The translations under genes were made by a program, and so were the position numbers. The notes beneath the pieces were generated by a model. The model was not told the origin of the DNA. It searched no databases and was given only the letters and a program-made list of their open reading frames with translations. Shown here one piece after another: positions 1 to 47,846 of a stretch of 47,846 bases of DNA; within the stretch, counting starts at the first letter, position 1; each line of letters opens with the position of its first letter. The stretch comes from an uncultured Deferribacteres bacterium (GTDB lineage: Bacteria > Zhuqueibacterota > Zhuqueibacteria > Zhuqueibacterales > Geothermadaptataceae), in assembly GCA_964014485.1 (NCBI GenBank), contig CAXHAT010000038.1, forward strand, positions 1 through 47,846, read 5' to 3'.

Positions 1-100
1 GGAGAAGGGTGGAAGGACGCTCTTGTCACCGCCCTGAAGGACGGCGCTAATGAGAGAAAGAAATTATTTCCATCTCCAATTCTTGTATACGGAATATCGG
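1..100. repeat. Truncated REP/REPIN-like element, family A (CTCATTAG + hairpin with TTCA/TGAA loop) with ~45-bp tail
   Basis: 29-100 matches the reverse complement of 47631-47702 at 69/72 nt. 1-27 matches 47704-47730 directly at 26/27 nt. The hairpin CCGCCC-TGAA-GGACGG is followed by CGCTAATGAG. Confidence 0.85.
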
Positions 101-194
101 TTAAAAGCTAAATATCGGTTTCTGTGGAAACAATTCTAATGTCACAAAAGAATCACCCATTCAAATTTCATGTGAAAGAGGTTTTTAAACCAGA

Positions 195-1097
195 ATGATC
201 AAGCTAAAAATTCCCGGCTCCGCGTCCAACCTCGGCGCCGGATTCGATGCGCTTGGCTTGGCGCTGCGAATCCATCTGAACGTAGAAGCGCGTCCAAGCG
301 AAAGCGTCAAAATCGAACTTGCCGGAGAAGGCGCTGACAGTTTGCCCCGAAATGACAAAAACCTTTTAATTCGCAGCTATCGAAAAGCCTGCGAAACGTT
401 CGATCTTTCTCCCCAAACATGGTCTTTGAAAGTGCACAATGAAATTCCTTTGGCGCGCGGTCTTGGCTCCAGCGGAGCAGCAATTACGGCGGGACTGATG
501 TTGGCCCAGGCACAGTCCAAACACAAATTGTCTTTGCAAAAACTCTTGGAAATCGGCGCGGAGATTGAAGGCCACCCGGAAAATGTCGCCGCTTCGCTAC
601 TTGGGGGATTTGTGGTTTGTTGCCCAACAGAAAAACAGCTTTTTTCCCAATCTGTCACCCTGAAAAAATCATTGCAGGCTGTGGTCGTCGTTCCGGATTT
701 TGAGGTTTCAACAGCCGAAGCGCGCAAGCTTTTGCCGGAAAAGGTTTCGTTTGAAGATGCGGTCAGGAATATTCAACGCGCGACGCTAATGGTCGCGGCC
801 ATGAGCAATGGCGAGTACGACTTTCTTAAAACCGCCGCGGAAGATCAGTTGCACCAGCCTTATCGGAAGAAGCTCATTCCGGGGTTTGATAGCTTGCTCG
901 AAGCGATGTATCGGGCTGGTGCAAATGCCGTGTTTTTAAGCGGATCGGGTTCCACGGTTTGCGCATTTTCCGCAGGTCAGCCTGCAAAGATTGCGGAAGC
1001 GGCTGAAAAAGTTATTTTGGAGCAATCATACTTGGCAAAAATCAAAATCGTGGACGTCGCATCGAACGGAGCGGAGGTTTGGAATGAAAAAGAGTGA
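195..1097 (+). CDS. thrB: Homoserine kinase (GHMP kinase family)
   Basis: Motifs PGSASNLGAGFD, IPLARGLGSSGAA (GHMP ATP loop), EGHPENV, DQLHQPYR and LSGSGST. GAGG lies upstream of the ATG. Confidence 0.95.
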   Translation: MIKLKIPGSASNLGAGFDALGLALRIHLNVEARPSESVKIELAGEGADSLPRNDKNLLIRSYRKACETFDLSPQTWSLKVHNEIPLARGLGSSGAAITAGLMLAQAQSKHKLSLQKLLEIGAEIEGHPENVAASLLGGFVVCCPTEKQLFSQSVTLKKSLQAVVVVPDFEVSTAEARKLLPEKVSFEDAVRNIQRATLMVAAMSNGEYDFLKTAAEDQLHQPYRKKLIPGFDSLLEAMYRAGANAVFLSGSGSTVCAFSAGQPAKIAEAAEKVILEQSYLAKIKIVDVASNGAEVWNEKE

Positions 1098-1812
1098 GTT
1101 GAGAAGCGTCGGTATTTGGTTGATCGCAATCCTGCTGACGGGATGCGGTGCGGGCAATAAAAGCTTGTCGGATGGATCGAGAGTTCGTCTCACGGAGAAA
1201 GAATCCGGCTATTTTTCTTACCTGGCTTATACGCCCGAACGATATCAGGCAAAGGCCAAGAAAAAATTCCCGCTCATGCTATTTCTGCACGGCGCCGGTG
1301 AGCGCGGCGACGACTTGGAATTGTTGAAAGTTCACGGCCCGCCAAAGCTGATAGCTCAAGGAGAAGATTTTCCGTTCATTATGGCGGCGCCGCAATGCCC
1401 GAAAGGCGAGTGGTGGAGCATCGATGAGCTGACCAAGCTTGTGGATGAGCTGGAGCGTGACTATCGCGTTGATAAAACAAGAATTTACGTGACGGGCTTG
1501 AGTATGGGCGGCTACGGATCGTGGGGGCTTGCCATCGCCAACCCGGATCGATTTGCGGCAATTGCGCCGATTTGCGGCGGCGGACAGCCGGAAGAAGTGT
1601 GCGCGATCAAAGACGTTCCGACTTGGGTTTTTCACGGCGCGAAAGACGTTGTCGTGAAGCTGACTGAGTCCGAAAAAATGGTTGACGCTCTCAAGGCGTG
1701 CGGCGGCGATGTGAAATTTACGGTGTATCCTGAAGCGAATCACGATTCCTGGACGGAAACTTACGACAATCCGGAATTTTTCAAATGGATATTGAGTCAG
1801 TCGCTAAACTAG
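1084..1812 (+). CDS. Alpha/beta-hydrolase lipoprotein (phospholipase/carboxylesterase, predicted-peptidase type)
   Basis: FLHGAGERG, nucleophile GLSMGG, FHGAKD and HDSW motifs. ATG 1084 follows GGAGG and gives a lipoprotein signal ending LTG-C. The TTG 991 start looks like an over-extension. Confidence 0.85.
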   Translation: MKKSELRSVGIWLIAILLTGCGAGNKSLSDGSRVRLTEKESGYFSYLAYTPERYQAKAKKKFPLMLFLHGAGERGDDLELLKVHGPPKLIAQGEDFPFIMAAPQCPKGEWWSIDELTKLVDELERDYRVDKTRIYVTGLSMGGYGSWGLAIANPDRFAAIAPICGGGQPEEVCAIKDVPTWVFHGAKDVVVKLTESEKMVDALKACGGDVKFTVYPEANHDSWTETYDNPEFFKWILSQSLN

Positions 1813-1813
1813 C

Positions 1814-2563
1814 ATGATTCAAGATCCTGCGTTCTATGCCGTCGCCATATTTGCGGTTATCATGACCGGAATAGCGAAAAGCGGGTTCGGCGGCGGTATT
1901 GCCGTGCTTGCCGTCCCGCTGATGTCGATCACGATCTCTCCGATTCAAGCCGCGGGAATCCTGCTGCCGTTGTTGTGTTTGATGGATGTGTTTGCACTTT
2001 GGCACTATCGCAATCGCTGGGACAAGCGAAACCTTGTTATTTTATTGCCCGCCGCTGTTTTGGGCATTTTAATTGGCAGTTTTACATTTTCCTACCTTTC
2101 CGACGGCGTCGTTCGAATTCTAGTCGGCGTCATTTCCATCGCTTTTGTTGCGCACTACTTTTTCTGGAGAAACAGTCCGAAGGTGATCAAGCCCAAGCTT
2201 GTGTCAGGCGGATTTTGGGGCGCCTTGTCCGGCTTTACAAGCTTTGGCGTTCACGCAGGCGGGCCGCCCTTGAGCATTTATTTACTGCCGCAAAGAATGG
2301 AAAAATCCCTCATGGTTGGGACAACGGTGATCTTTTTTACGATTGTTAATTTGGTCAAACTGATTCCTTACGGAATTTTGGGGCAACTCAGTTCTGAAAA
2401 TTTAATGACCTCGCTCATTCTCAGTCCGCTCGCGCCGCTGGGGATATTTTTAGGCGTTCAAGTACAAAAAGTTTTTAGTGAAAAGCTGTTTTACCGGCTG
2501 TGCTATTTTTTCCTTTTTGTGGCCGGAACGAAGCTGCTTTTGCAGGGGCTGGGTGAAGTTTGA
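1814..2563 (+). CDS. Sulfite exporter TauE/SafE (TSUP) family membrane protein
   Basis: About 8 hydrophobic segments with GIAKSGFGGG and HAGGPP motifs; starts 1 nt after the upstream stop. Confidence 0.9.
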   Translation: MIQDPAFYAVAIFAVIMTGIAKSGFGGGIAVLAVPLMSITISPIQAAGILLPLLCLMDVFALWHYRNRWDKRNLVILLPAAVLGILIGSFTFSYLSDGVVRILVGVISIAFVAHYFFWRNSPKVIKPKLVSGGFWGALSGFTSFGVHAGGPPLSIYLLPQRMEKSLMVGTTVIFFTIVNLVKLIPYGILGQLSSENLMTSLILSPLAPLGIFLGVQVQKVFSEKLFYRLCYFFLFVAGTKLLLQGLGEV

Positions 2564-2702
2564 ACCCAAGACTCTGTTTCGATTCGCTTGCTTTCGCTCC
2601 AATTACACGAGATATTTCGCCTTTATCAAATTCCGGTTCCTTTTTGAAACTTTTCACAAACGCTTGGCAAATCCGCCGCAACTTCCATTTGGAAAATGTA
2701 AA

Positions 2703-3977
2703 TTGAACCACTTTGTAACGCAATCTTCGCTTCGGCGTCCCGTCATTCTCACCCTCACCATTTTTTTTCTCGGGTGCCAGGAACAGCAGGCACCGGAACT
2801 CCAACAGGTTCGAACCGGCCTTGATCGCCTGGCTTCGGGGGAGACGCAAATTCTGAACGGCCTGCGCGTCGGTATAATCACCAACCAGACCGGCATAGCT
2901 TCCGACGGCAAGCACGTCGCTGACATTGTTGCTGAGAATCCCAACATAAAACTTGCGGCGCTATTTGGCCCCGAGCACGGCATTCGCGGACAGATGGAAG
3001 GCGGTTACAGTGTTTCAATTGACACTGATCCGAAAACAGGCGCGCCAATTTACAGCCTTTACGGAAAAACCCGCAAACCAACGTCCCAAATGCTCGCCGG
3101 GCTAGACGCGCTCGTTTTTGATATTCAAGACATTGGCGCGCGATTTTATACTTACATCAGCACGATGAGCCATGCCATGGAAGCCGCTGCTGAACACGGG
3201 CTTAAGTTTCTCGTTTTGGATCGGCCCAATCCGATTGGCGGCGAGTGGGTTGAAGGTCCCGTACTTGACCCGGAGCATCGCAGTTTTATTGGCGTGCATC
3301 CAATTCCTCTGCGGCACGGCATGACGGTTGGCGAATTGGCGAAGATGTTTAACGAAGAAGGGTGGCTGGCAAACGGGGTCAAAGCCGATCTGCACGTAGT
3401 CAACTGCGAAGGCTGGCGGCGAGAGCAGATTTTTTCTGACTTTAGTGAAAATTGGACCCCTCCGTCGCCCAACGTCCCGAATCTTGACGCCGCACTGCTT
3501 TATCCGGGGGTTGGTCTCGTAGAAACGCTGCCCAATTTTTCGGAAGGCCGGGGCACGGAAACGCCGTTTGAAGTCGTTGGCGCGCCGTGGCTTAACGCTG
3601 ACGCGGTGATTGCCGAGCTTGAACAGGCTGGGCTGGAGGGAGTCGCTTTTGAGAAGACGACTTTTACGCCCAAAGACATGCCGGGCAAAGCCACCAATAA
3701 TAAGCACGACGGTCAAATGTGCCAAGGCGTCAAATTTAAGGTTTCGGACGGGCGCAAATTGGAATCTGTGAAATTGGGCTTCGCCTTACTTGTCGCTTTG
3801 CAAAAAATTCATGCCAATGAACTGGAAATGAATGAACGACGCGTCACCAGGTTTACCGGTCAGACAAATATATTCTCGATGATAAAATCAGGCGCTTCCC
3901 TTGATGAACTTGAAGAGTTTTGGCGGCCCGAGCTTGAGGCGTTTATTGAAAAACGAAAAAACTACTTGTTGTACTGA
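2703..3977 (+). CDS. namZ: Exo-beta-N-acetylmuramidase NamZ family (DUF1343) lipoprotein
   Basis: Motifs GIITNQTG, LFGPEHG, FDIQDIGARFYTY, VLDRPNP, RHGMTVGE, PSPN and SEGRGT. TTG 2703 gives a signal peptide with lipobox FLG-C; the start is approximate. Confidence 0.88.
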   Translation: MNHFVTQSSLRRPVILTLTIFFLGCQEQQAPELQQVRTGLDRLASGETQILNGLRVGIITNQTGIASDGKHVADIVAENPNIKLAALFGPEHGIRGQMEGGYSVSIDTDPKTGAPIYSLYGKTRKPTSQMLAGLDALVFDIQDIGARFYTYISTMSHAMEAAAEHGLKFLVLDRPNPIGGEWVEGPVLDPEHRSFIGVHPIPLRHGMTVGELAKMFNEEGWLANGVKADLHVVNCEGWRREQIFSDFSENWTPPSPNVPNLDAALLYPGVGLVETLPNFSEGRGTETPFEVVGAPWLNADAVIAELEQAGLEGVAFEKTTFTPKDMPGKATNNKHDGQMCQGVKFKVSDGRKLESVKLGFALLVALQKIHANELEMNERRVTRFTGQTNIFSMIKSGASLDELEEFWRPELEAFIEKRKNYLLY

Positions 3978-4008
3978 CTATTGAACAGACTAAACCGGAG
4001 GGCGACTG

Positions 4009-5454
4009 ATGTTTGGACATCCTAGGGGATTGAGAACGCTTTTTTTTACCGAGCTGTGGGAACGGTTCAGCTATTATGGCATGAGAGGGCTGCTTGTGCT
4101 CTTTCTAACCGCTACGATTGAAAACGGCGGTTTCGGGCTTGATAATGATCGCGCCGGAGCAATTCTCGCGCTTTATCTCGCCTTTGTTTATCTTATGGCG
4201 CTGCCCGGCGGTTGGATCGCGGATCGTATTCTCGGTCAACGCGACGCCGTGTTCGTGGGCGGGATAATTATCGCCGCCGGGCATTTTTCCATGGCCATAC
4301 CCTTTGCGTCGACTTTCTATCTCGGCCTTGTTTTGATCGTTCTCGGCACCGGACTCTTGAAGCCAAATGTAAGCGCGATCGTCGGCGATTTATACCCTGA
4401 AGGCGGCGCGCGAAAAGACGCAGGGTTTTCGATTTTTTATATGGGGATAAACATCGGCGCTTTCCTCGGCCCGCTTGTCTGCGGATATCTCGGCGAGAAC
4501 ATCAACTGGCACCTTGGATTCAGTGCGGCTGGTATTGGCATGGTTTTGGGGCTGATTCAATATAGAGTCGGCCTGAAAGATATGGGCAATGCGGGTGAGC
4601 TTAGAGACAGAACCGACGCCGACAAGCAAACGGCAAAGTCGCAATTGTTTAAGGGACTAGGCGCCTTTGCGGCGTTGTTTGTCATCCTCTGGGGCGTAGA
4701 TTCGGCCGGTCTGATAAGCCTCTCGCTCGAAAATATTGCCCAGGGCACGGGGGTTGTTATTGTCGGAATTGCGGTGTTGTATTTTCTTTTCTTGTTGATC
4801 GCCGGCCAATACACGTCGCAAGAAAAAAAGCGCATTCTGGTTATCTTTTTCTTATTCATTGGTGCAGCGCTCTTCTGGTCTGGTTTTGAACAAGCGGCTT
4901 CGACGCTCAATTTGTTCGCTAAAGACAAAACAAACTTGAATATCGTCGGGTTCAACATGCCGGCGAGCTGGCTGCAATCTGTAAATGCTTTATTTATCAT
5001 TCTTCTTGCGCCCGTCTTCGGGATGATCTGGGTGTGGCTGGCCAATCGTGAGCCTTCGATTCCGCTCAAGTTTGCCTTGGGATTGCTTCAGCTTGGCGTC
5101 GGCTTTTTTGTTTTGGCCTGGGGCGCAAGTTACGCCGTCGACGGTTACTTGGTCAGCCCAATGTGGCTTGTCGTGACGTACTTCTTTCACACCACCGGCG
5201 AATTGTGTTTGAGCCCGGTTGGCTTAAGCAGCGTGACAAAATTGTCGCCAAGACCGCTTGTCGGCCAAATGATGGGTGTTTGGTTTATGGGTACTGCGCT
5301 GGGTAACCTCATCGCGGGACTAGCGACAGGCTTAATCGGCGACGTGTCCGACGTAGCGCTTTTTAATAATGTCGGTATGATCAGTTGCGTCGGCGGGCTT
5401 GCCTTTTTGTTCTTGGTTATCCCGTTGAAGAAGATGATTGGCCAAGTCAAGTAA
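4009..5454 (+). CDS. Proton-dependent oligopeptide transporter (POT/PTR, DtpT-like MFS)
   Basis: ExxERFxYY motif (ELWERFSYYG), GTGLLKPN, FYMGINIG and GELCLSPVG; GGAGG RBS. Confidence 0.95.
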   Translation: MFGHPRGLRTLFFTELWERFSYYGMRGLLVLFLTATIENGGFGLDNDRAGAILALYLAFVYLMALPGGWIADRILGQRDAVFVGGIIIAAGHFSMAIPFASTFYLGLVLIVLGTGLLKPNVSAIVGDLYPEGGARKDAGFSIFYMGINIGAFLGPLVCGYLGENINWHLGFSAAGIGMVLGLIQYRVGLKDMGNAGELRDRTDADKQTAKSQLFKGLGAFAALFVILWGVDSAGLISLSLENIAQGTGVVIVGIAVLYFLFLLIAGQYTSQEKKRILVIFFLFIGAALFWSGFEQAASTLNLFAKDKTNLNIVGFNMPASWLQSVNALFIILLAPVFGMIWVWLANREPSIPLKFALGLLQLGVGFFVLAWGASYAVDGYLVSPMWLVVTYFFHTTGELCLSPVGLSSVTKLSPRPLVGQMMGVWFMGTALGNLIAGLATGLIGDVSDVALFNNVGMISCVGGLAFLFLVIPLKKMIGQVK

Positions 5455-5496
5455 ACCAGGCATTCTTGCCGTTAAGTTTACCGCAATAGAATTGTG

Positions 5497-5532
5497 AGTC
5501 GTTGAGGCGCTTGAAGCGTCTCAACGATTTTT
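5497..5532 (+). terminator. Rho-independent terminator after the thrB-POT run
   Basis: Stem TCGTTGAGGCGCT / AGCGTCTCAACGA (one G-U pair) followed by a T run. Confidence 0.7.
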
Positions 5533-5668
5533 CCTTCCCGCTGTTTTTTCCAAAACCCTCCGTCGCTTCACAAAATCTCAATTTCATTTCACATCAAGGC
5601 TTGCGTGGTTTCAATAAGAAACTTTGTCCGTTTTAGCAGTGCCCGCTTTTGCGATTGACGAAAAGATG

Positions 5669-5681
5669 TAAGTCTTTAATT
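5669..5681 (-). promoter_or_regulatory. IHF-like binding site upstream of the sigma54 promoter
   Basis: Reverse complement AATTAAAGACTTA against consensus WATCAANNNNTTR has one mismatch. It sits in an AT-rich patch ~45 bp upstream of the -24 box. Confidence 0.45.
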
Positions 5682-5722
5682 TATTTAGCTCTAAGACAGG
5701 GCTGAGTTCTGGGATGCGTGCG

Positions 5723-5738
5723 TGGTACACGACTTGCT
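5723..5738 (+). promoter_or_regulatory. Sigma54 (RpoN) -24/-12 promoter
   Basis: TGGTACACGACTTGCT has GG-N10-GC spacing and closely matches TGGCAC-N5-TTGC. Confidence 0.75.
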
Positions 5739-5749
5739 TAAGTTGGAGC

Positions 5750-5873
5750 GTACGTAATTTGGTCGTGGCGGAATTTGGTGATTTCCCCTGATCTCCAATT
5801 CCGTTTTTAAACCGAGCTTTTAGTGTTCCGGTCCCTCCCCTGCCGGAACGCGCTCCTGGCTCGGTTTTTTTTT
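5750..5873 (+). ncRNA. Candidate sigma54-dependent small RNA with two C-rich hairpin loops
   Basis: Begins ~12 nt after the -12 box. Hairpin 5767-5805 has loop TTCCCCTG. Hairpin 5809-5867 has outer stem AAACCGAGC/GCTCGGTTT, inner stem GTGTTCCGG/CCGGAACGC and loop TCCCTCCCCTG. It ends in T9, and the track shows no ORF here. Confidence 0.6.
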
Positions 5874-5967
5874 GCTCTGCGCGGCTTTTTTAGTTTTTCA
5901 ATTTCCGCGGAGTGAGGGTAAGTAACTACCGATCACTTCATTTTCCTAAACGCGCGATACTTCCCAA

Positions 5968-7179
5968 ATGAAAAAATCCATTATTCAGCCCTCGCCGGAC
6001 GCATTTAATTTTGATCTCTCTCCGCATATTCTTGTCGTTGATGATGAAGAAGCCGTACGCCAAATTTGTCAAAAATGCCTTGAGCGTGAAGGATACGCAA
6101 TTGAACTGGCGCAAAACGGATTGGCCGCGTTGGAAAAGCTTCGTCAATTTGAAGATATTCAAATCGTAATGACGGATATGATGATGCCGGCAATGGGGGG
6201 CGTTGACCTGTTGGAAACGATAAAACGTGATTACCCGCACATCGAAGTGATTATGATGACGGGGAATGCGACGATTCAAAGCGCAATCGACGCCATGAAA
6301 AAAGGCGCTCAGGAGTTCATATTGAAACCCGCAAAACCTGAGCTCATTCTGAATGTGATCCGAAAGTGCATTGATAAAATTACCGCTAGCAAAACAATTG
6401 CGGAGTTGAGCGAAGCGTACAAGAAAACGAAACAGCTCGAAGCGATGAAAGACAAGTTTCTGGCGATTACTTCGCACGAGCTTAGAACGCCCGTCAATCA
6501 CTTGAAAAGCTTTGTCAGCGTATTAGATGAGAGCGCCGGGTTTGAAATTTGTCCAAAAGAACGTCGCGAGTACATGCGCGTCATCTCAAAATCAATTGAC
6601 GACCTGCAAGAAATCGTGACCAACATGTTTGACGTTCTCAGGGCCGAGAACGCGGCCATTCCCTTGCGCATCGACTCGTTGGACATTCATGAATTACTCA
6701 AAGAAATTTTTGATGAATACCGAATCGCTTCTCAGGATGATCGCAGAAACCAGACGATCACAATGGACTTGTCGGCCACAAACACAAAAATTGAAGCGGA
6801 TCGACTCAAGGTCAAAGGATTGATTTCACATTTAATCCAAAATGCAAAAAAATTCACGCCGGATTTTGGAAAGATCGCCTTACAAAGCCGCGACGACGGC
6901 GAGTTCATTGTTGTCGCGATCCAGGATAATGGCGTCGGGATTCCTGAAGATGAGCTTGGCAATGTTTTTAACGAATTCTATGAGGTCGGCCCGGTTCAAA
7001 AACATGGAACCAGCAAAACAAATTTTGGCGGCGGCGGGCTTGGATTGGGGCTTTCGCTCTCCCGTGCAATCGCAACTGCGCACGGCGGCGGTATTCGCGT
7101 AAAAAGCGAGGTGGGGAAGGGATCTGAGTTCATGGTTTATTTGCCGCAAAAACAGACAAACGAAACCAGCGCTATTTAA
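5968..7179 (+). CDS. Cytoplasmic hybrid response regulator-histidine kinase (REC-HisKA-HATPase)
   Basis: Receiver motifs ILVVDDE, TDMMMP and LKP; H-box SHELRTP; NAKKFT, DNGVGI and GLGLGL; no TM segment. Confidence 0.95.
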   Translation: MKKSIIQPSPDAFNFDLSPHILVVDDEEAVRQICQKCLEREGYAIELAQNGLAALEKLRQFEDIQIVMTDMMMPAMGGVDLLETIKRDYPHIEVIMMTGNATIQSAIDAMKKGAQEFILKPAKPELILNVIRKCIDKITASKTIAELSEAYKKTKQLEAMKDKFLAITSHELRTPVNHLKSFVSVLDESAGFEICPKERREYMRVISKSIDDLQEIVTNMFDVLRAENAAIPLRIDSLDIHELLKEIFDEYRIASQDDRRNQTITMDLSATNTKIEADRLKVKGLISHLIQNAKKFTPDFGKIALQSRDDGEFIVVAIQDNGVGIPEDELGNVFNEFYEVGPVQKHGTSKTNFGGGGLGLGLSLSRAIATAHGGGIRVKSEVGKGSEFMVYLPQKQTNETSAI

Positions 7180-9332
7180 AAATCGAGAGGGAGGCTCGCG
7201 CGGGCGTGCCAGTTGCGCCCAGGGGATGGTTCAAAAAAACGGGCGCCGAAAGCGTTGGGGACAATCGAAGCGTTGTAGCGGACGTCAAATAAGTTATTCA
7301 CCCCGAAATAAAAAGTCATTCTGAAATTCTGAAGCGCCTTCGAAAATCCGGCGTTGAGATTGACTAACGCATACCCGTCATTTATGAAAGCGTCGGAGCT
7401 TCCGCCGTCGCCGTTTAAGTCGTTGGCAAAATAACCGTCAACGAATTCTGCGTTAAGCTCCACAAAAACAGCCGTCAAGGCTTTATAATTGATCGCCGCG
7501 AAAAAACGATAAGACGGTACGCCTGGAAGTTTATTGTTTTTCAGTTGCTGCAACCCTTCGTTCCCTTCAATTTCATAATTTCGGAAGCGAAAATCCATCA
7601 GTGTAAATGCTGAAGTCAATCTGATGGATTTCTGAATATGCCAGCTCAAATCAGCCTCAAACCCTCGATTCCAAGCGGCGCCGGCGTTACGATAAAAGAT
7701 TTCTTCACTCTCCGGGTCTTGCACTTGAAACGGAATCAACATGTTTTCGACCGCCATCGTGAAAACCGCCGCATTGTATCGGACGTTTTTTTCCAGCCAA
7801 TCGCCTTTCCCTCCAATCTCAAGACTGCGAATATATTCAGGGTTTAAATTGTCGTTCAGCCCGCCTTCCTGATTGGGGCGATTCGTCAATTCTACTGTCG
7901 TCGGCGTTTGAAAAGCGCTTGAAAAATTGGCGTATAACGCAAAGAGCGACTTGGGGCGCCAGGTTATTCCAAGCATCGGACTGGGTTGATTCATTGAAAT
8001 ACTTTGAGATTCAGAGCCTGGTGCGAAGCTGTTTTCCACCTTGAAAGTAAAGCGGTCAAATCGGATTCCCGCCAGGTAGGAGATTTTTGGCGAAGGAGAA
8101 TATTCGAGTTCTGTAAAAACGCCGACGCCAAAGACTCTTTCTCTTTGGTTTAGAAGTGTTTCTCCAACCTGGACGTTTTCAATGACGTTTTGCGGAAGCA
8201 ATTCGCCAACCACGTCATCCGGCAAGCCGTCGTTTTCATTTTCCCGGCGGTCATCATTTTGGAATTCAAAATCGAGACCGGTTTTTAAAAAGAAAACCTG
8301 GCCATTTTTTTCGATCCGTCTGGTGTAAAGATTTCGAAAACCAAAAGCGTCGCGCTCCAAATCAATGATTCGCCCAGGGATTGGGTTGAAGAGTGAGCGA
8401 TTCGTAAAGAAAAAAGTCGAACGAAAGCGTCCTGCGCCGCTTGAACGATTTTCCAGAGTGAGACCGGCGTTTAATTGCTCGACAATTTTCCCGGCGCCCT
8501 GAGAGCGAACGAAAAATCGGGCGGTTTGAGGAGAGTCGGCGGCGTCTTGCTTGTTCAACGAGCTTGGATTTAAGAGGAACGGCGCATCCACAAATTGCAG
8601 CACGCCGGAAGCGCTCCAGGCGTTTGAAAATTTGATTTTTGATGTCGTATTGATTGAGTGAATCCGGCTGTCGCTGTGTTCTCGGAACCCGGAGACGTCT
8701 AATTTTCTTGCGCTTACGGATAGTTGTGCATTTTCATTTTGTACTCTTAGTTTGGCCGAAAATTCTTTAAGACCAAAGTCGCCAAGAGAGAAGGATGGCT
8801 CAAAGGTAACCTTGTTTTCCGCCTCGCTGAAAGCGCCGGACTCAATGAGAATGACGCCGCCTGCGGCATTGCCGTAAAGCGTGGAAGCCGGGCCGCGCAG
8901 AACTTCAATTCTTTCAGCGCCGTTTAAATCGAGATTGTTGAGTTGCGATTGCCCGTCCGCGAAAGTTAACGGGACGCCGTCTAACAAAACCTTCACGCCG
9001 CGCACGCCGAACGACGCTCGGGAGCCTATCCCGCGAATGCTAATGCGATCTCCCAGAGATAAATTTTGCCGATTGTTGACTGTTACGCCGGGAACGGCCT
9101 GTAACGCATTTTCCAATGAAAAACTGGCGCCTGTTTGGCGCAGGCGCTCGTTATCGATTAAGGAGACGGCGTATGGCGTTCGGAAGGCTGGCCTCTCGTC
9201 GCGCATGGCGGAGACGGCGATTGGTTGGACAAAATATTGCCGGAGGGAATCAGGCGCTTCATTTTGGGAAATGAGGTTGGTCGCCACAGAAGAAAATAAA
9301 ACGGCGGCGATAAGCAAAATTCTATTTTTCAT
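7176..9332 (-). CDS. TonB-dependent receptor, YncD/PqqU-like
   Basis: Signal peptide; plug NRQNLSLGDRISIRGIGSRASFGVRG...DGQSQ and ERIEVLRGPASTLYGNAAGGVI; C-terminal NNLFD...PGR and terminal Phe. Confidence 0.9.
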   Translation of the reverse strand: MKNRILLIAAVLFSSVATNLISQNEAPDSLRQYFVQPIAVSAMRDERPAFRTPYAVSLIDNERLRQTGASFSLENALQAVPGVTVNNRQNLSLGDRISIRGIGSRASFGVRGVKVLLDGVPLTFADGQSQLNNLDLNGAERIEVLRGPASTLYGNAAGGVILIESGAFSEAENKVTFEPSFSLGDFGLKEFSAKLRVQNENAQLSVSARKLDVSGFREHSDSRIHSINTTSKIKFSNAWSASGVLQFVDAPFLLNPSSLNKQDAADSPQTARFFVRSQGAGKIVEQLNAGLTLENRSSGAGRFRSTFFFTNRSLFNPIPGRIIDLERDAFGFRNLYTRRIEKNGQVFFLKTGLDFEFQNDDRRENENDGLPDDVVGELLPQNVIENVQVGETLLNQRERVFGVGVFTELEYSPSPKISYLAGIRFDRFTFKVENSFAPGSESQSISMNQPSPMLGITWRPKSLFALYANFSSAFQTPTTVELTNRPNQEGGLNDNLNPEYIRSLEIGGKGDWLEKNVRYNAAVFTMAVENMLIPFQVQDPESEEIFYRNAGAAWNRGFEADLSWHIQKSIRLTSAFTLMDFRFRNYEIEGNEGLQQLKNNKLPGVPSYRFFAAINYKALTAVFVELNAEFVDGYFANDLNGDGGSSDAFINDGYALVNLNAGFSKALQNFRMTFYFGVNNLFDVRYNASIVPNAFGARFFEPSPGRNWHARASLPLDF

Positions 9333-9579
9333 CAGCGATTTTCTGTGCGTTCGTAGTTCGAAATTTTGAAGCGAGTCATGGGATTGCTATCATTCATCGG
9401 AGCCTGTGAGCAAGCCGGCAGTCTAGAAAATCAACTGGGTCGTGAAACTAAAAGTGCGCCTGGAAAGTCCTTTCCCGGTCATTCCTGCGGCTTTAGCGGA
9501 AGCGCCAATTGCGATGGTTCCAGAACGAGAATGTCGCCATCAAAAATATCGATCCGTTTTTAATTTTTAGGAGTTTAAC

Positions 9580-10629
9580 ATGCGCGCCATTGCATTTCGC
9601 CAACACGATTCTTCCCTTGACGCCTACGAATATATCGCTGATCTTCCAAAGCCGAAAATTGGTTCGGACGAGGTTTTGGTTCGCGTCAGCTATGCCGCCT
9701 TGAACCGCCTGGATAACTGGGTTCGCATTGGCTGGAAAGGCCTGAACCTCGAGTTTCCACACATTCCGTGCAGCGATTTCAGCGGAGAGATTGCCGAAAT
9801 CGGTGACGCCGTTTCTGGCTGGGAAGTTGGACAAGCCGTGACTGCAAATCCTTTGATTTGGCGCGGTAATGATCGGTTCATCATTCGCGGCGAGCAGAAC
9901 AAATCGCCGACTTGGCATCTTTTAGGAGAAACGACGCGCGGAAGCTGCGCCGAATTTGTCAAGGTTCCCGCCCGAAACCTTGCGCTGATTCCGGAGGGCT
10001 TCGATATGCAAAAAGCCGCCGCCGCATCGCTGGTCTACGTGACCGCCTGGCATAACTTGATGATTGCCGGCGGACTCAGGGCGGGAGAAACGGTGCTTGT
10101 TGTTGGAGCCGGCGGCGGGGTGAATACGGCGGCGATTCAAATTGCGAAACTGACCGGCGCAAAAGTGCTTGTCATCGCAAGCAACGCCGAGAAAGCAGGG
10201 CGCGCCGAAAAGCTCGGCGCCGATTGGATTCATGACCGCGGCAAGGACGAGAATTGGAGCAAAGCTGTTTTCCAGCAGACAAACAGGCAAGGCGTTGACA
10301 TGGTAGTTGACAATGTCGGCCAAGCGACATGGGTGAGCAGTCTGCGCGCCTTGAGACCGGGAGGAAGGTTGGTGACGGTGGGAGGCACCAGCGGATACAA
10401 TGCGTCTGTGCCTGTCAATTTGATTTTTGCCAAGCACCTCAGCATTATTGGCAGTACGATGGGAACGCAGGACGATTATTTGACTGTGATGAATCTGGTT
10501 TTTGAAAACAAGCTTGATCCGGTGGTAGATTCAATTTTCGCCATGCGTGATTTTAAACAGGCTATGCAGCGCATGCTCGAGAGTGAGCAGTTTGGCAAGA
10601 TTTTAATCAAGGTCGATCAATCGCAATAA
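9580..10629 (+). CDS. MDR-family NAD(P)H oxidoreductase (quinone-reductase/alcohol-dehydrogenase-like)
   Basis: ALNRLD, HIPCSDFSG, VLVVGAGGGV, GSTMG and FGKILI; AGGAG RBS. Confidence 0.88.
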   Translation: MRAIAFRQHDSSLDAYEYIADLPKPKIGSDEVLVRVSYAALNRLDNWVRIGWKGLNLEFPHIPCSDFSGEIAEIGDAVSGWEVGQAVTANPLIWRGNDRFIIRGEQNKSPTWHLLGETTRGSCAEFVKVPARNLALIPEGFDMQKAAAASLVYVTAWHNLMIAGGLRAGETVLVVGAGGGVNTAAIQIAKLTGAKVLVIASNAEKAGRAEKLGADWIHDRGKDENWSKAVFQQTNRQGVDMVVDNVGQATWVSSLRALRPGGRLVTVGGTSGYNASVPVNLIFAKHLSIIGSTMGTQDDYLTVMNLVFENKLDPVVDSIFAMRDFKQAMQRMLESEQFGKILIKVDQSQ

Positions 10630-10636
10630 CGAAAAT

Positions 10637-12715
10637 CTACTGAGGCGCGCGAAGTTGCCGAAGCATCGTTTTCGCGCGTTCATTGTTGGGGTCAATTGCC
10701 AGGATTTTTCGCAAGTATTCGATGGCTTCCGCATTCTTTCCTTGCAAAAATTTGAGATACGCCGAGGCGCCGAGTCCGGGCAAAAAAGAAGGGTTGAGAA
10801 CGAAAACTCTAGAAAAATGCTTGTCCGCTTCGGAATAATTCCCCGCTTGCATTGCCAGATTCCCCAGGTTAAAAAGGGCTCGAATATTGTCGGGGTTGTT
10901 GTGTAGGACTTCTTTAAATAAATTCTTCGCTGCTGAAGCTTTCTGCGATTTTTGAGCGTAAAGCTCGCCTAAACCTAACCTGGAATTCGCATAGCTCGGC
11001 TGAACGCGTTGCGCTGCTTCGTAATGTGAAATCGCCTTTCTTTCATCCCCCAATTTTGCATAAATATTTGCAAGGTTTGTTAACAAAACCGCATTGTCGG
11101 GATAGACGTCGAGCGCCTTTTCGTAAGCGATGACTGCTTCGGAATCATGTCCGAGTCGTTGCAGGAGCTGCCCGACTTGTTCGTGCGCGGATGGATTTTC
11201 AGGCTCAAGCCTTGCCACTATCCTGAATGTTTCCAATGCTTTTTCCAATTCACCTGCCGACAACAACGCAGCGCCAAAATGCAGCAAACCATTTGCGTTT
11301 TCAGGTGCGGATTGCAGCCCTTCACGCAATAGCGAAATTGCGATGTTCAGAAATTCGGGATTTCGATCATGCTTTTCAAAGTAGTTGTGATACGCAATTC
11401 CCAGACGGATTTTCGCGGCGTTGTCATTCTCTCCGAAGAAGCTTTTTAAGCTCGCTTTGCTTTGCAGCGTGTCAGAAGAAGCGTCGATGTTTTTTCGAAT
11501 CCAGTGATCAGTGAAATTGGCGTGGATCACATCTGAAGCCGCGCCTTGACGCATATGGCAAGCGACGCAATCGCTTTCAATGCTTCTGTGAGTTGCGTCG
11601 TTGACGATGGTCGCGAGTTTTTGCGGATCATGACATTTTTGGCACTGCTCGTTAAAATGTTTGCGCGACCGCCACTGCACCGGCTCGTGCGGATTGTGGC
11701 ATGTCAAACAGGTCAGCGCGCCATTGCTTTCTATGAAGCATTTGCTCGACGCAATGCGTTCGCCGTGGCTCGCGACGCGAAAATCACCTTGTTGCACTTC
11801 ATCGTGAAGAAACACCGAAATCACTTCCGACAACATCATCCCGGGTTTAAAATCTGCATTTTTCCTTCCGGTCCGGACGACGCGCACCTGTCCCTGCAAA
11901 TGACACTGATAACAAACATCCATTTGTAACGCGGCGCTTAAATGCTTCGGATTGACGATGGTGCTGTCGATGTTTCGGGCGGGATTTTGTTCGATCTTTT
12001 TGGCGTAATGCTTTTGAATGTGCAAATCGCCCGGGCCGTGGCAGCGCTCGCAACCGATCCCGTGCTGAATGTTTTCGTAACGATTTCCGGAAAATTCGAC
12101 GTACCCCGAATAGGAATTGTGGCAATTCATGCAGCCTTCAACCACCGGCCTGGAAAAACGCAGATTTTGTGAAGCGTATCCGGGGCTTAACGCCCACTTG
12201 GCTTGATCGCTGAACCAGGTCGCCGGCAGCTCGAAAAGCAAACCGTCGCCTTCTTGCCAAAGATAGGTTCGAGCATGATTACCGGAACCGACGGCATAAA
12301 CCGCTCTGCGGGTCAAGTCATGCTTACGTTCACCTCGCGCATTTAAGCGATACTCGTCTTGTTGGAGCTTGCCGTCTTCAAAAGTCATTTCATAATGAAA
12401 ATCTGACTTCGGATCATAAACGTGATTATTGGTCTCAAAGTCTTCGATGAGATTGTCTTCCGAGAGAGAGTAGAACGAGCGCCCCATGCCGGTTTGCAAA
12501 AATGTATTAAAGATGTCCTCGTGACAAACCGCACATTCGTCGTCGCCGACGTAAGCGGTTTCATTGTCGATGTTCAAGAACCCGGTTTTCGAGATTGGGA
12601 GGGTGGTTCGACCTGGCGGGCGCTCGCACCCGAGAGTTGCAAAGGCAATCAATGCAGATGCGAGGCGGAAGACGTTCGACAGGCGGCTGAGACGTTGGCT
12701 GGATAAAACGTTCAT
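10637..12715 (-). CDS. Multiheme c-type cytochrome lipoprotein with C-terminal TPR repeats
   Basis: Seven CxxCH motifs (CAVCH, CMNCH, CERCH, CYQCH, CLTCH, CQKCH, CVACH), lipobox TLG-C and several TPR helix pairs. The start may instead be TTG 12745. Confidence 0.88.
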   Translation of the reverse strand: MNVLSSQRLSRLSNVFRLASALIAFATLGCERPPGRTTLPISKTGFLNIDNETAYVGDDECAVCHEDIFNTFLQTGMGRSFYSLSEDNLIEDFETNNHVYDPKSDFHYEMTFEDGKLQQDEYRLNARGERKHDLTRRAVYAVGSGNHARTYLWQEGDGLLFELPATWFSDQAKWALSPGYASQNLRFSRPVVEGCMNCHNSYSGYVEFSGNRYENIQHGIGCERCHGPGDLHIQKHYAKKIEQNPARNIDSTIVNPKHLSAALQMDVCYQCHLQGQVRVVRTGRKNADFKPGMMLSEVISVFLHDEVQQGDFRVASHGERIASSKCFIESNGALTCLTCHNPHEPVQWRSRKHFNEQCQKCHDPQKLATIVNDATHRSIESDCVACHMRQGAASDVIHANFTDHWIRKNIDASSDTLQSKASLKSFFGENDNAAKIRLGIAYHNYFEKHDRNPEFLNIAISLLREGLQSAPENANGLLHFGAALLSAGELEKALETFRIVARLEPENPSAHEQVGQLLQRLGHDSEAVIAYEKALDVYPDNAVLLTNLANIYAKLGDERKAISHYEAAQRVQPSYANSRLGLGELYAQKSQKASAAKNLFKEVLHNNPDNIRALFNLGNLAMQAGNYSEADKHFSRVFVLNPSFLPGLGASAYLKFLQGKNAEAIEYLRKILAIDPNNERAKTMLRQLRAPQ

Positions 12716-12770
12716 GAAAAAGCCGAGAAGAAGGGTGGATAACAATGGAAAATTGTTGCGGGACGCTTTG

Positions 12771-13835
12771 TCATGGGTTTGAATTCACCGCCGGCGGAAG
12801 CAATGCGTCCAACAACGATTGCCGCCATGCGCCTGCGGTTCTGTCATAAACGCCAAAGCCAGCGCCAAATTCCCAGTATCCCCAGCTAAAGTCACGCTTT
12901 TCGAATTCTCGTGTGACAAAGTTTGTCCAGCGGGCGCGCGAAGTGTCGTCGGCTCTGCTGTAAGCGCCAAACTCGCCGACATAAATTGGGCGATTGTTGG
13001 CCTGCGCCCAAGTGAGTGCAGTGTTTAGTTCGTTGCGGATGGCTTCTTGTTCTTCAGCCGAGCCCGTCCAGGTTGTGCCCAGCCAGGCGTCTGCGCCGTC
13101 AACCCACGAAGCGCCTTGATGCGTAAAAGGGAACGGCGAGTAAAAATGCACGGTTGCAATAATGTTCTGGTCGTCTTCCGGCAATTTTAGTTGTGCGAGG
13201 CTGTTGATGTTGTTCCAGAATCCCGGTCCAATAATCAGCGTGCGGCCGGGGTTTGTTTCCCGGATAACGTCGATGGCTTCCAACAAGTAATCATTCCAAA
13301 GCGCCTGGGTCAGAGCGTTATGCGGCTCATTAAGAACTTCGAAAATCAGGTCGCCGCTGTAATCTTTAAAATATCTCCCGACCTGTTCCCACATTCTGAG
13401 GAAGCGCGCTTTGTGATTTGCGGGTTTTTCCATGATCTCTTCGTAATGGTGAATATTGATGATCACGGCCAGCTCGCGCGTAAGCGCCTGCTCAACGGCC
13501 CACTCGACGCGGCGCATAAAAGTGGGATCAATTGAAAACGGGCTCGTGGAAGCGGCGTGCGTCGACCAGCGCACAGGGATTCTCACAGCAGTGAATCCGG
13601 CGCTCTTGACCAGATCAAAATATTCTTCCTGCAGAACAACGCCCCAGTCGCCCTCGTTCGGCGCTTCCAGCATGTTGCCGAAATTGACGCTCTTGGCGAT
13701 GCGTTGGTTTTGTACAAATGGATCAAGGTCTTCCGGCGGATTCATGAAATCCGGTTCCATCGGCGTGTTCATGTTTTTCGAACAGGCTGTAACGAGCAAC
13801 AAGAAAAGGAAAGAGAATCGAATTTTAGCAGACAT
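12771..13835 (-). CDS. Glycoside hydrolase family 5 (endoglucanase-like) lipoprotein
   Basis: NFGNMLEAP, VRIPVRW, NIHHY, acid/base NEP, nucleophile VGEFG and WGYW; lipobox VTA-C; GAGG precedes ATG 13835. Confidence 0.92.
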   Translation of the reverse strand: MSAKIRFSFLFLLLVTACSKNMNTPMEPDFMNPPEDLDPFVQNQRIAKSVNFGNMLEAPNEGDWGVVLQEEYFDLVKSAGFTAVRIPVRWSTHAASTSPFSIDPTFMRRVEWAVEQALTRELAVIINIHHYEEIMEKPANHKARFLRMWEQVGRYFKDYSGDLIFEVLNEPHNALTQALWNDYLLEAIDVIRETNPGRTLIIGPGFWNNINSLAQLKLPEDDQNIIATVHFYSPFPFTHQGASWVDGADAWLGTTWTGSAEEQEAIRNELNTALTWAQANNRPIYVGEFGAYSRADDTSRARWTNFVTREFEKRDFSWGYWEFGAGFGVYDRTAGAWRQSLLDALLPPAVNSNP

Positions 13836-14091
13836 TGCCGTCCTCATCAATATAACAAGCGTCCGTTTGAAATTTTCGCCATTCGCTGGCGAAATGTTTG
13901 AGTTCTTTTAAGAAGAGAAGAATAGGTTTCTCGCCGGTCACGGTTTTGCCGTTTTCCATGATCGCGGGAAGCGCCTCGAAGTTTCTGTTTTCGTCATGAT
14001 CCACCACTTTGTAGGCGACGACTAGGCGTTTAAGCTCACTCTCGATTTTATCGGCAAGCGCGGAGTTTTGAGTTCGATGCAAGTAGATCAT
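13825..14091 (-). CDS. Small hypothetical protein, glutaredoxin-like fold suspected, Cys-containing C-terminus
   Basis: ATGA overlap with the nnr stop and overlap with the GH5 start suggest translational coupling. LPAIMENGKTVTGE resembles the Grx cis-Pro strand. Ends DACYIDEDGNVC. Confidence 0.65.
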   Translation of the reverse strand: MIYLHRTQNSALADKIESELKRLVVAYKVVDHDENRNFEALPAIMENGKTVTGEKPILLFLKELKHFASEWRKFQTDACYIDEDGNVC

Positions 14092-15638
14092 TTTTGCACG
14101 TCCAGGAACGCCGAAGGCAGATTCTCGATAACGTCTCCCGCCGTCATTGAAATTTCACCAGACTTGCGCGCTGCAAGGTCGCCCGCCAAGCTGTGGATGA
14201 ACATGCCCGTCAAAAGCACATTTTCCGTATTGTCGCACTGTCCGCCCAATCCGGCGATGACGCCCGTCAAAACATCGCCCATACCTGCGGTCGCCATGCC
14301 GGGATTGCCCGCGCTGTTGATGAAAACGCGACCGTCCGGGAGCGCGGCCACGGAGGGTGCGCCTTTGAGCAAAAGATGGACTTTGTGTTCTTGCGCAAAA
14401 TTGCGCGCGGCTTGAATCGGGTCCCTGACAATTGTCTCTTGTTTCAATTTGCTCAAGCGTGCGAACTCTCCGGGATGTGGCGTCAAAATCGTGCCGCCCG
14501 GTCGGTTTTGCAAAACGTCCAATTGGCCTTGCAAAGCGTTCAAACCGTCCGCGTCAATGACGAGCAGGCCTGAAAAATTTTCCGTCGTCCTCCTGACAAT
14601 CGTTCGGACGTCTTCCGAAAGGCCAAGCCCGGGGCCAAGTGCTACGACGTTGGCCCAGTCGCATTTTTTGTCGATTTCGCGCCATGCGCTGATCGAAACG
14701 CGCCCATTCTTTTCATCCAGAGGAAATTGCATGATTTCCGTCATTCCATCGTCGGGATGAACAATGGAATTTGGAGCGCCAAGAATAACCAATCCTGCGC
14801 CCGCCCGCAAGGCCGCCTTGCTGCAAAGCGCCGCCGCTCCGCTCATGCCAACGCTTCCAGCGAGAACAAAAACTTGGCCGCACCGGTTCTTGAAATACGT
14901 CGCCGGGCGCTGCGGCAAAATAGTCTTGATAAATTTTTTGGAAAGAGTAAAGGTCTGCGGTTCGATTTTTTCAAAGGCCAAGCGAGGAAAGCCAATATCC
15001 GCAACATGAATTTTGCCGGCCCTGGCTTTTCCGGGATGCAGCGCCAACCCGATTTTGAGAGCGCCGAACGTGACCGTCTCGTCAGCCTGGACTGCATTGT
15101 TATCGGCTGCGCCGGAATCGCCTTCAACGCCAGTGGGGAGATCAACTGAGACGACATGCGCGCCGCTAAGATTGATTGCTCGACATGCTTCGCCAAAGTT
15201 GCCGCGTAGGGCGCCCTTCGCGCCGGTTCCCAGCATTGCATCGACAACAAGATCAGCCGATTTGATCGCCGTGAGGGTTTCCTCGGAAAAAAGTGTGACG
15301 CCGCCGCCGAGCTTTTGCCAAATTTCTATATTTAATTTCGCGTCTCCTTTGACTGCGTCAAGTTCTCCCAACAGGTGAACGTCGCAATGGAAACCCGCCT
15401 CAGCAAGATGGCGTGCAACGACAAATCCGTCGCCGCCGTTGTTGCCGCGTCCGCAAATGACGATGGTTTTTGGGTGATTTAAAAGCCGCAATTTTTCGAG
15501 ACAGATTTCCGCCGTACGCCTGCCGGCTTGTTCCATCAAAACTGCGCCGGGAAGGCCGAGCTCGTTGATAGAAAAGGCGTCGACGCGCGCCATTTCGGCG
15601 GCGGTTAAAACAGGGGGAGCGGAAAACGCTGCGGACAT
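14088..15638 (-). CDS. nnr: Bifunctional NAD(P)H-hydrate epimerase/dehydratase (YjeF)
   Basis: LMEQAG, CGRGNNGGDG, VDAMLGTG, VDLPTG, ALGPGLG, DADGLN, LTPHPGE and TAGMGDVLTG; GAGGAG upstream. Confidence 0.95.
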   Translation of the reverse strand: MSAAFSAPPVLTAAEMARVDAFSINELGLPGAVLMEQAGRRTAEICLEKLRLLNHPKTIVICGRGNNGGDGFVVARHLAEAGFHCDVHLLGELDAVKGDAKLNIEIWQKLGGGVTLFSEETLTAIKSADLVVDAMLGTGAKGALRGNFGEACRAINLSGAHVVSVDLPTGVEGDSGAADNNAVQADETVTFGALKIGLALHPGKARAGKIHVADIGFPRLAFEKIEPQTFTLSKKFIKTILPQRPATYFKNRCGQVFVLAGSVGMSGAAALCSKAALRAGAGLVILGAPNSIVHPDDGMTEIMQFPLDEKNGRVSISAWREIDKKCDWANVVALGPGLGLSEDVRTIVRRTTENFSGLLVIDADGLNALQGQLDVLQNRPGGTILTPHPGEFARLSKLKQETIVRDPIQAARNFAQEHKVHLLLKGAPSVAALPDGRVFINSAGNPGMATAGMGDVLTGVIAGLGGQCDNTENVLLTGMFIHSLAGDLAARKSGEISMTAGDVIENLPSAFLDVQK

Positions 15639-15921
15639 TCTTGGCAAAACTCCTCAGGCTGTTGTCAAAAAGTTGAAAGAAGTTAAAGAACATTCTTTTG
15701 GAATGCAAGGCGGCGTTCTCTTTCGGTTTGGCGATTCTCTCGAATTTGCCTTCCGAGTTTGTTCGGGATTACATTTTTACGCTCCCTGAAAGGTTGCCGG
15801 GGAAGGCGTAAACAACTGGCTGCTAAAACATCGCAAAATTCTGTTTATATTAAGTTAGCGCTACTTTCTTGCACAGGATTTTGTCCTTGATTGTTTGGCG
15901 TTTTTCGGTTATTTTTGCCGA

Positions 15922-16530
15922 ATGTCCGAGAAAGAAACCCCTTCAAATACATCATCGCGCAAAAAAGACGACATGCCACTGGTGCGGCGTGCGTTAGCAG
16001 GAGATCAAAAAGCGTTCGCCGGCATTATGGAACGCTACGACCGTCAGCTCTACCACCTCATGTACAAAATGGTTCGGAGCAAAGAAGAGTCGGAAGATCT
16101 TGTCCAGGAAGCGTTTATCAAGGCCTTCAACGCGCTGCATACCTTCAACGATGACTATGCGTTTTCGACCTGGCTGTACAAAATTGCCGTAAACAATTGC
16201 ATCGACTTTTTGCGCAAAAAACGCCTGCAGACTTTTTCCTATGACAAGCCTGTTGCTGCAAAAGACGGGGAAATGCGCAGGGAATACCCTGATCCGGAAA
16301 GCGTAACGGATAAGGCGATGCTGGCTTCCGAAAAGACGGGCATTATCAACCACGCGATAGAAAACCTGCCTGAGAAATACAAAACCGCGATTGTTCTGCG
16401 CCATCACAAGGAATTTTCCTACGAAGAAATCGCCCAACATTTGAACCTGCCTCTGGGCACCGTCAAGGCCCGCATTTTTCGCGCCCGCGAAATGTTGAAA
16501 CGCAAACTCAAAGGAAAAATTCTGCCGTAA
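15922..16530 (+). CDS. ECF sigma-70 factor (SigW/RpoE-like)
   Basis: Region 2 EDLVQEAFIKAF...FSTWLYKIAVNNCIDFLRK; region 4 LPEKYK...SYEEIA...GTVKARIFRAR. Confidence 0.95.
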   Translation: MSEKETPSNTSSRKKDDMPLVRRALAGDQKAFAGIMERYDRQLYHLMYKMVRSKEESEDLVQEAFIKAFNALHTFNDDYAFSTWLYKIAVNNCIDFLRKKRLQTFSYDKPVAAKDGEMRREYPDPESVTDKAMLASEKTGIINHAIENLPEKYKTAIVLRHHKEFSYEEIAQHLNLPLGTVKARIFRAREMLKRKLKGKILP

Positions 16531-16769
16531 CGGCTATCGCGCAACGGCGATTGGTTTTCGCGATTCGGGGGATTTGCAGGTACAATTCCAGTAGAATTTT
16601 AAAGAATTGTTACAACGAGACCGTTTTTCATCGCTTCATTTACGCGCAGCGGCGTTTCAGTTTGTATCATGTCTGCATCAATTTTTTTTCAACAGGGGGC
16701 GGCGTTTGCGAGCCTGATCGTGCGCGCCGCTGAACCACAACTTGGGATTTGCAACTTATGGAGAACATC

Positions 16770-16949
16770 ATGAGACTCAATATTCTATCGCAGATCATAG
16801 ACGCATATCACGACTTTCTCACGAATGATTCCGACGACTACCGCAACGATTTTTCAACAGACTACGACAGCGAAGTTGAAGACCCGCTGGGCGGAGACGA
16901 AGGAATTACCGATTATGACAGCACCAACTACGACCAGGACTCTTATTAA
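16770..16949 (+). CDS. Small acidic Asp/Tyr-rich peptide (59 aa), function unknown
   Basis: GGAG (16760-16763) precedes ATG 16770; 14 Asp, 3 Glu and 6 Tyr; TDYDS occurs twice. Confidence 0.55.
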   Translation: MRLNILSQIIDAYHDFLTNDSDDYRNDFSTDYDSEVEDPLGGDEGITDYDSTNYDQDSY

Positions 16950-17200
16950 GGTGGCGCCAGCCTGCTCCTTGCTTCAAGGAACATCCACATTTCGGCCTAG
17001 CTCAATTTTATAAAAAAGCATTGAGTTTGTTGGGCGCGGTCGAAGTGTGCTGTCCCGGCAAATAATTTTTCTGTTAACCCGCTCTGCATTTTCGGGGGCC
17101 TGCCGGTAATAACTTGCCTGAACTGCATTCCATGCAATTTTCTTCTTGCTGACGACTTTCTCACCACGGGCTGCACCTTTTGCAAGAAATTCAAGGATGA

Positions 17201-17707
17201 ATGGAGCAAACCATGCACCTCAAGCCCATGTTTTATAAAAAATATATACTGAAAAGCGTCGTTCTTTTCACAGTCGCTATTCTTACGCCTTTGTTTGCGC
17301 AATCGCAAAAGACGATTCCCGAACTTGAGATTCGAGCAAAACAGCCGCTGCCCGGAAAAATGACGATTTACAACATATCGTTTATTGCACCGGATACGCT
17401 GACTGCCCGCGCGTTTTTTGCGCTAAGTTTTCCAAAAGAATTCGATTTGGAAATGCTGGAAATCGCCGATTCGCGCATTGTTGACGGCGGTTTGGAAATC
17501 GGCAGAAAAGATCGTCGGGCGGAGATAAGCCGTAGCGGGTTGGGCAAAAATATTTTGCCTGAAACCCAAGTCGAAATTGAGATTGGCTTGATTCAAAACC
17601 CAAGCGATTTAAGCACTGCGCCGCCTGTAACTTTTATCCTAAAGCCCGACGGCGGGGATGGTGTTATTTACTCAAAAGACGTTTTAATCAATTTTCAAAA
17701 AAAATAA
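17201..17707 (+). CDS. Secreted single-domain protein homologous to the N-terminal domain of the downstream giant protein
   Basis: Signal peptide KKYILKSVVLFTVAILTPLFA-Q and colinear similarity to residues ~44-130 of the 5300-aa protein. The start could be 17201, 17213 or 17228. Confidence 0.8.
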   Translation: MEQTMHLKPMFYKKYILKSVVLFTVAILTPLFAQSQKTIPELEIRAKQPLPGKMTIYNISFIAPDTLTARAFFALSFPKEFDLEMLEIADSRIVDGGLEIGRKDRRAEISRSGLGKNILPETQVEIEIGLIQNPSDLSTAPPVTFILKPDGGDGVIYSKDVLINFQKK

Positions 17708-17809
17708 ATCGTCGCACATCGAATATTCATGTTTAGGCGGAATCGGCAAAACGATCTATTGATTTGCGGTCAAGCTTGAACCACTGATGCGCGACTACAG
17801 GGAAGTCAA

Positions 17810-20800
17810 ATGAAAATGCGCCTAAGGACGGGCGTGCTCTATGCTGGGATTTCACTGCTTGCTGCAACGCAGTTGATCGCACGGGGCGCCTTGACGAATG
17901 TGACGCTGACGCCGTCAAACACGCAAGCCGGCGTTGGTACAATATACACGGTTTCTTTCACGACCGACGCCGCAGGAAACGGTTTGCCCGCAGACGGGAA
18001 GTTGGTTTTTCTTTTTCCGGCGGGATTCGACGTCTCCGGCGTTGAAATCGCAGCGAATACCGCAGGTTTGGACGGCGGCTACGCTTCGATCGTGTCCGCC
18101 GGGCAGACGCTGACTTTGACCCGGGACGGAACCGGCGCTGTTTTGCCGGCAGGCGCTTCTGCTACATTGAAAATAGCCACGGCAAACAATCCCGAGACGG
18201 CGGGCGGCGCTTACACCATTCGCCTGACAACCCAGGACGGCGCGGGAACAGTTCTTGACGGCCCGACGATTTCTTCCGCATTTTCTATTACGCCCGGCCC
18301 GCTCGATCATTTTCGGTTCGCGGCATTGGCCGACCAAACCGCGGGGCAAGCATTCAGCGTCACGGTTTTTTCCGAAGACGAATTTGACAACGCCGTCACT
18401 CACAGCGGAACAGTCACGCTCACCGACGATTCCAGCACGCTCACCGCCTCGCCGCTGATTTTTGTCAGCCAAACGAATCAGACAATCTCCGACGCGGCAA
18501 TTACCCTGGCGCAAACGAATAGCTTCCTCACCGCGACCGGCGACGGCAAAACCGGCGATTCCAATCTTTTCACCGTTACACCGGACACGCTGCACCACAT
18601 CGAAATTTTCACCGAACTCGGCGGCGTTGGCGAAGCCTTGCTCGACACAACCTTGACGGCGGACGAGATTCTCGTGCTAAGTTCGGCGGGCTTCGACTCC
18701 TTTAATAATTATATCGCAGACGTTCCGGTCAATTGGGAAGTCATCGGCGGAATTGGCTCGCTAAGTGCAACGACCGGCGATTCGATCACCACGTTTTTTG
18801 CCGACACGGTCGGTGTAGGCCAAATCACTTTTCAGCACGCGGCGCTTTCGCCCGACACCACCGGCTTCATCACCGTTACGCCCGGCGCGCCCTTGCAGGT
18901 AAAAATTTTGCGCGGCGCCAGCGGTGATTCAGCGGTTTACGTTCCGCTGACTTACGCGACGGGTCAGACGGACACGGTTCACGCCGCCAGCTTTGACGGC
19001 GACGGCAACTACATCGCCGACGAAATCGTCGATTGGCGCATCAGCGGCGGTATTGGTTCGCTCAATCCGGCGAATGGCGTGATGACGGTTTTTTCCGCGA
19101 CCACCCCCGGAACCGGACAAATCACTGCGGATCATTTTAGTCTGTTTGACGAAGTGACCGGGGCGATTACGGTCGGCGCCGGCGGTCTGGCTTACATCAA
19201 AATCGTCGAGGGACCGTTCGGCGATGGGCCGGAACTCGATGCGAAAAACTTAAGCGCGGACGAGACCGTCACTCTCCACGCCGCCGGTTATGACGCGAAT
19301 GATAATTATCTTGGTGACCAGATTGCATTTTGGTCTTCCACCGGCGGGCTGTCGCCTGTTGTTACGGACACGGCGGTTGCGATTAATTATAATCCGAAAA
19401 CAGCGCCGGTAACCGGCAGCTTTTTGGCGTTTCATCCCACCGCGACCGGCGATGCGACCGGTACGATCAGCATCGGCGTGGGGGCGGCGCATCATGTGAA
19501 AATTTTGAGCGGCGCCGCCGGAAACACCGGCGAAGTCGGCGCGGCTGGATTGACCACCGGCGAGACGCTGACCTTGCACGCGGCTTCTTTCGACGCGGAC
19601 GACAATTACATCGATGACGTCGCGGTGAATTGGCTTTTGAGCGGCGGCGTCGGATCGCTTTCAAGCGCTTCCGGAATTGCAACGATTTTAACCGCGACTT
19701 CCGCTGGAACCGGGCAGATTTCCACGCAGCACGGATCGCTGCTCGACGACGCGACCGGCACGATCACCGTCAATCCCGGCGCTCTGGCCTACGTTCGCAT
19801 CGTCGAAGGCCCGGCGGGTGACGGCGCGGAATTTACGACAAAATCCATGACGACCGACGAAACGCTGACCCTGCACGCCGCCGGTTACGACGCCAGCGAT
19901 AATTATCTCGGCGACCAAACCGTGATTTGGACGAGCACGGGAGCGCTCGCGCCTATTCTCAACGAATCCGGCGTTTCCGTCACTTTCCAACCGACGCAAG
20001 CGCCCGCGACGGGAACCATTTTAGCGACCCACGGGACGGCGACCGGCGATGAAACCGGCACGATTTCCGTCGGCGTTGGCGCGCCGCACCATCTTAAAAT
20101 TTTGGAAGGCGGCGGCGGGCAGACTCCCGAAGTGACGACCTCCGGCTTGACCGCGGGCGGCAAGCTAATCGTTCACGCGGCGAGTTTTGATGCGGCGGAC
20201 AATTACATCGGCGACGCCAGCGCTTCCTGGACGGTTTCCGGCGGTATTGGCACGCTCAATCCGACGACCGGCGTTTCAACCGAATTGACCGCGATCATGC
20301 CTGGCAGCGGCCAGATTTCCGCTTCCGACGGTCTGTTGCTTGGCGACGCGACCGGCGTGATCACCGTTTCCGTCGGGACGGTCGCCGAAATTCGCATCGT
20401 CGAAGGTATGAGCGGCGACGGGCTGGAATTGGGCAACGTCGCGATGACCGCCGATGACGTTCTGTTCGTCCACGCCGCGGGTTACGACGCTTTTGGAAAT
20501 TACGTCGGCGATCAAAACGTGACCTGGAGCGGCACGAATGATTTGGCCGGAATCATCACCGGCACAAGCACGAAAATCACTTTCAGCCCGACAACCGCGC
20601 CCGCAGTTGGCGCGATTTCGGCGGATCACCCGACCGCGACCGACGATGTCACCGGGACGATCACTGTCGGCGTCGGCGCTGAGCACCATGTCAAAGTGCT
20701 CACGGGCGCGAGCGGCGATACGCCGGAAGTGACGACGGTTGGTTTGACCACCGGCGGGACGCTGGAAGTCCACGCCGCCAGTTTTGACGCGGACGATAAT

Positions 20801-23800
20801 TACGTCACCGATATTTCGGTCGGCTGGAGCCTGAGCGGGGACATTGGATCGCTCGACACGGGCGTCGGCGTGACGACGACCTTGACGGCGGCGGCGGTTG
20901 GCACCGGGCAAATCAGCGCCGATCACCCCAGTCTTTTTGACGACGCTACCGGCGTGATCACGGTCAATGCCGGAACCCTCGCGTATGTTCGCATCGTCGA
21001 AGGGCCTTCCGGCGACGGTGCCGCGTTTGGCGCGCGCACTTTGACGACCGACGAGTCGATCACTCTGCACGCCGCCGGGTATGACGCCAGCGACAATTAT
21101 CTCGGCGACCAATCCGTGATCTGGACGGGAACGGACGGCTTGGCCGGAATCATTTCCGGCAGCGGCACGTCGATCACGTTCAATCCCAACCTTGCGCCAA
21201 ATTCGGGAACCATCGTTGCCGACCACGCGACGGCGACCGACGACGCGACCGGTCTGATTACAATTAACGTCGGCGCCGAGCATCATGTAAAAATTTTAAG
21301 CGACGCCAGCGGCGAAACCTCGGAAATCGGTTCCGCCGGATTGGTGACCGGTAACACGCTCACCGTCCATGCCGCGAGCTTTGACGCGGACAATAATTAT
21401 GTCCAGGACGTTTCCGTTAATTGGGCTTTGAGCGGCGGGATCGGGACGCTTTCCGAAACTTCCTCGATTTCCACCATTTTGACCGCGACCACCGCCGGAA
21501 CCGGTCAAATCACTGCGGATCACGCAACCTTGCTCGACGACGCCACCGGTACGATCACCGTGACGGCGGGCGCGCTCGATTACATTAAAATTGTTGCCGG
21601 GCTCTCCGGCGACGGCGCTGAATTCGACGCGGCGACATTAACGACGGATCAATCCCTGACTTTGCACGCGGCAGGCTACGACGCCAGCGACAATTATCTC
21701 GGTGATCAATCCGTAACCTGGACGGGAACCGGCGGTTTGGCCGGGATCATCTCCGGCGGCGGCACGTCAGTTATCTTCAATCCGAGTCTCGCGCCAAATT
21801 CGGGAACCATCGTCGCCGATCACGCGACGGCGACAGACGATACGACCGGCTTGATCACGATCAACGTCGGTGCGGAACACCACGTCAAGGTGCTCGACGG
21901 CGCCAGCGGCGAAACTTCGGAAGTGACAACGGTGGGCTTGACCACGGGCGGGACGCTGGAAGTCCACGCCGCGAGCTTTGACGCAGACAATAATTATGTG
22001 CAGGATGTCTCCGTCGATTGGACTTTGAGCGGCGGGATCGGAACGCTCTCGCAGGCCTCGGGGATTTCAACAATTTTGACGGCGACAACCGCCGGATCAG
22101 GCCAAATCACTGCTGACCACGCAACGCTTTTGGACGATGCGACCGGCGCGATCACCGTTTCAGCCGGAACGTTGGCTTACGTTAAAATCGTCGCTGGACC
22201 TTCGGGCGACGGCGCAGAGTTTGACGCAGCGACTCTGACGACCGACGAATCTTTGACCCTGCACGCCGCCGGATATGACGCCAGCGACAATTATCTCGGC
22301 GACCAAACCGTCGATTGGAGCGGGACGGACGGTTTGAACGGCTTAATTTCAGCAAACGGCACGTCGATCACTTTCAACCCAAGCCTCGCGCCAAATTCGG
22401 GAACGATCATCGCCGATCATGCGGCGGCGACCGACGACGCCACCGGCTTGATCACGATCAACGTCGGCGCCGAACATCACGTGAAAGTTTTGAGCGGCGC
22501 CAGCGGCGAAACGACGGAAGTTGGCGCATCGGGTTTGGTGACGGGCAACACGCTCACCGTCCACGCCGCCAGTTTTGACGCGGATAATAATTATGTGCAG
22601 GACGTCTCCGTGAACTGGACGTTGAGCGGCGGGATCGGAACGCTCTCAGATGCTTCCGCGATTTCAACAATTTTAACCGCGACGACGGCCGGAACCGGCC
22701 AAATCACGGCGGATCATCCGACTTTGCTCGACGACGCGACCGGCACGATCACCGTCACTGCCGGAACTTTGGCCTACATCAAAATCGTCGCCGGGCCTTC
22801 GGGCGACGGCGCTGAATTTGACGCGGCGACTTTGACAACCGATGAATCTTTGACGCTGCACGCCGCCGGATATGATGCGAGCGACAATTATCTCGGCGAT
22901 CAAACCGTCGATTGGAGCGGGACGGACGGCTTGAACGGTTTGATCTCGGAATCCGGCACGTCGATGACTTTCAATCCAAATCTTGCCCCGATTTCAGGAA
23001 CGATCATCGCCGACCACGCGTCGGCGTCGGACGACGTCACCGGCTTGATCACGATTAACGTCGGCGCGCCGCACCATGTGAAAGCGCTCACCGGCGCGGC
23101 GGGAAATACGCCGGAAGCGTTGACCGCCGGACTCGTCACGGGCAACACGCTCACGGTTCACGCCGCCAGTTTTGACGCGGACGACAATTACATCGATGAC
23201 GTGACCGTCGATTGGTTTTTGAGCGGCGGCATTGGCGTTTTGAGCGCGGCGAACGGCGTTTCAACGACGCTGACCGCGACCACCGCCGGATCTGGGCAAA
23301 TCACCGCTGACCACGCGACGCTTTTGGACGATGCGACGGGCGCGATCACCGTCACTGCCGGAACTTTGGCCTACATCAAAATCGTCGCCGGGCCTTCGGG
23401 CGACGGCGCGGAGTTTACTTCGACGACCTTGACGACAGACGATGCGCTCACTTTGCACGCCGCCGGTTATGACGCCAGCGACAATTATCTCGGCGATCAA
23501 ACCGTCGACTGGAGCGGGACGGACGGCTTGGCCGGACTGATTTCCGCGACCGGCACAACGATCACTTTCAATCCCAACCTCGCTCCGATTTCGGGAACCA
23601 TTTTCGCCGACCATTCGAGCGCGACGGACGACGCCACCGGCTTGATCACGATCAACGTCGGCGCGGAGCATCACGTGAAAGTGCTCGACGGCGTCGTCGG
23701 CGAAACGTCGGAAGTGACTGCGGTCGGCTTGACCACGGGCGGCACGCTGGAAGTTCACGCCGCGAGTTTTGACGCGGACAACAATTATGTGCAGGACGTC

Positions 23801-26800
23801 TCGGTAAATTGGTCTTTGAGCGGCGGGATTGGAACGTTATCGCAAGCATCCGGCGCGTCCACAATTTTAACGGCAACCACCGCCGGATCAGGCCAAATCA
23901 CTGCTGATCACGCAACGCTTTTGGACGATGCGACCGGCGCGATCACCGTTTCAGCCGGAACTTTGGCTTATGTCAAAATCGTCGCCGGACCATCGGGCGA
24001 CGGGGCGGAATTCGACACGGCGAATTTGACGACGGATCAATCTTTAACGCTGCACGCCGCCGGATACGACGCCAGCGACAATTATCTCGGCGATCAAACC
24101 GTCGATTGGAGCGGGACGGACGGCCTGGCCGGGCTGATTTCCGCGACCGGCACAACCATCACTTTCAATCCAAATCTTGCGCCGATTTCAGGAACCATCG
24201 TCGCTGATCACGCGACCGCGACCGACGACGCGACCGGCTTGATCACGATCAACGTCGGCGCGCCGCATCACGTCAAAGCGCTTTCGGGGCTGACGGGCGA
24301 AACCTCCGAGGTCGAGACTGCTGGACTGGTGACCGGCGGTACGCTGACTTTGCACGCCGCGAGTTTTGACGCCGACGATAATTACATCGCCGACGTGTCC
24401 GTCGATTGGCGCTTGAGTGGCAATATCGGAACGCTGTCGCAGGCTTCCGGGGTCTCCACCATTTTGACCGCCACCACCGCCGGAACCGGCCAGATCACGG
24501 CGGATCATGCAATTTTACTCGACGACGCGACCGGCACGATCACCGTGACAACGGGGGCGTTGGATTACATAAAAATCGTCGCCGGGCCTTCCGGCGACGG
24601 CGCTGAATTTGACGCCGTGACCTTGACGACGGATCAATCGCTGACTTTGCACGCGGCCGGATATGACGCGAACGATAATTATCTCGGCGACCAAACCGTT
24701 GATTGGGGCGGCACGGACGGTTTGAACGGCCTGATCTCCGAAACCGGCACGACGCTCGTTTTCAATCCAAACCTTGCGCCCGTTTCGGGAACGATTACAG
24801 CGGATCACGCCTCGGCGACGGACGACGCGACCAACTTGATCACCATCAACGTTGGCGCCGAGCATCATGTGAAAGTTTTGAGCGAGTCCAGCGGCGAAAC
24901 GACCGAAGTCGGCGCGGCGGGTTTGGTGACGGGCAACACGCTCACCGTCCACGCGGCGAGTTTTGACGCGGACGATAATTATGTCCAGGACGTGAGCGTG
25001 GATTGGGGCTTGAGCGGCGGCATTGGAACGCTTTCGCAAGCTTCCGGAATTTCAACAATTTTAACCGCGACCACCGGCGGAACCGGTCAAATCACCGCCG
25101 ATCACGCGGCGCTTTTGGACGACGCAACCGGCACGATCACCGTTACGACCGGAACGCTGGCTTACGTCAAGATTGTCGAGGGGCCGTTCGGCGACGGCCC
25201 GGAGTTTGGCGCGCGCACGCTGACGACGGACGAGTCGATCGCCCTGCACGCCGCCGGTTACGATGCGAATGACAATTATCTCGGCGATCAAACCGTGACT
25301 TGGGCGGGCACGGACGGTCTCGCCGGTCAGATTTCGGCGACCGGGCCGATGATCACTTTCGCGCCAGCGATTGCGCCGAGTTCCGGCACGATCAGCGTCA
25401 CTCACGCTTCCGCTTCCGGCGACGCAACCGGGCAAATTACGATCAACACCGGCGCTGCGCATCATGTCAAGGCGCTTTCCGGCGAGTCGGGCAACACTTC
25501 GGAAATGGCCAGCGCCGGACTTGTGACCGGCAACACCCTGAGCTTGCACGCCGCCAGTTTTGACGCGGACGACAATTACATCGAAGACGTTGTCGTCGAT
25601 TGGACTTTGAGCGGCGGCATTGGCGTGCTGTCGCAGAGCAGCGGCGTTTCGACCGTGCTCACCGCCACAACCGTCGGCGCGGGACAGATTACCGCCGACC
25701 ACGCTTCGCTTTTGGACGATGCGACGGGAATTATCACGGTGAACGCGGGCACTTTGGCCTACGTCAAAATCGTCGAAGGCCCGTCCGGCGACGGCGCGGA
25801 ATTGGACGCGAAAAACTTAACCGCCGATCAAACGTTGACTTTGCACGCCGCCGGGTATGACGCGAGCGACAATTATCTCGGCGACCAAACCGTGACCTGG
25901 GGTGCGACCGGCAGTCTCGCTCCGGCGCCGAGTTTCAGCGGCACGACGTTTACTTTTTCTCCAACAACGGCTCCGGCAAACGGGACGATCACAGCGATCC
26001 ACGCCTCGGTTCCCGGCGACGAGACCGGGACGATCAGCGTCGGCGTTGGCGCGGAGCATCACGTGTTAGTTTTACAGGGTGGGAACGGCGAAACCGCCGA
26101 AGTCAGCGCGACGGCTCTGAGCACCGGTGCGACGCTGACCGTTCACGCCGCCAGCTTTGACGCGGATCAAAATTACGTTCAGGACGTGTCCGTCAACTGG
26201 ATTTTGAGCAACAATATCGGCGCGCTTTCAACGGCTTCCGGCGTTTCGACGATTTTAACGACGACCACGCCCGGCAGCGCCGTACTCACCGCCGATCACG
26301 CCAGCCTGCTCGACGACGCCAGCGGAACGATCACCGTCAACACCGGCAATGTCGCCAGCATAAAAATTCGCACCGCGCCCAACAACGGCGGCGATGAAGT
26401 TGACGTTTTGAGCCTGACTACGGACGACGAAACGACGTTTTACGCCGCCGGTTACGACGGCTCGGACAATTATTTCGGCGACGTGAGCGTGACCTGGACG
26501 AACTCCGGCACGCTCGAGCCGACGGTCAACGCCAACGGATCGTCCTTCACTTTTTCACCAACCAAAGGCCTCGGCGACGGCAGCATTTCCGGGACAATCA
26601 TTGCGACTTATCCCGGGAATATTTCCGACGCCACCGGGACGATCGCGGTTTTCCCCGGCGCGCCCGTCGGCCAAATTACGCTGACCGCGAACCCTTCCGG
26701 TCTGCCTTCAGACGGCGCGAGTTTGTCGCAAATCACCAGCGATGTCATTCTAGACGCTGAGAACAATCCGGTCGGCGCGGGCAAATTGTTCAGCGTTACA

Positions 26801-29800
26801 ATCACGCCCGCGAATCTCGGCCAGATCGCCACGCCGGACGCTGATCCGGGAACCGCCGGTCATCAAATCGCAACGTTGGCGAACGGAACATTGGATTTTT
26901 CTTTTCAGGCGGGAACCTCGGGCGGTGTGGCAACGGTCAACGTCAGCGGCGGGCTGGCGGCGGGCGGCAACACGCAAATTTCTCTCGGCAGTTTGTCGAT
27001 TCTCTCGATTTCAGCGGCCAGCGAAAAGGTTTCGCAAGGGCAGACCGGCGTTTTGGTCAACATGACCGTGCAAAATCTCGCGGCCTCGCCGATCACGCAA
27101 TTGGCGGGCGCGTTAACGTTTACTGGTTCGATTGACCGCACCTCAGAATTTACCGTCACGCCAAAAGCCAACAACCCGACCGCGATTGCCGGCGGCGGCA
27201 CTGAAACTCTCGGTTTTTTTATCGACGTTTCGCCTTCTGCGGCGCTGGAAAACATCACCATCGACGGCTCGGCTTCCGGCAAAATCAACACAACCGACGT
27301 GGCAACGTCCGGCGCGGCCACCCCCGACGCCTGGGCGGTGCAGCGTCCGGCGCAGGTTGATATTCACAGCGTCATCACCTCCGCCGACACCGTGGTTCAG
27401 GGACAGCAAGGCTTGCAAGTACGGGCGCGCGTCGAAAACAATTTCGGTTTGAGCGACGTCGCGGATGCAATTGTAGACAGTGTGCGTCTGGTTTTTCGAC
27501 AAGGTCCGGTCGAGCGCACGGCGGAGTATGTGGTTGCGCCTTCGAGTGCGAATCCGACAATGGTCCCCGGCGGCGGCGCGGTTGATTTTAATTTCACTGT
27601 CAACGTTGGCCTGAGCGCGACTACCGGCTTGACTGTTCTCGACGCGGAAATTTACGCCCGCGACGCAAATTCCGATTTGACTAAAACAGATTTGAATGCG
27701 GCCACGCCCGACGGCTGGGAAGTGATCCCCGGTGACGCTTTTCAGATTGCCGCCATCACGCCGTCGCAAACAAGCGTGACGGAAAGCATGTTGAAATCGT
27801 GGCAAATCCAAATGACGCTCAACAACAGCGGCCCTTCCGCGATCACGCTCGATTTAAGCAAGCCGAAAACGTTCCTGCGTCTGCAAATTGGCGCTTCGGA
27901 CGTGACCGGGCAATACACGATCATTCAGCCGACGCAATTCGACGCAGGCGGAACCACGCTGGCGGCGAACAGCAACGGCGTTCTGACTTTCACCGTCACC
28001 AAAACCGGCGCATCGACGGGCGTCGCGACGATTCTCGGCTTTGCCGAAGGCACGGACACGGCGACCAGCCAGCCGATTTCCGACAACACGAACGACGGAG
28101 GCACCGGCGAAGTCAACGTGCAAACGCAGGGCGTTTTGAGCGTCACTTCGGTGCAGCCCTCGGAGCCGTTGGTGACGGCGAACCGCGATTTTGACTGGCG
28201 CGTGACCGCGCAGGTGACGAACACCGGCGGCAGCGCACTGGAATTAACGGAATCGCCTTCCGTCATTCTCATCGGCAGCAACGCCGGTTTTGCCTACGTG
28301 CAGCCGCGGTTTTTCACCAATGGCGACTCGGTTTTGGCGGCGAACGAGAGCAGGCAGTTTGAGATGATCGTCGATCAAACCGGTACGCAATTGGGCGATC
28401 TGCCGATTTCTCTGACGCTGAACGCGATGGAGCAAAACAGCGGGCGCGCGGTGTCATCGAACGCGGGAGCGGGGACGGTAAAAAATCAGAGTCAAGCGGC
28501 GCTGGTGATTCAAAACGTCTCGATTTCGGCGGAATCCGTGACGGCGGGGCAAACCGCGCCCTGGACCGCGACGGTTGTGGTTGAAAATACCGGCCAGAGC
28601 CAGGTCGATTTGCGCACCGACGCGGCGACCAACTTGCGTTTTCGCTTGAACGGCAATTTTCAGAACGATTACATCGTCGCGCTGGCCGAAGAAAACTGGC
28701 TCGGTTCGCGGACGAAACAGCTCGCCGGAAACAGCGTCGACAGTCTGCGATTTGAGATCACGCAAACCGGAGCCGGGACGGGATTCCCCGAACTTTGGGT
28801 GACGGCGGCAACCACGGAAACCAACAGCGGCGCCGAGGTTTCCGCCAACGACAACGGTTCGGCCACAGTTGAAGTGCAGGCCGGGCCAAATTTGAGTTAC
28901 ATCGCGGGCAGTTTGGCTCCGGCGATTGTCAACAACGGCTCGTTTTACGCTTTTGAAGTGCGCATCAACAATGGCGGGCAGGCGCTGGTCGCGCTCAATC
29001 CTGAAGCGACGACGCTGACTTTTTCCGACGGCGGCAACGCTTTTTCAGCGGCGCTGGACGCGAACCGCGCAACGGATTTGCCCGCCGGAGAAACCGTGCT
29101 GACTTTCCGTTCGACTCAAATTCCGCAAAACATGGCGGCGCAAAATTACGCGCCGCAGATTACGCTGAACGGCATGCAAAACGGCAACAATTTTAGTCAA
29201 ACTTTAACGACGGAAACCAACGCGCTGAACGTGAGCGCGCCGGCCAGCGTGCAGATTATCGCCCTGCGTCCGAGCCAGCCGACGGTCACGCGCCAGATGA
29301 CGAAGGACTGGTTTTTGACCTTGATCGTGCGCAACAACGGCGGCGCGGAGGTGGCGCTTGACAGTCTTGACCTCGTGTTGCTCAATGGCGGCAACGTCAC
29401 GCCGGAATACACGCTTTCACTTCCCGCGGCGTTTTTAGGCTCCGGCTCGACGCTGCTCGGCGGCGGTCAAACGGATTCTCTGCGTTTCGATATTCTCGAC
29501 ACCGGGATCAAAACCGGGGCGACGACGGCGCAGGCCAAGCTCTGGGTCATCGATCAGTCCAACCAGCAGACGATTTTTGCGCAAACCGAGGGCGGCGGCG
29601 GTTTTCAGGTGCAGTCTCCAGCCACGCTCGAAATCGTCGATATTTCCACTTCGCAGGCGCGCGCGACGCAAAATCAGGCGCAAGCCTGGAACGTGGACGT
29701 GCTCGTGCGCAACAATGGCGAGAGCAGTCTCGATCTTAATTTTGACGCTGATTCTTCCGGCGTGAATTTTTCGCTCGATTCCGGCGATTATCAGATTTCA

Positions 29801-32800
29801 CAACCCGCGAGCCTGATGAGCGGCGACACGATTTTGACGGGGCAGTCTTCGGGAACCCTGCGCTACGCGGTTTTGCAGACCGGCGCGCAGACCGGCGAAA
29901 ATTTGATTCAAGGCTTTGTGCGCGGCGTGGAACGCAATAGCGACGCACCGTATTTTTCCCAAAACGATCCTGAGAACGGCGGTCAAGTCAAAATCGAAAC
30001 CCCGGCGCGTTTGCGCATCAAGTCGGTCGAGGTTTCCGGCGCGCCCAATCTGCCGTTCGTCAATGTGAATCAAACTTTTAACGTAGACGTTCTGGTCGAA
30101 AATCTCGGTGAGGCGGCGACGGACAGCGTGCAAATCCAATTACTCACCGACGCAAGCTCGACCATTGCAACGCCATTGATCGTTCTGCCGGACGGCGTTG
30201 AAGGCGGCAGCATCGAGACCGCTTCGTTCGCGGTCACGGCTTCGGCGGGGACGAATCCGCTCGAACAATTTTTCGCCAATTTGACCGGCGCGAAAGCGCG
30301 CAACACCGGCCTGAACGCGGTCATCGAGCCGCCGCTAGACAATGAAACCGAGGTGACGATTCAACTGCCCGCGACGCTGGAAATTCTGGAAGTTTTGACC
30401 TCGGTCGATTCGGTCAACGCCGCCCAAAGCGCGCCGTGGCGGGTTTCAGCAGTGGTGCAAAACGCGGGCGGAGCAACATTCCGCGCGGACAGTCTTTTGT
30501 CCAACAATTTACAGTTCAGAATCGGCGAGGAAGTGCAGGCGGACTATGTCGTCTCGCTGCCGCAGGCTTTCGCCAACGGCGCGGATTTAAACCTGCCCGG
30601 CGGCGTGACCGACACGCTGATTTTCACCGTCAACACCACCGGCCAGCGCGGCGGCGACGTGGATATTTTCGCTTCTTTGAGCGGCAAGGATTTGAATGCA
30701 GCTCAGCCGTTGAACGACCAGAATTCCGGCGCTGTGTTCGTGCGCACGACCGCGCGGGTGCGGGTTTTGAAAACCGAGCCGATTGTGAACAACACGCTTG
30801 GCGCGACCGAGGTCGGCTTGGTCAATACCGAACAGGTTTTTCAAGTACGCGTCGAAGTGGAAAACGGCGGTTTGGAAGAAGTTATCAATGTGAAAGTCGG
30901 GCTTGACGCAGATGGAAACTCCTCAATCTCCGGCGGGGAAACAACCATCAACAGCATTCCCGGCGGTGAGACGCGCGAGGCGCTTTTCACGGTGACGGCG
31001 AACGATCTGCCGACCGGCGAAGCTTCCGCGGAGACTTTTACGGCGGCGATCACCGAAGCGACGGCGGCGAACAGCCAAAAACCGGCGACGATTTCCGCTC
31101 CCGCTGACTCCATCGCGCAAGTGCGGATTCAAACGCCGGCCGAACTCGCGCTTGAAATTGAAGTCAACGACGACGACGGCGTTTTGAGCACCAACCAGCT
31201 TTTTGATATTACCGCGAACGTGCGCAATTTGGGGCAGTCGGCGGTCGATTCCATTGGAAAATTGACCATCGAATTGCCGGAGAACTTTGTGCTAATCAAT
31301 CCCGGCCCCGCTGTTTTTGAACAGGATTTTATTCCCGAAAACAATGTCGTTTGGACGGTGCGGGCGCCGGAAACGGCTGTCGATACCGCCAAAATTCTGG
31401 TGCGCATCAATCATTTCCCGAACGACAAAAATGCCAATGCGACCGCGCAAATCGAGACGGATTCCGGGAGCGTTTCGCTGCAAATCGTCCCCTTCGATCT
31501 CGACGTGACTGAAATCTCGGTCAGCGAACCGGCGGGCGGTTCGGACAACGTACTTTCGACCGGACAGCAATTTACGATCACGACGCGCATCGCGTTCAGC
31601 AGCGACTTGGAAGATCAGCAGCGTTCCGTCATTCTTGATGCGCCGCCGGGTTATGAATTCCGCTCGCCGCGCCAAATTGACCAATTCAGCGAAACCGAAA
31701 CCTGGGAATTGACCGCGCCGGATGAAGCTCACGGCGAACGAATTTTTATCGTCCGTGCGGCTGGAGTGACCGGCCTGGGCGAAGCAAAGGAAGACGCGGA
31801 CACGCTGCGAATGACGCTCGTCAGCCACGCATTGCTGGAAGTGGACGCCTTCATCAGCGATCCGCCCGGCGCGCGCGACGGCGTTTTGTCGTTGAATCAG
31901 GATTTTATTATTCGCGCTAATTTGTCGAATCGCGGCGCGGCTGGTGTGACCGGCGACGGCAGGATTCGTTTGGAGCTCGGTCAGACTGGGATCACGACGG
32001 ACGACCCGTTGGAAAGAACGATCTCTTTGGCTTCCGACGGCTTTGTGACCTGGCGCGCGGCCTCGCCTGATCAAATCGCGCAGGGCGGCATTACCGTGCG
32101 CCTGATTCAGCGCCCGCTGGACGAAAACACCAACTTGGATGCGGCGGTCGTTTCCGAGATTTCGAGCTTTACCGTGCGCACCGACAGTTCCGGCGCCTTG
32201 CAGGTCAATGACGTTGCCATAGCGAGTCCGGCGGGGGCGGCGGATCGGGTTTTGAGCACGGGCCAGGAGTTCACGCTCGGCGCTGATTTGACTTGGAACA
32301 ACATTGCCAACGTCTCGGCGCGATTGGTTCTGCCGCTCGGTTTTTTTACTGAGGAAGAACGCCGAAATTACACGGCGGTCAGCGGCTCCGCTTCCCCGCG
32401 CTGGATTGTGCGCGCCCCGGCGACGCCCGCTCTTGCACAGCAAATCGAAATTATTTTGGAAGGCCAGGACGCGAACAACGATTCGATTCAGGTCTCGACC
32501 CGCTCGCTGCCGCTGCAAGTTGAAATTGTTGAAAAAGCGCTTTTGCGCCTGAGCGGAGAAATTGCAGGGCCGGACGCGGCGACGGACGGCATTGTGAGCA
32601 TGGGGCAGGAATTTACCGTCAGCGCGCGACTGGACAATCTCGGCGGCGCGCAAATCAGCGGCGAAGATCAGGTGCGTCTGATTTTGCCGGAGGGTTATTC
32701 GATGCAGGAAGCAATGGTGAAAAGCGCGGTCAGCGGGCCGGTGAGTTGGCTGATCCAGGCGCGCGAAACGCCGTCGGCAGGCATTGAAAAAATTCAATTC

Positions 32801-33712
32801 TTGCTGGAAAAACCGCCGTTTGACGAAAACAGCGGTCAGCTCGCCGCCGTTTCGAATAACCAGGCCGAAGTCGCGATTCAGACCGAGCCAAAACAACTGC
32901 AGGTCGCGGCGATTCCCTTCGCATTTGGCGGGCCGAGCGCCGCCGGGCAGAGCGATTTGTTGATGATGCGCCTGCGTTTTCTCAACATCGGCGATCAGGG
33001 TTCGAACGCAGTCGTTTTGCAGGGCATGACCTTTTTTCTGGAAGATCGATTCGGCGAAAGCATCGCGCCGAACAGCGCGATTAAGGAGTTGAAAATCGCC
33101 AAATACAATTCCGGCGAAACCTACGGCGCACTGACCTCGATTCCGGCGGAAAATCCGCTCACCGTTGATCTCGCTATGGAAAAATTGTTTCAGGCAGGCG
33201 TTCCGGATTCCATCGATATTCTGGTCGACGTCTCGGACGCGCCTTCAGCGACGGATTTTCAATTGATGCTCGCTTCCAGCGAATCGATTCAGGCAATCGA
33301 CGCGGCTTCCGGACGTGCGGTGGAAGTGATCGACGAGACCGGCGCGACAGGGCTGGGCTTTTCGCTGCTATCGCAAGCTTCGGCGTTGTCGGTGGCGGAT
33401 TTTAAGGAATTTTACAATTACCCGAACCCGATGAAGCCGGGTGCGGAAAACGGCACACGCTTCAATTTCTGGCTGCCGCAAAACTCGAAAGTCGAATTCA
33501 GAATTCTCACATTGACCGGGAAATTAGTCTACTCCGCGACGTTCGACGAGAACTCGCCGCAAGGTCAGGCCGGTCCGCGCCGCTCCGATGCGATGCGCAT
33601 TTTCTGGGACGGCCGCAACGGCAGCGGGCGCACTGTGCTCAACGGCGTGTACATCGCCGTGCTCAAAACCGACGCCGGCGTGGTGACCACGAAAGTCGCG
33701 GTGGCGAAGTAG
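17810..33712 (+). CDS. Giant (5300 aa) secreted Ig-like repeat surface protein/adhesin with T9SS type-A/FlgD-Ig C-terminal domain
   Basis: N-terminal signal peptide; 13 tandem 199-aa units; an invasin/Big-1-like domain (ITLTANP...DAENNPV); ~17 divergent CARDB-like beta-sandwich repeats; C-terminal YNYPNP...ILTLTGKLV...WDGRNGSG...NGVYIA...KVAVAK. Confidence 0.9.
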   Translation: MKMRLRTGVLYAGISLLAATQLIARGALTNVTLTPSNTQAGVGTIYTVSFTTDAAGNGLPADGKLVFLFPAGFDVSGVEIAANTAGLDGGYASIVSAGQTLTLTRDGTGAVLPAGASATLKIATANNPETAGGAYTIRLTTQDGAGTVLDGPTISSAFSITPGPLDHFRFAALADQTAGQAFSVTVFSEDEFDNAVTHSGTVTLTDDSSTLTASPLIFVSQTNQTISDAAITLAQTNSFLTATGDGKTGDSNLFTVTPDTLHHIEIFTELGGVGEALLDTTLTADEILVLSSAGFDSFNNYIADVPVNWEVIGGIGSLSATTGDSITTFFADTVGVGQITFQHAALSPDTTGFITVTPGAPLQVKILRGASGDSAVYVPLTYATGQTDTVHAASFDGDGNYIADEIVDWRISGGIGSLNPANGVMTVFSATTPGTGQITADHFSLFDEVTGAITVGAGGLAYIKIVEGPFGDGPELDAKNLSADETVTLHAAGYDANDNYLGDQIAFWSSTGGLSPVVTDTAVAINYNPKTAPVTGSFLAFHPTATGDATGTISIGVGAAHHVKILSGAAGNTGEVGAAGLTTGETLTLHAASFDADDNYIDDVAVNWLLSGGVGSLSSASGIATILTATSAGTGQISTQHGSLLDDATGTITVNPGALAYVRIVEGPAGDGAEFTTKSMTTDETLTLHAAGYDASDNYLGDQTVIWTSTGALAPILNESGVSVTFQPTQAPATGTILATHGTATGDETGTISVGVGAPHHLKILEGGGGQTPEVTTSGLTAGGKLIVHAASFDAADNYIGDASASWTVSGGIGTLNPTTGVSTELTAIMPGSGQISASDGLLLGDATGVITVSVGTVAEIRIVEGMSGDGLELGNVAMTADDVLFVHAAGYDAFGNYVGDQNVTWSGTNDLAGIITGTSTKITFSPTTAPAVGAISADHPTATDDVTGTITVGVGAEHHVKVLTGASGDTPEVTTVGLTTGGTLEVHAASFDADDNYVTDISVGWSLSGDIGSLDTGVGVTTTLTAAAVGTGQISADHPSLFDDATGVITVNAGTLAYVRIVEGPSGDGAAFGARTLTTDESITLHAAGYDASDNYLGDQSVIWTGTDGLAGIISGSGTSITFNPNLAPNSGTIVADHATATDDATGLITINVGAEHHVKILSDASGETSEIGSAGLVTGNTLTVHAASFDADNNYVQDVSVNWALSGGIGTLSETSSISTILTATTAGTGQITADHATLLDDATGTITVTAGALDYIKIVAGLSGDGAEFDAATLTTDQSLTLHAAGYDASDNYLGDQSVTWTGTGGLAGIISGGGTSVIFNPSLAPNSGTIVADHATATDDTTGLITINVGAEHHVKVLDGASGETSEVTTVGLTTGGTLEVHAASFDADNNYVQDVSVDWTLSGGIGTLSQASGISTILTATTAGSGQITADHATLLDDATGAITVSAGTLAYVKIVAGPSGDGAEFDAATLTTDESLTLHAAGYDASDNYLGDQTVDWSGTDGLNGLISANGTSITFNPSLAPNSGTIIADHAAATDDATGLITINVGAEHHVKVLSGASGETTEVGASGLVTGNTLTVHAASFDADNNYVQDVSVNWTLSGGIGTLSDASAISTILTATTAGTGQITADHPTLLDDATGTITVTAGTLAYIKIVAGPSGDGAEFDAATLTTDESLTLHAAGYDASDNYLGDQTVDWSGTDGLNGLISESGTSMTFNPNLAPISGTIIADHASASDDVTGLITINVGAPHHVKALTGAAGNTPEALTAGLVTGNTLTVHAASFDADDNYIDDVTVDWFLSGGIGVLSAANGVSTTLTATTAGSGQITADHATLLDDATGAITVTAGTLAYIKIVAGPSGDGAEFTSTTLTTDDALTLHAAGYDASDNYLGDQTVDWSGTDGLAGLISATGTTITFNPNLAPISGTIFADHSSATDDATGLITINVGAEHHVKVLDGVVGETSEVTAVGLTTGGTLEVHAASFDADNNYVQDVSVNWSLSGGIGTLSQASGASTILTATTAGSGQITADHATLLDDATGAITVSAGTLAYVKIVAGPSGDGAEFDTANLTTDQSLTLHAAGYDASDNYLGDQTVDWSGTDGLAGLISATGTTITFNPNLAPISGTIVADHATATDDATGLITINVGAPHHVKALSGLTGETSEVETAGLVTGGTLTLHAASFDADDNYIADVSVDWRLSGNIGTLSQASGVSTILTATTAGTGQITADHAILLDDATGTITVTTGALDYIKIVAGPSGDGAEFDAVTLTTDQSLTLHAAGYDANDNYLGDQTVDWGGTDGLNGLISETGTTLVFNPNLAPVSGTITADHASATDDATNLITINVGAEHHVKVLSESSGETTEVGAAGLVTGNTLTVHAASFDADDNYVQDVSVDWGLSGGIGTLSQASGISTILTATTGGTGQITADHAALLDDATGTITVTTGTLAYVKIVEGPFGDGPEFGARTLTTDESIALHAAGYDANDNYLGDQTVTWAGTDGLAGQISATGPMITFAPAIAPSSGTISVTHASASGDATGQITINTGAAHHVKALSGESGNTSEMASAGLVTGNTLSLHAASFDADDNYIEDVVVDWTLSGGIGVLSQSSGVSTVLTATTVGAGQITADHASLLDDATGIITVNAGTLAYVKIVEGPSGDGAELDAKNLTADQTLTLHAAGYDASDNYLGDQTVTWGATGSLAPAPSFSGTTFTFSPTTAPANGTITAIHASVPGDETGTISVGVGAEHHVLVLQGGNGETAEVSATALSTGATLTVHAASFDADQNYVQDVSVNWILSNNIGALSTASGVSTILTTTTPGSAVLTADHASLLDDASGTITVNTGNVASIKIRTAPNNGGDEVDVLSLTTDDETTFYAAGYDGSDNYFGDVSVTWTNSGTLEPTVNANGSSFTFSPTKGLGDGSISGTIIATYPGNISDATGTIAVFPGAPVGQITLTANPSGLPSDGASLSQITSDVILDAENNPVGAGKLFSVTITPANLGQIATPDADPGTAGHQIATLANGTLDFSFQAGTSGGVATVNVSGGLAAGGNTQISLGSLSILSISAASEKVSQGQTGVLVNMTVQNLAASPITQLAGALTFTGSIDRTSEFTVTPKANNPTAIAGGGTETLGFFIDVSPSAALENITIDGSASGKINTTDVATSGAATPDAWAVQRPAQVDIHSVITSADTVVQGQQGLQVRARVENNFGLSDVADAIVDSVRLVFRQGPVERTAEYVVAPSSANPTMVPGGGAVDFNFTVNVGLSATTGLTVLDAEIYARDANSDLTKTDLNAATPDGWEVIPGDAFQIAAITPSQTSVTESMLKSWQIQMTLNNSGPSAITLDLSKPKTFLRLQIGASDVTGQYTIIQPTQFDAGGTTLAANSNGVLTFTVTKTGASTGVATILGFAEGTDTATSQPISDNTNDGGTGEVNVQTQGVLSVTSVQPSEPLVTANRDFDWRVTAQVTNTGGSALELTESPSVILIGSNAGFAYVQPRFFTNGDSVLAANESRQFEMIVDQTGTQLGDLPISLTLNAMEQNSGRAVSSNAGAGTVKNQSQAALVIQNVSISAESVTAGQTAPWTATVVVENTGQSQVDLRTDAATNLRFRLNGNFQNDYIVALAEENWLGSRTKQLAGNSVDSLRFEITQTGAGTGFPELWVTAATTETNSGAEVSANDNGSATVEVQAGPNLSYIAGSLAPAIVNNGSFYAFEVRINNGGQALVALNPEATTLTFSDGGNAFSAALDANRATDLPAGETVLTFRSTQIPQNMAAQNYAPQITLNGMQNGNNFSQTLTTETNALNVSAPASVQIIALRPSQPTVTRQMTKDWFLTLIVRNNGGAEVALDSLDLVLLNGGNVTPEYTLSLPAAFLGSGSTLLGGGQTDSLRFDILDTGIKTGATTAQAKLWVIDQSNQQTIFAQTEGGGGFQVQSPATLEIVDISTSQARATQNQAQAWNVDVLVRNNGESSLDLNFDADSSGVNFSLDSGDYQISQPASLMSGDTILTGQSSGTLRYAVLQTGAQTGENLIQGFVRGVERNSDAPYFSQNDPENGGQVKIETPARLRIKSVEVSGAPNLPFVNVNQTFNVDVLVENLGEAATDSVQIQLLTDASSTIATPLIVLPDGVEGGSIETASFAVTASAGTNPLEQFFANLTGAKARNTGLNAVIEPPLDNETEVTIQLPATLEILEVLTSVDSVNAAQSAPWRVSAVVQNAGGATFRADSLLSNNLQFRIGEEVQADYVVSLPQAFANGADLNLPGGVTDTLIFTVNTTGQRGGDVDIFASLSGKDLNAAQPLNDQNSGAVFVRTTARVRVLKTEPIVNNTLGATEVGLVNTEQVFQVRVEVENGGLEEVINVKVGLDADGNSSISGGETTINSIPGGETREALFTVTANDLPTGEASAETFTAAITEATAANSQKPATISAPADSIAQVRIQTPAELALEIEVNDDDGVLSTNQLFDITANVRNLGQSAVDSIGKLTIELPENFVLINPGPAVFEQDFIPENNVVWTVRAPETAVDTAKILVRINHFPNDKNANATAQIETDSGSVSLQIVPFDLDVTEISVSEPAGGSDNVLSTGQQFTITTRIAFSSDLEDQQRSVILDAPPGYEFRSPRQIDQFSETETWELTAPDEAHGERIFIVRAAGVTGLGEAKEDADTLRMTLVSHALLEVDAFISDPPGARDGVLSLNQDFIIRANLSNRGAAGVTGDGRIRLELGQTGITTDDPLERTISLASDGFVTWRAASPDQIAQGGITVRLIQRPLDENTNLDAAVVSEISSFTVRTDSSGALQVNDVAIASPAGAADRVLSTGQEFTLGADLTWNNIANVSARLVLPLGFFTEEERRNYTAVSGSASPRWIVRAPATPALAQQIEIILEGQDANNDSIQVSTRSLPLQVEIVEKALLRLSGEIAGPDAATDGIVSMGQEFTVSARLDNLGGAQISGEDQVRLILPEGYSMQEAMVKSAVSGPVSWLIQARETPSAGIEKIQFLLEKPPFDENSGQLAAVSNNQAEVAIQTEPKQLQVAAIPFAFGGPSAAGQSDLLMMRLRFLNIGDQGSNAVVLQGMTFFLEDRFGESIAPNSAIKELKIAKYNSGETYGALTSIPAENPLTVDLAMEKLFQAGVPDSIDILVDVSDAPSATDFQLMLASSESIQAIDAASGRAVEVIDETGATGLGFSLLSQASALSVADFKEFYNYPNPMKPGAENGTRFNFWLPQNSKVEFRILTLTGKLVYSATFDENSPQGQAGPRRSDAMRIFWDGRNGSGRTVLNGVYIAVLKTDAGVVTTKVAVAK
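18881..26653 (+). repeat. Intragenic tandem array of 13 x 597 bp (199 aa; two related ~100-aa domains per unit)
   Basis: HAASFD His codons at 18980, 19577, 20174, 20771, 21368, 21965, 22562, 23159, 23756, 24353, 24950, 25547 and 26144, alternating with [HY]AAGYD. Confidence 0.95.
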
Positions 33713-33722
33713 TTTTAACCGA

Positions 33723-33807
33723 CTCGTTGCCAAGTTTTACTTCGTGTACATGAATCGAAGTAAAACTTCGAGAACAATTGCGTTCCTAAATGAAATTTGG
33801 GAACGAG
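33723..33807. repeat. Palindromic REP/MITE-like element, family B (CTCGTT...TTTGGGAACGAG)
   Basis: Inverted ends, an internal 13-bp inverted repeat AAGTTTTACTTCG/CGAAGTAAAACTT, and a right end TTTGGGAACGAGCC shared with 46043-46136. Confidence 0.7.
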
Positions 33808-33861
33808 CCTGGAATCAATGAATAGTTTTCAGTAAAAAATCAGAAAAATGAAGAACAAAAC

Positions 33862-33945
33862 AGCCCCAAAGGGGCGGAATGTAATAGCGAAGGGCGAAGC
33901 CCTGGTGCAGAACCGCCCCGTTTTCCCCAAAGCCCTGAAAGGGCG
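33862..33945. repeat. REP-like triple-hairpin element, family C
   Basis: GCCCC-AAA-GGGGC, AGGGC-GAA-GCCCT and GCCCT-GAA-AGGGC hairpins within 84 bp. Only one copy in the window. Confidence 0.6.
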
Positions 33946-33964
33946 GAAAAAAGATCGCCGACAT

Positions 33965-34096
33965 CTCATTAGCACCGGGCTTCAGCCCGGTGGTGAGCGC
34001 GAGTTTTCTTCTTTTTCTCCCATCGCGTTAACGCGATGGGAGAAAAAGAGGGATGCGTCCGTCAAAGTCCCCGCGCTGAAGCACGGGGCTAATGAG
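33965..34096. repeat. REPIN-like element, family A, enclosing a perfect 40-bp palindrome
   Basis: CTCATTAG-CACCGGGC-TTCA-GCCCGGTG ... CCCCGCGC-TGAA-GCACGGGG-CTAATGAG; 34010-34049 equals its own reverse complement. Confidence 0.85.
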
Positions 34097-34120
34097 AAAG
34101 TTGGACTCTCAGCACGCTTT

Positions 34121-36031
34121 TTGTCGCACAGGCGCTGCTTTGCGTCGATTTTGACGATTGCACTGCTTGCGTTTTCCAACGCTTCCGCGCAGGACGGCGG
34201 GACGCAGAGCGCGTTTGCAATGGGCGTGGGCGCGCGGGCGATTGCGATGGGAACGGCCTACGTCGCGACGCCGTTTGACGCTTCGGCGGCGTATTGGAAC
34301 GCGGCCGGCCTGGATCACATCGAGCAGACCAACGCGGTTTTGTTTTACGCACCCTTGCTTGGCGGAGCGAACTTTAATTATATCGGGTTCGCTTTCCCGA
34401 CTTTGCAGCTTGGTACACTGGGCGGCGGCGTTTTGAATCAGAGCGTTGGCGGCGTGGATAACAGGGACGGTTTTGGACACAAGCTCGGCACGCTCAATTT
34501 CGGTCACACGCAACTGCTGCTTTCCTACGCCAAGAAACTGCCGATGTCATTTTCGGCAGGTGTGAGTTTTAAATATGAGCGCCAAAATCTTTCGCAAAAC
34601 GCTTCCGGCGGCGCCGGGTTTGACTTTGGATTTTTGTACAAACCGGAATCCGACGCTTCCGTGCTGCGCGACGCAACGGTTGGCGTCACGATTCAAAACG
34701 TGATCGCGCCGCGCATCAAGCTGGGCGACGTTTCCGAGAATCAGCCGCGCGCGCTGCTTTTAGGCGTTGCCAAGCCGTTTCAACTAGGCGCACCGGGCAA
34801 TCATTTAAATTTATTGGCCGGATATCGCTGGAACGAAAAAGCGAAAGCAGACTTCAGCGTTGCGCTCGAATATGTTTTTCAGGGCAAGGCGATGCTGCGT
34901 TCCGGCTATACAAACGGCGCGGCCAATTTTGGCGGCGGCTTGAATTTGAACAAATACCAATTGGATTACACGATTAGCAACGAGCCGAACGCGGCGGACG
35001 TTGGCGCGTTGCAGCACCGGGTGAGCTTGTCGATCAAAATTGGCAAAACGCGGACGCAGCGCATCGAGATTTTGAAAGCGTTGGAAATGCAGCGCATTCA
35101 AGACGAGACGGTCAAGCGCATTAACTTGCGGCGCAAGCTCGATTTCGACGAGTTGATGAACAAAGGAAAATCCTATTTTGAACAAGGCGACTACTTTGTT
35201 TCGATGATTCGTTTCGCCTCGGCTCGCGAAGTTTTTCCGGATGATCAGGAAGCCGGAAAATGGCATGATCGCGCCAAAGACAAACTTGAAAGCGAACGTC
35301 AGCGTGAGATGGATCGGCTGCGCGAAACCACCGCGGCCGCTGCAACGGAGCAGGCGACGCAGAACGCGCAGCAAACTTTCATCAGGCAGCAGTTTGAAAA
35401 GGGCATGCAGTTTCTCGACGCCGGAAAATATCATGAAGCGATCACGGAATGGGAGCGCGGATTGGAGCAAGATCCTGAGAACGCATTGTTCAAGGAATGG
35501 ATTGATAAAACGCGTGAAGAGCTGCGTCTGAAGACGGTTGAAGCTTTGCGTAGAGCGCAGACTGCTGAAAACCGAAATGAAAAAACCGATGCGCTAACGC
35601 ATTATGAGCGCGCCATGCGTGAAGGCGAGGTGAACGATGCGCAGCGCGGCGAGATTGAGCGCCGGATGGACGATTTACGCCGAAAGCTCTCATCGACGGA
35701 CCTGTTCCGCCAAGGCCTGACCGCATACGTTGAGAAAGATTATAAAACGGCGATGGAGCGTTTTGAAGAAGCGCTAAAAATTTCACCGGAAGACGCCAAG
35801 CTGCAGCAGTATCGTGATGACGCGGAAGCGCGCGCCAATGCACGTATTGAAGACTTTGCTAACGATGATCAACGTCGTCGTTTCCTCGAAGCGGTTCGCC
35901 TTATCCAGCGCGAACGCTATGACGAAGCATTGAAGATTTTAACGGAATTACAGAGCGAACAACGCTACAATAAACGCTATCTCGACGCGATTGACTTGGC
36001 GCGCGAGAAAAAGGAGCTTGGGCGGCAATAG
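34121..36031 (+). CDS. PorV/PorQ-family (UPF0164-like) outer-membrane beta-barrel with C-terminal coiled-coil/TPR extension
   Basis: GVGARAIAMGTAYVA...AAYWNAAGL PorV/FadL-like N-terminus, amphipathic strands ending HRVSLSIKIG, then TPR helices. TTG 34121 gives a 23-aa signal peptide; the frame stays open back to ATG 33848. Confidence 0.85.
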   Translation: MSHRRCFASILTIALLAFSNASAQDGGTQSAFAMGVGARAIAMGTAYVATPFDASAAYWNAAGLDHIEQTNAVLFYAPLLGGANFNYIGFAFPTLQLGTLGGGVLNQSVGGVDNRDGFGHKLGTLNFGHTQLLLSYAKKLPMSFSAGVSFKYERQNLSQNASGGAGFDFGFLYKPESDASVLRDATVGVTIQNVIAPRIKLGDVSENQPRALLLGVAKPFQLGAPGNHLNLLAGYRWNEKAKADFSVALEYVFQGKAMLRSGYTNGAANFGGGLNLNKYQLDYTISNEPNAADVGALQHRVSLSIKIGKTRTQRIEILKALEMQRIQDETVKRINLRRKLDFDELMNKGKSYFEQGDYFVSMIRFASAREVFPDDQEAGKWHDRAKDKLESERQREMDRLRETTAAAATEQATQNAQQTFIRQQFEKGMQFLDAGKYHEAITEWERGLEQDPENALFKEWIDKTREELRLKTVEALRRAQTAENRNEKTDALTHYERAMREGEVNDAQRGEIERRMDDLRRKLSSTDLFRQGLTAYVEKDYKTAMERFEEALKISPEDAKLQQYRDDAEARANARIEDFANDDQRRRFLEAVRLIQRERYDEALKILTELQSEQRYNKRYLDAIDLAREKKELGRQ

Positions 36032-36086
36032 CCACTAATCAGTGATTGGCAGGTACTAATTACTGGACTCAGTTCGGAGATTCATC

Positions 36087-39000
36087 TTGTTTAGACGCAT
36101 CATAGAAAAGCAAATGCGCGTACCGGCGCATATCGATTATCTTTCTGAAATTCGCGATTTTATTACCAATCTCGGCGACCGGCATCGCCTGTCGGATACG
36201 ATTATCAAATCGTTCAAGCTCGCCATCGATGAAGCTGCGACGAACGTCATCCGTCACGCCTATCGCGATGTTGAAGAACCGGGGAATTTGACCTTGCGTG
36301 CAACGATTCGCAAAGAAAGCATGACGGTTTGCATCATCGATCAAGGCAAATTCTTTGATCCGCGCAACGTCAAAGATCCTGATCTTGACCGCTACGTCAA
36401 AATGGGCAAGAAGGGGGGGCTTGGCGTTTTCCTGATGCGCAAAATCATGGACGACGTTGAGTACCGCGCGACCGATGAAGGGAACATGCTCTGCCTGACG
36501 AAAAACCGGGAACGTGCGGTTGGCCTTTTGGAAGCGTTCATGCCGGAGTCCGTGCGTTCGATCTTTCAAAATGTGAAGACGCGTTTTTTAGTTAAGGCGA
36601 GCGTATTGATTACGGCGATTGTTTTCGCGGGCAGCCTTGTTTTTTGGCTAAAAACGCCAACCGACGTCTTGAACGAAAAATTGCCGTTGTGGCAAGAAAT
36701 GAGCGGCCAGATCGTGCAGGCTTTCGGCGAAGATCGTGCTTTGTTAGACGGGCTGGTCAGCGAAGACGCTATCGCGCTTATGAATTCGCAAGCACTACTA
36801 AATTCTCACGTTGACGAGAGCGAAATCGTTGAGTTGGCGTTGGTTGACGGCGAAGGCCGGATTAAGGCGCACAGCAATTTTAATAAAGCATTTTCTCACT
36901 ATGATCGGCCCTTGAATGAAAATTTTGAGAGGCTTGGCGAGCATCTCCTGCTCTATAAAACGCGCTTGGATGAAGATACGTCGCCGATAGGTATTTATGA
37001 TCTTTCCACGCCGATCAATTTTTCCGGCGAAGAAACGCCGACGTTGGTGCTGCACATTCGGGCGGCTGAAAGCCGCGTTAATTTTCTGATTGCTGAGAAG
37101 CGTTCAGAGATTTTGCGAATCGCGCTCAATGTCTTCGGCGTTTCCAGCGCGGCTGCTTTTCTACTCATTTATCTCGCTTTCAAGCCGATGAAAAAGCTGG
37201 TAGAATTCGTCCGATCCGGCGGAGAGACGGAATTGGATCACGGCGTTGAGCTGGACACAACTTCCGAAGCCGGAGAAATTGCACAGGCGTTTTCCAACAT
37301 TATGGTGCAGTTTCGCGAGTCGCAAAAAAACCTGGCTGAGCAAGAGCGCTTGCAGCAGGAAATGCAGGTTGCGAAAGAAATTCAGCAAACCTTGCTGCCG
37401 CATGAGTTCCCAAAGCTTGAGGGCTATGAAATCGCCGGGTACTACGAATCGGCGCAACTGGTTGGCGGCGATTATTATGACTTTGTCGAGATTGACCGCG
37501 ACACTTTAGGCGTTGTCGTTGCAGACGTTTCCGGTAAGGGCGTGCCGGGCAGTATGGTAATGACGATGATTCGACAGGCTTTGCGCACGGAAGCGCGCGG
37601 TACGAAAGACGCGGCGGCCGTGCTGGCGCGTTTGAATGATCTTGTCGTCGGCGACATTCGCAAGGGCATGTTTGTCACGCTCTTTTACATCATCATCGAC
37701 AGCAAAAAACGGCGCTTGAATTTTGCCAGCGCCGGGCACAATCCGATGATCCTTTACCGCTCATCTACGAATCAAACTTATTACTTGAACCCGCGCGGCT
37801 TTCCGATTGGTCTGCAATTGGCTGAGAAGGATTTGTTTCGCAAGTGTATCCAAAGCGATACGATTCAATTGGTAGAAGGCGACTTGATTACGCTTTACAC
37901 CGACGGCGTGACGGAAGCCATGAACAGCCAGCGTGAGCTTTACGGCGAAGAGCGCTTGCTGAAAACCATCCGTGACGGCGGCATGGACGGGGCGGATTCG
38001 TTTAGCGAGCGTCTAAGCCAGGATGTTGGCGCTTTTACGGAATCGCAGCCGCAGAATGACGACATCACTTTTGTCACGATTCGCGAAAAAACCAATTTGC
38101 AAAAGGAAGAATTGCGCCGCGCCCGCGAAGTCTGGAAGATGTACTCCGAAGGCATGACGATTCGCGAAGCCTGTGAGACCGCCGGCCTGAGCACTTACAC
38201 TTACTACAATAAATTTAAGAAGGCTTTCGAGCGCAACGGCGTGGAAAATGTTGCCGTCGATGAGTCGGTTTCGCTTGAAGCGAGGCATCTTTCGGTCGAA
38301 GAAAAATCGAGAATGTTTGATGTTATCAAAGAGCATCCTGAATTTGGCCCGAAAAGAATTTCCGCTGAATTAAACTCAGAGCGTTACGGGTTTACGGTTA
38401 TTTCAGAAAACAAAATTTATGACGAGCTGGTGCGCAACCGACTGAACACCCGGCGATTGCGGGAAGGGTACGTCGCTCGCAAGACCGGGGGCGGCAAGAA
38501 AAACAAGGCGCTCAAGCCTCCGGGCAACCCAATGTTGACGCTCGACGGACGCGTCATAATCAGCGATGAAATTCAAGCGCTGACAGCGCCGAAACCTAAA
38601 ATGCTGCCATTGTCTACGACGGATTCGGCTGGCGGTGATGAGTCGGAAAACCTGGAACAGCCATCGAAGAAGCTGTTGTCGGCTCCTCAAAAGAACGATG
38701 TTCCCGAGGAAGAGAACGGGACTCGCAATGAGGCTGTGTCGGAATTTGACGACTCAGAAAGCACTGAATTCAAAGTGGAAGTTATTGACGAAGAAGAAAG
38801 CGGAGAGAACGCGGCCTTGCAGGATGCGGATGAAGCTAAAAGCATCTTTGCCTTGGACGATCTTATTCACAGCGAAATCGAAAAGGAGTTTTCAGAGCCT
38901 GTTTTAGAAGTTGATTTTGCGGAAAACGACGAAGAACAGCTCGTTGAGAATGAAACCGGCACGACGGTGCAGGTGATCGAAGAGACCAGCATGTTGGTGG

Positions 39001-39563
39001 CCGGGGTTGAAGAATTGCTTGATGAAGGCTCTCTTGACGAGACGAGAACTTTCGACGGCGCTTCGCCTTTTGGCTTCGGGCAACAGAGCGAAAAGAGTGA
39101 TTCAACTTTGAGGAATTTGCAGAAGTTGAAAGCTGAAGGCGCGGTTGAAGATTCTGCGAATATCGCCAGTTTATCCGGGATGGCCAGGCGGAAGGCGATG
39201 ATTCGCAGGGAGCAGGATATGAATGACGGATTTCGGCTGTATAAAGAAAATAAATTTAAAGAAGCGATCGGCGTTTTTGAAAAGGTGGTGGCGGATTTCC
39301 CTACTTACAAAAAAGCGCTCAGGGTTCTCGGCAACGCCTATTTCCGTACGAACGCTTATGAAAAAGCGATCATGACGTACCAGACAATTATCGCTTTTGA
39401 TCCCATCGATTCAGTTTCTTTTGAAAATATGGCGACGGCTTACTTGAAACAGTCAAACCCGAGAAAAGCCGTCGAAGCTTTGCGTGCCCTGCTCGATATT
39501 GACTCAAGCCGTGATGATATTCGGGTGAAAATTGAAAATATCAGTTCAAAAGAAGCGGCTTAA
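36087..39563 (+). CDS. Membrane-bound fusion: RsbW-like anti-sigma kinase + periplasmic domain + HAMP-like linker + SpoIIE/RsbU PP2C phosphatase + double HTH + acidic linker + TPR
   Basis: Kinase DEAATNVIRHAY, DQGKFFDP, GGLGVFLM; two TM helices; phosphatase VGGDYYDF, ADVSGKG, YTDGVTEA, NDDIT; HTH region 38151-38462; C-terminal TPRs; GGAG before TTG 36087. Confidence 0.9.
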   Translation: MFRRIIEKQMRVPAHIDYLSEIRDFITNLGDRHRLSDTIIKSFKLAIDEAATNVIRHAYRDVEEPGNLTLRATIRKESMTVCIIDQGKFFDPRNVKDPDLDRYVKMGKKGGLGVFLMRKIMDDVEYRATDEGNMLCLTKNRERAVGLLEAFMPESVRSIFQNVKTRFLVKASVLITAIVFAGSLVFWLKTPTDVLNEKLPLWQEMSGQIVQAFGEDRALLDGLVSEDAIALMNSQALLNSHVDESEIVELALVDGEGRIKAHSNFNKAFSHYDRPLNENFERLGEHLLLYKTRLDEDTSPIGIYDLSTPINFSGEETPTLVLHIRAAESRVNFLIAEKRSEILRIALNVFGVSSAAAFLLIYLAFKPMKKLVEFVRSGGETELDHGVELDTTSEAGEIAQAFSNIMVQFRESQKNLAEQERLQQEMQVAKEIQQTLLPHEFPKLEGYEIAGYYESAQLVGGDYYDFVEIDRDTLGVVVADVSGKGVPGSMVMTMIRQALRTEARGTKDAAAVLARLNDLVVGDIRKGMFVTLFYIIIDSKKRRLNFASAGHNPMILYRSSTNQTYYLNPRGFPIGLQLAEKDLFRKCIQSDTIQLVEGDLITLYTDGVTEAMNSQRELYGEERLLKTIRDGGMDGADSFSERLSQDVGAFTESQPQNDDITFVTIREKTNLQKEELRRAREVWKMYSEGMTIREACETAGLSTYTYYNKFKKAFERNGVENVAVDESVSLEARHLSVEEKSRMFDVIKEHPEFGPKRISAELNSERYGFTVISENKIYDELVRNRLNTRRLREGYVARKTGGGKKNKALKPPGNPMLTLDGRVIISDEIQALTAPKPKMLPLSTTDSAGGDESENLEQPSKKLLSAPQKNDVPEEENGTRNEAVSEFDDSESTEFKVEVIDEEESGENAALQDADEAKSIFALDDLIHSEIEKEFSEPVLEVDFAENDEEQLVENETGTTVQVIEETSMLVAGVEELLDEGSLDETRTFDGASPFGFGQQSEKSDSTLRNLQKLKAEGAVEDSANIASLSGMARRKAMIRREQDMNDGFRLYKENKFKEAIGVFEKVVADFPTYKKALRVLGNAYFRTNAYEKAIMTYQTIIAFDPIDSVSFENMATAYLKQSNPRKAVEALRALLDIDSSRDDIRVKIENISSKEAA

Positions 39564-39573
39564 ATTTGAGCGT

Positions 39574-40707
39574 TTATTGTTGGGCCTGTGCAAATTTAAC
39601 CATTTTGAAGCGTTCTATCCGATAATCGGGATAGTAGCCGTGCAAAATAATATCATCCTCATAAACGCCGATTTTGAGCGCATTTAACGTGAGTGCAAAT
39701 CGGTGCAGCATCTCGCCGTCGCGGTCAAAAATTTCCAGCCAACTGGCCGCACGATTCGTTTCAGGCGCCACGAGAACGTAAAGCTCGTCCTTGTTCCACA
39801 CGAGATCATAAACAATTCGCTGTCGAATGACGCTTTTGACGCGGCCGTTTTTCATTTCGACAACGGGCGGCGAGATTTTAAACACCGGCTCAAATTCGAT
39901 AATATTTTTCGCGCGCCCGTTTGCGTGAAAAAAGTAGAGCCGATAAGGATTGATCAAGCAAAAGGCCGCTTCGTTTCTCGCGTTAACCGCCGCAAACCCC
40001 TGATTTAAAGCCTCACCCTGCACAGGATCCACCGAACGCTCCGGCGCAAACTCCCTGATTAATCTGCCTGAACGATCGTATGCGGCAAGAACGTAAGGCG
40101 CCGGGCTGGTACGGTGAACAAGAAAATCGCCGTTTGTCAAAAAATCAATGTCGTGGGGCTTCCCTTCAATCTCGAGCGTTCCTTGACGTTCGCCTTTTAA
40201 ATTCCACCAAACAAGCTTCCCTTTTTCATCAATAACCGCAACTTCGCGTACATTGGCAACCATGGCGACCGGCAGCTTTAGCAGCTCTGAGCCGGAGGTG
40301 AACATTTGCCATTTGCGGATGAATTTTAGCTCAGGCGACAGCACGACAACGGCGCTTTCCTGCAGGTCAATCGCCGTCACATATTCTCCGGCGACGTTCA
40401 GGTGATGCAGTCTTTTCAGGTTAACTTTGGCGCGGTAAGCCTCTGTCGATCCGAATTTGGCGGTTGACACGAGTTGCAGAGCGTCGTCCAGGCTTTTGCC
40501 GTAATAAGGCATGGGTGATTTGATGACTTTCGGCGGCGGCAAATCGCTGGAAATGGAAAGGGTGGGGAAAAGCTCCGGGCGAATGAAAGTGAGCGTCCAA
40601 TGGCGATATTCGGACGGTATTTTTTCGAGGAGGTCAATCGGGCCGAATCGAAAAAAAGCAACGATGACAAGGGCAAGGAAGAAAAGCGTTTTGATAAACG
40701 TTTTCAT
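39574..40707 (-). CDS. Membrane-anchored putative 6-bladed beta-propeller protein
   Basis: N-terminal hydrophobic anchor and repeated blade-like motifs (YDRSGRLIREF, FDRDGEMLHRF, WNLKGERQGTL). Confidence 0.65.
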   Translation of the reverse strand: MKTFIKTLFFLALVIVAFFRFGPIDLLEKIPSEYRHWTLTFIRPELFPTLSISSDLPPPKVIKSPMPYYGKSLDDALQLVSTAKFGSTEAYRAKVNLKRLHHLNVAGEYVTAIDLQESAVVVLSPELKFIRKWQMFTSGSELLKLPVAMVANVREVAVIDEKGKLVWWNLKGERQGTLEIEGKPHDIDFLTNGDFLVHRTSPAPYVLAAYDRSGRLIREFAPERSVDPVQGEALNQGFAAVNARNEAAFCLINPYRLYFFHANGRAKNIIEFEPVFKISPPVVEMKNGRVKSVIRQRIVYDLVWNKDELYVLVAPETNRAASWLEIFDRDGEMLHRFALTLNALKIGVYEDDIILHGYYPDYRIERFKMVKFAQAQQ

Positions 40708-40715
40708 GCGACGGT

Positions 40716-41111
40716 TTAGCGGCCAAATCCGGCTTCTTCCGCAGTGACGATAAAGGTTTCATAAAGGGAAATCGCCATGCCGAGCAGAAACATGAGCCAC
40801 AAAATGGAGACGACGCTGAAAGCGACCTCAACGCCCATGCTTGGCGCAAGCATAATGAACAAATTGGTAGGGACGGGCAAGCTGAAGATGCTGATAACGG
40901 TGATGATAATGACCACGGCGAGCACTTTGCTTTTTTGTTGCTGCGTCCCCCCGCCAAACCAGCCGATCAGATAGAGCAACAAACCGATGGAAATGGCGAC
41001 GTAAATGCCTTCGCTTGGGAGGCGGTCGATGTATGCGATGATTTTATCGAGCGCGTATGGCGGGAGCTCCGTTGAGTCGGCGGCGGCCCCTGTTAGGCTG
41101 TCAGGCTGCAT
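40716..41111 (-). CDS. Small three-TM hypothetical membrane protein
   Basis: Three hydrophobic segments; AAGG(G)A upstream; stop lies 8 nt before the next start. Confidence 0.7.
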   Translation of the reverse strand: MQPDSLTGAAADSTELPPYALDKIIAYIDRLPSEGIYVAISIGLLLYLIGWFGGGTQQQKSKVLAVVIIITVISIFSLPVPTNLFIMLAPSMGVEVAFSVVSILWLMFLLGMAISLYETFIVTAEEAGFGR

Positions 41112-41288
41112 TGGTTTCCCTTTCTTCCTTTGTCGTCAAAAAATCAGAGAAATGGTTTTGAAAATAACAATAAAGCGTGAAATGTCAATTGAAAACCTTC
41201 CGGCGCAATTGCGTGAAATTTCTTGATTTGAGCGCGTTTTTGTTCTTAATTGCCGCCAACCAATACGTGCCGTCCGGAGAGATGATTC

Positions 41289-42458
41289 ATGAAAAAACAG
41301 ACCGGCGCGATTCTCAAGAAATCGAGCGATATTCTTCAGAAACGCAAACAGCAGACCGTCGAAGTTTACAAAAGGTACGAAAGTTTCGTCCCCTTGCTGA
41401 CTTTTTCATTTGGCTTTACAATTGACACGTTCACGTTGAGCGTCGTCAATATTGTCGACCATCTCACGCTGTTGTTTTATACCATCTTCGCCGGAGGGAT
41501 CATCCTGCTGACAGGCATGCTGCAAACGGGACAGATTTCGCATCCAAAATTGTTGAAATTTGAAAAGTGGTATCCCGTCGCGCTGCAATTTTTTGTCGGG
41601 AGCTTGTTTTCCGCCTACTTTGTTTATTACTTCAAAAGCGCTTCGGTCAATCAATCCGTTATTTTTCTTGGCCTGCTCCTTTTCCTGCTCGTCGCTAATG
41701 AACTTCTCGGCAACAAGCTGTCAAATTTGGCGCTTTTGAGTACGCTCTACTTTTTCACCACGTTCGCGTTCCTCACATTTTTCATTCCAGTGTTGATGAA
41801 AAGTATCGCTCCCTGGATGTTCTACGTCAGCGGTGCGATCAGTTTTCTGCTGACGGGTGGAATTCTCGCGTTTGTCTTCCGAAAAATCGTCAAGCAGCAT
41901 GTCAAAAAAATCATCGCGCCTGCAATTGCCGTTTCGGCGGCGTTTCTGACAATGATTCTTCTTTACAGAATGAATTATATCCCGCCTGTGCCGCTTTCGC
42001 TCAAGGAGAGCGGCGTTTTCCATTCCATCAGCGTGGATTACGACGGCGAGCACATGTACAAAGTCGCGTATCACAAAAAATATCCGTTCATGTTTTGGGT
42101 GAATGACGACAAGACGTTTTACTATTCTGAAGGCGACGTCGTGCATTGCTACGCCTCGGTTTTCGCGCCGCCCGGATGGAAGGAAAAGATTGATTTCCGC
42201 TGGCAATATTACGACGAGCAACAGAAAAAATATGTCACGACCGATCTGCTCGGCTATGACATAAATTATGTTCCCGGAAGGCAGGCGGGCTACCGAGGCA
42301 GAACGCAAAAACGCAATGTTCGTCCGGGAGACTGGCGAATCGACGTTGAAATAAACACCGGCGATTTACGTCGCGTTCTGGGGCGGATCGATTTCGAAAT
42401 TATTCCATTCGAAGGCGAAGAAAAAGACAAAGGAAAGCGAATCGTAGAACGCCGCTGA
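41289..42458 (+). CDS. DUF2914 domain-containing membrane protein
   Basis: About 7 TM helices followed by IPPVPLSL, SVFAP and GYRG...PGDWRIDVE...LGRIDF. Confidence 0.8.
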   Translation: MKKQTGAILKKSSDILQKRKQQTVEVYKRYESFVPLLTFSFGFTIDTFTLSVVNIVDHLTLLFYTIFAGGIILLTGMLQTGQISHPKLLKFEKWYPVALQFFVGSLFSAYFVYYFKSASVNQSVIFLGLLLFLLVANELLGNKLSNLALLSTLYFFTTFAFLTFFIPVLMKSIAPWMFYVSGAISFLLTGGILAFVFRKIVKQHVKKIIAPAIAVSAAFLTMILLYRMNYIPPVPLSLKESGVFHSISVDYDGEHMYKVAYHKKYPFMFWVNDDKTFYYSEGDVVHCYASVFAPPGWKEKIDFRWQYYDEQQKKYVTTDLLGYDINYVPGRQAGYRGRTQKRNVRPGDWRIDVEINTGDLRRVLGRIDFEIIPFEGEEKDKGKRIVERR

Positions 42459-42488
42459 GTTTCTCTATCAAAAAGTCCAGGAAAAGCT

Positions 42489-44066
42489 ATGCTGGAAATT
42501 CCGGAACAAATGAATGCCGCGGAATATTTTGTCGATCGACATATCCGCGAGGGGAGAGGTGAAAGTACAGCCGTTATCGATGCTGCTGACGGACGGCGCT
42601 ATTCGTATTCCGACGTCACAGCGATGGTCAACCGTTTTGGCAATGCGTTGACCGAAACGCTGGAAGTGAGGATGGAAGAACGGGTGATGCTGATCCTGCT
42701 CGACTCGCCCGCATTCGTCGCAGGCTTTTTCGGAAGCATCAAGGCCGGCGCCGTACCCGTCCCGACAAATACGCTGCTCGAACCGGAAGAATACGCTTAC
42801 TTGCTCAATGACAGTCGCGCGCGCGTTTTGGTTATCAGCGCGCCCCTTCTGCCTCAAATTACGCCGGTTTTAGAAATATTGCATTACTTGCGCCGCCTCG
42901 TCGTCGTTGGCGACGCTGAGTTTGAGAGCTTGCCGAACTATCTCAAATTGCATGATTATGATGCGCTTTTGGGTGATGCGTCCGATCAACTTGAGGCAGT
43001 ACCGCGACACAAGGACGACGCTTGTTTTTGGCTTTATAGTTCGGGCACGACCGGCTTTCCCAAAGGGGCGGTCCATCTGCAGCACGACATGATTTTTTGC
43101 AGCGAGACTTACGCCCGTCAAACGCTGAAAATTACGGAAAATGACCGCATGTTCTCCGTCGCCAAATTGTTCTTCGCCTACGGGTTGGGCAACGGGCTCT
43201 ACTTTCCGTTTTCGGTTGGCGCAACGACGATTTTGAATCCCGGACGGCCAGAGCCGGAGTCGATTTTTCAAGTCATTGACGCTCACAAGCCAACGCTCTT
43301 TTTTAGCGTTCCAACGTCTTATTCGGCGCTTTTGCATGTTGAAGATGCGACGGCGCGTTTTGATGTGAGCAGCATTCGGTTGTGCGTTTCCGCCGGAGAA
43401 GCGCTGCCGCCGTCGATTTATCATCGCTGGAAGGAAAAATTCGACGTTGACATTCTGGACGGCATTGGCTCGACCGAAGCATTGCACATTTTTATTTCAA
43501 ATCAGCCGGGCGCAATCAAGCCTGGTTCTTCGGGAAGGCTCGTTCCCGGCTACGAAGCAAAAATCGTCGACGAAGACGGACGTGAAGTTCCAGTCGGGGA
43601 AGTCGGAGATTTGTTGATCAGCGGCGATTCGACCTGCGCTTATTATTGGAACAGACATGAAGAGAGCAAGGAAAGAATTCTTGGACGTTGGCTGCACACC
43701 GGAGATAAATATTTGCTGGACAAGGAAGGATTCTTTCATTACCAGGGTCGCTCCGACGATATGCTCAAAGTCAGCGGCATGTGGGCCTCGCCGATTGAAA
43801 TTGAAAACTCACTCCTGGAGCACGGCGCCATTCGAGAATGCGGCGTCATTGGCGATGAAGATGAGGCGGGCTTGGTCAAGCCAAAGGCGTTTGTTGCGCT
43901 CAATCCCGGCTTTGCAGCGTCCGACCAGTTGACGGAAGAATTGATCGCATTTGTGAAATCAAAAATTTCCCGTTTTAAATATCCGCGCTGGATTGTTTAC
44001 GTCGACGATCTCCCGAAGACCGCGACGGGAAAAATCCAACGTTTCAAACTGCGGGAAATGAGCTAA
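42489..44066 (+). CDS. Benzoate-CoA ligase family acyl-CoA synthetase
   Basis: FWLYSSGTTGFPKG, KLFFAYGLGN, VSAGEALP, DGIGSTE, TGD, GRSDDMLKVSG and LPKTATGKIQRFKLR. Confidence 0.92.
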   Translation: MLEIPEQMNAAEYFVDRHIREGRGESTAVIDAADGRRYSYSDVTAMVNRFGNALTETLEVRMEERVMLILLDSPAFVAGFFGSIKAGAVPVPTNTLLEPEEYAYLLNDSRARVLVISAPLLPQITPVLEILHYLRRLVVVGDAEFESLPNYLKLHDYDALLGDASDQLEAVPRHKDDACFWLYSSGTTGFPKGAVHLQHDMIFCSETYARQTLKITENDRMFSVAKLFFAYGLGNGLYFPFSVGATTILNPGRPEPESIFQVIDAHKPTLFFSVPTSYSALLHVEDATARFDVSSIRLCVSAGEALPPSIYHRWKEKFDVDILDGIGSTEALHIFISNQPGAIKPGSSGRLVPGYEAKIVDEDGREVPVGEVGDLLISGDSTCAYYWNRHEESKERILGRWLHTGDKYLLDKEGFFHYQGRSDDMLKVSGMWASPIEIENSLLEHGAIRECGVIGDEDEAGLVKPKAFVALNPGFAASDQLTEELIAFVKSKISRFKYPRWIVYVDDLPKTATGKIQRFKLREMS

Positions 44067-44097
44067 AAGAGCCGAGTCGAGCGTTGCAAAATCATTT

Positions 44098-45429
44098 TTA
44101 TCGCGACGAGCTTTCGTTCTCGTGCAGCGCTTCAAGCACAGCTTCAGTTTTGGCGGGGAGTGAAACGGGAAAATTGGCGTTCGCCGCCCCCTGTTGGTGA
44201 AGCCTCGTTTTAAATTCGGTGAATTTGAGTCCGTGCGCAGTTGAAACAACGACGACTTTTTCACTTTTTTTGATCTTATTTTTCAAAGCCAGTTTTTTCG
44301 TCGCCGCCAGAGCAACGGCTGTTTGCGGACAAGTAAACAAGCCAGTGCGATCCGCTTGCGTCGCCGCTTCAGCCAATTCTTCTTCGCTCGCCTGTTCGAC
44401 AATGCCGTCGAATTTTCTTAAAGTATGAATCGCCTTGTGCACGCTCACCGGATCGCCGATGCGGATTGCGCTTGCCGCAGTCTCTCCTGCTGTTTTCGCC
44501 GAAAATGTCGTAAAGCCGTTTTTAAAACTCTCGTAAAGCGGATTTGCAGCCTCCGTCTGAGCGCAAACCAATCGCGGTTTTTTATCGACCAAGCCCAAAT
44601 CATGTGCGAGAGAAAAACCTTTTCCAATCGCCGAAATATTGCCCAGATTTCCGCCTGGAACCACAACCCAGTCAGGAGCCTGCCAGCCCAATTGTTGGCA
44701 AATTTCAATGGCAATCGTCTTTTGTCCCTCGATGCGGAGTGCGTTCATCGAATTCGCGAGATAGATGGTCGGTTCTTGCGTCAATTCTTTCACGATGCGC
44801 ATACAGCCGTCGAAATCTGTCTGTAGAGAAAACGTCTTGGCGCCGTTGGCGATGGGCTGGGTCAGTTGCGCAGTCGATATTTTATTTTCGGGCAATAAAA
44901 CAACGGCGGGAATTTCCGCCGCGGCGCAATAAGCGGCCAGCGCCGCCGACGTGTCCCCAGTGCTGGCGCAAACCACGGCCTGGATTTTTTTGCCGCCAGC
45001 GATCATCTGCTTAACCGCCGAAACCAGGATGGTCATGCCTAAATCTTTGAATGAACCAGTGTGACCATGTCCGCATTGTTTAACAAAAATATCGTCGATC
45101 CCCATCGCTTTGCTGAACGCCGGAGACTGGAATAAATAACCATTGCCTTCGCCAAGCGAGGCGATGTTGTCATCAGAAATTTCCGGCAAGACCCATTCTT
45201 TTTGCCGCCAAACGCCGGAAGTTCCGCTCATTTGCGCCGGTGAAAAACGCCGATCCAAAAGAGCGCGCCACTCGACGCCGGATTTTGATTGGAGCGCGCT
45301 TAAATCATGCACAACGTCCAGCAAACCGCCGCATTTGGGACAAGTGTAAATCACCTCGTCCAACGCGAATGTCCCTTCGCATCCGAGAAAGCATTCGTAG
45401 TGCGCTTCAAAATGTGGAACGTTTTGCAT
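44098..45429 (-). CDS. thrC: Threonine synthase (class I, plant-like subgroup)
   Basis: HTGSFKDLGMT (PLP Lys), CASTGDTSAA, EGQKT, VPGGNLGN and STAHGLKF; N-terminal Cys pairs. Confidence 0.93.
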   Translation of the reverse strand: MQNVPHFEAHYECFLGCEGTFALDEVIYTCPKCGGLLDVVHDLSALQSKSGVEWRALLDRRFSPAQMSGTSGVWRQKEWVLPEISDDNIASLGEGNGYLFQSPAFSKAMGIDDIFVKQCGHGHTGSFKDLGMTILVSAVKQMIAGGKKIQAVVCASTGDTSAALAAYCAAAEIPAVVLLPENKISTAQLTQPIANGAKTFSLQTDFDGCMRIVKELTQEPTIYLANSMNALRIEGQKTIAIEICQQLGWQAPDWVVVPGGNLGNISAIGKGFSLAHDLGLVDKKPRLVCAQTEAANPLYESFKNGFTTFSAKTAGETAASAIRIGDPVSVHKAIHTLRKFDGIVEQASEEELAEAATQADRTGLFTCPQTAVALAATKKLALKNKIKKSEKVVVVSTAHGLKFTEFKTRLHQQGAANANFPVSLPAKTEAVLEALHENESSSR

Positions 45430-45461
45430 GTCTTTAGACGCTCATTCGTCGTCGTTTCAAT

Positions 45462-45869
45462 TCATCTTGATTCAACGTGCTTTACAAAATTGTCCAAAAT
45501 CGCCTGCCAACCCTTCTCTTGCATTTCGAGCGGATTTTGCTCTTCAGGATCGAACGTCTCTACGATTTTTGTTGCGTTCTCAAGCGGCAAGAATTCAATG
45601 CGTACTTTGCGGCCGTCCCCGAGCGAATATTCAATCAATTTAGGCTTGACAATGTTTGTGTACTCGCCTTCGAAATCAAAGTCAAAGCTGCCGTCCTTCG
45701 CTTCCATCCTCGAGAGAAATTTTCCCCCGACTCTCAAGTCGACCTCTGCATGCGTCGTGTGCCAATCGTCAGATGCGGCGTTCCAGCATTTTATGTCTTC
45801 TGGAGACGTCCATACTTGCCAGACTTTTTCGATATTGCGACTTGTCGTCGCGGATATTCTAATCGCCAT
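45462..45869 (-). CDS. SRPBCC/AHSA1 family protein
   Basis: EKVWQVWTSPEDI, DLRVGGKF and GWQAILDNF; AAGGA RBS. Confidence 0.9.
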   Translation of the reverse strand: MAIRISATTSRNIEKVWQVWTSPEDIKCWNAASDDWHTTHAEVDLRVGGKFLSRMEAKDGSFDFDFEGEYTNIVKPKLIEYSLGDGRKVRIEFLPLENATKIVETFDPEEQNPLEMQEKGWQAILDNFVKHVESR

Positions 45870-46042
45870 AATATTGTCCTTTCATTCGTAAAGTGATCCG
45901 TCACCCTTGGTTCATCAGTATTTCTCTTTTTTACATTGATGTAGCTGATGTTACGCGCCAGCTTCATAATATAGCAACCTTTTATCAAAGTCATTCGGCG
46001 GCGGCGTCCTACCGCCAACCTAATTTCGAGACGCCCAGAATT

Positions 46043-46134
46043 CTCGTTCCCAATCTCGGGATTGGGAACGCAATTGCACTCGAAGCTCTAGTTTTGCGCC
46101 CATTTTCATTCCCAAACCGGAGTTTGGGAACGAG
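46043..46134. repeat. Palindromic REP/MITE-like element, family B
   Basis: CTCGTTCCCAATCTCGGGATTGGGAACG ... TTCCCAAACCGGAGTTTGGGAACGAG: two hairpins and inverted termini. Confidence 0.8.
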
Positions 46135-46209
46135 CCGTAATGAGATGCTGTTTTTGGTTGAGTCTCGGAAATGCTTTATTGCGCGTAACATCAGTCATGT
46201 AGAGAAGTT

Positions 46210-46602
46210 TCAAGGATGGCAGCTCAGTTTCCAACACAGCTTGTAGTTTAGAAAATGTCCGTAGGCAATGAGTCCGGCGCCGATTAACGTCACGATTTTT
46301 TCTCCGTTTTCGCCGAATAAGTCGTGACCCAAAAACGCCGTCAAAACGAGAATCGCCAGCCCAACTATTCCTGCGGAGGCGACTCTCCAACTCCTGTGTT
46401 TTCGGCAGCCCATTGCCAAGGCAACCACGCTCGTCGGCAAGACAAGCCAGAGCATGAAGAGATGGAAGGTTTCGTCTCCGAAAGCGGTCGAACTTATTGC
46501 AGGTAAAATGATGACGGCGATCGGCGCCGCAGCGCAATGTATGGCGCAAACCAGCGAGAATCCAATCGCGGCTTTGTCTATTACCGCTAGTATTTTATTC
46601 AC
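46210..46602 (-). CDS. MerC-domain membrane protein
   Basis: DKAAIGFSLVCAIHC, ETFH, GCRKH and GH..NY motifs; four TM helices; no mer operon nearby. Confidence 0.85.
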   Translation of the reverse strand: MNKILAVIDKAAIGFSLVCAIHCAAAPIAVIILPAISSTAFGDETFHLFMLWLVLPTSVVALAMGCRKHRSWRVASAGIVGLAILVLTAFLGHDLFGENGEKIVTLIGAGLIAYGHFLNYKLCWKLSCHP

Positions 46603-46691
46603 TTTGATCCTTCTTGTTTTGAAATTGGGCGGCGCTCACGGCCGAGGCGGATTAAAGAAATCAGATCGACTTGACGTTTATATTTTGCTAA

Positions 46692-46832
46692 GAGCATATT
46701 TGGAAAGTCCTAAATTGTCATGCTGTAAGCATCTTTTTTAGACTTTTCCACAACCACTGTCGGAACGTTCATACCTGGCGACCCAAAAAGATTCCTACGG
46801 AATGACAAAACGGGGACTTTCCAAATACGCTC
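46692..46832. mobile_element. 141-bp MITE with 19-bp terminal inverted repeats and TAA target duplication (IS5-family-like)
   Basis: GAGCATATTTGGAAAGTCC (46692-46710) and GGACTTTCCAAATACGCTC (46814-46832) match at 18/19; TAA flanks both sides. Confidence 0.8.
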
Positions 46833-46900
46833 TAAACGTTCAAGCGCCTTCACGTGCTGTTTTGCAAAGAAGCGCAATGCTCCACGGTTAGTTCAAGGCG

Positions 46901-47608
46901 CTATAATCCAAGCCTCCTCTTAACCAAATCGTGGGTGAGATGCTTGATCACGTCAAACGGTTCGCATTTGCCACCGGCCGTTTCGATTTCGAAGGGGCCG
47001 ATTTTCTTGCCCGCCTGCAAAGCGGCGGCGTGCAGTGTAGGGTTGCGCATCCCAATTCCCATGAGCGCAACGCCCATCGCGTGATGCACCGAACGCTCTT
47101 CCGAAGAAAAGGATTGTTCAATATGTGTGATATGATCAAGGAAAAATGCGTCGTCCGGGGCGCTCTTTTTTTTGGATTTGGAAATTTCGTACAACAGTCC
47201 ATAACCGCAACGGCGACGCATCGCATCTTCGTTTTTTATCCAATCACTTGCGATTTGAACAACGAAAGGCGCTTTGGCAAGCGTAGCGTCGCAGGAGGAG
47301 AAAACGTGGGCAAGTTGACCGTGATCCAGTTCCTCGATTTGCGCTTCGGCCTGCTCGCGTGAGATTTTCTTCGGATTGTCGATGAGCAAAGCAATGACCC
47401 TCGCGTCATAGACGTTGCTCTCCCAAAGCTCTTGCGCCAAAACATGATCGCGCCCGACCTCTTTTGCTAATTTGCGCAGGGCTGTCAAGCCTATTCCGAA
47501 ACTCTTGAGCGCGCTCGTCTTCGCTCCGCCGTTCTCCCATTTTTGGACGCCTTTTTCATTCTTGTTGGCCTCGAGCAGGGTCATAACTTGGGTTTTGTTC
47601 ATGATCAT
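46901..47608 (-). CDS. DNA alkylation repair protein (AlkD-like HEAT-repeat family)
   Basis: FGIGLTALRKLAKEVGRDHVLAQELWES..YDAR and W...RRCGY...V..AMG.ALM.IG pattern. Confidence 0.85.
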   Translation of the reverse strand: MIMNKTQVMTLLEANKNEKGVQKWENGGAKTSALKSFGIGLTALRKLAKEVGRDHVLAQELWESNVYDARVIALLIDNPKKISREQAEAQIEELDHGQLAHVFSSCDATLAKAPFVVQIASDWIKNEDAMRRRCGYGLLYEISKSKKKSAPDDAFFLDHITHIEQSFSSEERSVHHAMGVALMGIGMRNPTLHAAALQAGKKIGPFEIETAGGKCEPFDVIKHLTHDLVKRRLGL

Positions 47609-47630
47609 AATCCAGGTTAGGCAAATAAAC

Positions 47631-47763
47631 CCGACATTCCGTATACAAGAATTGGAGATGGAAATAATTTCTTCATCTCATTAGCGCCGTCCTTCAGGGC
47701 GGGGGAGAAGGGTGGAAAGACGCTCTTGTCCAAAACCCCGGCTTGAAAGCCGGGGCTAATGAG
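47631..47763. repeat. REPIN-like element, family A, with ~45-bp tail
   Basis: CTCATTAGCG-CCGTCC-TTCA-GGGCGG, purine-rich spacer, then CCCCGGCT-TGAA-AGCCGGGG-CTAATGAG; shares arm, tail and spacer with positions 1-100. Confidence 0.85.
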
Positions 47764-47846
47764 ATGCAAAATCTCATCGGGTGCAAAAGATGTCTTGCAG
47801 CCGAACTAAAATTGTCGAAAAAGCGCTCTTTCAACAAATGATTTCA

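Follow-up and report, generated by a model that had tools for sequence, protein, structure and literature searches.

A conserved RNA element with C-rich loops and a sigma-54 type promoter near a hybrid kinase gene in KSB1-like bacteria

In the 47,846-nt stretch of DNA analysed here (the window), the gene for a POT/PTR2 peptide transporter (4009-5454) is separated from that for a REC-HisKA-HATPase hybrid kinase (5968-7179) by an intergenic gap of 513 bp (5455-5967), and the question raised by this locus is whether the gap holds a free-standing RNA gene or a leader of the kinase gene. An unannotated, sigma-54-dependent sRNA candidate had been proposed there (the original prediction), and its promoter box, C4U loops, fold and T9 run were all found again in a related genome, which supports the proposal. 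The relatives of the kinase, where named, belong to metagenome-assembled genomes (MAGs) of candidate division KSB1 and Calditrichaeota, the best non-self match being 55% identical, so the window belongs to a sparsely sampled member of this group. The gap had been described as about 510 bp long and as following a terminator, and a terminator-like inverted repeat was indeed present on the transporter side, with 14-nt arms (5499-5512/5514-5527) that are 93% complementary and are followed by TTTTT. No ORF of 40 or more amino acids was found between 5640 and 5937.

Promoter region and predicted fold of the RNA

A sigma-54 type -24/-12 promoter, TGGTACACGACTTGCT, is located on the forward strand at 5723-5738, with its GG at 5724-5725 and its GC at 5736-5737. 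It is the sole match to TGGYAYN5TTGCW in the window, but such a word is not significant taken alone, with 0.18 matches expected and one or more found in 17 of 100 shuffled sequences. Compared with the consensus TGGCAC-N5-TTGCW, which was used as the yardstick, the box departs at one position. Words with two mismatches were rarer in the window than expected by chance (10 found against 23.9). A second sigma-54-like word of this class, at 46063-46078, was rejected as it sits inside a hairpin repeat. The repeat belongs to a pair of similar hairpins, GTTCCCAATC..GATTGGGAAC and TTCCCAAAC..GTTTGGGAAC, which occupy 46040-46135 within a 1-kb gap.

The palindrome GGTTTCAATAAGAAAC (5607-5622, forward strand) begins a conserved upstream region and is a candidate UAS, at which a sigma-54 activator may bind; such sites are expected some 80-150 bp ahead of the promoter. 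It is 115 nt upstream of the TGG of the -24 element and occurs nowhere else in the window. The AT-rich stretch between palindrome and promoter contains the IHF-like site AATTAAAGACTTA (5669-5681, reverse strand). This site, part of the original prediction, is present with one mismatch to the consensus WATCAANNNNTTR, but one-mismatch matches are common (59 in the window, around 0.12 per 100 nt), so it counts as weak evidence. Neither rpoN nor a gene for a sigma-54 activator was found within the 47.8-kb window; no protein with a GAFTGA motif was detected in it, and a scan of 20 ORFs revealed no Sigma54 domain.

The predicted transcript start, placed near 5749 by counting 12 nt from the C of the -12 element, coincides with a conserved single-stranded 5' block, GCGTACGTAAT(T)TG (5748-5761, forward strand). 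Two stem-loops follow on the same strand. The first (SL1, 5767-5805) exposes an apical UCCCCU at 5784-5789, contained in the larger motif UUUCCCCUGAUC. The second (SL2, 5809-5867) is a long terminator hairpin with the apical loop CCCUCCCCU at 5833-5841 and stems formed by an inverted repeat, the outer one by AAACCGAGC and GCTCGGTTT and the inner one by 10 pairs. A run of nine T (5865-5873, forward strand) provides the intrinsic termination site, for which a 3' end at 5868-5873 is expected. The two stem-loops, the TCCCCTG in both of their loops and the T9 run after them were thus all found where they had been predicted.

The RNA of about 122 nt delimited in this way (5749-5872) has a minimum free energy (MFE) of -48.6 kcal/mol, compared to -29.0 +/- 3.3 kcal/mol for dinucleotide shuffles (z -5.93; none of 200 shuffles as good). 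A simple promoter and terminator scan of 5300-6100 flagged no terminator, because its rule requires a loop of 3-8 nt that neither hairpin has.

The element was also compared with known RNA families. At the gathering threshold, Rfam 15 gave no match in the whole window, so that the family check suggested together with the original prediction returned no known family. An E-value scan of 5400-6050 yielded only sub-threshold chance matches, the best of them on the element being FsrA with 19 bits against a gathering threshold of 80 (E 0.2).

A homologue in a KSB1 genome and its neighbourhood

Loci for comparison were collected by a profile search of genome contigs with an alignment of 46 relatives of the REC-kinase. 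At least 606 stretches matched, and 77 loci were kept, mostly paralogs from other phyla. Among the matches listed, only two kinases looked orthologous, those of L001 (50% identity; contig JAUZRQ010000042.1 of a KSB1 MAG) and of L002 (46%). A covariance model based on the single window sequence (positions 5745-5875), without the promoter, was then run on both strands of the 77 loci (1,261,809 bases). It gave a single match, at L001 5671-5805, with 40.4 bits and an E-value of 4.9e-10, the E-values of this model being rough owing to a shortened calibration. The L001 copy precedes the kinase ortholog by 4.2 kb and shares its strand. In the window, there was no second copy, the next best match with filters off scoring 7.8 bits (E 0.93).

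A two-sequence model run over the same 77 loci recovered L001 only. With filters off on six of them (L002, L038, L058, L060, L077 and L008), the best E-value was 0.38, which is not credible; L002 showed no RNA element, its best match having an E-value of 3. The DNA directly upstream of the kinase gene in L001, L002 and L003 likewise contained no such element. No Rfam family matched the L001 copy at E-values up to 1.

The sigma-54 box and the palindrome were not included in the first model, yet both are conserved in L001. The L001 box, TGGCACACGAGTTGCA (5644-5659), is a perfect consensus (TGGCAC-N5-TTGCA) and is identical to the window box at 13 of 16 positions. As the model began after the box, finding the box in L001 does not depend on the model match, and the GG/GC spacing is correct in both boxes, as had been claimed for the window. 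The L001 palindrome GGTTTCAAAATGAAAC (GGTTTCA-N4-GAAAC; 5532-5547) is the sole site of its kind in that locus and lies about 111-112 nt before the TGG; 14 of 18 aligned columns are identical between the two palindromes, compared with 38 of 111 in the adjoining spacer on the promoter side. A one-mismatch IHF-like site also occurs in L001 (5573-5585), at a distance from the promoter that differs from that in the window.

Within the transcribed part, the 5' block is identical in 13 of 14 aligned columns, including 11 consecutive bases, and is unpaired or weakly paired in the MFE folds of both RNAs, which makes it a possible second seed. Identity amounts to 23 of 39 columns in SL1 and 30 of 65 in SL2, rises to 11 of 11 across the T9 run and the adjoining GC, and is 7 of 25 directly downstream. 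The L001 loops (UAACUCCCCUAAUC in SL1 and UAAUCCCCCUAAUC in SL2) both contain C4U, the T9 run is present too, and when folded separately the L001 RNA also forms these two hairpins (z -5.06; none of 200 shuffles as good). In the two-sequence alignment, which was fitted by the model, 94.2% of 69 cells were paired and five pairs were changed on both sides, two of these compensatory changes being in the SL1 helix and three in the inner helix of SL2, while the outer SL2 helix was 100% paired. Slid controls gave 32-46% paired cells and 0-1 doubly changed pairs. The observed covariation values were reached in 13 of 500 shuffles. RNAalifold independently predicted the same two hairpins, with 27 pairs and five compensatory changes. 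As the RNA family has two members, this covariation carries little statistical weight; it supports the predicted fold but is not a statistical proof of it.

The possibility that the RNA region hides a small protein was discarded, the frames in the window being short, different from those of L001 and not conserved. The element is a noncoding unit with its own promoter and an intrinsic T9 terminator, both conserved in L001. Conservation of the loops and the promoter in relatives had been set beforehand as a test, and it was passed in one relative, L001. Palindrome, box, 5' block, two CCCCU hairpins and terminator all recur in a KSB1 genome in which the kinase ortholog is only 50% identical; by sequence comparison, the predicted RNA element is confirmed as conserved. 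It is this homologue, and not the window alone, that takes the element beyond chance.

The genes around the RNA differ between the loci. In L001, the RNA is preceded by genes for a SpoIIE-GAF protein, an RsbW-like kinase, a STAS protein, MlaE/F/D and an auxiliary lipoprotein, in this order, and after about 800 nt it is followed by genes for SLT, a GAF-HisKA sensor, the REC-kinase and a REC-GAF-HD protein. The gene order is the same in L002, where the genes for the auxiliary lipoprotein and SLT abut, leaving no gap for an RNA; the L001 RNA together with the stretch of about 800 nt looks like an insertion relative to L002. This stretch (L001 5806-6600) contains no convincing ORF; none of its frames matched Pfam, and it gave no match to Rfam either.

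The kinase gene is near the RNA in both the window and L001, and it is the only protein-coding feature common to the two loci, apart from a SpoIIE-domain paralog about 30 kb away in the window. This linkage in both genomes suggests, but is no proof of, a functional connection between the RNA and the kinase. The same contig of L001 also carries a gene for a sigma-54 activator (20142-21353; Sigma54_activat, 246 bits, plus HTH_8) that lacks an N-terminal regulatory domain. It is the nearest one to the RNA, at about 14 kb, and shows that sigma-54 machinery exists in the relative with the RNA.

In L001 (7865-11197) and L002 (about 6781-8755), the REC-HisKA-HATPase gene lies directly 3' of a GAF+HisKA sensor gene without HATPase, and the pair resembles one kinase divided between two genes; a REC-GAF-HD gene follows directly after the REC-kinase in both. 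The window copy of the kinase gene stands alone, without the sensor gene.

Loop motif, candidate targets and competing explanations

The loops had been described as C-rich and similar to an anti-Shine-Dalgarno sequence. The first half of this description holds, as both hairpins expose a C run at the apex and CCCCU is present in all four loops of the window and L001. It is unpaired in the MFE folds of both RNAs and in the fold of the window sequence extended to 5749-5990. The second half applies to one loop of the four, since the anti-Shine-Dalgarno word CCUCC was found in window SL2 only. Binding to G runs therefore fits the loops better than mimicry of the anti-Shine-Dalgarno sequence.

Shine-Dalgarno words (GGAG, GAGG or AGGA) within 20 nt of the start were found in 10 of 22 window genes, or about half, compared to 6.7% of random 17-mers, so G-rich ribosome-binding sites exist as possible targets. 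GGGG was not enriched at start regions: 2 of 22 contain it in the window and 1 of 15 in L001, and about 7% of random 60-mers do so. The sole GGGG start region in L001, with GGGGAGG at -12, is that of SLT, the first gene past the RNA, and its duplex scores were unremarkable. When duplex energies were calculated for the loops only, the start region of the POT transporter, which has GGAGGG at -13 and UAGGGGA at +14, ranked first of 22 with either loop, which corresponds to roughly the 3.5% level in random windows. With full-length cofolding, it came third (-6.5 kcal/mol against a background of -4.9 +/- 2.5), and gene 41289 led via the 5' block with -12.1 kcal/mol, a value equalled or surpassed in 3 of 392 random windows. 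The two kinds of target prediction within the window thus disagree.

Purine-rich G words are scarce in the window and L001. Both window strands together contain AGGGG 21 times, and GGAG, GAGG or AGGA occur in the above small share of random 17-mers, which is below the expectation at 50% G+C. The scarcity could reflect avoidance of internal sites resembling Shine-Dalgarno sequences or sRNA targets.

The explanation that we favour, at slightly better than an even chance, is a free-standing gene for an activator-dependent sigma-54 sRNA of about 122 nt, the C-rich loops of which, and perhaps its 5' block, pair with G-rich ribosome-binding regions. A predicted enhancer-binding protein at the palindrome would activate the sigma-54 RNA polymerase, giving a transcript that begins close to 5749 and ends within the T9 run. 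Through its C-rich loops, and perhaps through the 5' block too, this RNA would pair with G-rich sequence in or beside ribosome-binding sites and may block the translation of several mRNAs, as experiments have shown for sX13 and 6C. From its loose linkage to the REC-HisKA-HATPase gene in both genomes, the RNA might be the noncoding output of the signalling pathway of this kinase. In the window, the kinase gene could in addition be supplied by transcripts that pass the terminator.

The original prediction had offered a second reading, an attenuator leader for the REC-kinase in which GAGUGAGGG pairs with a loop. In general form, the sigma-54 promoter would serve the kinase gene and the terminator hairpin would gate read-through into it, perhaps by pairing of a loop with a downstream G-rich segment. 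The spacing in the window suits such a leader, as only 94 nt lie between the T run and the start codon of the kinase gene and the simple scan of 5300-6100 detected no sigma-70-like promoter. A G-rich segment on the same strand past the terminator is also available in both loci (GGAGTGAGGG near 5907-5917 in the window; TAGGGGA at L001 5910). However, the sequence past the terminator is unconserved, whereas the T9 terminator itself is perfect and conserved, and the fold of 5749-5990 showed no antiterminator pairing: it keeps both hairpins with their loops free, and GAGUGAGGG pairs locally instead of with a loop. In L001, moreover, two genes (SLT and GAF-HisKA) lie between the RNA and the kinase ortholog, the element is missing directly 5' of the kinase gene in L001 and L002, and L002 lacks it altogether. 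With 4.2 kb in between in L001 and no copy in L002, the RNA does not qualify as a leader dedicated to this gene, and we regard the cis-acting reading as unlikely.

The CsrB and RsmY RNAs titrate CsrA, and the two loops could similarly serve as a decoy for a dimeric or multi-domain RNA-binding protein. The loop motif of 9 nt is a near-exact repeat (CCCCUAAUC in both L001 loops, CCCCUGAUC in window SL1) and longer than pairing with a G run needs, and G-rich start regions are enriched in neither locus, both of which would suit protein binding. Nevertheless, window SL2 lacks the AUC part of the motif (CCCCUGCC) and a candidate binding protein is encoded beside neither copy. Known C-rich-loop sRNAs act by base pairing (PMC3771888, PMC6486639), and the decoy is in our judgement improbable. 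Equally doubtful is a wider role, beyond that of an ordinary riboregulator with one target, as a global modulator switched by sigma-54 in a lineage with Shine-Dalgarno sites in about half of its genes only. The near-identical CCCCU[A/G]AUC loops would then compete with the ribosome for the G-rich subset of starts or sequester a poly-C-binding protein. If true, the RNA would in either case be the noncoding output of the partner-switching/REC-kinase cluster that it accompanies in the two KSB1-like genomes, which are distant from each other. That a promoter-like word and terminator hairpins merely coincide, without any RNA gene, would fit the frequency of the sigma-54 word in shuffled sequence given above, but the whole arrangement recurs at 50% protein identity while its flanks are randomised. 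The model match in L001, with the independent promoter and palindrome, excludes chance, to which we leave a minimal probability.

Relation to known small RNAs and other features of the window

The preferred reading, a free-standing sigma-54 sRNA gene, has precedents. Qrr, GlmY and CrcZ are sigma-54-dependent sRNAs, and their seeds, like those of NrsZ, differ from the C4U loop chemistry. NrsZ of Pseudomonas is described as sigma-54 dependent (PMC9731577). Like the gene proposed here, all four are free-standing sRNA genes with -24/-12 promoters and an enhancer-binding protein. They are often found beside genes of the controlling pathway, whereas the window RNA has no adjacent activator gene and the nearest one in L001 is that at 14 kb; none of them matched the window RNA in Rfam.

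In Firmicutes, the C-rich (UCCC/CCCC) loops of RsaE/RoxS, FsrA and RNAIII pair with Shine-Dalgarno regions. These RNAs differ from the window RNA by their sigma-A type promoters and their lineage, and FsrA is the only one to match it, below threshold. The promoter of the actinobacterial 6C RNA is reportedly SigA/SigB-dependent in Corynebacterium (PMC5014011). As the window RNA does, 6C has two C-rich loops; those of 6C bind several mRNAs directly, and G-C pairing between single-stranded regions is considered sufficient without a chaperone (PMC6486639). The window RNA is unmatched to any Rfam model, 6C included if Rfam holds 6C. For sX13 of Xanthomonas campestris pv. vesicatoria, repression requires both the 4C loop motifs of the RNA and 4G motifs near the start of the mRNAs (PMC3771888); this RNA shares stable stems and apical C-rich loops with the window RNA and acts without Hfq. 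It differs in having three loops, in not being reported there as sigma-54 dependent, in coming from a different phylum and in showing no sequence or model similarity, as no Rfam family passed its threshold on the window RNA; the targets of the window RNA are only predicted. The window RNA and its L001 homologue look like the first two members of an sRNA family that had not been described before, of an already known kind.

The KSB1 and Calditrichota lineages are known almost only from metagenomes. In the literature searched, no regulatory RNA was found described for KSB1/Calditrichota-like bacteria, and no paper was found on rpoN in KSB1 or on sigma-54 in Caldithrix. With its recognisable promoter, putative activator site and distinct seed motif, the sRNA would offer a first handle on RNA regulation in KSB1-like bacteria and a marker for their sigma-54 regulon, and its model can be searched in other genomes. 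It would add another independent case of C-rich loops directed at G-rich start sites, a solution present in Xanthomonas, Actinobacteria and Firmicutes, and leaves the thinking on how sRNAs work unchanged.

Elsewhere in the window, an ORF at 10637-12745 (reverse strand) joins multihaem cytochrome c motifs (Cytochrome_C554, MtrC/MtrF-like, paired CXXCH) to a long TPR region. Positions 17810-33712 form a single ORF of 5300 amino acids, with a G+C content of 0.57-0.61 compared to about 0.50 in the rest of the window. Big_1 and CARDB were its only matches, and its product is probably a giant surface protein. It is flanked by a gene for an ECF sigma factor upstream (15895-16530) and by a PorV-like/TPR gene downstream (33848-36031).
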